Source: Selaginella moellendorffii (Eukaryota > Plantae > Lycopodiophyta). From it: DNA of 64,000 bases. Shown in pieces: positions 1 through 64,000 of this stretch (positions within the stretch are counted from its first letter, which is position 1; each line of letters opens with the position of its first letter). Location of the stretch: assembly GCF_000143415.4 (NCBI RefSeq), contig NW_003314270.1, forward strand, positions 742,453 through 806,452. Direction: 5' to 3'. Position numbers and translations under genes: made by a program. The notes beneath the pieces were generated by a model, which was not told where the DNA came from, searched no databases, and saw only the letters and a program-made list of their open reading frames with translations.

Positions 1-647
1 TGGCATTGACATCAAGCGGATTGTCGTGATCACAAGTTTGGGATTGATGCTCGTAGGTCCTACTCTTCACTTTTGGTAAATCACTGCCTTTTGTTTGCTT
101 GTTTGTTTTCTCATTGCTCGATCGTTTGATAAACTTACAGGTACTTGACTTTGAGCAAGGTAGTGAAAATCGGTGGAGTGAAGGGAACTGGCATTCGACT
201 TTTCCTTGACCAGGTTAGTTTCGTGATCCTCCAACTTCTCGTCCAACCTTCAGTGTTATTTTTTGTAGCTTTTCTTCTCCCCGCTCTTTATCGGAGTATT
301 TTTCATTTGCTTGCTTACATTGGAAGGGCGGCCTTCAGATATCGGTCCGAAACTAAGCCGGGTTTGTATTACTATTGTGTTCTCGCTTGTCTCCTAATGC
401 CTGTGAACTTCCAGGATTGGCCATCAGCAGTCATTACCAATTGGAAGTTGTGGGTGCCGTTCCAGTTTATCAACTTCATGTTCGTTCCTCAGAAGCTCCA
501 GGTTGATTTTTTCTTGTGTTCTGACGAACGTGGATTTTGACAATTCTCTTGGATGCGTAGGTCGGTTTTAGCAATATCATTGCTCTAGTCTGGAACGCCT
601 ACCTATCTTTCGCGACGCACACCGAGGTCGACTCAAAGAGTCACTGA
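1..647 (+). CDS. Mpv17/PMP22 family membrane protein, 3' exons (5' end outside window)
   Basis: Spliced exons give ...GLMLVGPTLHFWYLTL...LFLDQ...ITNWKLWVPFQFINFMFVPQKLQVGFSNIIALVWNAYLSF, the Mpv17/PMP22 signature. GT-AG introns; TGA at 645-647. Confidence 0.9.
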
Positions 648-939
648 AGAGCTAAGTTTTTGTTGCGACGAGTTGGAGGTGGTGTGTTGGCCGTTTTTGC
701 AAAGGAGGCCTAACAAGCCACTAACTCACGTGAATTTTTCTTCAAGTTTTGAGTTGAATATACACATACGGTTTGGTCTTTGCAAAGCTTCATCACAGGC
801 AAAGGAGCTTATTCTTCGAGGCACGCCACGAGTTCCATATCTTTTTCAGCCAAGTTAATGTAAGCCGCTTCACATTCTCCCCGTCAAAACTCCCGTATTA
901 AAGCTCGCTCTTTCTTGCCTCGCAGGAGTGTGGTCGATC

Positions 940-2337
940 ATGGCAGCCTCGTTGAGTGGCAAAACCTCGTTCTTGCATCTTTGTTCATACTGTTTCTTCG
1001 TTTTCCTCTCAATGCAGGTTGAAGCTATCGTCCCAGGCCTTTCGTCCAACCGGTACGAAGTTTTGATCCTTCTCTCAATTATCTTTTTGTTTTCCACAGG
1101 ACGCGGAGTTTACTGCAAACTTTGAGCACAGGCAACGCTATAGACGATTGCCGAAAAAGTGCCGTCGACTGGAACAGCGATCGAATGCACATGGCCGGCT
1201 GTGGAATCGGGTTTGGCAGCGGTGCCTTCGGCGGAGCTAACGGGAACTACTACACGGTGACAGACCCGAGCGACGATCCACTGAATCCACAGCCGGGAAC
1301 GCTCCGCTACGCAGTGATCCAGGAAGAGCCGGTGTGGATTGTCTTCCAGAGCGACATGACCATCACTCTCCGGAACGAGCTCGTAGTCAACAGCCACAAA
1401 ACTTTAGATGGACGAGGAGCAAGCGTTCACATCGCCCACGGCGCATGCATCACGATCTTCCGGGCTAGCCGCGTGATCATCCACGGCCTAAACATCCATC
1501 ACTGCGTCACGACCGAGGGAGGATGGGTGGCGACCAAGCCGGGCCACTTAAGTCACCGGGGCCGAGCCGACGGCGATGGGATCCGGGTCTTTGAGTCGCA
1601 CCACGTCTGGATCGACCACAACAGCTTCTGGGAGTGTCACGACGGCCTCGTCGACGTTCTTCACGGCTCAAACTTCATCACCATCTCCAACAATCACTTC
1701 CACGACCACGACAAGGTTACGTGTTCTTTTAAGTTGTAGCGTTTTTCTTTCTCTTCTTGACTGGAAACCATGTAGGTGATGCTTCTGGGCCATGCTGACG
1801 AGTCGGAGCTCGACCATGATATGAAGATCACGGTGGTTTACAACAGGTTTGGACCCAGATGCGTGCAGCGAATGCCCAGGTGCTTTATTTTCCCAGTTCT
1901 TCAATAGAACTCTTGAAAACTTTATTCTATAGATGCCGGTTTGGATACTTCCATGTAGCAGACAATGACTACCACGCCTGGGAGATGTATGCGATCGGTG
2001 GTAGCGCTCATCCCACGATTATCAGTCAAGGAAACCGCTTCCTTGCCTCGGACAACCGAGACGCAAAGGAAGTAAGTCCAATATCTCGCTGAGAATTTCT
2101 TTGGCACTGACAAAACAGAGAGCACAGATCACCAAGCGCGTCGGCCACGCCGGGGATTGGATCTCCATCGACGACGTGTTCCTGAATGGAGCGTTCTTCG
2201 TGGAGTCGGGGAGGGGAGACTTGATCTCCAGATACACCCCCGAGCAACAATTCGAAGTGAAATCTGGAAGCCAAGTTACGGCGATGACCGCCGAGGTAGG
2301 AGTTCTAAAGTGCCAATCCAGTCTCGCAACTTGCTAA
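940..2337 (+). CDS. Pectate lyase (PL1 family), secreted
   Basis: Hydrophobic N-terminus from ATG 940; motifs [50 protein letters not shown]|CRFG, YAIGGS across spliced exons. Confidence 0.93.
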
Positions 2338-2432
2338 AGTTCTTCCTAGTGGAAAGCCAAGGTAGAAACGATATAGAAGTCGAGTGATTGAAATAACCAA
2401 AACTTTCTTTCAAAGGCACATCATACTTTCCT

Positions 2433-3812
2433 CTACTCATCGTCTTCGGCCGCGTTGAGTGCTTTGATCCGGTTGATGAGATTGGCCTTGCGCTGCTCGT
2501 AAGAGAGCTTCGTGGGTTTAACCCTGGAAAGACAAAACCAAAGGAACCATGTCAGTGAAAGCGAGATATAATCCAAAGGAAGTATACTCACTTCTTGTGA
2601 GGACCGTGATCCTTCTTTGGTGGAGGCTCCCGGGGGCTTGGGTCCGCGCGAATCGCAGCATGGACCTTGGTGTAGAGCTCTTCCAAGCTCTCCGGCTCGA
2701 CGCCTTCCTTGATGAATTGGCTGAAGTGAGATTGGTACTTCTCGGGATCCTCATCTTTTAGTTTCTGGAAGAAGAGATAAACGTGAGCTCTCCACAAGAA
2801 GAATGAGAATGAGAATGAGAGGCCTCGAATACCAGCATGTAAGCAGCAACGTGCCCGCCATAGATATACTTCCGGTGCACTTCGGCATTCAGGGACTTGT
2901 CCTCCTTGCTGTAGCCGGCAAAACGTTTCTCGCTGTGCGGGATATCTAGTCCACCGTCCAATGCACCCTGTGAAGTAAGAAAAAAAGAAACTTTGTAACA
3001 GAGGAACTCGGAAAACTCGACAAACCTTCAAGGCACCAAAGACTCGGTTGCCCGTTGTAGTCCGGACGAGGCCAACATCAAGAAGGGCCCTGAATGGACG
3101 CCTGTTCTCGTCCAGAGTTTCAACGTTGTAGTCCTCACCATTCACCTGTGTCCCGAGCGTAAGAACAAATAGAGAGAAAGAAGTAAAAGTTACATCAGTG
3201 TTTCCCTCGTAGATGTCAGCCATGCCCATTTTCGTGAGCAGCCTCCTTGCCAGCAGCAACCCCGTGCAGTAAGCTACAAACGAAGTCATAGAAAACGTGA
3301 GAAAAAAAAATGGTTTGGCAAGGCAAAGATAGAGAATTACCAGCCGCGTAGTTTGTGAGGCCAACCTTGAGACCATAGCGCGGCAATTCGTGCGCGTAGG
3401 CAGCAGCCATGATCACATCTCCAGCAATAGTAGCATATGCGATCTGGGCGACAATGTCCTTGTTGGACTAACACAAAATCAAAACAAAAAACGTAAGCTT
3501 TTCCAGTTTTCCAAATGATAAAGGAGACAGAACTTACAAAGCGAACGACGAATCGGTACTTCGGTGTGTTGTATTTGTTCTTGTCCTGATTCGTCAAGCG
3601 CACCCGAGCCCGATAATCGGTCTTGCCCTCTAGAGATGAAGCGAAGAGAAATGTGAAATTTCAAGCTCCAAGAATCCAAATCGTTACCTCTTCGGCGGCG
3701 GTACTTGACCTGGTACCTCTTGTAGTAGGATTTGGATTTCTGCGCCCTGGCGACTGCCTGCGATGGACGAAAATTTGAGATCTAGCGGCATTGATCCACA
3801 GGCGCTTACCAT
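2433..3812 (-). CDS. RPL5: 60S ribosomal protein L5 (uL18)
   Basis: Exons encode [82 protein letters not shown]. First coding exon is the ATG alone (3810-3812) followed by GTAAG; TAG at 2433-2435. Confidence 0.97.
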
Positions 3813-4109
3813 GGCTGCGCTGCCAGAAACCCGCTAGAACCCTAAGCGCTAGAACCCTAAACACTAGGGCGGCCGCAAGATATCCAACGGCTGAGATCTT
3901 TCAGGGTTCACGGGGTAATTTTCCCGCCAAATAGGTAAATCGAAGTTAAAATCAGGGCTATGGAAGATTGCGCCATCGCCCTAGCGCCGGAGGAGCTTTG
4001 GATCCGAGAGGTATGATGCTACTGCTGGCGCTTCCCAAAACCCTAGCGCTGGTGTTGATCGGAGGAAATGCCGCCCGGGCAGTGAGTGCCAGGGTTTGAT
4101 CCAAGCTCA
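3813..4109. promoter_or_regulatory. Compact bidirectional promoter RPL5/WRAP73 with telo-box-like AACCCTA motifs
   Basis: Divergent ATGs ~300 bp apart; AACCCTA at ~3838, 3853 and 4039. Confidence 0.6.
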
Positions 4110-5827
4110 ATGGAGTTCAGCGACACCTACAAATACAGCGGCCCCTGTGCGTTCTCTCCGAATGCTCGATTTCTCGCCGTCGCTGTGGAGGCCAGGCTTG
4201 TAATTCGCGACGCTGTGAGCCTCAAGGTACTGTGATCTCTTTCTTTGCTGGTTTTGTTCTTCTTTCCAATGTAAGTTCTTTGAGTTTTTCTTTGGAACTA
4301 TTTTTGTTTCACAGGTCGTGCAGCTCTACTCTTGCCTCGATAAGATCAGCCATGTAGAATGGGCACCCGACTCGGAGTATGTTCTTTGTGCGCTGTTCAA
4401 GCGCGCGATGGTGCAAGCTTGGTCGGTGTCACAGCCCGAATGGACGTGTAAGATCGACGAGGGTCCTGCCGGGATCGCTCACGCGAGATGGAGTCCGGAC
4501 AGTCGACACATTCTCACCACCTCCGACTTCCAGCTTCGTCTCACGGTTTGGTCTCTCGTGAGCACCGCGTGTGTTCACGTCCAGTGGCCCAAGCATGCTG
4601 CTCGAGGCGTGTCCTTCACTCAGGACGGGAAGTTTGTAGCGATTGCTACGCGCCGGGACTGTAAGGACTATGTTCACTTGCTGGCGAGTAACTCTTGGGA
4701 AGGAATGGGGACTTTTGCCGTGGATACTGTGGACCTTGCTGATCTTGAGTGGTCGCCAAACGATAACACGATCGCCGTTTGGGACTCATCGCTCGAGTAT
4801 AAGGTAAGTCGCTCTTCTTTCTTTCTTTTTTCTCTTGTCAACCATTGTGTTGTTTTTTCCAGGTCCTTGTGTATTCCCCAGATGGCCGTTGTTTGTTTAA
4901 GTACCAAGCTTACGAGAATGCTCTGGGTGTAAGAACAGTCGCATGGTCGCCGTGCGGCGAGTTTTTGGGTGTAGGTAGCTATGACCAGATCGCTCGCGTT
5001 TTGAACCATTTGACATGGAAGCCCGTTGCTGAGTTCACGCATACGAGCTCCGTGAAAGGACCAGCAACTGCTGTGGTATTTAAGGTACGCGTTTACGTTT
5101 GTGGTTTTGCTTCTTACTCACGCGAGTTTCTCTGAGCAGGAAATAGAGGAGCCTTTTGACATGTCAAGCCTGTATCTGACTGATGACAGAGAGAACGAAA
5201 TTTTCCAGAATGGTACGAGTATATCATATCGTTGTGTTGAGATGGACGACGCTTTAAAGTTGCTGTTTCCACTCAGAAAATTCTGGCGACTCTCATGTAC
5301 GAGTGCGATACAAAGTTGCTGATATTCCAGTCAGCATTGCTGCTCAGAAGCCGCCCGCCGACAAGCCAAATCCAAAGCAAGGCATCGGTACGCGTTTTTT
5401 TTTTTTTTTTTTTTTTGTTGTGATTCATGGTTTCTAAAAACATAATGTGATCGCAGGTCTGTTGGCTTGGAGTGCTGACAGTCGATATTTGCTTAGCCGC
5501 AACGAAAACATGCCAACAGCACTATGGATATGGGACATCTCCCGGTTGGAGCTCGCAGCGCTTTTGATCCAGAGAGAACCAATCCGTGCTGCTGCTTGGG
5601 ACCCAGTGTCTCCGCGCCTGGCCCTGTGCACTGGAAGCTCGCAGCTCTACATGTGGACTCCCGCAGGAGCTTGCTGCGTTAACGTTCCACTTTCAGAGTT
5701 CCTGGTGACCGATCTCAAATGGAACCCGGATGGCTCGTCACTGGTGCTGCTCAAAGACCGAGAAGCTTTCAGCTGCACGTTCGTACCGATGCTTTCCGAG
5801 TTTGAAGGTGAAGAACAGGTCAGCTAA
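4110..5827 (+). CDS. WRAP73: WRAP73/WDR8-like WD40 protein
   Basis: MEFSDTYKYSGPCAFSPNARFLAVAV...LYSCLDKISHVEWAPDSEY...WTCKIDEGPAG...WSPDSRHILTTSDFQLRLTVWSL...NPKQGIG...RNENMPTALWIWD; matches the WDR8/WRAP73 family from recall. Confidence 0.9.
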
Positions 5828-6365
5828 ACTTATTTCTAGCTAGTTTAGATGTTATTGATATGTTAACAACATCATTGTAAGCTTTGAGTTTCACGGATCT
5901 CGTTCCAGGTAACTCTTTTCTTTGTTTCCTTTCTTGTTCTTGATCTAATGTCGAGCTTCTGCAGCTTTAAGTTCCATAGCTTTTTTCTTGGTATCAACTT
6001 TCCGGCCTCGTCCGAGGTCAGCTAAAGTTTTTCATTCGGCTTGAATTACTTGGTATCAAGAGAACAAGTCAGCTCTGTTTATTTCTAGCTACTTTAGTTG
6101 TCATTGATATGGTAACGTGATTGTCAGCTTTGAGATTCACACATATCGTTCCAGGTAGCTCTTTTCATTTTTTTCTTTTCTTGTTCTTGTTCTTGTTCTT
6201 TTCGTGGAGCTTTTGCAGCTTCGAGTTTCATAGCTTTTTTCTTCAGCTAGAGTTTTCCATTCTCTTTTCTTAGCTGGAGTTTCGTATCAAGTTTTCTATC
6301 AGGTCAGCTATGGTTTTCCTGACATGGTATCAAGTTTCCTATCAGGTCAGCTATGGTTTTCCTGG
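5817..6365. repeat. Degenerate local tandem duplication (~250-bp unit, plus a ~40-bp duplication at ~6285-6365)
   Basis: gtcagct...ttatttctagcta...ttgatatg...gctttgag...tcgttccaggta at ~5819 and ~6068; tatcaagttt..tatcaggtcagctatggttttcctg occurs twice. Confidence 0.75.
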
Positions 6366-6424
6366 CTCGAGGTTCTAACGCGATCTAAAAGTTCTCATGT
6401 CGAAGAGATAGCCAGCGTTGTCCA

Positions 6425-8551
6425 ATGCAAGCACCACCATGCTCGAATGGCTTGCCTCGACTATTCAATCACCAGCAGCAAATCCTGGACGAGCTCTCCT
6501 CCATGGATGTTCTCTCGGCGCTGGACTGGATGGACCACTCGCGCCTCCCAATCACAGTCCCACTCTACGAGTCCCTCATCCGGCGCTGCGCGAATCCACA
6601 CTCCCTGGAGGCCGGGCGATCCATCCACGCCCACATCCTCCGCCACGGCTATGGCGGCGAGCGATTCCTCCTCAACACCCTCGTCGAGATGTACTGCAAA
6701 TGCGACAGCCTGCGCGACGCCACCGCCGTATTCGAGCTCGTCGCCTGCGAGAGGATCGCGTTTCCCTGGAACATCCTCATCGCGGCAAATGCCCAGAGGG
6801 GGCAAAGCCGCGAATCCATCGCGCTCTACCGCCGGATGAGCTGCGAGGGAGTGAAGCCCAACGCGATCACGCTGGTGAGCGTGCTGGGCGCCTGCGCGAA
6901 CCTGGAAGACCTAAAAACCGGCCGCGAGATCCACCGCTCCCACGTCCTGGGAGCACGGAGCCGTCCGTACGAGCGGCCCATGCCGGTGGACGCGGTCATG
7001 GCCACCGCGCTGGTGACCATGTACGGGCGGTGCGGCAGCGTCGCGGACGCGCGGGCGGTGTTTGAGGGCATCTGCGGGAGGGATCTCGCGGCATGGAACG
7101 CCATGGTGGCGGCATATTCCCGGAATGGGCAAATGGCCCAGGCGGTGCTGGTTCTGCGGCGAATGGCCGTAGAGGGCGTACGGCCGGGCGAGGGCACTTT
7201 CGTCGGGATGCTGAGCTGGTGCTGTACGGTGGGCGCCCTGGACGAGGCCAGGTCCATCCACGCGCACATTCTGGCCACTGGGCTCGAGTCTCGACCCACG
7301 GTTGGGACCACGCTCGTGAGCATGTACGGCCGTTGCGGCAGCCTAGGCGGTGCCGTACGTGCTTTCCAGCGGATTCGAGACAAGGACATTGTGGCCTGGA
7401 ATGCGATGATCGCGGCGTATGCCCAGAGCGGGCATAGCAGGGACACGATCCGGATATACCACGTCATGGATCTGGAGGGCGTTAGGGTTGACAAGGTGAC
7501 GCTCATCGGCGTCCTGGATGCCTGCGCCAGCCTCGCGCTCACCTCGAAAACGCGGTTGGTCCATGCTCGGATTGTGGACACTGGCGTGGAGCTGGACGTG
7601 GTGCTTGGAACTGCGCTTGTGAATGCCTATGCCCGTGGAGGGCATCTCGTGGATGCTGATCTCGTGTTTGCGGAGATGGAGGAGAGGAACGTCGCGACGT
7701 GGTCGGCGATGGTAGCAGCATATGCCCAAACCGGGCATCCCGACCGGTCGCTGGAAATGTACCGGGAGATGCAGCTCCAAGGGCTCCGCCCAAACTATAT
7801 CACCTACGTGAGCATCCTCTTTGCTTGCAACCACGCCGGGCTCCTCGACCATGGTCTCGGCTATTTCGCGTCCATGGGGAGAGACTACGGGATCGAGTCC
7901 TGCGAGGAGCACTGCAGCTGCATTGTGGATTTGCTGGGCCGGGCCGGACGGCTGGACGAGGCCGAGGCGCTCATGGCCAGCGTTCCGTACAGGCTGGGAA
8001 TATCCGCGTGGATGTGCCTGCTCGGGGCGTGCCGGACGCACGGTGACGTGGAGAGGGGGTCCCGCGTGGCGAGGCGGGCGTTCCAGGTGGAATCCGGGGA
8101 GGTGGCTCCGTACGTGGCCCTGTCCAATATGTATGCCGGCCACGGCATGTGGGACGAGGTCTCCAGGGTACGGCAGCTCATGGCCAACACTCTGGACAAG
8201 TCCACGGGCAAGAGTTTCGTGGAGATTGATGGGCGGCTCCACGAGTTTATCCAAGGCGATGAGACACACCCTGAGAAAGATTCCATCCAAGCCAATATCC
8301 TGGAGCTCGAGCTAGATTCTCCCACGGTTCCTTTGTTCCACCGCCACCACAGTGAGAAAGTGGCGGTGGCGTTTGCGATGCTCAAGACGAGCGGCGAGAT
8401 CCCCCTGCGCGTGGTGAGCAGCCTGGGAATATGCCACGAGTGCCACGCCTTCATGAAGGGCATCTCCAAGAGATGCCGCAGGGAGATCGTGGTGAGGGAC
8501 GCCGAGATGCTCCATCGGTTCGACGGTGGATCATGCTCGTGCGGACGTTAG
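6425..8551 (+). CDS. PLS-class PPR protein with E and DYW-type deaminase domain (organellar RNA editing factor)
   Basis: Intronless 708-aa ORF with MYGRCGS/WNAMIAAYAQ repeats, CIVDLLGRAG, E motif, HSEK...CHECH and REIVVRD...CSCGR. Confidence 0.93.
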   Translation: MQAPPCSNGLPRLFNHQQQILDELSSMDVLSALDWMDHSRLPITVPLYESLIRRCANPHSLEAGRSIHAHILRHGYGGERFLLNTLVEMYCKCDSLRDATAVFELVACERIAFPWNILIAANAQRGQSRESIALYRRMSCEGVKPNAITLVSVLGACANLEDLKTGREIHRSHVLGARSRPYERPMPVDAVMATALVTMYGRCGSVADARAVFEGICGRDLAAWNAMVAAYSRNGQMAQAVLVLRRMAVEGVRPGEGTFVGMLSWCCTVGALDEARSIHAHILATGLESRPTVGTTLVSMYGRCGSLGGAVRAFQRIRDKDIVAWNAMIAAYAQSGHSRDTIRIYHVMDLEGVRVDKVTLIGVLDACASLALTSKTRLVHARIVDTGVELDVVLGTALVNAYARGGHLVDADLVFAEMEERNVATWSAMVAAYAQTGHPDRSLEMYREMQLQGLRPNYITYVSILFACNHAGLLDHGLGYFASMGRDYGIESCEEHCSCIVDLLGRAGRLDEAEALMASVPYRLGISAWMCLLGACRTHGDVERGSRVARRAFQVESGEVAPYVALSNMYAGHGMWDEVSRVRQLMANTLDKSTGKSFVEIDGRLHEFIQGDETHPEKDSIQANILELELDSPTVPLFHRHHSEKVAVAFAMLKTSGEIPLRVVSSLGICHECHAFMKGISKRCRREIVVRDAEMLHRFDGGSCSCGR

Positions 8552-8716
8552 CGAAAGTGACACGCGGCCGCCTCGCGACGTGGCGAAAATGTAGGAATGC
8601 TAGCGGCGCCCACCAATCACGTTGCGGTATTTTGAAACACTCTCATTAGCTTTGTCAGGTCGGCATGCTATGTAATGTCATGATTGCTGTATAGGAAGGA
8701 TTAGTATATACATGTC

Positions 8717-8962
8717 CATGCATGCATGCCCGTACGTTTATACCTTTTAAAAATATAGCAAACTACCTTTTAGTGGAATACACCTGGCATTTTTATTGTA
8801 AATCCTCGGTTATATTTATCTTCACTTAAGGGCCGGCCACTACCCTCGTTCCAATCCAACGGCGCGCGATAGAGCTCTTTACCAGAATATTCTTTCCACG
8901 ACGGAATATACCGTGGAATGGTTAAAAACGTGTGCGTTTATATGTCGTCGTGCATGCATGCA
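8717..8962. promoter_or_regulatory. RY/Sph repeats upstream of the VAL gene
   Basis: CATGCATGCATGC at 8717-8729 and CATGCATGCA at 8953-8962. Confidence 0.6.
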
Positions 8963-9178
8963 CGCACGCACTCACTCGACCCCATTTCTTCGGCGTGATC
9001 CAGTCGCCCCGCGAGTGATTTGGCGCTCGCGATCGAGGCGCCAGGGTTTCGATTAGATAGGCATTGCGGTTTTCCAGGGCCAGGGCGGCGCCATTGCGCT
9101 GCGTGGTAGATCACACAACCCTGGGACTCGTTTGGTGCTAGGGCTCGAGTGATCCATCGCAGGGACGAGGTGCTGGCT

Positions 9179-12100
9179 ATGGCGTCGAGCGGCGGCGGCG
9201 GCGGCATCGCGCAGCTTGCAAAGGTACGCCGCCGTGAAATCTTTTGCGCGCCGCGCGTCTCGATCTTCGATATTACGGCCTGGCGATCCATGGCTTGCGT
9301 GCGTCGCACGCCTTGCGTGGGAAATTTTGCTCGCGTCCTGTGCATATGGCAGCTTTTCTTCCCCGCTCGAGCTTCTCCTTCTTCTTCTCCCCTTTTTTGA
9401 CTTCTTTCCTTCTTGCGCTTCGTTTGTGTGAGTGTCTTGTGTGCGTGTGGAGTGATGATCTTTGGAAGCGTGCATTGTGACTAATTCCTTGTGAAAATAC
9501 TCTTGCAGTGAGGATCGCGACACTCTGTTTGGGTTTACGTGGACTTGGTCGTGACTATGGACGAGAAACTAGTATAGTACAGTACTAGGAATGGGGCTCT
9601 CATGAAGAACAGAACACACAGGGACAGGGAGAATAGGAGATAGAACGAAGATGGGGGCCTCTTAGTTTTGCACAGAGGAGGGGCTGGGCAGTTTTCTCTG
9701 CGGTGGACGGTGCTGCAATGGAGCCCACACGGCACAAAGCGTGCATGAATGTCAGATGTGAGGCGATCGAGAGCGCAGCATGGAAGCGAGGATGGCGGCT
9801 CCGCTCCGGCGACCGAGCTGATTTATGCACAGACTGTGGGTATGTGATTCTATCCTTCACGTAGTGGCTGCCTTCTTTAGCTTTTAGATTAGTGTTGTGG
9901 TGTTTTGCATCTTGGGTTGCTGTGAGCTCGGCTGATCCTGCAAGTCTCACCCACATCACGTTTCTTTTTTTCTTCAGTCGCGAGAGACCTTGACTGTTTT
10001 TTCTCTTTCTGGTTTGCGGTGTTACCAGTTCGGCGTTTGAGCTGTCACGCTTTTGCGAAAAGTTTCATGCGTATGATCCCGGGTGGAGAAGTTGCATTGC
10101 GTGCGGAAAGGTAATATAGCTCTAATGTTTAGAAGGATCGGCCTGGATTCGCCGCTTCCAAGTAGTCGCAGAGGGTTTTACTAGAGAGCATGGGATGCAT
10201 CGTCTTTTGGAAGTTCACGTCTGACCAGTGTTTTTGTGTGAACTTGCAGGGTCTCCATTGTGGATGTATAGCTTCCATTCATCTTTTTGTGCTTTTGGAT
10301 ACGGGAGGAGTTTCCTGCCGAGGTTGTGTCGATCTTAGAGAGTCTCGCAACGTGGTGCGTAGCTTCTTTTTTCTTTTTTCTGATTTTCCATTGTTCTCAT
10401 TTCCTTTTTTTTCAGCAAGGCATTTTGGGGGGATTCTCCTACGATAGTGACTTAGGAAAGGAACAGGAAGAAAACCTTATTCTCAAGCCAAAGTCTGAAG
10501 TAGATTTTGAGCAGAAAATGGCGGCGACTGGTAGCGAAGACGAAAAGGTTAGAGGTGTCGCAGAGGAATTGTCGGCAAAACGGGAAGTTACTTACATGGA
10601 AGAGATGGAAAAGCTAGCGGTTACAAGGGAATCACCTGGAACTCAAACCGAGGTGGCGAGCCTGAATACCTCTTTAGGCTTGGGGATGGGGATAAAAGTT
10701 GATGACACAGCAGCTGGTAATCTTTTCCAAACGGAAAGTCCAGCTTCAGGTGGCGAAGCCAAGGAAAATCCTTCGAAGTATTCACCGATTCCATATCGAC
10801 CACGACATCGGCAGGTTGGGAAGCAACCAGTTCCACCGCGTGTTCCGCTCTCAGGGGCTGCACCTGAACCAACTAACGACCCGAGAGTTGCACGTCCTCC
10901 TGCTGATAGTAAAGGGAGGAACCAGCTTTTGCCTCGCTACTGGCCTCGGATTACAGACCAGGAAATTCAACAGTTCACTTCTGGAGAGTAAGTTGTTCGC
11001 TCTCCTTTTTTCTTCTTGTTTTTCTTATGACTCATTTGTTTCCAGCTCTAAAATTACACCCCTGTTCGAGAAAGTACTCAGTGCCAGTGACGCTGGACGT
11101 ATTGGACGATTGGTTCTTCCAAAAGCATGTGCGGAGGTCTGCATGTTCTTTTGTCCTTTTCATTGGCATTGTGCGACTGTGTTTTGATGCAGGCGTATTT
11201 TCCCACGATTTCACAAGCTGAAGGCCTTCCGCTAAGAATTAATGACATCAGTGGGAGGGAGTGGCAATTCCAGTTCCGTTTCTGGCCAAATAACAACAGT
11301 CGCATGTATGTACTAGAAGGTGTTACACCATGTATACAGGCTATGCATCTCCAAGCCGGTGACACAGGTATGATACCATGACAAGTTTCTGTTTCATGTC
11401 TTCAACAATGCCTTTTCTGGTTCCAGTCACTTTCAGCCGTCTAGAACCAGAAGGAAAACTTATAATGGGATATAGGAAGGCACAGGTAAGCTATTTACTA
11501 CAACAGTAACATGAATGAATCTGGCATAAGCCTCTTCAGGATTCTGGGGACAGTGAGTACCCCGGTGCTAAACAGACAGATTACAAATCAAAAGCTAAGG
11601 AAACTCAATCAACTCTTTCAGCGGATAAAAGAAGGGGTCGGCCTCTAGGAGCAAAGAGCAAGAGACTTCGTCTAGATAGTGAAGACTCATTGGAGTTGAA
11701 GACAAGCTGGGAAGAAGCTCAGGAGTTGTTAAGACCGCCTCCCGGGGTCACGCCCAGCTTCGTCACTATCGACGGCCATCAATTTGAAGAGTACGAGGTA
11801 CTTCGGTTTGTAGTCATTCTGCATATATTTAAGCTGTATGGACAACCTGCAGGAGCCTCCTGTTCTTACGAAGAAAACGGTGACGAGGACCAAACCTTCG
11901 GGGTAAGAAGCTCTCAATTTCGTTCTTCCACTAGCCTCTCGTGCGCTGCAGGGAGCAAGACCGCTGGGTGCAATGCGATGATTGTGCAAAGTTTAGGCGG
12001 GTTCCTCTTGACATATTTATACACACAAGATGGACTTGTACCGACAACGTCTGGGACTTGAAAAGGTAGAGAGATTTCTATACAGCATGCAGAGTGAGTG

Positions 12101-13178
12101 CTCACGTCTGTCCTTTGTCACCAGAGCAAACTGTAGTGCCGCGAAGGAGCTCAGCAACGAAGACATGGACCAGCTCATGGACAGTATGTCAGGTAAAGCC
12201 CAGCAACGAATGTGATTAGAAACTGATAAGCATGTGGTGTGTGGTGTATATATAACAGGTAAACCCGGGAAAGCGGCCAGCTCGCCATCGGGATTGGATG
12301 CCTTGGCAACCGCTGCGGCATTTGGCGACGAGAAGGCAGCATCTCCTCCGCCACCAGCTGCGACAACAAAGCATCCCCGCCACCGTCCGGGTTGTACATG
12401 CATCGTCTGCATCCAGCCTCCCAGCGGCAAGGGTCCCAAGCACAAGCCGACGTGCGTGTGCAACGTCTGCCTGACCGTGAAGCGGAGGTTCAAGACGCTG
12501 ATGATGAGGCGGAAGAAGCGGCAGTCGGAGCGCGAGGCGGAGACGGCGCGGAAGAAGAAGGCGTGGGACAAGGACGACGGGGTGGCCGCGGCGGCGTCCC
12601 CGGCAGAAGCCAAGTGGCTCAAAGGCAACAACAACAACAACAACGTCACCACCACGCCGGAGAGGGGCCAGCAGCGCTACAACACGAGAGAGGCATCGGC
12701 ACCGCCAAAGGCGAGCCCGGCATTGCCAGCGGAGAGCCCGAGCCCGAGTCCGAGCCCGATCAACCCGATCAACCCGTTTGTGACGGAGCGAGGTAAGACG
12801 TTTCCATTCCCAGAGCTGCTGGGAGCGTTTGCGTCACCGCCAGTTCCAGGGGGAGGAGTAGGAGGAGGAGGTGGTGGTGCTACTGCTGTGGCGGATGAGA
12901 ACTTGGCGGGGAAAGGAGGGATTGATCTCAACAGCCAGCCGGAGCGGGACGAGGCGGCACAGCAGAGCAGGCTGAGCATGATGAGGCTGCTGCAGGACGC
13001 GAGCTTGCCGCTGGATATGTATCTCAAGCAGCAAGGGATGGCCAACCTTGCTCCAGGATTTGGTGGTGGTGGAAATGGTGGTGGGAGTGGTGGTGGTGGT
13101 GGTGGTGAGCAGGTGAGTGATGCAAAGCAGCAAATTCAGCAAGCAGCAGCAGAACCCTCCTCTGTGCAAGATGGTTAA
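9179..13178 (+). CDS. VAL: VAL/HSI2-type B3 transcriptional repressor (PHD-like, B3, CW zinc finger, EAR motif); core CDS from ATG 9718, optional upstream exon 9179-9223
   Basis: CMNVRC...[10 protein letters not shown]...[23 protein letters not shown]3 [22 protein letters not shown]...[18 protein letters not shown] domain [34 protein letters not shown]-like IDLNSQP. Confidence 0.95.
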
Positions 13179-14235
13179 AAGAAAACAGCAGAGCAGGTTG
13201 GAGAGATTATTTATCTGTGTTCAACATGGTTGGGTGGTTGTTTTTTTTTATCTTATTTTTTTGATACTGTAACAGGAAGCAATAGAGGAAGAGAAAGACA
13301 TGTTTCTTTGTTTAATAATTGGTGATCAAAGTTGATAATTGTGGCTTCTAGAATTTGTGTTTCTTTTCTGATAATTGATGGGTTCTAGAATTTGTGTTTC
13401 TTTACTTTAATATTTGGTATATTAGTTATCTGATACAAGCTGATAACTCTTTACTGAGGCATGGTTCTAGAATTGGTCTGTTGGAAAGAGGAATGAACCT
13501 TCTTACTAGTCCGAAGCTGCAGATTTGTCTAAGATTTTATCTGCAAGGACATACGAATAGTCCTACTTACAATTGGGATTTGTTCTTGGTTGTCCTAGCA
13601 GAGCAGAACGTAGAAGCATGGGTCAGCCGGTGCGAGGGTCCGTTGCCGTCAAGATCCTGGAAGATATTGCGAATTCCTGCGGCGGAAGCAAGCGCAGCAT
13701 GGAGGATGAGATCCTGGATCATGTAGAGAAGAGCTTTTAGCTTCCCAGTGGAGGAAGCAATAAAAGATCCAACAACAATGTGAACAAAGCAAAAGTTTCA
13801 TTTCCCCTCCCTCTAGCTTAATTCCCTCTTCGTTTCATCGAGCCTACAAAGGAAAAGGAGAAACTCTTTGTCGATCCAGGCTCTTTAACTTTCATGGAGA
13901 GCTTTTTAGCTGGAGAGGATTGGAACTCATTGGATCATCTTCAAGCTGAGAAGAAGTATTGATATTGATGCTCTGGATTTAGCTTTCATGTAGAGCTTTC
14001 TAGCTTCATGGAGAGGATTGGAACTTATCCCTTTCAAGTTGGAGAGAATTGCTGGAAGAAGCATCGATCAATCGATCAATCGATCCATGGTTGACTCGAT
14101 CCTGAGAGCACGCCGGGAATCTCTAAGCACGGACTCACGACCACGAAGAAAACGACGCAAACGACTAGGTGTAGACCTGGACTTTCAGTGCCATACTGGA
14201 AGACTTGGAACAAGAAAACGTGAAACAATACCAAC

Positions 14236-14913
14236 TCATGGCAGTGTACCTGGATACAGTTCTCTGTGGCTCGCGTTAATGTGAAGTGTCACCTGGAAAA
14301 CCATGACAATCATAAGAGCCACGAGAAACATTAAGAAACGTGAGACGAGTACCGCTTTAGGCGACGAGCAAATCGGGCAGCGAACTATGCCGTTCTCGTT
14401 GCAATGCGGGCATTTCTTCACACCGCCGCCTCCCACCAGGAAAAGCTTGCAGCTTCCACGGCACCAGCGGCACGGAACGAACCTCATCCCACCACACCCG
14501 TCGCAGGCAAGGAACGATCCATGCCGGGAGACCATCCCCTGGAGCAGCCTCGCCAGATTTCCCTGCTCGTGCATCGATCTCACTTCCTCGGCACCACCGA
14601 TGAATCTCCCCCCGATGAACACCCGCGGCAGGCCCACCGGAGCACCCAGGAGTTGCCGCAGCTCCGTCCGGAAGCCCGAGTGCATTGACACGTCTCTCTC
14701 GTCGATGTTGATGCCCAGCGTCCTGAAGAGCATCTGCATGCTCCGGCAGTCCTCGTACGTCTTTCGAATTCCCCTCAGGCTGGTGCAGTAGAGAACAACG
14801 CTTGACTCGCCACCGGGCGGGCAGCACTGCTGGAAGGACTCCACAAAGTTCCTTCGCTCGTTTTCTTCTTGACCACCATCGCACTGTGGTGCCTCCTGAG
14901 ACAACATCTGCAT
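14236..14913 (-). CDS. Glutaredoxin-domain protein with Cys-rich C-terminus (GRX-like, At5g39865 type); N-terminus uncertain
   Basis: CPPGGESSVVLYCTSLRGIRKTYEDC, ERDVSMH, LPRVFIGGRFIGG, CDGCGGMRFVPCRWCRGSCK, CPHCNENGIVRCPIC. Confidence 0.88.
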   Translation of the reverse strand: MQMLSQEAPQCDGGQEENERRNFVESFQQCCPPGGESSVVLYCTSLRGIRKTYEDCRSMQMLFRTLGINIDERDVSMHSGFRTELRQLLGAPVGLPRVFIGGRFIGGAEEVRSMHEQGNLARLLQGMVSRHGSFLACDGCGGMRFVPCRWCRGSCKLFLVGGGGVKKCPHCNENGIVRCPICSSPKAVLVSRFLMFLVALMIVMVFQVTLHINASHRELYPGTLP

Positions 14914-15547
14914 GGAGTGAGATCAGGACCAAATGAAGAAAGAGATCTCATTGTACCTATGTTGCCGAGTGAAAAACCTTTCACCATAGTTCTCTCTCAT
15001 TCCAGCTCTGACAGCCGTTTTAATTGCTTGCTTCTTTTACGGCAACTTCCACCTCCATCTCTGAGCCGTCTGCTAGAGGATGTTAACTGCCTCATGCTTT
15101 CAGCATCATGTTGCGGTACAAATGACTTGGATAATCTCCCTGTCACGTAATGCAGCTTTTGTCAATGAAAGGATCAAGAACGATCGAGAGTTAAGTAGGA
15201 ACCGGTGAGGAGCTGCAGTAGTTCCATCTCCCTTTCAGTCTCAGTCAGGGGAAATTGCATATCACTTTCTCATCCACCTATTCAGCAGTCACAAATTCAG
15301 ATAATCAGTCGTCACTAAATTGAAAAAGCTGATAAGGAAAAAAAAATTACTACGTACCCAAAGTCGAGATGATCTGGTTGAGCGAACTAAAATTACTGAA
15401 GGAAAAATCTCAGAGACAAAAACACAGAGATGAATATGGAAAGTTAAGCAAGGAGAAAATGTACGTAGATTATTCTCGGCTGCGGTAGTAGTTGCAGTAG
15501 TAAAACGAACAGCTTGAGTTTCTTAGTATGTACACCGCAAGCACCGC

Positions 15548-17126
15548 TCACATCGCGGCAGCTCCAGCACTCTTTGCGTTCATCCTGATGACAGGCTCGT
15601 CAGTTTCGCGCTTCCTGATTTGCGGCACTGCGGCAGGTCTCTCGATCGGTTTGTCAAGGCTGAGAGTGCCAAAAGCCACGAGCGTCGTGACGACCCTGCT
15701 GTCGCTGTAAACCTGGATGCCCATGACTGGCATGCGAGGGAAAAGCATTGCCCTTCGGTAGCGGACCAGGCGTCGCGGAGCCAGTGTGTCACCGCGTGCA
15801 ATGTCCCAGGGGCGGAAGGTCGAAGAGAAGAGCGCCGCAAAGACATTTGGATGCTTCTTCCTGAGGTGGCACTGAAAAAGAAATGCCTCATGTTAGTAAC
15901 GGGCGACAAGACGTATCGAGTTGTTACTCACAGCTTGGAGCACATCTGGACAACGAGTGCTCTTGCAAATCAAAGGCACCCGCTCTTGTCCCAGTCGAGA
16001 AAGAGAAGCAGCATGCTGATAGGACTCTGCAAGCATTCTTGTGAGTACGAAGGCGCTGGAGAAACGTCTTTCGTGTTATACTACCTTCAGGGCTGTCAAC
16101 AATCGCCGTAGCGAATTTGTTACTCTCGTGAAACATATGTCCAAGAGCAAGAGCCTGCACAGCATCGCAGTTAATCACTTGCAAAACAAACAGCAAAAAA
16201 ACGACTCACATTCTTCTGCCAGTGTCCGGCTCCGAATTCACTGTGACAGTGCCGCTTTTGTTCCACATGCCTCGCAACAACATCGACTGGGTTAACGTTC
16301 AAGATTGAGAAAACCATATCGACAGTCATCTCCTTGTCAATGTTGAAGACCTTGCACTAAACAAGGGAAGTGTTTAAGAACTTGTGGTGGTACGCAAAAG
16401 AAAAATACTCACAAACTCATGGTCCACTTCCGCAGCTCCACAAACTCCTGCTCCGAGCTCGTGCTTCACCATTTCTCTCAACACCGGCAATTCCCCATCC
16501 ACGGCGCCTAGAAAGCATAAAGCTTAGCAGCACACTCAAACCCACTTTACAGAGTACTTACTCAAACAAGAACCTGGCCGGTCGTAAAAAGAAAAGGCTT
16601 TGATCGCTTTATCCGCTGCAAGGTAGAGCCGCTCTCTCAGGTCATGTGTGTGGGATATCGTCGGTGGCTCCGGAATCACAGCTGCAAGCGGCTCAGTAGC
16701 TCCGGAATTACCAAATGGAGACCTCTGCCACAAACAAGAAATGTGTCACAAACTATGCTAGTTTCACGAAGATTTCGAGGAGCTTACGAAGGAAGAGCGC
16801 GCCGGAAGCACAAGATCGTTGATCTTGGAGTAGAAATCGCGCCTGGAGCGCTCCAAGAAGTCCACAAAACCCCAGAAGGCCCCGGAGACGCGGTCCGCCG
16901 CGCGGCGCAGCCACGATGCCGCCGAATCGACCAGCGACGAAGAATCATCCACAATGTATCCAAAAGAAACTCCATCGGCGAGCGTCGGGAGCTGGATCCG
17001 AAATCTTTGCCACCGCGACGACGAGCTCTCGGTGGACACACCTCGCCACTCGGCGATTCTCCGATCGGCCGTGCTGAGCAGCGCCGCGAGAAGGACCCAT
17101 AGCACCAAGGCGCTCCAGAGGCGCAT
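15548..17126 (-). CDS. Multi-exon uncharacterised protein with N-terminal signal peptide
   Basis: MRLWSALVLWVLLAALLSTA start; a chain of short GT-AG-bounded exons (e.g. GAVDGELPVLREMVKHELGAG, KVFNIDKEMTVDMVFSILNVNPVDVV). Family not recognised and 3' end tentative. Confidence 0.6.
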
Positions 17127-17313
17127 TTCTTCCTCACAACCAAAGCCTTACCTAATAAAAGCCCTAATTTCTTTAATCCGTATTAAAGAAGAAGGAATAT
17201 AAAGTATATTTTCCGCAATAAAAATAAACTTAGAAAAGGAATCTAAAGAATATTCTTCTGTCTAAAACCCTAAGTGAAATTTAGGGCAAGGAGTTCCAGA
17301 GGCGGCGAGGAAG

Positions 17314-17643
<330 letters not shown>

Positions 17644-17782
17644 TGAAGCAAACGAGGGATTTTAAATCATCTTGGCCGTACACGTGGCATCATACCAGCC
17701 GATAGACCTAAGTTTGAAAAATAAGGAGACCTAATTCTTCGCCGTACACGTATCATCCCAGCAGTTTGAAAAAAGAAGAACC

Positions 17783-18457
17783 CTAATTCTTACATTGTGG
17801 CAAATGGGAGATTTGTAGCGAGACCATCCTGTGAAGCACCGATAGCAATGCCCGCTCGATCTCTCCCCCATTTTCGCCCTCCAACACGCCCAGCGCCCTC
17901 GCCACTGCCTCCATGCTGCTCATACACCCATGGTAGGGCTCCTTCTTGAGGATTAGGTCCGAATTCCCTCCCATTCCCAGCCCCTCCCTGCGCTTGTCAA
18001 ACGGCAGGCACACCGGAATCGCGAATCCACGCAGGAATTCCATGCTAGCGCTCACCATCTCCTTGGCGTGCTGCCAGGTCGCGTCCACGATCAGCAAGAC
18101 GATCCTCTCGGCGCTGGCTGCTCCATCGCCAATTCTCGCCCAGGAAGAGATCTCCGTGGCGTCTGGTGTTGGGAATAGCAGCAAGACCGGTTGCAATGCC
18201 GGCGATCCGGGCGATCCCAGGAGCCGATCCAGATGCGCCGAGCATCCCTTCCTCAATCGCCGCCCGACGATCACCTCGCAGGAGTCCGGATGGAGGCATT
18301 TGGCGAGAATCGGTACCGTCGCGAGCTTCTGCCTCGTCTCCAGCGGGTGCTGCAGCACGATCACGCTTGTTCTTCGCGTCTGGATGCGCTCCTTGGGCAT
18401 GGCCGGGCACAGGCACGCCGCGCAGGGCCTATCGCATCCGTCGCATCGTGGGCGCAT
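17783..18457 (-). CDS. DTW-domain tRNA-uridine aminocarboxypropyltransferase (DTWD2/TapT-like)
   Basis: Intronless 224 aa; CDGCDRPCAACLC, LQHPLE, LLFP, DATWQHAKEM, SSMEAVARAL. Confidence 0.9.
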   Translation of the reverse strand: MRPRCDGCDRPCAACLCPAMPKERIQTRRTSVIVLQHPLETRQKLATVPILAKCLHPDSCEVIVGRRLRKGCSAHLDRLLGSPGSPALQPVLLLFPTPDATEISSWARIGDGAASAERIVLLIVDATWQHAKEMVSASMEFLRGFAIPVCLPFDKRREGLGMGGNSDLILKKEPYHGCMSSMEAVARALGVLEGENGGEIERALLSVLHRMVSLQISHLPQCKN

Positions 18458-18556
18458 TGCCTTCGCTTCGCAAGAACCCTAGAAATATTTGCCATTTGCG
18501 TGACAAATAGGTAGGGTTTATCGTTGGCGCTGCGAGCGGCGGGATCGCGATCTCTC

Positions 18557-20139
18557 ATGAAATTCCCTGGCGATGATCGATTACATCGGCAAACGCGAGG
18601 TTTCGAGCCAATGCGGGTAAGATTCTTGGCTGGATTCCGATGCGCGACGAGAATATTTCGCAGGGAAGAGCTGCGATTGTGCAAGGAGAGAGCCGCGTGC
18701 CATGTCCCTCACGTCCTTCGCGAGCGCGAGCTCTCGATCGGATCCAGCAGCTGCGATAAGGTGTTTGCCGCGGCATGGATCGACGATGCCAATGTAGCGC
18801 TCGGCACCAAGGACAACAAATTGCTGCTCGTCCACTCGCAGAAGGATCGATGTGTCGAGATAACGCTTCCTCGCAGGAACTCGTGGAGCCGGCCAGAGCC
18901 CGTGGATTCTTCCTGCGGCATCCACTCTATGTATCCTTCCAACGATTTTTCTATTGCTGCTCGATCGTGGACGTGATCCTCATCCGTAAGCTCGCTCAAT
19001 CTCTCCAAGTCGCTTCTCGTGACTGGAGCGGATCATCCAAACGATGCTGCCGTCTTTCGACTTCCATCCTTCCAACCATTGCAGCTCTTAAAGGTGAGCT
19101 TCTTTTTTCTTTGTTTGCTTACAACTTTTACCTTTTGCAGAAGCACGACGACTGGATTTTTGCAACCTCCTGGCTTACGGACACAGTTCTTGCAACTGGT
19201 TTGTGTCCAGTTTCCTTCTTTTCTTTTTTCCTTCCTGGCTCTTTCTATGATTGATTGCTCTACAGGTTCTCGGGATTCCACTGTAAAGCTCTGGTCAGTG
19301 ACCCGGAGCCGCTCTTACCTCAACGAAAGCCCCATTGCTGAGAGAAGATATCACCGGGATAAAGTGAGAGATATTAAATACTGTTCCCAAGCTGAGGTAA
19401 CGAGACTGGAATTTCTTATCTTTACAACTCCATTCCAGATTCTAGGGACGCTGAGTCAAGATGGCACTTGCAAAATATGGGATCCACACGTGATGGAAGT
19501 GGTAAGTATTTCAAGCTTCCTTTGAATAATATTAGTTTTCTTTCTTCTTTAGATTTCAACCGTCCAGCTGCACTACAGAAGGCACTTGCAGTGCCTTGCC
19601 ATTCAGTACCCGGTTTTGGCTGTTGGTTCTCAAAAGCACGTATCTTTCATCGACATGAGATGTGGGCATCTTACTAAACACATTGAATCTCTGGACGACG
19701 CCTGGGGTAACATCTAGACTTTATATACGGATCTTTCATTTTGGCTTAGCAGGTGTTCGCTCGTTGAGTCTCAGAGGTCCTTTGCTAACATGTGGAGGTG
19801 GAAAGGGACGATTATCTTTCTTCGAGATGAGAGCGATGAAGTACCTTACTCTCGGTATGTCGTAGATTATTTTCTATTGCGTCGTAATCCGTTTCTGGAT
19901 CGCAGACCCGGACGCTAGCGGAAATAAGCACTTATATTACAAGATTGGCAGGGGAGCTCCAGTAAAGAGTGACCCATAAAAAAAGCTATGGTTCTGATCT
20001 ACGTTTTCTGTAGGCCGAACGAGACTTCAAATGGCATGCTGTTTATGCACATTCATATGACGTGACTGGCACCTCTTTGCTCGCCGTTGGTGGTCCAGCT
20101 TTGTATGGTCAAAAAGGGTGCTATACTGCTATTTGGTAG
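18557..20139 (+). CDS. DCAF12-like WD40 substrate receptor for CUL4-DDB1
   Basis: KVFAAAWID...GTKDNKL, CGIHS, TGADHPNDAAVFRLP, HDDWIFATSW, GSRDSTVKLW, KVRD, GVRSLS, GGPALYGQKGCYTAIW* parallel animal DCAF12 motifs (recalled, not aligned). Confidence 0.8.
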
Positions 20140-20623
20140 TAGCTTGCTCACACCATTCTGCGAGAGGTATCTTTATCGAGTCTTGTCTTTCACCTATCAA
20201 TCACGTTCTTGCAGTTTCAATGTATATAAAGGACCACTAAAAGGGAGGCTTAGGGGCGTATGCGTAATTTCGTAGATTTTTTCCGCAAGAATCGTAACTC
20301 TGTTTTCTTCAGATTGGTGTATGATTGTTTCTATGAAAAATGTCGTTCTCTTAGCTCGATTGAGGTGGTAGTTTCTCCTCCTCAAAATGTTTCCGTGTTT
20401 AACAAGGCTATCCTTCGCAAAAGGTAAAGTGTCAATTTAAAAGATAACTTTTGTCGATACCTTACAGGTCGTGATCGTTCCCAAGATTTTTCTTAAGAAC
20501 ATTCTATTGCCATTAGAAAAGAGTTTATACAGCACCACTTTACAGAACGACTACGTCGGCGTTATGTTCTTAAATATAACGACGACGTTCTTAAATCCGA
20601 TCGAAGTTTATATACACACTTCT

Positions 20624-22894
20624 TTATCTACGCAGGCTTAGAACTTTTTGGACTTGACTTGCACGAGTCAAAAGGATTGTTGCGGTGGTGGCTACCAGAA
20701 ACGAAATGATAAAGCATGGGACTCCAGCCAGGAGCTCCTCACGGTAACCATCGTCCGAATGATGTTCTTCTACAGATAAGGCCGGAGAATCCCGCGGGCG
20801 GATGTTGGAGAGAGGGAAGCCATACAGTCCTGGATTACCTTCAAAGCTACTGCTCTGAAAAGTGGTAAGCTGGCCTTTCTGAGGAATCATGCCTGACAAT
20901 CTGTTGTAGGAAACGTTGAAGTTGAAAAGAAAAGTCAGCCCGGCAATCGAGTCCGGAATCCGGCCGCTCAGGAAATTCTCCGAAAGGTCCAGAACCTGGA
21001 CGTTCTTGAGTTGACCAACCGACTCAGGTATAGGACCGGCCAGAAAGTTGTGTGCCAGATCCAGCTTATACAAGTTCTGCATGCTGCTCAATTCTCCAGG
21101 AATACCACCGGTGAGATTGTTGTACGAGAGAGTCAGGACGATGAGGCTGGTCAGTTCCATCTTGAACAGCGGCAGGTATTGCATCGACCAAACGCACTCG
21201 GTCGCCAACTCACTCACACGCTGCTCCAAATCTTCCAGGCGGAGTCCCTGGAGCGCAAACATCCCGTCTCTTCCTCGGCACTTGGAGAACTGGACCTCGA
21301 GAAGTTTACAGTTCCCCAGGGAGGTTGCTACCGGGGCCAAACCGAGAACCATTTCCCCGGTGTAATCGCGACCGACGCGAGAAGGAACCGTGCCCGTGAG
21401 CTGGTTCGCACTCAGGTCCAACATGATCAGATTTTTGCACTTCGACAGCTCCAGAGGTACGTCACCTTCCAGAGAGTTGTTTCCGAGCTGGAGAACTACG
21501 ATGGTTTGCAGCTCTCCCAGGGATGGCGGGATTTTCCCAGTCAGTCTGTTTGAAGACAACGAAAGCCACCACAAGTTCTGAAGGCGAGAGATGTCCGGAG
21601 GGATAGCTCCATGCAGATTGTTGTAACTCAAAAGTGCGATGGTCAGATTGGTGCAATTCCCGAGAGCTGGCGGAACGATGCCCTGGAGTTGTTCACCCAC
21701 GCAAGAAGATGCTGGAGCTGCGGGTGGTTCTCACATAAACGATCCGGTATTTCTCCAGTTGCGTTGTTGAAACTAAAATCCAGCATCTCCAAACTGGTGC
21801 AGTTGACGAGCGAGTCGAGCACCCGACCGCCGAGCTTGTGTTTTGGCAGTAGAAGGCTCGTCAACTTGAACGGCGGGCTCTGCTCCAGACAAAAAGCTGT
21901 CCCGAATCGTGGTGAATCTGTTAGAGCTGAAGTTGAGAAACGCGAGGTTCTGGTGAATCCCGAGGACTTCACCGGCGAACCCGTTGTAGCTGGCGTCGAG
22001 AACTTCGAGAGACGGTAAGAAACCATCGTTTTCTAAGCTTTGACGACCGAGAATGTCGGGTGGTGTTCCAGAGAAGGAGTTGAGCGAGATGTTGAGATGC
22101 TTGAGCTTCGGACAAGACGGCGTCGGCTGGAAGAAGAGCTTTCCGGAGATGTTGTTAGCCGACACGTCCAGCTCGACCAGCTTCCGACACGCAGCCCCCG
22201 ACCGGATCTCGAAAGCGGTGAAAGAGTTCCCGGCCAGCTTGAGCTTCCGGATGCTGTTGGAGAAGCTGAGCGATGGGAAAGCCCCGGAGAAGCTGTTGTA
22301 AGACAGGTAGAGCTCCCGGAGATTGGTACAGGCAGTGAGGAGCTCTGGAGGAATCGCTCCAGCCAGATCATTCCCGGACAGGTCCAGCCATTGCAAGCTC
22401 TCACAGCCACCATCGCCGAAAGACGCTCCAGAGATCGAGCCACTTATCTGGTTTTGCGAGAGGTCCAGCCGCCGCAAGCCCGAGCACCTGGTAAGAAACT
22501 CGATTGGAAAACTCCCGCGGAGCTCACTGTTCCTGGAAATGTTTAGGGACTCGAGCGAGCACGAGTGGAGAGTGATCCCAGCCAGGGGCTCCGTGAAGTT
22601 GCTGGCCGAGACGTTTAGCTGGCGGAGCCGGGGGAGCTCTTCGATGGTGGAAGCCAGGAGAGAGGCCGGGAGCTCCAAGAACTGGAGGCTCAGGGACGCG
22701 ACGCGGCCATGGAGGGAGCAAAGCACGCCTTGCCATTGGCAAGAGGGCGTGCTCGCGTTCCAGCTCTCGAGGCTCCGCGATGGATCGCCCACTCCATTTT
22801 TCAAGGATAAGAGCGCTCTGGTATCGCTCGCCGCGGCGAGGATCGCGATTCCTATCAGTTGGAGAAGAAAAGCGTGCACGAGAAAGCCTGCCAT
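20624..22894 (-). pseudogene. LRR receptor-like protein (signal peptide, LRRNT, eLRRs, TM, short tail), frameshifted
   Basis: The LRR consensus continues across three reading frames with switches near 21900 and 21690 and no GT-AG intron to explain them; C-terminal FNVSYNRLSGMIP..SSFEGNPGL and a TM helix are present. Confidence 0.8.
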
Positions 22895-23122
22895 GGTGGA
22901 GAAAAATAATGGAAAAACAGAAGGCAGAGGTCTACAAAAGAGAACAAAACTATGATGGAGAAGAAACTCTTTTACCCCAATTTCTTTAGCAAAAAGGAAG
23001 AACTTTACATTTATAGGCGAATATGCTTCAGAGATGCCAAATTAATTTGAGTTAATTGATTTCTTAATTAATACCTAGTATATTCAAATATTCTTTAATC
23101 TAAGCACGAATATTCATTCCAG

Positions 23123-24634
23123 TCAACCACTTTTCGAACGCGGGGTAGAATTCCTGCTTGCGCGCACCCTCCACGCTCGGATTTGCCGATCCAAACCTCC
23201 ACTGTAGATGCAAAATGCGCGCTCTTCTTCTCCCTCTCCGTGATCCCCTTCCGCGCTATCATTGTAGAAATCGTCGTTCTTCTCTCGCGGCAGTGCTGGA
23301 TCCATGGCCACGACCACGAGCGACTTGATCGGTCCCGTATGCCCTTTCAAAACTCCCAGGCAGCAGTGACCACCGAGCCCTCCAAATTCGATGCTCCAGA
23401 TCCTCACGGTCGCGTCCGCGGATCCACTGCACAGCAATCCCCCGGCGCGTCCCAGGCACAGCACCGCTCCACGGTGCCCCCGCAACCTTTCCACGCAACT
23501 CATGTACGGATCATCGTGATCGCGATCGCGATCGTCAAGAACTACCCCTGCTAGCGATTTCTCCCACACCGCAATTGTGGAATCCGAGAGCCCAGCGTAG
23601 AGAAACTCGCCCCCAAGAACCAGCGCGTTCACTGCAGTAGAGCCATTGCTAACGCTCTTTGATAGCGTCTCGTGGAACAGTGTGGCGAGCAGCGCAAACT
23701 TCTTCTTTCTATCGCTTCCCCCTTTCTTCCACACCCTGATCATCGAATCCGCGGATCCCGTGTAGAGAAATCCCTCCGGCGACGCAACCAGCGCATTGAT
23801 CGCGTCGTCGTGAGCTCGGAAGGATTGCAGGCATCGCAGGTCGGAGACCCTCCAGACCTTGACGCTGCGATCCCAGGAGCTCGAGAAGACGAGAGATCCG
23901 TCGTGAGAGCTCGCGAGCGACGAGATCGCGTCGGTGTGCTGGAGCCACAGGCAAGTCTTGTGGCGACGAACGCGAACATACCTTGCGGGAAACATACACG
24001 ACCTCGCGACGTCTCTGGGCCGGGGCAGCGTCGCCAGGAGCTTCATCGTGAATGATCTGTTGCTGTTCTTGGCGATGGAGTCGAATTCGTTGATCTTGAG
24101 AAGCTCGACTGTCTTCCAGACGCGGATCTTGTTGTCCTGGTGAGCGCTGAGGACTAGAGCCCTGCCTTTGTGGGTGATTTGGAGGAGGGACTTGACGCAG
24201 CCACCATCTCCAAGCTTGGCGAAGTCCGATAAGTGGATCAAAGCTCCATCATTCTCTGATCGGTGGAAGCATTGCCACAGACTGATATGGCTGTCCTGGG
24301 AGCCAGCGATCAAAAGCCCATGATCTAGATCTTTCCCGGCCCAGCAAAGAGAGAAAATGGGACCCTGTGGAGCCCGGAAAGAACCCAGGGAGGAATAAGA
24401 GGCCTGGCGAAATTGTTCGCGAGCTTGATCTTCGACTTCTCCTCCTTCTTCGGCTCCTCGAGTTGTTCTAGAATTGTGAATACGATTGAGGCTTCTTTTC
24501 AGAGACCATGACTCTCGTCCAGATGATCGATCGGCATCGCTGGTATTAGAGCTGGCGGGAATGGAGCTGAATTTCGTGCTGCTGCCGCTAAAACTCTCGC
24601 TGCCAGTGTCATTCTCGTAGAAACTCGACGGCAT
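23123..24634 (-). CDS. JINGUBANG/MHCK-B-like plant WD40 protein
   Basis: Intronless 503 aa; SAHQDNKIRVW, YVRVRRHKTCLWLQHTDAIS, SSSWDRSVKVW, AHDDAINAL, LRGHRGAVLCL, YSGGLDRQIRAW. Confidence 0.88.
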   Translation of the reverse strand: MPSSFYENDTGSESFSGSSTKFSSIPASSNTSDADRSSGRESWSLKRSLNRIHNSRTTRGAEEGGEVEDQAREQFRQASYSSLGSFRAPQGPIFSLCWAGKDLDHGLLIAGSQDSHISLWQCFHRSENDGALIHLSDFAKLGDGGCVKSLLQITHKGRALVLSAHQDNKIRVWKTVELLKINEFDSIAKNSNRSFTMKLLATLPRPRDVARSCMFPARYVRVRRHKTCLWLQHTDAISSLASSHDGSLVFSSSWDRSVKVWRVSDLRCLQSFRAHDDAINALVASPEGFLYTGSADSMIRVWKKGGSDRKKKFALLATLFHETLSKSVSNGSTAVNALVLGGEFLYAGLSDSTIAVWEKSLAGVVLDDRDRDHDDPYMSCVERLRGHRGAVLCLGRAGGLLCSGSADATVRIWSIEFGGLGGHCCLGVLKGHTGPIKSLVVVAMDPALPREKNDDFYNDSAEGDHGEGEEERAFCIYSGGLDRQIRAWRVRASRNSTPRSKSG

Positions 24635-25928
24635 TCTTCTTATAGAAATCGAGAAACGCTCTTTTCGAGATCAACTAACTTGAATCGCTCTCAAGAACTC
24701 TACTTGCAGGATATGGATGAATAAATCTCTCGCAAATTACGGTAAGACAACTATTCCCCGTGGAACATGAAGGGAAGTTGCGTTGGGAGACAAAACTTTG
24801 TGGAGACTTCCTCTCATGAAAAAACGCAACTTTGCACCACGCACACGTGGACAACACACGAATCCACGTGGTGGATGTTCATTGGGCTGAATCTAGATGC
24901 CTACAATATTCCATCTTGGAATGTCCATTATATACACCATATGCCATTGGCAGGATAGTAATTCTGGTATTCTCTTGTGCGAGAAACTTTTCTAATGGAT
25001 ATCCGATTTTTTCGACGCGGTGGATTCAAAAAATAATTAAGTTAGACCATGCTCTAATTTAGTATTTTAGTAAAAATTATACAAATACTCGATGCTTGTG
25101 CGCGGTATAATTCCATCGAGGTGGAGCAATCATGCAGTCATGCCCGTCCCAACGCTTGTTGTATGACAGTCGGCACGATTTATAAAAAAATTTAGAGTTG
25201 TGTGAACCTTCCCTTCACTTGTTTTTCACTCAATAGCGTTTAAGTTGAGACAAACTTCCAAACTTTCAACCTCAAATCCTCTCTTTTTGACCAACTTTCT
25301 CGAACTGTACGAGTTTTAAGTTTTAACATCTCACAGCCCCATGTGAAGTCACAGGAAACGTTCTTGACACTTTCTGCCGCAAGTCTGCCCAGCTAAAGTG
25401 ATCAAATTAGTATGTAATTAACAAACAACCGACCTTAAGTGGATCATGATCATAGCAAATTAGTATATAAAGCATTCTTTTCCAGTGACCATACCAACCA
25501 TGAATATTAAAATCAAGAACAAATGAAGGTCATTAGCATCCAAACAATTTGGAAGTCCCAATCACAAACAACAAAAGAATCAAGCTGTGCCGTCAAGCTA
25601 TAGACATCGCCTAAGCTCCACTCAAAGTTTATATAACGCCGTCCAGATTCCACTGCCCCGATTTGTCCCGTTCTTTATGCAACTACCTCTGAAAGTATAT
25701 AGTTCCAATGATGAAGAAAACCGTCCATGATAAAACATATTTTATCATCCTTAGCTTACAATTTTAAACGTATACTTTGAAAGATGCTTACAATTAGCAG
25801 GATTCTATTGACCGTCTGAATTTGGAATTTGGACTACTGTATGTACACAGAAGTGCTAAACCTGTGATCAAGAAGTTATTTCTCAGAGGAAAACTTGCAA
25901 ATGCTAAAAATTGCAAGAATATTCTCCA

Positions 25929-26311
25929 TCAACCTTGCACAGGCTTGGGGCAAGAGCAAGTCTTAGCTGCATGTCCGGCCGCACTTGCAACAAGGCTCGC
26001 CTGAGGCCGTTTTCTTGGCACAGGTGCATGTCTCACATTTGCAGTTTGCACCGCATGCGCAGAAAATTCCGTCGTGGCCACTACCACAGGATCAAAAAAG
26101 TTGCCAACCCTTAAATTGAGAAGAATAGTAGAAGCTTACTTTCGTCCAGCAGCTCTGAATATCCGGAGTTGTCGATCAATCAGAAGTTACAGAAACACAA
26201 ACCATGCGTTTATCACTTACTTGCAATTAGCTCCAGATGGGCATGGACTCCCGCAAGCACACCCGCAGTGCAGCCGCAGGTAGCAGAAGCAACAGCAGCA
26301 GTGGTGGCCAT
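25929..26311 (-). pseudogene. Type-4 (Ec-like) metallothionein, copy 1, disabled
   Basis: Same 3-exon layout as copies 2 and 3. A 1-bp deletion in exon 1 (acccgc vs accccgc) shifts the frame, and a 2-bp loss in exon 3 gives TGC AGC TAA. Confidence 0.85.
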
Positions 26312-28092
26312 TTCTCGATCAAGTGAAGATGAGACACAGTGATTCATTCCTTCATTCAATAGCTGTTTACATAGTCTAGTAGTACCCACTAAGAAACATG
26401 AGACCAATAGATTACAGTAAATTGTTTTGATAATCTTACATTTGCAAAACTCTTCTAAGTCTTCTGCCACCAAGCCTTTTGTCCCCGCCCTAGGCTTCAT
26501 CAATCTGCCTGCCGCACCTTCTGACGCATCTTGGGAGACACGCCCAAAGCTGCCCGTTTATAGAATGGCTGCATTATGCACAAGTTTACCAGATTATTAC
26601 TAGATGCAATGTACAAAAGGGATATTAGGGTATATGTGACCTTTTAGTCCCTAGCATAAACCTTTGTCCTATTTAAATGCTCATAAGGTTTAGATTCTAT
26701 TCATTTCAAACTTTTCGGCTATCAATTCTTGAGCTTCAGCCGGGAGTTTTGAGAGCTGCTCGGGGTATGGATGGACTACCACAACAACGAATGTGCTCTT
26801 GCCATTATCATCGAGACAACTTTAAAATCCGAGACTGGGATGGATGAAGACACCTTGCAAATGCTGTGCTCCTTAAGGATTGGCTGGCAAGCGTGTTTAA
26901 CAAGGTTGAGGAGGTGAGATTTAATATCCACCGACTTGATCAACACCCAAAGGAGCATCCTTACATTTGGGAAGATGTTAGCAAATTGCTATTTCTAGGA
27001 ATGGAGCCTGAAATCTTCCAATACTTACACGAATTGGATATTCAACACGAAGATGAGTTGTGGATGCCAACTCATCTTCGAAGGGATGGGAGGAGTCGAT
27101 TCCATATCCAGGCCCAAAGCAATGTCCAGGTAGACTGCCCAGTGGCCGACCATATAAGCAACAGAGAATGGAAGTGAAAATACTTTGGAAAGAATAACCA
27201 AAGATAGATAGATAGATAAATAGATAATTGTGTTTATAGTTGCCGTTAACCTGTGAGAGCATGGGACTTTTGAGTAGGAGGGCAGGAGAGCAGGGAGTCG
27301 GGCATTCAAGCATTTGCTATATGTTTCAGTCTGGGAAGTGGGGGCATGTTGCTTTGATGAGCAGTGCCCTCCAGTCTTCAATGACATAGATAAAGAGCAG
27401 TCATTGCTGCCATGGTCGTGTTTCCCATGAATGCTAGAGGTCTTGGGCATGGAAGTCTAGTGTGGGAAAGAAGAGCCATAGCCGCATGTAGGCAGGGTAG
27501 TCATATATGGCATCTCTAGGCGTGAGCGGCTTCTGTCTTCCGCCTAGTTCAACGTGAAGTGAGTGCATGCTTGTTCGGTATGTTGCAAGGATGCGCCTGG
27601 TGGTGTAGCCTGTGGCGTTGTGGATGCTGGGCCAATGATTCTCCCAGGGTTGATGTCGTGGAGATAGTCCTGGAAGCAGTTGGTAACCAAAAGTGTTGGT
27701 TTATGGATTGCTGGAATAAAAATACTTGGTTCGAAATGTTACGCAATTGATTAGAATATACTTAAAAGAATGGAATGTAATGACATAATGCTGCTTTTCT
27801 TTGCTTTTCTTCATGGAGATTTCTAAAGATTTTCTATAAAAGCCACAAAACGTAAGAAATAAAAAGGACAATCAAAACGCTGAGCATTCCGGACCAGCTT
27901 CTTTGCCGTTTGTTCGCCCAGCATGCGCGAGGAAGTCCTGTAGAAGGAGAGAGAAAAGGTCTTAGAAAAGAAGAAGTCTCTTTTTTCAGATCGAGAAGAA
28001 AGCAGCCTGACCACAGCTGTGATAATCTCAAAGCAAAACTTTATAATTATTATTGATCTAAAAATTGCATAAAGATCTCTCTTTCAAGTCCA

Positions 28093-28501
28093 TCAACCTT
28101 GCACTGGCTTGGGGCAAGAGCAAGTCTCGCAGCTGCATGTCCGGCCGCACTTGCAGAAGGGCTCGCCTGAGGCCGTTATCTTGGCACAGGTGCACGTCTC
28201 ACACTTGCAGTTTTCACCACATTCGCAGAAAACTCCGTCGTGGCCACTATCACAGGATCAAAAGAGTTGCCGAATCAGCATTTAATTGAAAGGAAAACAC
28301 AAAGCTTACCTTCGTCCAGCAGCACCCGTTGCTGCACATCTGTGATCCAAGGATTTGTCAATCAATCAAAAGCTATAAAAACACAAATGATATCGCTTAC
28401 TTGCAATTATCTCCGCATGGGCATGGATTCCCACAAGCACACCCCGCAGTGCAGCCGCAGGTGGGCGTGATAGCAGCAGCGCCAGCAGCAGCGGTGGCCA
28501 T
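28093..28501 (-). CDS. Type-4 (Ec-like) metallothionein, copy 2, 94 aa, 20 Cys
   Basis: Three GT-AG exons give MATAAAGAAAITPTCGCTAGCACGNPCPCGDNCKCAATGAAGRSGHDGVFCECGENCKCETCTCAKITASGEPFCKCGRTCSCETCSCPKPVQG*. TATA at ~28591-28597 and CATGCA at 28606-28611. Confidence 0.88.
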
Positions 28502-29779
28502 TGCAAAACAAAAAGTGAAGAAAAGAGGACGAAAAAACACTCTATTAGAACAGTGAGGAACTTGATTGAGAAATGCCCACAGTTGCCCACTTTTATAGAA
28601 TGGGTCATGCATTATGCAAGGGCAGGCACGAGTTCACCACCAATTGTTACTGCTGGTAAAAGAAATGCCATTATATTATGTTTTGTATGAGATAAGAAAT
28701 CTAATGAAAGGATAGACAATTGCAGATTTGGAATTGTCCATCTACGCATAAGACCAACGATTTGTACCTTGTCAACCTTCCACTCATTATCTCTCCGGAG
28801 CATCCGTTCCCGAGCATGATCGCAAACCAGGACAGAGAGGAGAGCCATTCGTTTGAGTGCACGTTGCAAGGAAGTTCGTTAGATAGTCGTAATAAGGATC
28901 TGTGCAAGACCTGGACAAGCCACCACAGTCTACAAGTTCGATTGTCTCTATAGAAGCGACTGAAGAGAAGGAGGAAAAGAGAAGGAAGTAGTACCCCATG
29001 GTTTGACATGACGGCTCACAAGAGCCTAAGTTATAAACAAAGCGGACCGTGAAAATCTCGTCATTGGACTGTGCACTTGCCTTTGAATGTGATGAGTTTC
29101 CAAGTACGATGCAGAAGAAAAACAATCGAGGCTAGCTTCTTGGCCTGTTCTCTGTGCTTGGAAACAATGCTGCCTGTTACAGAAAAAAATTCTCGCTCAG
29201 CTTTGTCCTGCCTCGCACTGAAGGATCAAAACCACTGTTCCACGGGAAGTTTTTCAAAGCAACGGACGAGTAAGTAAGTAAGACGTGGGCTTTGCTGCTG
29301 TTCCCTGTGTTGTATGAAGACCGTTCGTAATCCTTCGTAGCCTGGCAGCTGTGAAACGAAATGCGCAAATGTACTCATGATTCTGCAAAGTCGAGATTTT
29401 CCACTGGATCTTCGTCAATGCCTGCCACTTCTATTCCCGAGATCTCCAGCGAAGCTGGGTTGAGTACCTCGATGTTTACCAGGGCGTTGATACGAGCACC
29501 AGGGCGTTGATATGATTTGATAGGTCCAAGCTATCAATCCCAGCGCTCTTGACAATTAAACAGGTGATCTCACGAAGCAGCGTTTTACTGGGAGATTGCT
29601 CCAGCAGAATCCGACTTCCGCTAAAACCTCTTCTTTTGCAATCTCGCGGGCTCTGGTGGACGGAAAAGGAAGCTCGGAGTGGTTCTAAAGAGGTGCGACG
29701 GTGGCTACCAGCGCTCCAGTGGTCTCCTTCGCCAAGGATGGTGTTCCATGCAGCCCTGTGATCTCACGCCCTGGTAAAA

Positions 29780-30340
29780 ACACCCTGGTAAAAATCTCTC
29801 TTTTTCTCCATCGTTCCTGTAGAGAAGCTATTGTTTCGTATTTGGCAGGCATTCCTTCTGGCCGGAGGAAAGCAGGACGAGCCAGAGAGGATTTGGTTTT
29901 GGAGCTGTGATCCATGGCTTTAGCTCGGGAGTTCCTTCACGAGCCTGGGAGATAGACAAGAGCAGCGTTCGAGATGTCTTGGAGAGATAAAGTGGTGTTG
30001 GCATTGTCGAAGTGGATATAACTTTCCCAGATGCCACCAATGCTTTCGATCGAAACTTCATCTATCACTTCCGCTAGATCCATAGCTTCCTAATCTATTA
30101 ACCCTGGGACTTGGAATGGACTGCGTCCAGCTCAACAACTCTTTTTCTTTCAAATTCTTCTGTGAACTAATTGTTTCTTCCAAGAAGATATGATCGCTCC
30201 AAATTGGTTCCATGGTGGACGAGGGAGAAAAGATCGAGGCCGTGGATGAGAGTTATCGACAAACAAGTGGAACAAGGCTCGCTAGTTGTTATTTCAGCTT
30301 TCTATCCTTCTACTAAAGCTTCCATTCTCCAAAACGAATC
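29780..30340 (+). pseudogene. 5'-truncated 11S legumin-like cupin fragment (copy A)
   Basis: Closely similar, in the opposite orientation, to ~42330-42930 (FLLAGGK...IHGFSSGV..RAWE, MIAPNWFHG, EQGSLVVI.AFYP), with stops and deletions. Confidence 0.8.
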
Positions 30341-31138
30341 TTATCATCTCTTTTATTTATTTTCCCTATGATATCTTATTTGGCAGGGAGAAATTCTACA
30401 TTCCTCTACAATGTTCTCTTAATGGTTGCAAGGGTATGATAGTTTCAAAATTAAAATTTAAACTTAATAGTATAAAAATGGCAGTTTTAGGGCAACATAA
30501 GAAGTGAAATTAAATTCTCTAAATTTTTCTAATTCAAAATTAGTATATAATGAATTAAATTATATGCTATAATAATATATATTATTTAAAATACACACAC
30601 AGCAAATTATTTATACTTCATTAAAGTCTTGTCACTTCGTTCCATTTTTCATTGGATTTCTTCTCCAGAGATTCTCGGTTATCTTAGAGCAGGGAAGAAA
30701 TTCTTGGATCATTCTGAAAACACATTTTCTCCTTGTATATCATATTACACTAAACCAAAGCTCTTAGCAATTAATATAATAAATCTAAACCTTATCCTCA
30801 ACGTGAAACTTGTGTTATTTGGCATTTTGCGCCAATAATTTGTACATTCTCTCCCTGTGCAAAGCCACACAATATGTGAACAGAAATGCGCTCTGTAGAT
30901 GTCACAGTGTAGACATTGCAGCTCACGGGGCTATAAAGCCCAGCTTGTTTCCTCATTGTTTTCGTGCAAATCTTCACAGCGAGGCGAGGTGAGGCGGTCA
31001 AGTTGGAGCTCTGAAAGTCCTCTTCTCTCACCTGGGCGATCAAGAGCTGGTTGCATTCTCAAACTTTGGTTCAACCAACAAGAGGGTAAGGATACCTTGG
31101 AATGTTGAGAATTGCTCACATCGTCTCTGCAGAGCGTA

Positions 31139-32365
31139 ATGGACAACGGCAACAGCATCGTCCCCATTGTGGGTATCCAGAAGAAAGTCTCTGAGTACGC
31201 TCTGCCTGCAACCGTTCAAACGCACGAGGTCGTCCCCATTGGAGACGAGCTGCTGCTCATCACCCAGCAGGAGTGCAATGGGATCATCAAAGTCACGCTG
31301 GATCCAGCAACCGGCAGCCCGACATTTGCTTCCAAATTCACCCTGGACGGATCCACATACCAAGGAGCTCATGGCCTCCGCGATTCCAAAGCTTACCCGG
31401 GCTATGCCTGGGTGACGCTCCAGTTCGACAACAGCTTACTTCTCATTGATCCCATTGCGACTCAACAGAATATGCCCCCACGGGTGGAGAAGAGGTTTCG
31501 GCTTCCAAAGCCTCTCCGAGGCCCCCACGTCGTCATAGAGGACGGCTCCGACTACCTGTGGGTGACGTGTAAGGACAGCTGCCACGTGGCGAAGGTGAAT
31601 CACCGGGAGTTTGCTGTCGTGGCATACTACCCCTGCAGCCGCCGCCCCATCTTTGTGGCGCCGACACACGAGTACGTGTACGCCAGCATGGACGAGAGTA
31701 GCAGAATATTCTGCCTACAGAGGAATGGTGAAGCCACATCCGAGATTGAGATTCCGGCCGGGAAGGGAAGCACCCCTGTTGGGCTCATCACTGGCCCCGA
31801 TGGAAATGCCTGGTTCGTCCTGCTTGGGAATTTGAAAGGGGGAACCGGTACCTTTGGAAGGATTAGCATCAACAAGGTGACGAACGAGCCATGGATCACC
31901 TGGTTCCATCTCACCACCGCGACTACTGCCGGACTTCTCCATCTCGCTTTCGACAACGGTGTCTACCATCGCAGCCAGGGCAAGAATCTCAAGATCTGGC
32001 TGCTGGGATCTTCAATCGGCTCCCCCGCGAATATCAATGCGGTGTTCACTGTTCACCTGCAGCCAGATCCTAAGAATCCAGAGCAGCTCCACCTCGAAAA
32101 GGAGGAGGTGATCGTGCTGCCTACGCAGTCCTCGATGGCGCACCGCGTGCTGAAGCACAGATCGGGGCTGTTCGTGACGGAGCTGAGCGCCTCTGTTCTT
32201 GCGCACATCAGTGGGACTGCGGTCTGGGGCCCTGACAGAGACGATCAAGCCGCCGACGCATATGCTCTGTGGGGACTGGGCGCGCTCAGCAATCGCGTTC
32301 ACTACCCAAGCTTGCCACTAGCGGTCGCGGAGCCCACACTGAAGCGCAAGAAGATCTTGGAATAG
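31139..32365 (+). CDS. Intronless 408-aa virginiamycin B lyase (Vgb)/NHL-like beta-propeller protein of microbial appearance
   Basis: Repeated blade motifs, including STPVGLITGPDGNAWFV and GTFGRI typical of Vgb-like propellers. TATAAA at 30932 and a 47-nt GTAAG..CTGCAG 5'UTR intron candidate at 31086-31132. Confidence 0.7.
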   Translation: MDNGNSIVPIVGIQKKVSEYALPATVQTHEVVPIGDELLLITQQECNGIIKVTLDPATGSPTFASKFTLDGSTYQGAHGLRDSKAYPGYAWVTLQFDNSLLLIDPIATQQNMPPRVEKRFRLPKPLRGPHVVIEDGSDYLWVTCKDSCHVAKVNHREFAVVAYYPCSRRPIFVAPTHEYVYASMDESSRIFCLQRNGEATSEIEIPAGKGSTPVGLITGPDGNAWFVLLGNLKGGTGTFGRISINKVTNEPWITWFHLTTATTAGLLHLAFDNGVYHRSQGKNLKIWLLGSSIGSPANINAVFTVHLQPDPKNPEQLHLEKEEVIVLPTQSSMAHRVLKHRSGLFVTELSASVLAHISGTAVWGPDRDDQAADAYALWGLGALSNRVHYPSLPLAVAEPTLKRKKILE

Positions 32366-32399
32366 TTTTGGTGTTTTAAAAATAATTTGCTAAGTGTTG

Positions 32400-35300
32400 C
32401 AAGTAATGTTAAAATTTTATAATTATAAACATGTTTATAATTTATAAACACAAGATTAACCTTATTGCATATCAGCCATTAGATGGTAGAATAAAGAAAG
32501 AATATTTTAAAAAATGTTTAAAAAAGTTTATAAATTATATACATGTTTATAAATTATAAATACAAGATTAATCTAAATGAATAACAACCATTAGATGGTA
32601 GAATACCCTAGATTATCCAAGCATATTTTAGGTATATTCACTACCATCTCAATTTGCTTAAGCAAACCAAAAGTATATTTAGCTTTTTAATTTGTTTGCT
32701 TCACATCTTTGTTCCTCTATGTTGCAAAGTTAAGTTTATCAAGAAGCACAGTATTAATATCAACTAAATTATATTTTAAATCTTTGTTCTTGATACTAGT
32801 GCAAAAATATCATGTATAATTGCTCAAATAAAAAAGTTCCTGGGTCTCCCTCTAAATATTTCTTTATTTTTTTAAATCTTCAACACTTGTCTATGTACCA
32901 ATTGCAATCATACCAATCCTTATTTGCTACTTGATAAAGAATAATTACATCCACTCCTATTCTCACGTTAGATTGTGTTTGCACACTTGAACTATTATCA
33001 TAGACACTAGCTTTCACCTTTGCTAGTTTGTTTCTTAAGAGAAATGGATTTCCATTAAATGGGATATTATGGTGTATAGTATAGTGAGGAAAAAGTCATT
33101 GATTCAAACACTTCTATATTTTTGGAGCATGAAATATCAAAGAGAATTCAATAATTAACACCAATATTTTATCTTGTGTTACTCCATTTTCTATTGTTTC
33201 ATTTGGGGCAAGAGTTTTTGCTTCAATTATAAACTTTGCTTCAGTTTATAGCAGATCATCTTCATTACCAACAATTACCTATAGAGTCTTTGTAAAATTG
33301 CCCTATAAAAGTCTTCAAATTCCTATGGAGCTTCCCACAATGTTATGACTCTAATAGATTGAAGCATTTACTATGCTTCTATAAAAACTTATTTTTAAAA
33401 TTAGAACTAATTGCTCATTTATTTCTATTCCTAAGAAGTCAACTAGATCACTTATGCTCTACTATTTATATGCTCAAACTATAACTAAATTTTTTCCTAT
33501 TTCTTATGTGCCACAAAAAATTCTAGATTCCCCTTTGTTCTAAATTACTCTAGCTTAATTCATTAAACTTATTGTATTTAGTAGCTCTACTTTAGCATAG
33601 TTGTGCATACTTCCTACTTTGCTAAGAGAATTTCTATAATAGTTTGAACTTGTCAGCCAAAATGGTACTTTCTTTTTTACTAGCTTATCTTAAAAGATTT
33701 TAAAAGAAATTGTTGTGTAAACACCACTTTAGTTGCATATTAAAAAATGTTTCAATAAAGTTATATTTTAATTTATATTTCTTGTGCTTTTTTTGAAGTT
33801 TAGTGCAAGCTTGATCATTAAGGACTAGGTTGTAAGAACCTTTAAATGGATAAACCTATTCCTATGGTATAAAGGTCTTGCTTTCAAGTATTTGTTATGA
33901 AATATGAAAGATGTTTATCCATACTTTCTACCAAGGTCCTTTTTCTGATTGGAGGTGATTATTAGAGTAGCTTACTTGAATTCCTTGGAAGTTGTGGCAA
34001 AAACAGTATATGTGGATGAAGACTTCCACTTGGGGTGCAACTTTGATTAAGCCTGATTACCATTGAATCACTCAACTTTGAACTATCATCAAGTGTATTA
34101 GAAATTGAATACCCTTATTTCAATGGATTGACCACAAATTCCATTATTAGTGTATTAAGATATAAAGAAAAAGTTTGATTTGAAGTTGAGGGTATAAAAT
34201 TTTAAATCATTTCTACTCCTATAGTTAAGTGAGTGATTAAAGAATCTCTTGTTACAAGTAATTGTTAAAGAGATTGAAGGATTCCAAGTTTTGGAGCTTA
34301 TTGAGCTCATTAGAAACATTACTTTAAAAGGATAAATTCAAGTTTTTAGATAATGCCAATTAAATTGTTAGATAAAACATTTATAGAGGTGATAGGAAGA
34401 GAATCTAAAATTTAGATTATTCTTTTCCAATTGAGAAAATGACATAACCCTTTATTTATTGGAAAAAATTATAGCTATCCTCAAAGACGTGCCTCTAGTT
34501 GAAGTATACAATGTTGCTAAAAAGATTTACTAGCTTCCAATCTAAGATTAAAAGAAAATCTCAGTTTATGGTTATATGAAATTGTGGTCTAGATCTATAT
34601 AAACATTTTTTTACATGCTACAGACAATAGAATTTTGCCTAGATTCCTCCTTGAAACAAATAATTTACTATAATGTGTAGTTTTTTTTCTTTTAATATAT
34701 AGTCAATATTCATTAGAAAATATCAATATAAACATTTATAAATAAATATTGCAAAGGTATTATAAAATATTCATCTTCATGAGATATTGTAAATAATTGA
34801 AGAAAAAAATATGAGAGACAATTCATGAGGGTTCAAATATAGAGGAAAAGGCCCATAAACAAAAGTACACCCTTTTTTTCAATTAGTTAAAAGTCAGAAG
34901 AGTAGCGAGCTACAATTCTTAACTTTCATTTATGAAAGCGTATTATTGTATGGAAGTATAATGGATTGTAAGCAACTAAAGAAAATGACTTGAAAAATGA
35001 TTTATAATGGTTCAAATATAAAGGGAAAAAGCTTATGAATAAGTTTTTTTTTAATCAATTAAGAGTTTTAAGATACTTAGGGTTAATGGTCATTGAGTTT
35101 AACTATGGATGACTTCTTGGGAAGGTTAAATTTAAGAATTTACATTTTGTATCAAACAAGTTTTAGGTTTGACTTTGTTAGTTGGTTAAAATAATCACAC
35201 TACATCTTGATATTGATATATGGTGATCTAGCTTGCTATAGCTAAGTTAAATTTGAGGGTAGAATATCAAGAGAGTGGAGTTCTTGAGAGAGTTAGAACT

Positions 35301-38300
35301 TTTAACTTTCATCCACAAGGGTATAAATTTGCAAAGAAATATAGTGAATTGTAAATAGAAAAAAAAGCAAGTCAAAAAATTATCTATAAAGGTTCAAATA
35401 TAAAGGAAAATAATATATAAATAAGAGTGCACCTGTTTTTCTACATGAAAGGGTTTTGGTATATTGACTCTTTAGCTACAAGTAAAAGTTGGTGCCAATA
35501 TGATATAGAAACCATATTAAACAAAGTTTTTTATTTTTAACATCCTTGGGTTTGAATAGTATTGGGTTGGGTGACTTTCTAAGAAGTTCAAATTCAAAGT
35601 TTACAAATACCTATACTATATCTTTTAAATTTAAATAATCTTCAATATAACCATCATCAAATTTTCTTGACTATACTATAACTCTTAAATTTAGATAAGC
35701 TTTATTATAATCATTATCAACTTTTCTTGAAACTAAATAGATCTAATAGCATTTCCTTATAACATAATTTAAATACCATAAAAAAAAGAAAATTTAAGGT
35801 TTGCCTATGGAACACCCATTGAACAAGATAGAGGTCAATACAATAAATTACTTGACCTTAGGGGGGGATAAGTTAATTGCCATATTATATCTATAAAGCT
35901 ATGAATAAAATATTTATTTCCCATATTCCTTATTAGATGCTTAGTTAAGAGATGAGAATCTGAAGTTAATCAAAGAAAAAAAAAACTCCAAGACTACACC
36001 TTTTTTCCTATAGAAATTTATTATTTCTAGGAAATTCAACTATGATGGAATATTATAAGTTAGATCCTTGAGTTAATCCTTCTACTTCATTATTCCCTAG
36101 TTTTAGAAATTCTTTATTGCATTGAATTCATAGTGCTCACCCTTGCAATATAGAATTATAATAAACAACTAAGTGCTTGTTTTTTATAAACCATCAAAAC
36201 ATTAACTCTCTTACAGAAAAAGTCTAAAGGGCTTTTAATGGAATTTATCAAATCTAAGACTTTGGATCCTTGTGAAATATAACAAACTCCCGGATGAATC
36301 CATTGTTGATGTGTAGAATAGTCCTAATAAAAGTTTAAAAGGATCAATGAGAACAATTGAGATTTTATGTCCATGGAGAAATCGAAAGAGGAAGAGTGAT
36401 CATGAGGTCCAGTACTATTAATTCTTTACTGAAATTTTTCATTAAGTTGGATTAGTCATTAGTATTAAACTTTGATTACAAATGAATTAAAGAAAATTTT
36501 AAAAGCAAGAAATCATAACCATTAAATTAAAGAATATCCTAGGATTCTAAGTATATACTTTATACCTATAATAAAAAATTTAAACAAGTAAGAAATTAAA
36601 CTTGATTAAAAATGAATTAGAAAAGTTTAGGAGAGAAAAAGCACAGCCATAGATTTTAAGATATCCTAAAATATAATTGAATATTTTTAAGTATATTTTT
36701 ATATACCTCTTTAAAGTAAACAAATATTGTTATAAATTTAAATACACTGGGCAACTATATGATCCTAAAGGTAGGATTTGGAGGGTGGGTACAAACTTAT
36801 TGTTTATCAAGTCTTAAACTTTAAATTAGACATATGAGAATTGTTTAATTTCTCATAAATAGGTTTTGTATTACTCTTATTTCATTAATAAAAATGGAAA
36901 CTTCCTCGTTTTATTTTTTTACAAGTGTTTAGATTTTTTCTTCACACAAGTGTGATGATATAAGCTGATAAGTCTAAACTATCCATGGAAAAATTGCAAT
37001 AATTACTTTAAAAAACTATAAGTACATTCATGTAATACATCTCCTTTTTATGAGAGAGATAAGATTATAATATTATAATCAATTTGGCATGGCTCCAAGC
37101 AAAACCTTTCCAAGCAACACTTTTGAATATATTGAGAGGGCATTAATATCATTATAGGGCCATTTTCTTTTGAGAATTTACCAAGGAAAGCAGAAAGAAC
37201 TTCAAAACTTTTATGAATATATAAAAATATTTTACCTTTAAGTATGTGTATTTAAAATGCTGAAATATTGACTTCAAATATGTATATGATATACAATATG
37301 GGATAGGAGTTTATCACTTTGTATATATATATTCAAGGGTCATGAAAAGTGAATGAGTTAGTAGGAGTTAAAGCAAATAAATGTATACCAAGAGCATTAG
37401 TAATACTAATCCAATGTTATGTAGTCAACTTACAAGAGAATAAAGGTAGATGAAGTTAGAGATAATTTAAATTTTAGCCACTCTTCCTATGATTCTTTTA
37501 CATTCAACAACTTATTTTCAAATTAAATACTAAAAAAATATTTTTATACCTCAAAAGAAAATAGAGAGAGAAAAATATCTATATAAAGAAAAATCTTCTC
37601 TACAATCATTTCTACTATGAATCTTTAAGACATTGTTGTACTTTCTTCAAATAAAAATATTAAGTTATTACTTAGTTTTAATGAATTTTTTTGTGAATAT
37701 GGGTGGATTCTTGATGTTGTGGCTAGTGCAATCAATTGCCTCAATTGCAAGCAAGATTTTCTACGCTTCTTTCCATTTTCATAAAGCATGTTGTTCATAA
37801 TTGATTTTTTTTTAGACTTAAATAATTAATTATAATCACCTAAAGCAAGCATTTTGGTAGTAGAGTCTAAAGGATTAACAAGGTTTTTAATTTGTTAAGA
37901 ATAAAACCTTAATTATAAAGTTTTTCTACCAACTATCATTTATAATTAAACTATAGCTTTAGAAACTCTATTTAATCTTTTATTTCCTCTTCAAATTTAA
38001 GTTTAAAACTTCTCACTTAACTAAACTAATTCTTTATAAAAACTCTTTTATTTCTTTTACAAATTTCTTTTTCATTGTTGATAAAGTTATTTTTTAACTT
38101 ATAGTTTTAGTGCTCGTCACTCTGTAAATCGTAAGATATTTCGCTTTGCCGATCCTCCACACTTTGTCTAGATGCTTATCTTGATGCCCGATTATGCTGC
38201 ATGTGAGGACAATAAGAAGGCCAAGTTTACTGGACAGTATATATTGTGCTTGTTTCTTTTAATATTTTATTTACTTCTTGTTTTGGATTTTCCTAATCAA

Positions 38301-39480
38301 ATTCACACTCATTTGTTATTTTTTAATATATATATATATTAATGTAAATCCAAAGCCACCATAACTTATAGAAACATTTATAGACTTTTAACAAAATTGT
38401 TATTTTATAGTGTTACTTATCAAGTTCTTTTGAAATAAATTACTAAAAAGGAAAGTACTGTTATGGTTGACAATATTAATCTTTTGTAAAAAGTCTTTTA
38501 ATAAAGCAAGAGGTATTATTTCTAACAAGCACACCATTTATTAAATATAATATATTTAATGAATTAACTAAAACATTTGTTATAGCACATAATAAAAAAG
38601 AATTTCCCTCACAACTTAAGTATTTAGATAATAGAAAAAAGATGAATCTAGCTAACTTCTCATAAATAAAAGTTTTAATTTTAGTTTTAAAAATATATTT
38701 TATAAAAGCACAGTAAATGTTTCAAACTATTATAGTTATGATAATATAAAAATTTGAGGAGTTTTTTGAGATCAATTTATAAAGCCTTTTTAAAAATTGT
38801 TATTGATGAAGATAATTTTCTAAAGATACCTAGAATTTAAGTGAAATATTTTGTAAATAAAAAAATAAAAAATGAAACTTTACAAAATGAAACATTAATA
38901 CCAATGTTTAAGCTTTTACATGTTTATAATAGTATAGTAGATGGAGAGAAGTTGATTGATATGTTTTTATATTTGTAGAGCTTGAGATAGCAAAAAGCAT
39001 TATAATATCCCATTTAAGTAAGAATTTATTTCTCTCAAAAACAAACTAGCAAGATGTTTATAATAATTATTCAAGTATGCAACTATAAACACAATCTAAT
39101 ATGATAAAAAAAAGTGAATAAAGCTATTCTTTATCAAGCAATAAATAAATATTAGAAAAATTAAGATTAATATACAGGACAAGTGTTGAAGGTCTAAAAA
39201 AATTTATTTTAATACTATACTCTTTAATAATATTATAAGTGTTATAAATTTAAGTTGGCAACATAACGGAATATATATTTTAAATAATAAGGATGTTGAG
39301 TATATGGAGTGCTTTTGTGCCACTAGGGCAATGCTTATGGAGTGGCCAACCACTTATAGTCTACTCTAAAGGTATAGTTCATCAACTTTTGATAATTAAC
39401 TAATAACTAATTTTAGATCATATAAACATAAAAATAAAATCTAATAATTTTAGAATAATATAAAGTTTATATATACACCA
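32400..39480. mobile_element. Highly decayed, AT-rich element with long imperfect inverted repeats (class unresolved; boundaries approximate)
   Basis: No ORF of 60 aa or more. Colinear reverse-complement anchors 32878-32891/39178-39191, 32930-32943/39125-39138, 32968-32980/39087-39099 and 33020-33033/39039-39052. Internal direct repeats ggttcaaatata at 34830, 35009 and 35391. Confidence 0.65.
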
Positions 39481-40513
39481 AAAAGTGAGTTTTTAAAATT
39501 TAGTTAATCTCATTGGGTCACTAAATAATAATTTTATAAGATTTTTCATGGGTATGTTCTTCATGTTTGAGTTAGTAAGTTTGAAAAGGAAATAGAAATA
39601 AATACATATCGAGGTTGCTGAAAAATTATCTTCCTTTGGGTGGAGGTTTTGTCTCAAGATAGGAAATGAAACTTTGTGATATTCTTTTAATCTATTTGAG
39701 AACTAGCAACAAAATTCAAGATTTATGAATCTGCAAAGTGCAGAAATTTATTTCAAGTTGGTTAAAAAGCATTAAAAGCATAGAAGTTTTAATCTTAACA
39801 ATTAAAAGATAAGAAGCTAAATATTTTCTACCCATTGCCCTAGATCTTCCCCTATTAAATGTAAGGAGGGCATTTATAGAAAATCATAAAGGTGCTTTGA
39901 TAATCTTAATAAACACCTTATGGACGTTATCAACCATGCCAACCAACCACAAAAGCATAGCATTTAAAATTAGTCTTCAGATGCCAATTTCCGTTAAATG
40001 CATGGTGAGCAGAAGCTTGAGTGATTATCTTGGTAGTAAACATAACTTCTTTTTTTTTCCTTCAAATCCTAGCACCTCACGCTAAATCAAATGAAATCCA
40101 GATCTGGGAGTCTGGCATAAATTGAGACAAAACTACATGCTATGCTCCTTTACCATCTAATCAATCTATACCAACCAAAAGAAACATCCTTAAAGCTTTG
40201 GTTATGTTTGGGAAGATGTCAAAAGGTTGCTGTTTCCACAAATCTTCCAGTACTGGGATTATTTGTGGGATTTGTGGATAGTTTATTACATTACATTACA
40301 TTAACTCCCATAAATAGCCAATTCCTTGACTGAACTGGAATGGCGTTGTTTATCTCTGCTTACTGCACATTAGTGAAGTATATAAGAATTTACCGGTGCA
40401 GTAACAATTGCTGGTGTCTCATGCATGACCCATTCTATAAAAACGGCAGCTGTGGGGGTTTCTCAATCGTGTTATCGATAGTTTTCTTTCACTTTTTTGT
40501 TTGATCTCTAGCA

Positions 40514-40936
40514 ATGGCCACCGCTGCTGCTGGAGCTGCTATCACGGCCACCGGCGACTGTACTGCTGGATGTGCTTGTGGGAATCCATGCCCATGCGGA
40601 GATCATTGCAAGTAAGAGATATCTTTGTGTTTCTAGAACTGTTGATCTATCAACAAATCCCTTAATCACAGATGTGGAGCAATGGGTAGTGTTGCTGGAA
40701 GAACGTAAGTTTCTGTTATGGATCCTTTTCTTTCCAATATATACATTATGCTAGTTTTGCAACTCTTTTGATCATGTGCTAGTGGCCACGACGGAGTTTT
40801 CTGCGAATGCGGTGCAAATTGCAAGTGTGAGACATGCGCCTGTGCCAAGAAAACTGCCTCAGGCGAGCCCTTCTGCAAGTGTGGCTGGACATGCAGTTGT
40901 GAGACTTGCTCTTGCCCCAAGCCCGTGCAAGGTTGA
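40514..40936 (+). CDS. Type-4 (Ec-like) metallothionein, copy 3, 94 aa, 19 Cys
   Basis: Exons 40514-40611, 40672-40704 and 40783-40936 (285 nt, in frame) give MATAAAGAAITATGDCTAGCACGNPCPCGDHCKCGAMGSVAGRTGHDGVFCECGANCKCETCACAKKTASGEPFCKCGWTCSCETCSCPKPVQG*. CATGCATG at 40420-40427 and TATAAAA at 40436. Confidence 0.9.
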
Positions 40937-41244
40937 TGGATCAAGGAAGAAAATTCTTGCAATTTTTAGCTCAATAATGATTTGATTTGCAATTGTTCTG
41001 CGTAGACATATTGTGGTTCAAACTCTGGTCAAAATGATGCCAAGCAAATGCTTCCTCATCTGTCTTATATTTAATTGACTGGAATATAGGAATAATAAAA
41101 GTGAAGTATTTTTCGTCATGAACGGCTTTTCCTCATCATATGAGTTGTAGTCTTTATCGAGACAAATCGGGGCAGTGGAACTTTGAGTGGTCTATCTGTA
41201 TTAAATTCCTCCTTTTTTTGGTCTACATTGGAAAGTAAAGAGAC

Positions 41245-41375
41245 TTCGGTTTTGGAGTTTTGGAGCTGTGATCAGGGTGGCCGTGGATCAACCTGGGAAA
41301 GTTATATCCTCGTCCACTTTGACAGTGTTCCAAGCCCCAAGGTCCGTTGCTCTCCACCGTTTTGGACGTGATGGT
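41245..41375. pseudogene. Scrambled short fragments of the legumin-like gene
   Basis: ctgggaaagttat.tcctcgtccactttgaca, ccaag.cccaagg and tctccaccgttttggacg match pieces of 42554-42701. Confidence 0.65.
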
Positions 41376-42058
41376 TCTTGCAGCGACAGATGAATCCTCG
41401 CTCCATGTATTTATGAGTTGTAGTTTGTCGAAAAAAAAAAAAAAAAAAAAAAAAGTAGAAACACACAGTTCAAAGAAACTCGTGCATCTCCACGTACCAC
41501 TGCCACAATTCAACCACTTGAAAATTGGTTTCTTCGTCGGCTATGTTGTGTTTCAGATGTCCGAGGGAGCTTTGGCCGACTGTGGCTCCTCCCAAGCTTC
41601 AACAAAGGCCAGATTGGTGATACATGGTTGTGGTTCAAATTCCGGTCAAAACGATGCCAGAATGGGAATAGGAATAAGTATTTTTCGTATTTCGTGAAGT
41701 ATTTATTATTATTCTAGTCAATTAAATATAAGACAAATGAGACTGTGGCTCCTCCCAAGCTTCAGCAAAGAGATTGGTGATACATGCACTGCTGACGTGA
41801 GTACTTGTGCATATTCAGCCCAGTGCCACTAGCTGCATGCATTTTATAGTGGAATTCCTTGTTCATTGGTGAAAGTCGCTGGAGGAGGAATTCTTTTTGT
41901 TAAAATTGTTGTAAAATTGTAATCACCAATTTGGAGCAGTCCAGTGCTCCAATTCCTGAGTCGGCCAAGAACAAAGCGACAAGTGAAAGCTCTCTTGGAC
42001 ATATGAAGCACCACATAATTAACAAAGAAGGTGGTGATTTTATTGAGCCAAACAGACT

Positions 42059-43406
42059 TTAGCGGCATAAAAAAGGCTCAATCCACGCTTCACGAGCAAA
42101 AATAATAGCTTCCTCTTGGTGAGCACTCTGGACCACATTTGCCTTTTCTTCGCGAATATTGAGCATGCGCGATAGAACACGTAGAGGAATGCCTCTGTAA
42201 ACCGAATTTCTCCTCGACAAGTAAGAGATCATAGGCCTAAACACACACTAAAAAAGAAAGTTAAAAAAAACTATGGAGAGTTTTGGATACCTGTGGGATG
42301 TGACGAATGTGATGTAATGGAAGCTCTCCTCGCTGGAAGGATAGAAAGCTGGAACGACAACGAGCGACCCTTGTTCCAGTTCTGCGTCGAGAACTCTCTC
42401 GCCACTGGGATCCACGACCTCGATCCTTCCTCGTCCATGAACGACGTAGAGGATCTGATGGCTACCATGGAACCAATTTGGAGCGACCATGGCTCCCTGG
42501 AAAAAACTAGTATTAACTCACAGAAGATGGAGGTCTCTACCTTACACTCCATACCAAGTCCCAAGGTTCGTAGAATAGGAAGCTTGTAGCTGCTGAGCTC
42601 TCGGATCTCTCCACCGTTTTGGACGCGAACGTCGGGATGGATCTCGATCGATCGAAAGCGTTGGTGGCATCTGGGAAAGTTATGTCCTCGTCCACTTTGA
42701 CAATGCCAACACCGCTTTGGCCCTCCAAGACGTCTCGAACGCTGCTCTTGTCCAGCTCCCAGGCCCGTGAAAGAACTCCCGAGCTGAAGCCATGGATCAG
42801 AGCTCCAAAACCAAATCCTCTCTGGCTTTGCTCGTCCGGCTTTCCTCCGGCCAGAAGGAATGGCTGCCAAGTAGAAAAAAAAAAAGCTTCTCTACAAGAA
42901 CGATGGCGGAAAAAGAGAGGTTTTTACCTTTGTGTGACGATTGTCAGCCAGATGTGCGACTCCCATGATTTCCAGCTCCTGGTCTCCGCCGTTGTACCAC
43001 CACAAAGCAACTCCTTGCGGAACTGCGACAACATCTCCTCTCTCTCCCGTGTCTTACGATCAACAAGAGAGGTGAGAATCCCAACAAGTCCACCACCTAT
43101 CGTTTGAGAACCATAGAACCAACCTTACGAAAGCTTAGCGAAGAACAAGGAGAAAGTTTGAGAACTATAGCTATACCTCAAGTGACAATGTGGAGCAGGG
43201 AAGAGTAGAGATAGAATGGAAGCAAGAGACCCCTACGCTTGAGCATCGTCCGGCCAGCCACAACTCCGAGCTCTTCGAAAACTCCGGAGACTTCCCAGAC
43301 TTCCAATTTTCCACCGTCGGATTTGAGCGCCTGCGGCCTCAAATCGCTCCATGGACGACGCGATGAGCGCGAGAAAAAATGCGAGAAATCCTCTCAGTGA
43401 TCTCAT
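42059..43406 (-). pseudogene. Full-length 11S legumin/glutelin-like bicupin gene (copy B) with frameshifts and a stop
   Basis: Signal peptide MRSLRGFLAFFLALIASS; SDGGKLEVWE..GVVAGR..GLLLPFY; DVVAVPQGVALWWYNGG; FLLAGG; IHGFS..VLSRAW; PDVRVQNGG..LPILRTLGLG; AMVAPNW; YVVHGRGRIEVV; SVYRGIPLRVL. TATAAA at ~43476-43481 and CATGCA at ~43497-43502 on the minus strand. Confidence 0.85.
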
Positions 43407-43895
43407 ATCTTTTGGATGATCGAGAGAGCGAAGGCTTCCTGGCTTTGGCGCTGTGATGGATCCTCGCTCCATGGATTTATAAGCTGGGAGAATTCGTGCA
43501 TGGAGGTAGCGTGCCTGCAAAAGTTTTCACAGAAAGAGGGAAATGACACTGCTCCACTGCTCCGCCATGGCAGCTCCTGGGCGATCGTTTGCCCTAATCT
43601 CTGGGCGCTAGCCCTAAAAACCGGGGCATACTGTTCTTCTCTCCAAGATGCCCTTCACGGGCATGAGGCAGCGCGGTAGGGTTCTTACTGGACAGCGCAC
43701 TCGATCTGGAAGCTAGGGTTTCCATGACGCCTTGATCCACACGCCGCATTCTTCCTGGATCGGCGCCACTCCCAGGTTCGCAAACTTCTCTAGATCTGAG
43801 GCGTGCGCGGCCCGTGCAGTGGGAAAATCCGATCGATGACCGCTCGTGCATAGCCAGGATCGATCGATCGACTCGCCCGCCCTAAGATCTCCAGG

Positions 43896-45614
43896 ATGGA
43901 GGAGGGAAATCCTCAAGAGATCGCGGTGGCCGGCCCAAGCCGCGATCGCCCGGCGGATTTCTCCGTGCCGCGCAAGAAGCGCGCGATGAAGAGCCAGCCC
44001 CGGCAAATGCAGAGCAGCATCGACGTCCTGGCGGAGGTACTGGCGGAGCGATGCGGCGATGCCGAGGGGGCGGTGTGCGAGTCCGAGGAGATCGAGGAGG
44101 ACGATGGCTGTGGTGGCGAGGACGAAGAGGGCGGCAGCGAGGACACCAATCCCGACGATAGCATCGCCCGCGAGCGTCGGAGTAGCGGCCTGGACAAGGA
44201 TCGAGGAGGAGGAGCAAAGAAGCGGGGCATGGAGCCTTACAAGTTCACGCGCTGTAAGCTCAAGAACCGGCACTTCCTCCGCGAGGGACAGGGGCTGGCG
44301 ATGATCCGGAGCCTTGGGCTCGAGCAGTTCTTGCTCCACACCGAGGTTCCCAGATTCAACAAGAGCTACTGCACGGACTTCATCACGACTTACAGCCACC
44401 ACAAAGGTGCCGGGGTGGTGAATGGCCGGCTCATCAAGATCACTGCGCAGGCCGTGAGGAAGCTCACGGGTCTACCTCTTGGAACCCGAGGCGAGCGGGC
44501 CATCGTTCACGACGTCCGGGCGGAGGATCTTCCAGTGATGGACAGGCTCATTCCGGGGCTCAAACGGACGAGCTATGGATACGACTTGCGGTATCTGCGA
44601 TACAAGGACCAGACCGAGACGTTCGTGGCAGTGGCGAGTGCTCTGTCCGAGAAGCTGGTCTGCCGGACTTTCAAGCTGACTTACATCAAGGGGGCGATCA
44701 TCCTGGCCATGGAGACGTCGCTGCGGCTCAAGGTGCTCATGCAGTGGGCCGACTTCATGGCCGAGACGATCAAGAACGCGATCAAGCTGACGAAGCTGAG
44801 GACGAGGAACGTGAGGTTTGCGTTTGGGGAGTGGCTGACGGGGATGATCGAGAACGCTCTCGGGGAGGAGCTGGAAGGGGAGAAGGGAACCGGACTGGTG
44901 GAGAACGGGTGCAGCGACTCCCAGGGTGAGATGAAGTTCCAGGAGAAGGAGGAGCCGATGGAAAACGACGTTGCTTTGCTACTCATGGCGGCAGCTCCAG
45001 CTTTAGCCCCAGCTCCAGAGAGTGTGGTTGCGATCGAAGCTCCACAGCAGCAGCAGGAAACGCTGCCGCTCGTCGCTCTAACGCCTCACAAGATCAAGAA
45101 GCGCGTGAGAACAGCGATGCCAACCACGACGGCGTGCGGCAGCGACTCTACGAGCGAGGAAGTGAAACGTCTCCAGCAGCAGCTAGCCGACGCCGAGAGA
45201 CGCGAGCGATGGTACGTGACGATGAATCTCAGCATGGCCCGCGAGCTGGAGAGGCTGAGGCTGGAGCTGGAGTCGGTCAAAGGCGGGCAGAGCGCGGCGC
45301 TGGCCGTGAAAGACGCGGCGGAGCCGAGGGAGCCAGCGGAGGAAAGCAAGGAAATGCCACTGGCTCTCAGGAGCTCCACGCCGAGGAACGGAGAGGAGGC
45401 ACAGATCGACAGGGTCATCGAGAGCCTGGAGAAGAAGAGCGCTGTCCACGAGCAGGAGGTATCACGGCTCAAGCAGGAGCTGGAGGAGCAAAGAAAACTC
45501 ATCGAGCTGGTCAAGAGGAGCCGGGGGATTCCACTGGAGGCGATCGATCGACGCGAGCAAAAGCGATTGCGTCGCGACTTGGAGAAGGACAAAGCCAAGA
45601 CGAATCCATCCTAG
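43896..45614 (+). CDS. Intronless 572-aa protein: acidic N-terminus, transposon-ORF-like central domain, coiled-coil C-terminus
   Basis: Long GC-rich ORF. DFITTY...VNGRLIKITAQAVRKLTGLP resembles extra-ORF domains of plant retroelements (recall). Heptad-rich C-terminus. Confidence 0.65.
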   Translation: MEEGNPQEIAVAGPSRDRPADFSVPRKKRAMKSQPRQMQSSIDVLAEVLAERCGDAEGAVCESEEIEEDDGCGGEDEEGGSEDTNPDDSIARERRSSGLDKDRGGGAKKRGMEPYKFTRCKLKNRHFLREGQGLAMIRSLGLEQFLLHTEVPRFNKSYCTDFITTYSHHKGAGVVNGRLIKITAQAVRKLTGLPLGTRGERAIVHDVRAEDLPVMDRLIPGLKRTSYGYDLRYLRYKDQTETFVAVASALSEKLVCRTFKLTYIKGAIILAMETSLRLKVLMQWADFMAETIKNAIKLTKLRTRNVRFAFGEWLTGMIENALGEELEGEKGTGLVENGCSDSQGEMKFQEKEEPMENDVALLLMAAAPALAPAPESVVAIEAPQQQQETLPLVALTPHKIKKRVRTAMPTTTACGSDSTSEEVKRLQQQLADAERRERWYVTMNLSMARELERLRLELESVKGGQSAALAVKDAAEPREPAEESKEMPLALRSSTPRNGEEAQIDRVIESLEKKSAVHEQEVSRLKQELEEQRKLIELVKRSRGIPLEAIDRREQKRLRRDLEKDKAKTNPS

Positions 45615-45639
45615 TGTAAAAAGTAAGTTCTTTCCTTCC

Positions 45640-45710
45640 TTTCCATTGACACCATCTTTGCTTTTACCACTCGACACCATCTTCGTTTTTCCCATTGACA
45701 CCATCTTTGT
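45640..45710. repeat. Three-unit ~25-bp tandem repeat (cca(t/c)t(c)gacaccatctt)
   Basis: gacaccatctt occurs three times between the convergent 3' ends. Confidence 0.7.
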
Positions 45711-45934
45711 TCTTCCAGATTAGCATTCGTGGATTAGATTGACGACCATCGGCTAACTTGCGGCGGAAAGAGGAAGAAAAAAGAAAGAAGAAAGCAAGTT
45801 GTGATAGCGAGACAAAAGGTACTATATGTTTGGTCCCATTCGGTGTGTCATATTAATACAGTGGTTGGAATTTTACAGATCAGGCAGCCAAGATCTCTAC
45901 TCTCTTTGTCTTCCTTGACGGCGAGCAATCGAAT

Positions 45935-47707
45935 CTAAATCTGATATTGGTGGTGGTGGTGGTGGTGGCGGTGGAACACCGCGCCTTGGAATGACGCAGG
46001 CATTGAGCTGTGAAGGCTGTCGTCACACTTGAGCCGCACGGAAAGTTCCCCCTCGTGATCGCTGCCCGTGTGATGCTGCTCGTCGTCGTCACCGCCACCA
46101 AATTCTGGATGGTGGTGATGGTGATCCTCCTCCTCCACACGCAAGCCCGGCCGGATCCCGGCGGCGGCGGCGCCGCTGCCACCGACGAATCCCGCCGCCT
46201 GGCCTTTCTCGTGAGCCGCTTGCTGGAGTGCCTGGAGCTGCTTGAGAGTGGCGAGCGTGTCCACGTTGTACGGCGGGGCGCCGCCACCGCTGCTGCCGCT
46301 ACTCCTGGTACGGAGGAGAGGTAGAGTGGAGGAGGACCTTTGGTGGTGGTGGATTTGCATGGTGCCGCCAAAGGTGGCACCCTCGTAGGCCTGGAACGAA
46401 GCAATCGGGAATGGCTCGGGCGTGACGCCGCTCAATCGCTTGAGATAGAGACGATACTTCTACACAGGGAAGAAGACAGAGCGTTGGAAAAGAGAGAAAG
46501 AACAAACTGGTAATGCGATTACCTGGAGGTGACTGGCGACGTTCTCTCTCGTGAGCCCCTGGATGTTCATCACTTCGAGAATCCTCTTTGGCACGGCCTC
46601 TATGACAAGAAACTTAGAATGTGAGCTCTCGAGATCGAAGAAAACAAGAAGTAACTTACTTTCGATTCCTATGTGGTTGATGGCCTTGACGAACTGCTGG
46701 TGGAGGTCGAATGACCACACCACCCTCGCCTTCTTGTTGCTGGCGATGCTCCTCACGCTCTCGTCGCCGCCACCGCCGCCAAAGTCGCAGCTCGGACGCT
46801 TCTTCTTTCGCAGGAGGCGGAGGTCAACGTCGGCCTCCTCGGAGGAATCCGTGGGGGTTGACCTCATGAAGTCCTCCCACTCCTCGGGAGCTTCGTCTCG
46901 GACAGCCGAGTCCTTGGTACGCCGCCGGACGACATGCTGCCAGATGTTCCGTAGCTCCTCGATCCTCACGGGCTTCACCAGGTAATCGCAGGCTCCATAC
47001 ACGACGCCCTTCATCACCGCGTCCGTCTCGCCGCTGGCGGACATCACTGTTGCAAGGAAACAAAAGAGTGTGAGTGTGAGCGTCACCATTAGAATCTTTG
47101 TTGCTTTCTTCTCTCTTCTGTTTTGTTTCTACGGGTTTGCCGTAGCTGTCCCGGGTTTGTTTCGTCCTGGGCGAAAGCATTAAAGAGGGAGAGAAGACTT
47201 ACTGATAACGGGGATCCCCATCTCCAAGCCAATGAGCTCCAGCAGCTTGAAACCGTCCATGTCAGGCATATGAACGTCGCTGATTACTACGTCGAATGAT
47301 TCTTTCCTCTCCCGGAGGATTGTCAAGGCTGCTGTCGCACGGCTGCAAGTTGTAACTGCGAGAGAAACCACACTCCAAGTCAGAAAGAAAGAACCACGAG
47401 ACAACAGGCAAGAGGTACATCCCAGCGAACTTTTACTTGGAAAAAGATAAACTCCAAGACAGAGTATCTAGCAGCAGCCAAAACATTTTGAGAGTCAAGC
47501 AGCACACAGGAAAAAAAGCTTTTAAGAGTCAAGCAGCAAAGAGCTTCAAGAAGAACAAGCAATGACTTTCGAGTGGATTGAAAAGAATTGGAGTGAAAGC
47601 TTACCAGCATACTTGCATTCTCGCAGCATTCGCTCTAGCAGAGTGAGGCAGCAAGGATCATCGTCCACGACTAACACCTTGAGACCTGTGGGCGAGAAGT
47701 GATCCAT
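45935..47707 (-). CDS. Type-B response regulator (cytokinin signalling; receiver domain plus GARP Myb)
   Basis: [86 protein letters not shown]. Confidence 0.95.
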
Positions 47708-48995
47708 TTAGCGCATAAAAGTTATCCTGCGAAAAGAATAAAAAATCTGGATGAAACAGTGCTTGGCAAAGGAAGGATGGAGCTCGAGCTCCACAGAAGA
47801 AGAAGAAGGAGAAGAAGAAAGTCTCTGACACACAAGAACGATCGAGCTCCAAACGAAAGAAAGAAATCTCAAGGCGCAAGGATTGAAGAGAAGAAAGAAG
47901 AAGAAACATGATCGAAATATCGCCGGGCGAGGGCTAGGGATTGCGATCGAGCTCATCCCCGATCGAAATATCGCCCCGCGAGGCTCCGGAGCATCGAGAG
48001 GAGGGATTGGAGAGCGAAGAACACAAGTACCTGGCCTGGCCGCTGGACAAACGATGCCAAGATCCTCCCGCCGACACAAATTTACGCGATCGCGAGAGGC
48101 GCGAGATCAGATATTCTCATGGAAAGTTCACACGCGCCGTGACGCTCCACTCGCGGCCTGCATTCGCCATTTGCCTGCCCGGCGCCTGCGCAGCGCGCTC
48201 GATCCGATTATCCCACTTGACGCGGAAGAACAAAAGGGAAAAAAAAATTAAACGCAAAGTCCAGTTGTCCATTTTTGTCGAATCGGCCATGGCCCATGTA
48301 CGAAGACTTCCATGCTGCCACGTGGCATATTGCTACTGGCTCGCAGCAAGAACGTTTGAACAATGCCAATTGTCAAATTGTGTGCGCCCGTGTGTCTTGG
48401 TACATCTTCTCTCTCGCTCTTCGTTGGGTGACCTAAAAATTGTATGGGCACGCGCGTAAACCAGGCTTTACCTTATCAAATTCGGGTGGAACACGCAACG
48501 CAGCAACACCGCCTCAATTTCAAAGAGATTAAACATGTAACAACACACGAGAAAGACTTTGGGCGATTGAATGCTCCAACTTGCAATGCCAGAGAGACGC
48601 GATGGAAGAAAAAAAAGAAAAAAAAAAAAAGAAAGAAAGAAAAAGAGAGGAAAGAAAAGATAATCGAAAAGACCCTTCCGGTTAGTTTGCTGGATTTCCA
48701 CTGCTACAACTGTTGGTGGTGGTGGAACCCTCTTTTTCCTCTTTTTCTTTCCTCCGCCACCTTTTTTCGCTACCCTAAGATCATTGTCAACTAACCAGAT
48801 AGATTTGCTCCCTGACGTGACATGGAGTGTTCCAAGCCACACAATGCGGGGCGCAACTTGGATGCCCAAGCAAAAAGCCTGAAAAGATCTTTGGCTCGCC
48901 AACTTTGTTTGATTGCTATTCGCGCACTAGATTTGTTTGACAATCGCTCAATCGAATATCCTCTTACCAAATGAAAAGCTATGCTTTTATTTTTT

Positions 48996-50380
<1,385 letters not shown>

Positions 50381-50476
50381 TTGATGCTCAAGAACCCTAA
50401 AACCCCGACAAAAAAGTTTTAAGAACCCTAAAGTATGCCGGTATATTCACTTTTTAAAAAAGAATCCGTTGACCAT

Positions 50477-52591
50477 CTAAAGTAGCGCGTTTGATAGCAG
50501 CACATAGCCCGCGGCATTTTGGGGCTCGATTTCCAGGATTTGCTTGGCTGCATCGATCCCACGGCGTGGATCGCGCTGGAATCTATAGCCGGATAATAAA
50601 GATTCCCACGCGGCGGCGGTGCCGGCGGTGGGCATTCGTTGGATCATTTCCATCGCGGCTTTGAGCTGCCCTAATCGCCCCAGCGCCGAGACGATGCACG
50701 AATAGTGGTCTTGGGTTGGGACGATGCCATAGTCGATTTCCATGGAGGCCAAATAGGCGTAAATTTCGGCCACCTGGCCCAAATGCGCGCACGCCACGAA
50801 CACGCCCAGAAAAGTTACGTCGTTGGGGTGTACGGCATCCATGGCCATGGTCTGGAAGCTCTCAATGGCTGTAAGGCCGTACCCTAAATGGGCATACACT
50901 GTGACTAGCGCCGTACAAGAGACCACGTCTCTCTCTGGCATTGTGTCAAAGAGTTTTTTGGAAATGGGTATATGCCCGGCTTGGGCATATGCTGATACCA
51001 TTCGATTCCAGGAGACTAGATCTCGCTCTGGGAATCTTTCGAAAAGAGCTTTCGCGAGAACAAATTCAAAGTTGCCTAGAAAACCACACAAAAGAGCTGT
51101 GAAGGTTATTATGCTTTGGACGGGCATCTTAACAAAGATTCTTCTTGCGGCATCTAAATGCCCATGTTGGGTATATGCGATGATCATGGTAGTCCATGAA
51201 ATAACGTCCCACTCGGGCATTTGGTCAAATATTCGTTTCGATTCCTCCAAATTTCCGGACTTCGAGCTTGCCACAAGCATTGCATTCAAAGTTGCGAGAT
51301 TTTTCTCTCGCGATGCTTTAAACACCATAGCCGCATTTTCCAAATCACCATGGTCAGCATAAGCTTGAATCATGGTGTTCCAAGAGATTAAATTCCTCTC
51401 CGGCATTCTATCAAAAAATTCACGCGCCACCGTTGTATCACTCGCGCTCGCTTGAACGATCGCGTTCCAAGCGACCAAATCGTGGCCAGACATCGCTCTA
51501 AAGATTCCCCTAGCCTCTTCCACTCGTCCGTGCTGTCCGTACCCGTTAATCACGACCGTCCACGAGACCACATTGAGCGAAACCAACGGCCGATCCAGCA
51601 TCTCTCTCGCGAGGTCCATTTGCCCTGCTAGGGCATATGCTGTGATGAGAGAGTTCCATCCTACTGGATCTTTCTCGGGCGAACGATCGAGCAAAAGCTT
51701 TGCTCGATCGAAGCTCCCGTGCTGCGCGTAGCCTTGGATCAAGGTATTGATCGTCACTGCGTTGTGCTCTGGCATTCGATCGAAGAGATCCTGCGCCCCT
51801 TCCAGATGCCCATGAAGAACAAACGCCTGGAGCATCGCGTTCCAGGCGATGAGATCCTTCTCTTCAATCCCCAAGAACAAGCTCCAGGCCTTGCGGAGAT
51901 GCCCCAATCTGGCAATCGCGACGATCGCGCTCGTGATGAGCACGGTGTCGAGGAGTGGGATCCGGCGCAGCAGCTCCATGGCCGGATCCACGAGATCTCT
52001 CGCGAGGAAGGCCTCGATCATAGCAGCCCACGAGAAGAAATCCCGGTCGGGCATGCGATCGAAGAGATCCTTGGCTTCGATCACTCGCCCAGCGCGGGAG
52101 TAGGCCTCGATCATGGAATTCCACGACACGGTGTTGCGCTCCTCCATCCTGGCGAAGAGATCGATCGCGTCGCCCAGCTCCCCAGCCTCAGCGAGCGCCC
52201 GGAGCATCGAATTCCACGATTGAATCGTTCGGATCGTCGCGGGCATCCGCTGGAATGCCGCTCGCGCGAGATCCAGGCGCCCGTGCTGCGCGTAAGCGGC
52301 GATCATTGTGTTCCAGGAGAACACATTTGGGCGATCCAACGCCGCGAATGCGCGGGTCGCGCGATCCAAGCTCCCGCATCTGGCGAAGGCGCGGATCACC
52401 AGATTGGCGAGGAAGATGTTCCGGGAGTGCCCGCTGCTGTGGATCTCATCCTGGATCTCGCTGACCCTGGCGAGATCCCGGGATTTCTCGCAGGATCGCA
52501 GGAGGGTGGCATAGAACTGGACGTCTTCCATGGCTGGATAGATAGATAAGAACTTCTTGGAAGAACTTAGATCTTCCATTAGATCTTCCAT
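50477..52591 (-). CDS. PLS-class PPR protein ending within the E domain
   Basis: Intronless ORF with many FDRMPERxxxSWN repeats, HYSCIVSALGRLG and GYVLLSN*. The first in-frame ATG is at 52591-52589. Confidence 0.9.
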   Translation of the reverse strand: MEDLMEDLSSSKKFLSIYPAMEDVQFYATLLRSCEKSRDLARVSEIQDEIHSSGHSRNIFLANLVIRAFARCGSLDRATRAFAALDRPNVFSWNTMIAAYAQHGRLDLARAAFQRMPATIRTIQSWNSMLRALAEAGELGDAIDLFARMEERNTVSWNSMIEAYSRAGRVIEAKDLFDRMPDRDFFSWAAMIEAFLARDLVDPAMELLRRIPLLDTVLITSAIVAIARLGHLRKAWSLFLGIEEKDLIAWNAMLQAFVLHGHLEGAQDLFDRMPEHNAVTINTLIQGYAQHGSFDRAKLLLDRSPEKDPVGWNSLITAYALAGQMDLAREMLDRPLVSLNVVSWTVVINGYGQHGRVEEARGIFRAMSGHDLVAWNAIVQASASDTTVAREFFDRMPERNLISWNTMIQAYADHGDLENAAMVFKASREKNLATLNAMLVASSKSGNLEESKRIFDQMPEWDVISWTTMIIAYTQHGHLDAARRIFVKMPVQSIITFTALLCGFLGNFEFVLAKALFERFPERDLVSWNRMVSAYAQAGHIPISKKLFDTMPERDVVSCTALVTVYAHLGYGLTAIESFQTMAMDAVHPNDVTFLGVFVACAHLGQVAEIYAYLASMEIDYGIVPTQDHYSCIVSALGRLGQLKAAMEMIQRMPTAGTAAAWESLLSGYRFQRDPRRGIDAAKQILEIEPQNAAGYVLLSNALL

Positions 52592-54163
52592 TACTTGCGA
52601 CTTCCAGCATTGAGCCAAGCATCAATGGAGCTGGCGCGTCCAGAGAAGAACTCGTGAGACAACGCCTGGGACGCCGACAGCCGCGAGGCTGGATCGTAGA
52701 CCAAGAGCTTCTCGATCAAGCGCAGCGCCTCTCCGGACGCTCGCGGCAAAATCCTGGCCAGAGTCACTGGCGGGCGATCGTCGTTGAAGCAAATCTTGTC
52801 ATAGTCGGGGAGGCTGGAGATCCCGGGCCAGATCGTCTCGTTTGGGACACCGAGAACTCTCACCACCCTGCTCAGCTGATCTATGTCGGAGGCTCCCGGG
52901 AAGAGTGGCTCGCCTTGGATCAACTCGCCGAGGATGCAACCCACGGCCCAGAGATCCACCGCAAAGTTGTAGCTCGTCGAACCGTAGAGGAGCTCCGGAG
53001 CTTTGTACCACCTCGTCCCCACGCAGTCGGTCATCTCTCCGCGGAAGTCATCGTTTCCCACCTGTGAAGAACACCACCACATCTTAGAACTCTGAGAGAG
53101 AGAGAAAGAGAGAACTTAGAACTGAGAGAAGGAACTTAGAATTTAAAACCGAGAGAGAACTTAGAACTTAAAACCGAGAGAGAGAGAGAGAGAGAACTTA
53201 GAACTGAGTGAGAGAGAAAGAGAACTTAGAACTTCGGAGAGAGAGAGAGAGACTCTCTACCTTGTACCAATCGGAATCCTTGTTGGAAGTTTTCTCCCAC
53301 TCGCCATCGCTGTAGCGATCGTTCCTGTCTGATGATCTTCGAGCACCATCTTCTTCTTCCTCCGCATCGCTCACTCGAGGACTAACTTCGGTGCCGGAGT
53401 CTTCGATTTCCAGACGATCGTAGCTCTTGCTGCCTCGAATCTGTGCTGGAACCATCGTCTCCGGCTGCTGCTCTGACGATGTCGCGGCCGACTTGAGCTT
53501 GAAGCTCCCGCCCTGGAGCCATGCCTCGATCTCCTCACTGTCGAGTTTCTTGCCGCTGCCAAATCGATCGAACTCCGCTCCTCCCTTGAGCTTCTTCTTG
53601 CCGCTGGAAGAATCCTTCACCGCTTCCTCGACGTTCTCCACTGGCAGGACGAGCGCCGTGCCAAAGTCCGCCACCTTGAGCACGCCATCGCTGGAGATGA
53701 GAAGATTGGATGGCTTGAGATCCCTGTGCAAGATCCCAGCACTGTGGCACTCGGCCACGGCCTTGAGGATTTGCTCCATCCAGTTCCTGGCCTCGAATTC
53801 CTGGAAAGGGATCTCCTTGCGCTCCTCTATCACCTCCGCGAGAGAGCCCGGAAGAAATTCCAGCACCAGCAATACCCCGGGATGGAGCCAGACGTGATCC
53901 AAGAGCTGGACGACATGGCTGGAGTTTGTGAGGAGCTGGAGAGCGGCCAATTCGCGCGAGGAGCTCTTGCCGTCGTGGACTTCCTTGAGCGCGACGTGGA
54001 GGCCGTCGTCCCGGCGCTTGCCGTGGTAGACATCCGAGTAGGCGCCGGATCCAATGGGATCCAGCACCGCGTACCTGGCCAAGACCTCGCGATTCTCGTA
54101 GATGCTCCAGGAGCTCGCGAATCTGGCCGCGGCAGCGCCCTCCTCTTCCTCCTCACTCTCCAT
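52591..54163 (-). CDS. CDKF;1: Cyclin-dependent kinase F (CAK-activating kinase)
   Basis: SSWSIY...IGSGAYSDVY...VALKEV, HRDLKPSN, ADFG followed by the long CDKF-type insert, intron ~53064-53260, MTDCVGTRWYKAPELLYGS. Confidence 0.92.
53085..53255. repeat. Compound (GA)n / GAACTTA minisatellite inside the CDKF intron
   Basis: Repeated gagagaacttagaact units. Confidence 0.8.
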
Positions 54164-54254
54164 GAATCGATCGCTCCCTGGCGTCAGCCCTAATGTAGGT
54201 TCTAGGGCTTTAAACAAGAACAAAAGAATATACTTTAATATTCATAACTCTCAA

Positions 54255-54410
54255 GTTATAATCTATAAACACAAGATTAATTATTCCATGGTAGAATAAA
54301 CTAAAATATACTGAAGATTTTATAAATTATAAACATGTTTAAAATTTAATAATATATGAGATGGTAGAATATTTTAAAATATTCAAGCATATTTTAGGTA
54401 TATCCACTAG
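54255..54410. repeat. Short AT-rich dispersed repeat shared with ~32410-32645
   Basis: Shared tataaacacaagattaa and gatggtagaata, plus an exact 20-mer caagcatattttaggtatat at 32618 and 54384. Confidence 0.7.
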
Positions 54411-54893
54411 TTTTGCGTAAGAGATTCATTTTATTTATATATATAAATATATATTACATGTAGAATTCAGGACCTTGAGCTTATTGAGTTACTTCGAATA
54501 AACCTCCCACTCCCTGGTTCAACTTCCACTGAGTCAGAGACATGAGAAAGCATGCAATCGATTTGAGGGCTACAATCGTGAAGAGTCCACACTTTGCAAA
54601 TGCGAATGCTTTAAGGGTGGTGTACGAATTCTCAACGAGATATATTATATAGTCCCGAAATTAGTTATTTTCTTTGATCTTTTTCTGATGGCAAGTAAGA
54701 ACATTTTTGAGCTTCTGTGTTCTCTACGCAATTATGGGAATTACCAGTTTTCGTTTGGAAAAACGACAACTACACTCGTTTTAAACTAAGTACAATCAAA
54801 CCAAAATTTAGATGTTCACTGAAACAGATGCTGGAGTTCCTGAGTGAACCTGCTGAGGCCTGACCAACTTCTAAACCTTTTACTTAGTTTACC

Positions 54894-57886
54894 TTAGCAC
54901 CTCTCGAAAATTTTGTACAGATTTTCTAGACACGCGACCTGGCAGGGACGAACGCGCTTGAGCATCAGAATGGCGATGAGAATGGCGTACCTGGAGTGCA
55001 GTACCGTCAGTCGCCATCCTTACCGGTGGTTTTAGCAACAGCTTCATGGCTGGAAAGAGTACATGCTGAATCGTCCAGTCTCTCTGGGACCATTTGCTTT
55101 CTGCCTCCAAACCGACATCTTCGTCCATTTCGGTTTCATTACTTTCTGCGCAAACAGCTGTGACAAAACGATCGCAGAGGATAATAGTTTTCGTAGCTCT
55201 TACCCGGAGGATTGGTTGAAGGTCTCGGTAACAAGGGAGGATGAAGAGCGTAAAACTCCGAAAGCGCCCTTGCTACCGTTTCAAAGCACTCGTCCTCTAC
55301 ATCACAATCGACCTGCCAAAGTTTTGTTTCTTAAAAGTGCATAAGGTTCGCCTGTATCACGTACGCTTTTCGAAAGATGCAGAGCGAAAAGAGGGAGCCT
55401 GTCCATGTCCGGCGTATGCTGCTCCACGATCAAGGGAAGTGTGCAAACGTTTCCATTATCGTCAATGTCAATCGAGAAACACTCTCGCAAAAACTCAGCA
55501 CGCTTTAAAATCTGGTTACAGTAAACCTGCGCAACACACGTCAGTAGGACATTAAGTTACAGATATTGCAAATCACCTGAGCTATTCCATCCTTAGATCC
55601 ATCAGTAGCATGATAGTTCCCACACTGTTCCTCCTCGTCCAAAGCCATGACTATTAAGTCATACACTGGCGCAGGATTGGTGAGCCGGAGTGCATTTAGA
55701 CGTCTAAGCCGGACGAGTGCCTGTTGGTACATCAACTCTTTGCTGAAAGCATGCATTTCGTTTGTTAGCATTCGTCCCATTGAAAAAAAACCTATTACCT
55801 TAGAGTCAAGCAGTTCATAAGATAAAGCCTCGTCTTATGTTGGATCAACGCCAAGACATCGTCCGCCATTCCAATAAACGTAGAGTGCCTTACGATTTCG
55901 AGCAGGCCTGTCAATATCAAATGAAAAACCAGCAAATGTGGTATTCCGTATGTACCTGAATGTGTCTCTGTATCGACAGCGGCAAGCATACGTTCGACTG
56001 CAGACGAACCAGAAGATGAGCCAGAAGTATCGTTGGAGTGCCGTCGTTGCCTTACAATTCGCCTGTTTCATCACTAGTTGTCTATCAAAAGATCATAGGA
56101 CACGGAAGCCTTACCGCATGGCAGCTAAATCATTTTTAAGCTCCGCTCCACTGGCAAGGAAAGCATGCATTCGTCCGGCGGGGCTTTGCGAGTCCGTTCT
56201 CACAAGCTTATTAACAGGTGCCTTTTGAGAGCTTTTATCTGATAATTGTAAGAAAAGAGAAAGAAAGGAAAGACCAAGAACGTACTCTCTGCTTGACTCG
56301 CAGGCTGTCCTTGTGGCAGAAATGCCGCTTCAAGCGAAGTCTGGACGACAATACAACTCTAGTCACTTGCTTGTAAGACAAGAGTCGTACCTGAGCATAA
56401 AACGTCCGAGACTTGTTAGACTGCAAAAGTTCTTGTTCGACTGCTGTTTGGATTGCTTCTATAAGCGACTCTTGATTTAAAAAGCTCACCTGTTCAAATA
56501 AAAGATAATCAGTAGCTTCTTAGCGAGAAAAAACTTCTTAAACCTCTTTCTTTGTTGGATGAACATTGACATCAACATGCTCCGGAGGAAGGCGAATAGA
56601 CATGTAAATGTACGGTTTTGATGCCTTTGGTAGAACAGCCGCATACACAACTTCGATTGCCCTCTTCAGCGGAGCACAGTCCACCAAACGATCTGAAATG
56701 GAGCAGCTACAAAGTCAACAACTTGATATTCAATCAAGTCCATACCGTTTATAAACAGAATCATGGTTGTTCTCTTGGCACTGTAGTTTGCACTCGAAAT
56801 GTAACCGTTCATCTCAAAAAAGTCCGAGGAATCGTTCTTGGAGGTTTTGATTTCGATAAGTTCTCGAGAGGTCCCAGGTCCATAGACTGCTCGAATTGCT
56901 TCCAACGACGACGTGTTGCCAGGAGTTTGCACGTCTGCTCGTGCATCACCAAACTATGACAAACATGTGAATCGTTCGTCCCAAAAAACGACACTGAAAC
57001 GAACCTTCTTACACGAAAATCCGACTTTCGGATTTTGGATCGAGTATTTGCTGATCACGTCAACAACGCGAGCATACTCGTCACTTGGGTTCTTGAAAGA
57101 CTTTCTTCTAGCTGTGACATTGTAGAACAGATTTTCCACCTACAAAACACACAAAGTTGGAACAAGAAAAAAAGAAAGAAAGAAAAAACCCCTAGCAAAG
57201 CATACGAACCATTATTTGGGTTCCTTTCACAGCAGCGCAAGGCCGAGGATCGCCTTCCATCACTCCGTCCTTATACGAGGCTCTGAAATCCAAAAATCGA
57301 GAAATGTGAGCTTAAAGCTGCGTAAAGTTCACCTGTATCCATGAGTTTGGCCTTCAGTCATTGTAGTAACAGTGAGATGAGCTACGAAAGTCATACTCGC
57401 CAGAGCCTCCCCTCGGAAGCCCAGTGTGCTAACCTTTTGCAAATCCTCAAAGGCAGTGATTTTGGAGGTGGTGTGTCTCTCGCAGAGTATAGGAAGGTCT
57501 TCATACTGCAAGGAAACAGAAGAGGAAAATTCAATCGCAAACTTCGCTAAAACATCTCACATCTAGTCCAAATCGTCACAGCATTTCTTCAAGACTATGC
57601 TACACAAATCTCAAGCTACATTTTCTACCAGAAGGGAACTCTCGAAAATCTCTGGAATATCAAACAAACAACATACCCGGATCCCATGCCCATTGTCCGT
57701 GATCTGGATGAGCTTCAATCCCCCATCCTTGACGATGACCGAGACGACTGTGGCGCCGGCGTCCAGGCTATTCTCCAGGAGCTCCTTGAGAGCGGAAGCA
57801 GGGCGCTGGATCACCTCGCCCGCCGCGATCCTGTTGACGACGCTCTCCTCGAGCTTGCGGATTCTTGGCGGCAATGCCATATCCAT
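54894..57886 (-). CDS. MLH1: DNA mismatch repair protein MLH1
   Basis: [57 protein letters not shown]-terminal LYKIFERC*. Confidence 0.97.
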
Positions 57887-58620
57887 CCCTTAAGCCCTAG
57901 AAACACACTGAACGGGAGATAAAAAAGCATTGAATTGTGGCGGAGTAGAAATAACCATTAGTAAAAGGCAATTAAAACAAATAAAACTCATAGTAGAGAA
58001 GGATGGTACAATATTAAAATTGTAAGGTTTTAATACAAATTATAAATTTAATTTTATTACTATTTAAACTTTTATTTTATGTATGAAAGACATATTACAG
58101 ATAATTTATGTATTTTTATTATTTTGTTTTTAGTTTATGGGAATATTATATTTTCTGTGTAAAATATGAGAGAGTGTGTGATTGAATTTCTGCTCAGCTA
58201 TTTTTTTGAGGGTATTATAGTTAACATCTGATTTATGACGGGTGAAATTAATAAAAAAATTTAAAACTCATGTATTTTATAAGTATGTATTAACATACTA
58301 AGAGCTCTTTTAGTAATATATAAAAAAATATTTATTATTGTTTAATAAAAATCTGAATTTATTTTTTTAATTGATTTATAAATATGAATAAATATGCTAA
58401 ATTTCATGAGATTTTAGAATTACTTAAAAATTAAGCTACTTGCCTTTATAAATTTATTATTTAAATTATTTTGAATAAGATGATTTTTTAACATAAAAAG
58501 TATTATTTAATGATGATCTATATGACATATGTATTTTGGAGTATGATAAAAGTGGAAATCTATTTTGAGAAATTATTACAAAATAATTTTATCTTAGATA
58601 TTTCAATTTAAATATAATTT

Positions 58621-58795
58621 TGTGAGGGCCAAGTGTATAGCTATGATGCCGTATACTAATATTAGCGTAATGGGATTTTGGTAGCTATCGGATTGGTTTC
58701 AATCCGGACCACTTGCTCCTGTATATAAATTAGAGTTTTTGGGTTAATTGATATGCACATTTCTATATTCCCTTTCTATATTCCAAACACTCACA
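58621..58795 (+). repeat. 5' LTR (TG...CA)
   Basis: Ungapped match to 63441-63615. Confidence 0.95.
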
Positions 58796-58796
58796 T

Positions 58797-58816
58797 TGGT
58801 GGAGGTGAGGGGCATC
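58797..58816 (+). other. Primer-binding site, most like the 3' end of tRNA-Ala
   Basis: TGGTGGAGGTGAGGGGCATC directly after the 5' LTR; resembles the complement of ...CCCCGCATCTCCACCA. Confidence 0.65.
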
Positions 58817-61800
58817 TTTGATTGCCCCTGAAGAGTGCTTGGATTTGGGATTTTGGTTTAAATTTAACTTTTGCATTATTTAGATCTAGTTTTTTCCATT
58901 TCCTTTCTTTTATTCTTTCTTTTTAGGATTTTGGTTTAGATCTAGCTTTTTGCATTGTTTAGATCTACCATTTCCTTCTAGCTTTTTGTCATTTCTCTTC
59001 TTTTGCTCTTTCTTTTTCATTCGTCTTTATGGCAGATCAACAATCTCCTCCTTTGACTCTAGAGCAGTAGTTGGTACAATTGCTTGATGCTATGCGCTTG
59101 AAATTGAACAACCAAACTCAATTGATGGCGGCGTTCACGGCACGTGGTACAACTCCTCTTGCTCTTGGTGCCAATCCTCGCGTTCGGCCGGAGTTCTTTC
59201 GCGGGAATTCTGGGGATGATGTGTACCATTGGCTCGATCACTTCACGGTGATTGCCACATATCATTTTTGGGATGATGCTTGACGTTTGCATGAGTTTCC
59301 CATGTGTCTCCAAGGGACGGCATTGCAGTGGTATAACAGTTTGAGCACAACCACTCGTGGGGATTGGAGCGTTCTCCAGGACGTCTTCAAATGCACCTTC
59401 AGACATGCCGATGACTGTGATGACGCCTTCTAACAATTGCATCGTCTTCGCCAAGGGCCATTTGAGTTGGTGATGCAATTTGGCATTCGTTTCCAAAGTC
59501 TTTTGCTTCGTGCGGAGCCAAATATGTCGAAGCGGATCAAGCTAGGAATATTGTGGCTAGCACTTCGTCAAGATCTTGTCAGACTTGTGCATGCACTTGC
59601 TCCCGCCACCCTTGACGATGCTCTTCGCTTAGCACAATGTTATGAGACATTGCCTCTTCCACTTCTCACTGCACATCCTTCAGCTCCACTTCCTATAGGT
59701 GATGGTCCTGTTCTAATGGAGATTGATGCTGCTGCTACTCGAGTCCAAGGACAAGGGCGAGGACATGGTCGTGGCCGTAATGTTCGCTACTGGGCGTGTG
59801 ATGAAGTTGGTCATACTTATCGGCGTTGTCGGTGTTTTCCGGATTGGTGACCTCCATTTCCTGGGTGGAGACCTTGGCGTCAGCAACGTCCCATTGGTGC
59901 TGCTGCAGTGGACGGTTTGGACACCGAGATACATCCGGGAAATGAGGAGTTGCGCGAGTAACGGAGGGACCTTGCATGAATAAGTTAGTGACCCCTCCAT
60001 CTTTCTTTTAGAAGTATCATCAAGGGGTTCACTCGGCACCAGTTCATCCAGTGTTTACTTTCCAAGCTCATTTCTCCTATTATTTTCTCCGTGTTGGTTG
60101 ATACAAGTTTGAGTTTATCTTCTATTGCTCGACCTGTTGCCACACATTGCCGTTTACACTTGCGTCGTGCGGCAGAACTAATTTTCATTCTTTATGGCAA
60201 CGGCCGTACACATGCATGTGCATGGGATGAGGTGGACTTGGTTGTGCATATGGGCGATCTCAAGCTTGAGTTGCAGTCATTGCGGGTGGTGCTAAGTCAA
60301 GCTTTTGACCTCATTCTTGGTATGGATTGGTTGCAGCGCAATCATGCTAAATGTGATTTTAAAGCGTCTCCCCCTTGTCTCATACTTCCTTATGTTTCAT
60401 ACATTCCTCTCACTTCTGTACCTCTTTGTCCCTATATTTCTACCTCTGCTTCCATTATTTTTGTTTCCCCACTATTTCCTCCTATGTTTCCATCTTGTTC
60501 TGCTCTTCCCTTTTCCAATCCCTCCGACGATCTTTGTGTTGCAGCGGTGGACCAGCTCATGAAGGAGTATTCTGATCTTTTTGAATTTGACCTATCGTCT
60601 GGGGCCAAGATTGCCACACGTCATCCAATTCCAACCGGGGATGCTCATCCAATCAAGGTTCCTGTTCGTCGTCGGTCACCCAAGGAGATCAAGATTTTAC
60701 GTACAAATGTCAAGGAGATGTTGGAGAAGGGTGTTATTCGGAAGTCACGGAGTCCTTGGGTATGTGAACCTCATCTTATGATGAAGCCTGATAGGAGTAT
60801 TCGTTTCTGCATCGACTATCATCTATTAAACGAAGTAACAATCCTAGATGTGTACCCTCTTCCTCACACTACTGATCTCTTGGATCGTCTGGGGCGAAGT
60901 CGTTGGTTCACCAAACTAGATCTTGCTTCTGGGTACTGGCAAGTACCGATGGCCGAAGAAAATATTCTTAAGACTGCTTTCTGTACACCATTTGGTTTGT
61001 ATGAGTTCTTGGTGATGCCGTTTCGTTTGAATAATGCTCCAGCAACTTTCCAACAGATGATGGACAAGGTTCTTTGCGATATGCCGTAGGTGACTGTTGA
61101 CTTCATTGATGATGTCTTGATCCACTCGGAGGGGATGTGGGAGGAACACATTCGTAATGTTTGTAAAGTGTTGGATCGGCTACGCGACGTTGGTTTAAAG
61201 CTGAAGCGGACAAAGTGCGTGTTTGGGTTCAAGGATACAATTTGTCTTGGGTACCATATTTCTCGTGAGGGTTTGCAAGTTGATCCTGACAAACTTGTGG
61301 CTGTTCTAAAGTTCCCTACTCCGAAGTGTGTGAATGATGTGCAGCGCTTCTTTGGCAAGGTGCAATATCTCGGTCGTTTTGTGGATCATCTTTCTGATCG
61401 CACTGCACCGTTGTGAGCGTTGCTGAAGTCATCAACATCATCTTTCATCTAGTCTCCGGATTGTGAGCAGGCGTTCGGGGATCTCAAAGAGCTGTTGACG
61501 ACTCCTCCGGTTTTGGCATATCCTAACTACACTCGACTTTTTATTTTGCGCGTGGATGCTTCTGACATTGGTCTTGGAGGTGTGTTGATGCAAGAGAGCT
61601 CGAGTGTGCCTGGTCAGCGTCATCTCATTGCATATATAAGCCATACATTACAACCAACAGAAATGAACTACTCCACAACAGAGAAGGAGTGTTTAGTAGC
61701 AGTTTGGGGTTTTAAGAAACTTCATGCATATCTACATGGTTCTTGGACGTTACTTGAAGGTGATCATGCTACTATTATTTCATTATTGAAGCGGAAGAAC

Positions 61801-63425
61801 CTGGTTGGTTGTACTTCTCGATGGGCTTTGAAGCTTCAGATATATGATTTTGATGTTGTTCATCACCCAGGGAGTTCTTTGGCTGATGCTGATGCCCTTT
61901 TTCGAGCTCCTCTTCCTTCTCCATTCTCTTCTCATGTTTCTGATGAGCCTATTGTTCCAGCCTCTATGGATTTTCTAGATGAGGATTCTGTGCCGTCGGC
62001 GGTTATTATACTTGACGTTCAGTGTCCATAAGGCGTAGAGCAAGATCTACCTTCTCTTGATGAGGTTCGCGAGGCTCAAAAGATTGAGCCGTGGATTCGA
62101 CGGCTTTGAGATGGGTTGAGAATCCTGCATCACTTGCTGATGACTTGCCTTTCCGGCATTTACATTCTCAATATTGCCTTGAAGACAGCCTTCTTTATTT
62201 TATGAGGATGGATCCTGATAATCATTTACGACTGGTGGTGCCTTCTATCTTTATTCCATGGTTTCTCCATGCCTACCATGATTCTCTTGTTTTGGGTGGG
62301 CATATGGAACATTGTCGTGTAATTGAGAAGCTGCGCAGGTCTTTCTATTGGCCGAAGATGCGACGTGATATTATCCGGTATGTGCGTAACTACGTTTGGT
62401 GCCAAGCTTGTAATACTCCCCCTCAAGCTGTGGAAGGACAGTTGGAGTCAATTGCAGTTTCCCATCCGTTTGAGTTGGTAGTGTTTGATCTTATGGGACC
62501 TTTTCCACGGTCGACTGCTGGCAATGAGTATGTTATTGTTGCTTCTGACTACTTGACTCGTTGGGTGGAAGTTGGTGCTCTTGCTAGTGCCTCTACAACT
62601 GCTATTGGATACTTCCTCCTCAATCGAGTGGTGTTCCAACATTCTTGTTCAGAGTGGATTCTTTCGGATAATGGTCCCGCATTTATGGCTGAGGCATTTC
62701 ATGTTTTGACGTCTCGGCTGGGGATACGCCACACTTTCACGAGTGTTTATCATCCACAACCAGACGGTCTGGTGGAACGGCTTGTTCGGACATTCAAGGG
62801 GATGATTGCGAAGTATGTGAACTTTCAGCATTCGGATTGGGATGGTTATTTGCCGTCTCTTCGGTATGCATATGTTACAGGGGTGCAGAGTTCTATTGGT
62901 GCTTCACTATATAAACTCCTATATGGTCATGATCTAATATTACCAACGAAGATGGGTCTACCTTTGCAATTGCCACGAGCTGCGGATGCTAGGTCGTGGG
63001 ATTAGTATTTGACGAGCATTCTTCCACTTGTCCGAGCGGAGTCTACCGAATACTTAGGCAGCGTACAAGTGGGACAACAACGGTGGTACAACTCCCATCA
63101 TTGTCCACCTGCGGAGTACAAAGTGGATGATTTGGTGTTAGTCCATTTTCCCCATCTTACGGTACATGGTTTATCTAAGGGGCTCCTTACACAGTGGAAA
63201 GGACCATATCAGGTGTTATAGCAAGTTGGACCACAAGTTTATGAGGTTTGGCATGATGTTCAACAGGCCGATCCTCCAGAGATTGTGCGTGCAGCAGTTG
63301 AAACGCTTCATACAAAGGGATTAGGAATAGTTAATACCACCTACAGATCTGCCGATGCCTCCTCCTGACATTCCTCTAGATCCTGGCCCATCTACAAGAG
63401 AACTATGACAGTCTTCCATTATTCC

Positions 63426-63437
63426 GAGAGGAGGGGA
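63426..63437 (+). other. Polypurine tract
   Basis: GAGAGGAGGGGA 3 nt before the 3' LTR. Confidence 0.85.
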
Positions 63438-63440
63438 TGA

Positions 63441-63615
63441 TGTGAGGGCCAAGTGTATGGCTACAATGCCGTATACTAATATTAGCGTAGTGGGATTTTG
63501 GTAGCCGTTGGATTGGTTTCAATCCGGACCACTCACTCCTGTATATAAGCTAGGGTTTTTGGGCTAATTGATATACACATTTCTGTATTCCTTTTCCATA
63601 TTCCAAGCACTCATA
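63441..63615 (+). repeat. 3' LTR (terminal CA mutated to TA)
   Basis: Ungapped match to the 5' LTR. Confidence 0.95.
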
Positions 63616-64000
63616 ATTTGAAATATTTCCTTTTTTATTTTTGTTTTTATAAAAAAACATTATTTTAAAAATGTGTTAAAAAGTAAAGTATGAGATCTTG
63701 TGACATTTGAAAATATCATTACAACATCAACTTTATGATTAATATTTAGTTTTTAGGCATGTTAAATAAAAAATAAAAATAAAAATTTGTAATGAAAGTA
63801 TATATATCATCATCATCATACTTTTACTAATTTTAGCAATTTTAAGTATATCTATTAATATTTAATCAGCACATATTTAATAACCAACATCAAAATACAA
63901 TGCTTTATTAGTAATACTAAACATCAAAGTTTCCAAAATTACATAAAAAATTATTTTTAATATAGCCTTAAAAAATAAAATTTTACCTTTTGGATACCTT

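Follow-up and report, generated by a model that had tools for sequence, protein, structure and literature searches.

The 64-kb stretch of DNA analysed here (the window) belongs to scaffold GL377574.1 of Selaginella moellendorffii, a lycophyte and seedless, as a sequence-only reading of the window had surmised. It holds a cluster in which three metallothionein (MT) copies and three legumin-like (cupin) relics are interleaved. The second haplotype scaffold, GL377615.1, carries the whole MT-cupin arrangement too, and the earlier worry that the linkage might be missing from the other haplotype is thereby settled. Assignment of the two families to the Ec/MT4-type metallothioneins and the legumins, made from the letters alone, is borne out by Pfam PEC matches and by 11S-lineage matches, and the MT and cupin genes here are added members of known families. 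The genes and gene relics discussed below are:

~9718-13178, plus strand: VAL/HSI2-type gene encoding B3 and zf-CW domains, a PHD-like zinc finger and an EAR-like motif (motif scan, exon translations and Pfam)
25929-26311, minus strand: MT1, Ec/type 4-like metallothionein pseudogene, ~80% identical to MT2, with lesions
28093-28501, minus strand: MT2, intact three-exon metallothionein gene (GT-AG introns, translation)
29787-30347, plus strand: cupin B, degraded legumin-like relic of which the exon 3-4 region alone is left, with stops and deletions
40514-40936, plus strand: MT3, intact three-exon metallothionein gene, unannotated (translation, PEC match)
~41200-41480, minus strand: legumin-like fragment with an internal deletion, in which a TATA-like CATAAAT and 5′ leader join part of the linker exon
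42059-43406, minus strand: cupin C, near full-length legumin-like bicupin pseudogene with five exon equivalents (Cupin_1 matches, lesions)

Two intact metallothionein genes and one pseudogene

MT2 consists of exons at 28501-28401, 28339-28310 and 28246-28093 and encodes a 94-aa product with 20 Cys, and MT3, with exons at 40514-40611, 40672-40704 and 40783-40936, encodes a 94-aa product with 19 Cys. When single exons were used as queries, the joined model being left out, the third exons of MT2 and MT3 scored 44.5 and 38.5 bits against the Pfam profile Metallothio_PEC (PF02068), the cut-off (gathering score) of which is 31.8 bits. Exon 1 of MT1 has lost 1 nt, exon 2 is truncated, and exon 3 contains a TAA and has lost 2 nt; GenBank calls MT1 as a 106-aa protein, the called gene corresponding to 25794-26311 of the window. 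The sequence-only reading was therefore right in recognizing three MT4-like genes, two of them intact and the first copy dead.

The MT2 protein is identical between the haplotypes, and MT2 is conserved and presumably functional; the low haplotype divergence around it is not unique, cupin relic B being equally similar. Between the two alleles of MT3 there are 6 nonsynonymous and 2 synonymous changes, among them Cys14Gly, which is carried by the window allele, and judged from these substitutions the intact MT3 is evolving fast, or drifting. Between MT2 and MT3 the overall identity is 79%, with dN of 0.063 and dS of 0.24. In the public annotation, MT3 has no gene call on either haplotype, and the MT2 models are of 112 and 116 aa with no PEC match on record.

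An RY core close to the TATA box in both families

Four proximal promoters or promoter relics were delineated:

26557-26580, minus strand: MT1 promoter relic, TATAAA kept, RY gone
28590-28612, minus strand: MT2 proximal promoter block ATGCATGACCCATTCTATAAAA with RY core and TATA, ~96-110 nt before the ATG
40420-40443, plus strand: MT3 proximal promoter, full RY CATGCATG plus TATAAAAA, identical on the other haplotype
43475-43502, minus strand: cupin C promoter, RY core CATGCA at 43502-43497 and TATAAAT at 43481-43475, conserved on the other haplotype

MT2 (28611-28606, gene strand), MT3 (40420-40427, gene strand) and cupin C each have one RY core (CATGCA) ahead of the TATA box, at a distance of 8-15 bp, or 14-21 bp when measured start to start. 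An element written CATGCA(TG) had been placed close upstream of TATA in both intact MT genes and the legumin-like gene; the core is indeed present in all three, but the full 8-mer CATGCATG occurs in MT3 alone. The loss of the RY box from the dead MT1, also noted earlier, is due to a 3-bp deletion that is common to both haplotypes (alignments A1 and A3). Outside the coding sequence, the 22-nt RY-TATA block is the one long stretch in which MT2 and MT3 are identical. At 79% overall identity, a run of 22 identical bases is by itself not significant. The cupin C promoter is situated in a ~490-bp divergent intergenic region common with a 572-aa ORF at 43896, and its conservation may stem from this divergent ORF.

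Across the window, 4 loci have an RY no more than 25 nt upstream of TATAAA, against 0.63 ± 0.70 in 200 block shuffles. Of these loci, MT2 and MT3, being duplicates, do not count as independent, and the fourth consists of a (CATG)n run; the observed count was reached in one shuffle of the 200.

These promoters make control by B3 factors through RY plausible. AT2G23240 is taken here to be AtMT4b. The Sph/RY element is recognized in common by the B3 domains of ABI3, FUS3, LEC2 and VAL1 (PMC8136769, PMC5934628), and the Arabidopsis ABI3 regulon includes cruciferins and other cupins, as well as AT2G23240, which is perhaps an indirect target and has a promoter without an RY-like motif (PMC3458547). 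Like RY/Sph targets, MT2, MT3 and cupin C bear CATGCA in their proximal promoters, no more than ~100 nt from the start codon, and their angiosperm homologues are maturation genes. Unlike typical ABI3 targets, they have one RY per promoter, a full 8-mer in MT3 only, and no companion element, since neither a second RY nor an ABRE nor a G-box (ACGTG-type) occurs within 500 bp upstream of the three genes.

The explanation that competes best with B3 control treats the RY hexamers as incidental: the conserved block would be core promoter (TATA and flanks), the MTs ordinary metal-homeostasis or stress genes outside any B3/maturation programme, and the adjacency of the cupin relics a by-product of local segmental duplication. 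The solitary RY elements and the missing ABRE and G-box would then be expected, CATGCA/TGCATG is common in the window (46 occurrences against ~30 expected from base composition), and the window-wide excess of RY-TATA pairs rests on 3-4 loci, of which the MT2 and MT3 elements are not independent. However, incidental hexamers would hardly account for a similar RY-TATA distance in two unrelated families whose angiosperm homologues sit in seed-maturation, ABI3-regulon gene sets, nor for the specific loss of RY from the one dead MT copy, nor for a count that a single shuffle in 200 attained, and we hold this explanation to be somewhat unlikely.

All legumin-like copies are pseudogenes

Cupin C retains Cupin_1 matches, at 32.5 bits in exon 2 and at 46.4 and 42.4 bits in exon 4. 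The ATG of its signal peptide (43406) lies in a different frame from the cupin frame, and an in-frame TGA lies at 43180-43178; both the TGA and the N-terminal frame break are common to the two haplotypes. The window allele has in addition lost 16 nt near 43045 and 19 nt near 42648, while a 4-nt insertion and a 3′ deletion are private to the other haplotype, and translation of both haplotypes yielded no intact ORF for a secreted pro-globulin. Cupin B shows 72% DNA identity to cupin C and, by tblastn, 75% identity over the linker exon; the annotation has no gene call there. In the fragment at ~41200-41480, which is partly absent from the other haplotype, poly-T replaces the RY region. All three legumin-like copies are thus pseudogenes, the best of them inactivated on both haplotypes; the count of three copies or fragments given in the sequence-only reading stands, but the one described there as a full-length gene is no longer a gene.

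The VAL-type gene is genuine in its domain content, with zf-CW at 34 bits (cut-off 27.5) and one B3 exon reaching 29.1 bits (cut-off 30.1), the rest of the B3 domain lying in adjoining exons; its translation also contains a 20-letter protein motif, a conserved 18-letter block and the EAR-like IDLNSQP (DLNSQP). A VAL gene near the cluster, at ~13 kb, had been reported; the gene is there, ~12.5 kb off, but a tie to the cluster is unsupported, as at least four unrelated genes lie between (glutaredoxin-like, DTW, LRR and WD40). Most simply, it is a coincidental neighbour, and because such a factor acts in trans, its linkage to the cluster is not needed.

These observations bear directly on the proposal that the locus works as a physically linked module by which spores or embryos store zinc and protein, with RY as the shared control and a connection to the VAL repressor gene close by. 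The two families, the promoters with RY and TATA, and the VAL gene do exist, and the MT-cupin linkage is kept on the other haplotype. Yet all three legumin-like copies are pseudogenes, with cupin C carrying private frameshifts on top of the shared lesions, the unrelated genes part VAL from the cluster, and the supposed island also holds an AT-rich block of 7.6 kb and a Vgb-like gene that is unrelated. We therefore consider such a module improbable; its cupin half is already largely refuted, a physically linked module at work fails because every legumin-like copy is dead, and for the same reason the locus should not be read as a functional storage island. That the cupin C lesions are merely assembly or sequencing errors in an intact gene is hardly credible, although several lie in short repeats prone to errors or slippage, namely a (GA)n run and GATCGATC. 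Two independently assembled haplotype scaffolds have the TGA and the N-terminal frame break in common, the haplotype-specific indels of 4 to 19 nt and a deletion of ~860 bp in one of the two are too large and too many for base-calling errors, and annotators managed only truncated models of 243 and 322 aa, which skirt the real lesions.

Discussion

Based on these findings, we propose that the locus is probably an old cluster in decay, made up of two duplicated gene families, once wired to B3 factors through RY, which has been shaped by birth-and-death evolution; the latter had been suggested from the letters alone and fits the dead and live copies that stand side by side across both families. 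In the MT family, MT2 has been kept, MT3 has stayed intact while drifting, and MT1 has died. The second family formerly encoded a secreted legumin-like (11S-lineage) bicupin, of which three out of three copies are now pseudogenes. Therefore, the MT side alone survives in the cluster, and the legumin side is dead. From the promoters and the angiosperm counterparts we infer that both families were likely once wired to the ABI3/VAL-class B3 network, as those counterparts are, and that the MTs, with a putative role in metal storage and with RY as a candidate functional element, would be activated as part of a programme of the maturation or desiccation type, in spores, the megagametophyte or the embryo.

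A wider and more tentative reading, of which we are rather doubtful, is that an RY-TATA module driving Ec-type MT and legumin-like genes predates the lycophyte/seed-plant split and was part of an ABI3/VAL spore/embryo maturation programme, whose protein-storage arm S. moellendorffii would be dismantling while keeping the zinc-storage arm. If this were true, MT2 and MT3 would constitute a ready-made reporter for a pre-seed B3 regulon. Within the decaying cluster that we favour, the 22-nt RY-TATA block offers a compact, testable promoter with which to ask whether the ABI3/VAL-RY circuit operates in lycophytes. The analysis also corrects the public annotation, in which MT3 is missing, the MT1 pseudogene is called coding, and the MT2 and cupin models are faulty.

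Comparison with 11S globulins and Ec-type metallothioneins

Cupin C resembles the 11S globulins or legumins (glycinin, cruciferin, prunin) and the legumin-like bicupins of non-seed plants in its two Cupin_1 domains and its N-terminal signal-peptide-like sequence. It is closer to 11S globulins than to 7S vicilins: the best solved-structure matches of the legumin-like pieces are all 11S globulins, 7S proteins appearing only at E ≥ 0.005, and the nearest Atlas cluster of cupin C is 'Legumin B' (0.94). Its five exon equivalents correspond to four introns, a structure that has been reported from gymnosperms as the ancestral one of legumin genes. Unlike 11S legumins, cupin C is without the hypervariable acidic insert, and every legumin-like copy is frame-broken on both haplotypes; no Asn-Gly processing site is seen in the cupin C linker exon (DATSAFDRNFIYRLREIHPDV) and no NG(L/I)EE..C motif, as compared by eye with the consensus, and the inter-chain disulfide cysteines are not recognisable in cupin C.

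MT2 and MT3 resemble the plant Ec/type 4 metallothioneins (PF02068; wheat Ec-1, Arabidopsis MT4a/b) in that their profile scores exceed the curated threshold and their translations contain three Cys-rich blocks (8+6+6 Cys), as in the Ec type. Among solved structures, MT exon 3 is best matched by the betaE domain of wheat Ec-1 (2KAK), with an E-value of 1.2 that alone is not significant; of the six CxC pairs in the betaE pattern CxCGExCxCxxCxC ... CxCGxxCxCxxC, five are aligned and the last is matched by half, its second Cys facing Ser. Wheat Ec-1 has 17 Cys, whereas MT2 and MT3 have 19-20 and, unlike wheat Ec-1, an N-terminal block with four CxC pairs. In the central region of wheat Ec-1 and the Ec type, two conserved His contribute to a mononuclear Cys2His2 zinc site. 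In the MT2 and MT3 translations aligned with wheat Ec-1, these two central His are not found in place, the second (GEH) being replaced by Asn (GENC in MT2, GANC in MT3) and the first displaced by two residues; therefore, a wheat-type Cys2His2 zinc site cannot form in the same way. Unlike the seed-plant Ec metallothioneins, MT2 and MT3 are hosted by a seedless lycophyte, and a PEC-type MT is present in Diphasiastrum, from a second lycophyte order, as well. PEC/Ec-type metallothioneins thus exist, under purifying selection, in a seedless vascular plant, and the MT family is therefore older than seeds.

Ec-like metallothioneins among legumin-like relics

The locus is one at which Ec-like metallothioneins survive among dead legumin-like genes, and not a functional storage island. 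The observation behind the sequence-only reading was largely right, but the working seed-maturation-like storage island that it proposed fails because every protein-storage gene is dead; the small family of Ec-like metallothioneins left there, with its RY-TATA promoter, stands amid a legumin-like relic graveyard.

Metallothionein (MT) and legumin-like (cupin) copies and the VAL-type gene, in window positions
9.6-13.2 kb, forward strand: VAL/HSI2-type gene; translation with PHD-like zinc finger, B3, CW and EAR-like motif
25903-26318, reverse strand: MT1, pseudogene with lesions in all three exons
28501-28401, 28339-28310 and 28246-28093, reverse strand: exons of MT2, GT-AG introns; 94 aa, 20 Cys
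29787-30347, forward strand: cupin B, exon 3-4 region alone left, with stops and deletions
40514-40611, 40672-40704 and 40783-40936, forward strand: exons of MT3; 94 aa, 19 Cys
~41.2-41.5 kb: third legumin-like piece, internally deleted fragment
42059-43406, reverse strand: cupin C, longest legumin-like copy, five exon equivalents

Self-comparison of the window recovered three related MT segments with 74-80% mutual identity (25903-26318 and 28045-28612 on the reverse strand, 40421-40982 on the forward strand), and tblastn found no fourth MT copy in the window. In MT1, exon 1 carries a 1-nt deletion, exon 2 is shortened, and exon 3 holds both a TAA and a 2-nt deletion. The MT and cupin searches used single exons as queries, one at a time, and exon 3 alone passed the 31.8-bit threshold of Metallothio_PEC (PEC), Pfam's plant Ec/type 4 metallothionein family, at 44.5 bits for MT2 and 38.5 bits for MT3. 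In the public record, a 106-aa protein is called at the MT1 pseudogene (25794-26311), no PEC match is recorded for the MT2 models (27872-28501; 112 and 116 aa), and no gene is called at MT3 (40514-40936) on either haplotype.

Between MT2 and MT3, dN is 0.063 and dS 0.24, and the ratio of ~0.26 indicates that the MTs have been under purifying selection since their duplication. The MT2 protein does not differ between the two haplotypes. MT3 differs by six nonsynonymous and two synonymous changes, with one Cys lost in the window allele, and thus looks relaxed in constraint. Low haplotype divergence around MT2 was dropped as a sign of constraint, because relic cupin B is equally similar between haplotypes.

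Decay of the legumin-like copies on both haplotypes

Exon by exon, cupin C matches Cupin_1 twice (exon 2, 32.5 bits; exon 4, 42-46 bits), its best solved-structure matches are all 11S globulins, and its nearest Atlas cluster is 'Legumin B'. The full-length legumin-like gene previously supposed here is nevertheless not intact, its frame being broken, with a TGA, on both haplotypes. The signal-peptide ATG (43406) and the first cupin segment lie in different frames, no start codon occurs in the cupin frame, exon 1 terminates in an in-frame TGA (43180-43178), and further frame breaks lie near 43045 and near 42648. Alternative splice donors in exon 1 that skip the TGA were rejected, as none retains the frame with exon 2.

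The pairwise haplotype alignment is decisive for the pseudogene status of cupin C. The window and the other haplotype (locus L002, scaffold GL377615.1, reached through its allelic Vgb-like protein) have the TGA and the broken N-terminal frame in common. The window allele carries frameshifting deletions of 16 nt in exon 2 and 19 nt in exon 3, together with in-frame deletions of 12 and 15 nt; L002 has the ancestral sequence at the sites deleted in the window allele, but carries its own frameshifting 4-nt insertion and lacks window 41327-42189, so that the end of cupin C exon 5 is gone. Shared lesions with independent decay on each haplotype are the signature of a pseudogene that was dead before the haplotypes diverged. 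The public cupin C models, of 243 aa (window 42059-42870) and 322 aa (L002 17836-19326), sidestep the lesions, and the 243-aa model opens with 75 residues that come from reading the linker exon out of frame.

The piece at ~41.2-41.5 kb joins a TATA-like box and leader to part of the linker exon, with poly-T in place of the RY region. An origin of the cluster from an MT-cupin pair by simple inverted duplication was rejected, since the orientations clash, MT2/cupin B being divergent and MT3/cupin C convergent. L002 and window 21263-46458 are collinear, with ~94% identity, and run in the order LRR, WD40, MT1, MT2, cupin B, Vgb-like, AT-rich block, MT3, cupin C, 569-aa ORF and response regulator; the MT-cupin linkage, which might have been missing from the other haplotype, is therefore not haplotype-specific.

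RY-TATA promoters and the VAL-type gene

RY cores upstream of TATA boxes
28611-28606, gene strand reverse: MT2, ATGCATG
40420-40427, gene strand forward: MT3, CATGCATG
43502-43497, gene strand reverse: cupin C, CATGCAC

The sequence-only reading had placed an RY element close upstream of the TATA box in MT2, MT3 and cupin C, and this holds: in each, the start of RY precedes that of TATAAA(A/T) by 14-21 nt, with 8-15 bp between the two elements, and the TATA box lies ~76-96 nt before the ATG. The 22-nt ATGCATGACCCATTCTATAAAA is the sole long identical non-coding run shared by MT2 and MT3, and the other haplotype keeps it but for a single base of the MT2 TATA box. The dead MT1 has indeed lost its RY box, through a 3-bp deletion within it on both haplotypes. 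A window-wide scan for RY at most 25 nt upstream of TATAAA gave four loci, where 200 block shuffles gave 0.63 ± 0.70. The evidence from this excess is modest: MT2 and MT3 do not count independently, and a (CATG)n run upstream of the VAL gene makes up the fourth locus. Neither an ABRE nor a G-box was found within 500 bp of the RY elements.

We take AT2G23240 to be AtMT4b. The ABI3 regulon list includes it, although it may be targeted indirectly and lacks an RY-like motif (PMC3458547), and Arabidopsis ABI3 targets include cruciferins and other cupins (PMC3458547). The Sph/RY element is a common target of the ABI3, FUS3, LEC2 and VAL1 B3 domains (PMC8136769, PMC5934628). B3-factor regulation of the MTs through RY is a reasonable hypothesis, to which we give somewhat less than an even chance.

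The ORF at 43896-45614 (forward strand; 572 aa, conserved as a 569-aa product on the other haplotype) encodes a C-terminal coiled coil and matches no Pfam family. It is divergent to cupin C, its start lying ~490 bp from the cupin C start codon, and may explain the good conservation of the cupin C promoter region.

The gene at 9.6-13.2 kb is of VAL/HSI2 type: its N-terminus has a PHD-like zinc finger, its translation carries the B3 signature (one B3 exon at 29.1 bits), its CW zinc finger, at 34 bits, clears the cut-off of 27.5, and a conserved 18-residue block and an EAR-like IDLNSQP are present. A VAL gene near the cluster had been reported, and such a gene is there, but there is nothing to tie its function to the cluster, and it is separated from MT1 by at least four genes unrelated to it (glutaredoxin-like, DTW, LRR, WD40). 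Two intergenic tandem RY-like runs (CATGCATGCA...; 8717-8728 and 8951-8962) just upstream of the VAL gene could be candidate auto- or ABI3-regulation sites, or just (CATG)n microsatellites.

Other sequences in the window

Inside the cluster lies an intronless Vgb-lyase-like beta-propeller gene (31139-32365, forward strand). Its closest relatives, 43-48% identical, come from soil bacteria (Longimicrobiaceae) and fungi and include two Diphasiastrum complanatum proteins; occurrence in a second lycophyte favours an old acquisition. A 7.6-kb AT-rich block (32400-40200; 25-33% GC versus ~45-50% in the flanks), with no ORF longer than ~57 aa, occurs on both haplotypes, window 35236-37489 being missing from the other. 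Its ends show weak inverted similarity (32866-33070 versus 39203-39002; 33249-33697 versus 38822-38426), and it may be a degenerate transposon; repeat scans found no inverted repeats delimiting it, and a single 60-bp tandem repeat of two copies. Ty3/gypsy-type ORFs (protease, RT, RNase H, integrase) occupy 60091-63005 on the forward strand, and a 90% identical 173-bp direct repeat (58621-58793 and 63441-63613) may represent the LTRs of this element. Rfam detected no RNA families in the window.

Age of the family and comparison with wheat Ec-1

With MT2 exon 3 (plus four codons) and with the exon 1 ORF as queries, word-index protein searches gave zero candidates, an outcome of little weight, since query length and word matching are limiting. 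The Atlas search with MT exon 3 scored below 0.9, a lead at most. An exhaustive representative search of 1.8 billion sequences with MT2 exon 3, a weak 50-aa Cys-rich query, gave four matches at E <= 1e-3, one of them useful, the 48-aa Diphasiastrum complanatum KAJ7562868.1, which is PEC-type at 35.9 bits, above the Pfam threshold. The host is a seedless plant, as had been supposed: Selaginella moellendorffii belongs to the lycophyte order Selaginellales. The intronless ORF at 31139-32362 has exactly one occurrence, on scaffold GL377574.1 of assembly GCA_000143415.2, and its 90% cluster contains proteins under that species name. A PEC-type MT is thus present in two lycophyte orders, and the family is older than seeds. 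We found no open-access publication on Selaginella type 4 MTs or legumin-like genes, which, given incomplete coverage, is weak evidence of novelty. Outside the window, the 123-aa environmental protein P0126 (SRR5690606-derived) begins with a signal-peptide-like segment, contains repeated CKCGxxCKCDPCxCPKT units and lies above the PEC threshold (42.4 bits); it resembles a secreted PEC-like metallothionein of a repeat type.

The description of three MT4-like genes stands in that three related copies exist, with PEC matches above threshold, but MT1 is a pseudogene and one His hallmark is without a match. The top solved-structure match of MT exon 3 is the wheat Ec-1 betaE domain (2KAK), with which five of the six paired Cys positions align, the last pair being half matched. 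Compared with wheat Ec-1, both live MTs, MT2 and MT3, have Asn in place of the second conserved His (GENC and GANC for GEH), and their first His is displaced; these proteins are therefore Ec-like, failing one hallmark of the angiosperm proteins.

What the first reader, a model, noticed from the sequence alone, without database searches (positions are those of the whole stretch)
31139..32365. Candidate horizontally acquired Vgb-like beta-propeller gene with host-style promoter features
Seen: an intact, intronless, GC-rich 408-aa ORF between AT-rich DNA and pseudogenes. It has a TATA box (30932), a short 5'UTR intron candidate (31086-31132) and a C-terminal KRKK. Recall: the PxGLxxGPDGNxWF blade pattern typifies bacterial Vgb-like proteins, and the sequence resembles uncharacterised fungal/bacterial proteins rather than any angiosperm family I know. 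Inference: a microbe-to-plant transfer that has been domesticated.
Basis: partly seen in the sequence, partly recalled or inferred. Interest (0 to 1): 0.75.

Follow-up and report, generated by a model that had tools for sequence, protein, structure and literature searches.

The report
Ancient bacterial-type propeller gene in Selaginella
A spikemoss (Selaginella) gene for a seven-bladed propeller enzyme of bacterial type, found among plants only in clubmosses and ferns, most likely entered early vascular plants from a microbe over 400 million years ago; the reaction it catalyses is unknown.

Summary
The ORF is real: 31139-32365 (+) is an intact, single-exon gene of 408 aa.

The host is the lycophyte Selaginella moellendorffii (scaffold GL377574.1), not an angiosperm. 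The gene's GC content and codon usage are ordinary for this genome.

It is not contamination. The second haplotype carries a 97% identical copy between the same plant genes.

Among plants, relatives turned up only in lycophytes (Diphasiastrum, an unnamed transcriptome) and ferns (Pteridium, Cyclosorus, Adiantum, Ceratopteris). An exhaustive profile search found none in seed plants, bryophytes or algae.

In trees, these plant proteins, a Pezizomycotina clade and three bacterial metagenome proteins form one supported clan (96/95) nested among bacteria. The order inside the clan is unresolved. Plant monophyly is not rejected (AU p = 0.43-0.66). A plant-only C-terminal extension ending in a basic cluster supports a single origin.

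The model is a confident 7-bladed propeller, closest to Vgb lyase (Z 32.9, 19% identity), but it fails the Vgb family cut-offs. The reaction is unknown.

The scan found this gene before on other DNA of this genome, probably the allelic copy, and reached the same reading.

The parts
30932..30937 (+). TATAAA, a candidate TATA box 207 nt upstream of the ATG
   Evidence: Read directly. Identical in the second haplotype. Its use was not tested.
31086..31132 (+). Candidate 47-nt GT-AG intron in the 5'UTR. It contains an out-of-frame upstream ATG at 31102 that splicing would remove.
   Evidence: Sequence. The GT, the AG and the length are conserved in haplotype 2. There is no transcript evidence. No upstream coding exon is possible: the frame that would join across this intron is open only from 30993 and holds no ATG (read).
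31139..32365 (+). Single-exon CDS of 408 aa plus stop: a Vgb-like seven-bladed beta-propeller protein
   Evidence: ORF. It is identical to the annotated protein on GL377574.1. It aligns end to end with homologues. The AlphaFold model has pLDDT 90.8 and 28 strands, that is 7 blades.
31223..31225 (+). His29, the family-invariant His at the inner-strand motif of blade 1
   Evidence: Invariant in 101 aligned sequences. Blade register.
31370..31372 (+). His78, the invariant His of blade 2
31526..31528 (+). His130 in the G-P-H motif of blade 3. This motif position aligns with His228 and His270 of S. aureus Vgb.
   Evidence: Nearly invariant, at least 90% of the 101 sequences. Invariant in the smaller sets. 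The HMM alignment of the blade motif to the Vgb chains shows the H270A change at this position in 2z2p.
31775..31816 (+).
   Evidence: Regex match. It aligns to the Vgb blades.
31940..31942 (+). His268, the invariant His of blade 6
32141..32143 (+). His335, the invariant His of blade 7
32282..32362 (+). Plant-specific C-terminal extension (residues 382-408) ending in the basic cluster KRKK (402-405, window 32342-32353)
   Evidence: The tail after the conserved Gly381 is 27-62 aa in lycophytes and ferns, except in the truncated Ceratopteris model. It is 0-24 aa in all bacterial, fungal and unnamed environmental rows, mostly 8-18. Basic clusters are present in Selaginella, Diphasiastrum, P0012, Pteridium and Cyclosorus.

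Best explanation
This is a resident nuclear gene of Selaginella moellendorffii. It descends from a bacterial-type gene acquired horizontally before lycophytes and ferns diverged, roughly 420 million years ago or earlier. It was kept in both lineages and lost in the ancestor of seed plants.

Since the transfer it has taken on host codon usage. It kept its intronless coding region. It gained a plant-only C-terminal extension ending in a basic, NLS-like cluster.

The product is a seven-bladed beta-propeller of the Vgb-lyase structural class. It belongs to a separate, uncharacterised subfamily with a conserved His at the inner-strand motif of five of the seven blades. These are the positions that carry the catalytic His228 and His270 in Vgb.

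I infer a metal-dependent enzyme, a lyase or hydrolase, that opens an ester or lactone bond in a small molecule at the top of the central channel. In the plant it plausibly acts on a microbial metabolite.

Shown: the gene's integrity, its integration in the genome, its distribution, its phylogenetic clan, its fold and its conserved residues. Inferred: the timing, the single origin, the metal site, the chemistry and the localisation.
For: Host and integration:
- The window is GL377574.1 of GCA_000143415.2.
- It carries DYW-PPR, LRR, WD40 and kinase genes.
- The second haplotype (GL377615.1) has a 97% identical 408-aa copy in the same LRR - WD40 - gene - cupin - ORF569 order, with collinear flanks 87-98% identical.
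- GC3 is 0.70 and RSCU r = 0.83 against window genes. The high-GC bacterial homologues measured have GC3 0.89-0.96; the Leptolyngbya copy has 0.47.

Distribution:
- Plant members are two Diphasiastrum genes with adjacent locus tags (O6H91_03G049300 and 049400); the one whose locus I fetched is intronless.
- The other plant members are Pteridium, Cyclosorus (run identified through PMC6913697), Adiantum, Ceratopteris and two further transcript sets.
- The exhaustive profile search of 1.84 billion representatives gave only 50 clusters at E < 1e-30. None of those I could name or place is from a seed plant, bryophyte or alga.

Phylogeny:
- Plants, Pezizomycotina and the bacterial proteins P0123, P0314 and P0315 form a clan with 96/96 and 96/95 support. 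The clan is nested among bacterial sequences.
- Lycophytes get 94/88 and 87/92. Ferns get 100/100. Plants form one clade at 87/79.
- AU tests do not reject plant monophyly: p = 0.657, with the constrained tree better by 5.95 lnL, and p = 0.429.
- The plant-only C-terminal extension with a basic cluster is an independent shared character.
- The age of the vascular-plant ancestor, about 420 My, is taken from PMC12448838.

Protein:
- The model has pLDDT 90.8.
- The best structural match is Vgb 2z2n: Foldseek E = 7.5e-16, TM 0.81 by target; VIA Z 32.9, rmsd 2.7 A, 288 of 293 residues aligned, model 14-360 to chain 2-294.
- All 18 residues invariant across 101 homologues are retained.
- Vgb binds its substrate and Mg2+ at polar residues of blades 6 and 7 (PMC8916777). 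H270A is catalytically inactive (title of 2z2p).
Against: - The order inside the clan is unresolved, with support of 61-63. In that tree ferns and lycophytes are not sisters.
- Identity between Selaginella and the other plant proteins (43-48%) is no higher than to bacteria (46-52%), and the plant stems are long (0.5-0.8 substitutions per site). Long-branch effects are therefore possible.
- Between the two haplotypes dN/dS is 0.58 on only 20 differences. Two neighbouring genes give 0.37 and 0.12. Recent constraint is not demonstrated.
- No transcript carrying exactly this protein was on record in the assembly index. Expression in Selaginella is not shown here.
- Bacterial gene neighbourhoods are not conserved and give no clue to the substrate.
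- The metal site is read from blade register, not from coordinates or experiment.
Confidence: 0.68

Rival explanations
1. A fungus lies on the path. Either a Pezizomycotina-like fungus gave the gene to early vascular plants, or plants gave it to fungi. In this view the gene entered eukaryotes once from a bacterium like P0123.
For: Plants and the Pezizomycotina clade share the 96/95 clan. In the 72-row tree the eukaryotes group together at SH-aLRT 80, with P0123 outside. The AU test does not reject plants plus fungi as one clade that excludes the three bacteria (p = 0.419). The nearest Atlas structure cluster is ascomycete (TM 0.80-0.82).
Against: In the careful trees the bacterial proteins sit between plants and fungi, or as sister of plants (86/59; 61-63). 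Plants are never nested inside the fungal clade, which is itself 100/100. The fungal proteins carry N-terminal signal-like leaders and lack the plant C-terminal extension, so the two groups share no derived eukaryotic feature.
Confidence: 0.17
2. Two or more independent transfers from related bacteria, one into lycophytes and one into ferns, or a later plant-to-plant transfer between them.
For: In the 70-row careful tree ferns and lycophytes are not sisters. Identity between the two groups is only 43-48%. Ferns have a 47-92-aa N-terminal extension that lycophytes lack.
Against: The best 62-row tree and the constrained 72-row tree unite the plants. AU p is 0.43-0.66. The C-terminal extension with a basic cluster is shared by both plant groups and absent from every bacterial and fungal row. 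Convergence on that feature is less likely than common descent.
Confidence: 0.1
3. An ancient eukaryotic gene inherited vertically and lost from nearly all lineages.
For: Two eukaryotic groups, plants and Pezizomycotina, are neighbours in the tree.
Against: This would need losses in algae, bryophytes, seed plants, animals, most fungi and protists. The clan is nested several supported nodes deep among bacterial sequences of many phyla. The two plant loci I could check are intronless.
Confidence: 0.03
4. Contamination or misassembly: a microbial fragment joined to plant DNA.
For: The closest hits are bacterial. The gene is intronless and flanked by AT-rich DNA.
Against: Both haplotype scaffolds (3.15 Mb and 1.47 Mb) hold the gene in the same order of plant genes, with continuous collinear flanks. 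Codon usage is plant-like. Independent genomes (Diphasiastrum chromosome of 82.8 Mb, Ceratopteris chromosome of 210 Mb, Adiantum contig) and transcriptomes hold orthologues.
Confidence: 0.01

Closest known systems
Virginiamycin B (streptogramin B) lyase Vgb of Staphylococcus (PDB 2Z2N, 2Z2O, 2Z2P, 2QC5)
   Same: Both are seven-bladed beta-propellers with a one-to-one blade register (VIA Z 32.9, rmsd 2.7 A, 288 of 293 residues; Foldseek TM 0.81). The blade motif of the P-x-G-I/L ... G-P-x-G-x-x-W-F type is shared. His occupies the motif position of blades 6 and 7, where Vgb has His228 and His270.
   Different: Identity is only 17-19%. The sequence match exists only at the level of the repeated blade, in several registers. 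The protein scores below the Pfam gathering score (36.4 against 50) and far below the NCBIfam Vgb(A) and Vgb(B) cut-offs (about 20 against 600). It is 408 aa against 299, with insertions in blades 6 and 7 and a C-terminal tail. It has five conserved His rather than two. The Glu partners of the Vgb Mg2+ site could not be mapped. No link to streptogramins is known.
Uncharacterised 'Vgb family' or 'NHL repeat' proteins of Longimicrobiaceae, Chromobacterium, Leptolyngbya and Pezizomycotina (for example Hyaloscypha K444DRAFT_611566)
   Same: These are true homologues over more than 90% of the length at 40-52% identity, with E-values of 1e-60 to 1e-95. They share 18 invariant residues.
   Different: The bacterial proteins mostly have short ends, and the fungal ones have signal-like leaders. 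Only the plant proteins have the long C-terminal extension with a basic cluster. No member has a tested function.
Other bacteria-derived genes confined to seed-free vascular plants, such as the aerolysin-like genes of Ceratopteris and Selaginella and fern Tma12 (PMC9477723)
   Same: The evolutionary pattern is the same: bacterial relatives, presence in lycophytes and/or ferns, absence from seed plants, and a proposed transfer to early vascular plants.
   Different: The protein family is unrelated. This gene is single-copy in Selaginella and is not expanded in tandem arrays here. It was not named in any paper I could search.

Membership tests
Vgb streptogramin B lyase (Pfam PF24684; NCBIfam NF000022 and NF000096) | Seven-bladed beta-propeller fold superposable on Vgb | tested here: met
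   Model pLDDT 90.8. 2z2n: Foldseek E = 7.5e-16, TM by target 0.81. VIA Z 32.9, rmsd 2.7 A, 288 aligned. Generic WD40 propellers follow closely at Z 29-31, so fold alone does not single out Vgb.
Vgb streptogramin B lyase (Pfam PF24684; NCBIfam NF000022 and NF000096) | Score at or above the curated family cut-offs | tested here: not met
   Pfam Vgb_lyase scores 36.4 bits against a gathering score of 50, and only over residues 119-231. NCBIfam Vgb(B) scores 21.2 and Vgb(A) 19.9 bits against a cut-off of 600.
Vgb streptogramin B lyase (Pfam PF24684; NCBIfam NF000022 and NF000096) | Catalytic and Mg2+-binding polar residues in blades 6 and 7 (His270 is essential) | tested here: inconclusive
   Invariant His268 (blade 6) and His335 (blade 7) sit at or next to the motif position that holds His228 and His270 in Vgb. 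The blades align one to one. No residue-level superposition was available, and the acidic ligands were not mapped. The location of the Vgb site is taken from PMC8916777.
Vgb streptogramin B lyase (Pfam PF24684; NCBIfam NF000022 and NF000096) | Linearises streptogramin B by C-O bond elimination | not testable with these tools
   This needs an enzyme assay.
Uncharacterised five-His Vgb-like subfamily (bacteria, Pezizomycotina, lycophytes, ferns) | Full-length homology and retention of the family-invariant residues | tested here: met
   198-222 homologues at 40-52% identity over 90% or more of the query. T28, H29, Q43, H78, G79, W91, K145, P170, F172, G210, V214, G215, G219, W225, F239, H268, S291 and H335 are invariant in 101 sequences that include the window protein.
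SMP-30 / gluconolactonase / LRE-like six-bladed lactonases (Pfam PF08450) | Match to the SGL profile and a six-bladed fold | tested here: not met
   There was no PF08450 hit even at E <= 1. The model has seven blades. Some database names of homologues use this label, but the label is not supported here.
Horizontally acquired nuclear gene of a plant | Physically integrated between host genes, not a contaminant | tested here: met
   The gene order and collinear flanks are the same in both haplotype scaffolds. Plant genes lie on both sides.
Horizontally acquired nuclear gene of a plant | Phylogeny places it within or beside the donor group, against the species tree | tested here: met
   The clan of plants, Pezizomycotina and three bacterial proteins (96/96, 96/95) is nested among bacteria of many phyla. 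The exact donor is not resolved.
Horizontally acquired nuclear gene of a plant | Absent from the host's other relatives (seed plants, bryophytes, algae) | tested here: met
   No such protein appears among the listed word-search hits or among the 50 clusters at E < 1e-30 of the exhaustive profile search that could be named or placed. Some unnamed fragments remain.
Horizontally acquired nuclear gene of a plant | Expressed and under selection in the host | tested here: inconclusive
   Transcript-like contigs exist for the fern and P0012 orthologues. None was on record for the exact Selaginella protein. Haplotype dN/dS is 0.58 on 20 differences. All family invariants are retained.

The most novel reading that the evidence does not exclude
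The subfamily is a new kind of propeller metalloenzyme. Its ring of five conserved histidines around the central channel would bind a metal centre unlike the Mg2+ site of Vgb. Early vascular plants captured it from soil bacteria at about the time Pezizomycotina did, and plants redirected it to the nucleus through a newly added C-terminal basic tail. It would then have a plant-specific role kept for more than 400 million years in seed-free vascular plants only.
Probability: 0.15. Interest if true: 0.7.

Novelty: new member of a known kind. Interest (0 to 1): 0.45.

Why it matters
The gene adds a well-supported case to the short list of microbial genes fixed in early vascular plants and later lost in seed plants. 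Unusually, a fungal clade and a small bacterial group sit in the same supported clan. The gene could therefore help date and direct gene traffic among soil bacteria, ascomycetes and the first vascular plants.

The protein family is uncharacterised in all three kingdoms. A single biochemical study, covering metal content, substrate screen and localisation of the tail, would annotate several hundred proteins. For genome annotation, the practical point is that names such as 'virginiamycin B lyase' attached to relatives are not supported by the family cut-offs.

Tried and rejected
- Bacterial gene neighbourhoods for a functional clue: 20 neighbours in 13 loci were scanned. Nothing recurs. They include a PAS-MCP protein, glyoxalase, aminotransferase, ferritin-like protein, radical SAM enzyme, an ALO-type oxidase and an SGL lactonase.
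- Sequence mapping of the Vgb catalytic residues by phmmer and by profile against PDB: the alignments cover only repeated blades, in several registers.
- dN/dS: only the two Selaginella haplotypes could be compared. The second Diphasiastrum paralogue lies outside the fetched 10-kb flanks.
The exon structure of the Ceratopteris and Adiantum genes and further loci could therefore not be fetched.
- Literature: accession numbers of the haplotype-2 gene gave zero hits. The Ceratopteris genome paper, the Lycopodium preprint and the 2025 HGT review do not mention this family.
- Richards et al. 2009 and Korczynska et al. 2007 are not held. A secondary source lists the fungus-to-plant genes of Richards et al., and a propeller is not among them.
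- An upstream coding exon was rejected. The frame that would join across the candidate intron has no ATG, and the lycophyte homologues start at the same place.
The candidate 5'UTR intron was not removed in silico for any search.
- The Atlas look-up added only generic Vgb/SGL-labelled clusters and an ascomycete structural neighbour.
Full report
**1. Observation**

The window holds an open reading frame at 31112-32365 (+). Its first ATG, at 31139, gives a 408-aa protein plus stop.

GC is 0.53-0.58 over the ORF. It is 0.29-0.34 in the 900 bases upstream and 0.24-0.33 for about 8 kb downstream.

- TATAAA at 30932-30937.
- GT at 31086 and AG at 31131-31132, a 47-nt interval.
- The blade motif P-V-G-L-I-T-G-P-D-G-N-A-W-F at residues 213-226.
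- KRKK at residues 402-405.

The candidate intron contains an out-of-frame ATG at 31102, which splicing would remove. The frame that would read across the junction has no ATG upstream. 31139 therefore stands as the start, and the Diphasiastrum and P0012 proteins begin at the same point.

**2. Whose genome**

The other large ORFs of the window are land-plant genes. They are two PPR proteins (one with E and DYW domains), LRR proteins with LRRNT_2, a WD40 protein and a kinase, beside a Ty3-type retroelement.

The exact protein is encoded on GL377574.1, a 3.15-Mb scaffold of GCA_000143415.2. Its near-identical cluster mates are named Selaginella moellendorffii. The host is thus a lycophyte, not an angiosperm.

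The gene is not compositionally odd for this genome. Its GC is 0.573 and its GC3 0.70, inside the range of seven neighbouring ORFs (GC3 0.60-0.80). Its codon usage correlates with theirs at r = 0.83. The high-GC bacterial homologues measured have GC3 of 0.89-0.96; the Leptolyngbya copy has 0.47.

**3. Not contamination**

The assembly's second haplotype (GL377615.1, 1.47 Mb) carries a 408-aa copy that is 97% identical. It lies in the same order: LRR, WD40, two small genes, this gene, cupin, a 569-aa ORF, response regulator. The flanks are collinear at 87-98% identity.

**4. Relatives**

The word-index search found 198 homologues over about 92% of the length.
- The best, at 46-48% identity, are metagenomic and Longimicrobiaceae proteins.
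- Many Pezizomycotina proteins follow at 40-43%.
- Two Diphasiastrum complanatum proteins with adjacent locus tags and a Pteridium aquilinum transcript stand at 43-45%.

A profile of the plant sequences brought up two more transcript-borne proteins. P0042 comes from run SRR8185329, which PMC6913697 identifies as the fern Cyclosorus parasiticus. P0124 shares the fern N-terminal motif.

P0012 occurs on eight single-gene, transcript-like contigs of one RNA-seq series. It groups with Diphasiastrum.

P0123, the closest protein of all at 52%, lies on a contig of prokaryotic build. Its start overlaps the stop of an FTCD_C gene, and its GC3 is 0.89. It has two relatives, at 71% and 68%, on JGI metagenome contigs of 11.7 and 6.6 kb.

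A scan of GTDB species genomes gave 19 named bacterial loci. They include Gemmatimonadota, Cyanobacteria, Betaproteobacteria, Acidobacteriota, Verrucomicrobiota, Chloroflexota, Planctomycetota, Myxococcota and others.

The claim of transfer rests on absence elsewhere, so I ran the exhaustive profile search once. Only 50 clusters reach E < 1e-30.
- The top ones include Adiantum nelumboides and Ceratopteris richardii genes.
- The rest that could be named or placed by BLAST are bacterial or fungal. They include a divergent subfamily in Mortierella and Glomeromycotina that groups with actinobacterial proteins.
- No seed plant, bryophyte or alga appeared.

**5. Trees**

A careful IQ-TREE run (62 rows, LG+C20 PMSF) gave this arrangement. 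P0123 is sister to a plant clade (87/79). The plant clade is made of ferns (100/100) and lycophytes (94/88). The whole is sister (86/59) to the Pezizomycotina clade (100/99). The joint clan has 96/96 support.

With Adiantum, Ceratopteris and the divergent subfamily added for rooting, the same clan (SH-aLRT 95) lies several supported nodes inside bacterial diversity.

With P0314 and P0315 added, the clan keeps 96/95. Its inner order collapses to support of 61-63: ferns, then lycophytes, then the three bacteria with the fungi.

AU tests do not reject:
- plants as one clade (p = 0.657, with the constrained tree better by 5.95 lnL; p = 0.429);
- plants plus fungi to the exclusion of the three bacteria (p = 0.419).

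The sequence data therefore fix the clan and its bacterial surroundings. They do not fix the donor or the number of entries.

**6. An independent character**

After the conserved Gly381, bacterial, fungal and environmental proteins end within 0-24 residues, mostly 8-18. Lycophyte and fern proteins run on for 27-62 residues. The exception is the Ceratopteris model, which is cut short at both ends.

Most plant tails end in a basic cluster:
- Selaginella: K-R-K-K
- Diphasiastrum: K-K-R
- P0012: K-R-A-R-K
- Pteridium: K-R-P-R
- Cyclosorus: R-K-R-R-R

This shared derived tail favours one origin for the plant genes.

Fungal proteins instead carry hydrophobic N-terminal leaders that look like signal peptides. 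Ferns add an N-terminal extension of 47-92 residues.

The Selaginella and Diphasiastrum coding regions are intronless.

One gain before the lycophyte-euphyllophyte split and one loss in the seed-plant stem is the most economical history. The vascular-plant ancestor is put at about 420 My in PMC12448838.

**7. The protein**

AlphaFold with a 101-sequence alignment gives pLDDT 90.8 and 28 strands, that is seven four-stranded blades.

Vgb lyase is the best solved match. Foldseek gives E = 7.5e-16, TM 0.81 by target and 17% identity. VIA-align gives Z 32.9, rmsd 2.7 A, 288 of 293 residues and 19% identity, with model 14-360 aligned to chain 2-294. Generic seven-bladed propellers follow at Z 29-31.

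At the sequence level the protein fails membership. Pfam Vgb_lyase scores 36.4 bits against 50. NCBIfam Vgb(A) and Vgb(B) score about 20 against 600. The profile-to-PDB alignment matches only the repeated blade, in several registers.

The family has 18 invariant residues in 101 sequences. Four of them, His29, His78, His268 and His335, together with the nearly invariant His130, lie at the start of the motif-bearing strand of blades 1, 2, 3, 6 and 7. Blades 4 and 5 have Ile and Val there.

In Vgb the same motif position holds His228 and His270. H270A is the inactive variant crystallised in 2z2p. Substrate and Mg2+ bind at polar residues of blades 6 and 7 (PMC8916777).

From this I infer a metal-dependent active site at the mouth of the central channel, and bond-opening chemistry on a small ester or lactone. 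I put that at about one in three, because nothing else constrains it. Bacterial neighbourhoods are not conserved.

**8. Selection and expression**

The two haplotypes differ by 7 synonymous and 13 non-synonymous changes, dN/dS 0.58. The WD40 gene gives 0.37 and the 572-aa ORF 0.12. Five of the twelve replacements cluster at residues 197-208, and none touches an invariant residue. This is too little to show constraint or its loss.

Long-term constraint is implied by the retained invariants.

Transcripts exist for the fern and P0012 orthologues. I could not show expression in Selaginella, because only the genome record carries the exact protein.

**9. What is known**

No searchable paper names this gene or family in plants.

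The pattern has precedent in the aerolysin-like genes of Ceratopteris and Selaginella (PMC9477723).

After my own analysis was complete, the scan's notebook showed that another piece of this genome had been reported with the same reading. That piece is very probably the allelic copy (s1-418927). It agrees with this report and is not independent evidence.

**10. Limits**

Fern exon structures and the second Diphasiastrum locus were therefore not examined.

No residue-level structural superposition was available.

**Verdict**

The horizontal-transfer reading is supported in substance, but it must be re-dated and re-hosted. This is an ancient acquisition shared by lycophytes and ferns. The donor is unresolved and the chemistry unknown.

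Noticed in passing
window 25925-26110, 28045-28504, 29787-30083: Three stretches upstream of the gene are 83-90% identical, in inverted orientation, to DNA in and next to the cupin (11S legumin-like) gene of the second haplotype (L038 16967-18671).
   Followed up: partly
window 35236-37489: About 2.25 kb of the AT-rich block downstream has no counterpart in the second haplotype. The flanking matches abut at L038 14052-14060. This is a haplotype-specific insertion or deletion, possibly a transposable element.
   Followed up: no
window 32400-32600: Directly after the stop codon, two copies of an AT-rich unit of about 100 nt, each ending in a shared 20-nt stretch, follow each other (read).
   Followed up: no
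window 60091-63005: Ty3/gypsy-type retroelement ORFs with protease, reverse transcriptase, integrase zinc-binding and integrase core domains.
   Followed up: no
proteins P0153, P0173, P0168 (no window coordinates): Mortierella alpina and the Glomeromycotina Ambispora and Racocetra carry a divergent sister subfamily of this propeller. It groups with actinobacterial proteins (Sciscionella, Catenulispora), apart from the Pezizomycotina clade. This is a candidate second bacteria-to-fungus transfer.
   Followed up: partly
L008 3725-5131 (Leptolyngbya sp. PCC 7375): The cyanobacterial homologue has an N-terminal extension of about 96 residues containing an R-R-x-L-L stretch followed by a hydrophobic run. 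That resembles a twin-arginine export signal, whereas most bacterial members have no leader.
   Followed up: no
same scaffold, about 375 kb before the window's start: The scan's notebook lists a separate microbial-type beta-propeller lactonase gene of Selaginella as another transfer candidate. It was not examined here.
   Followed up: no
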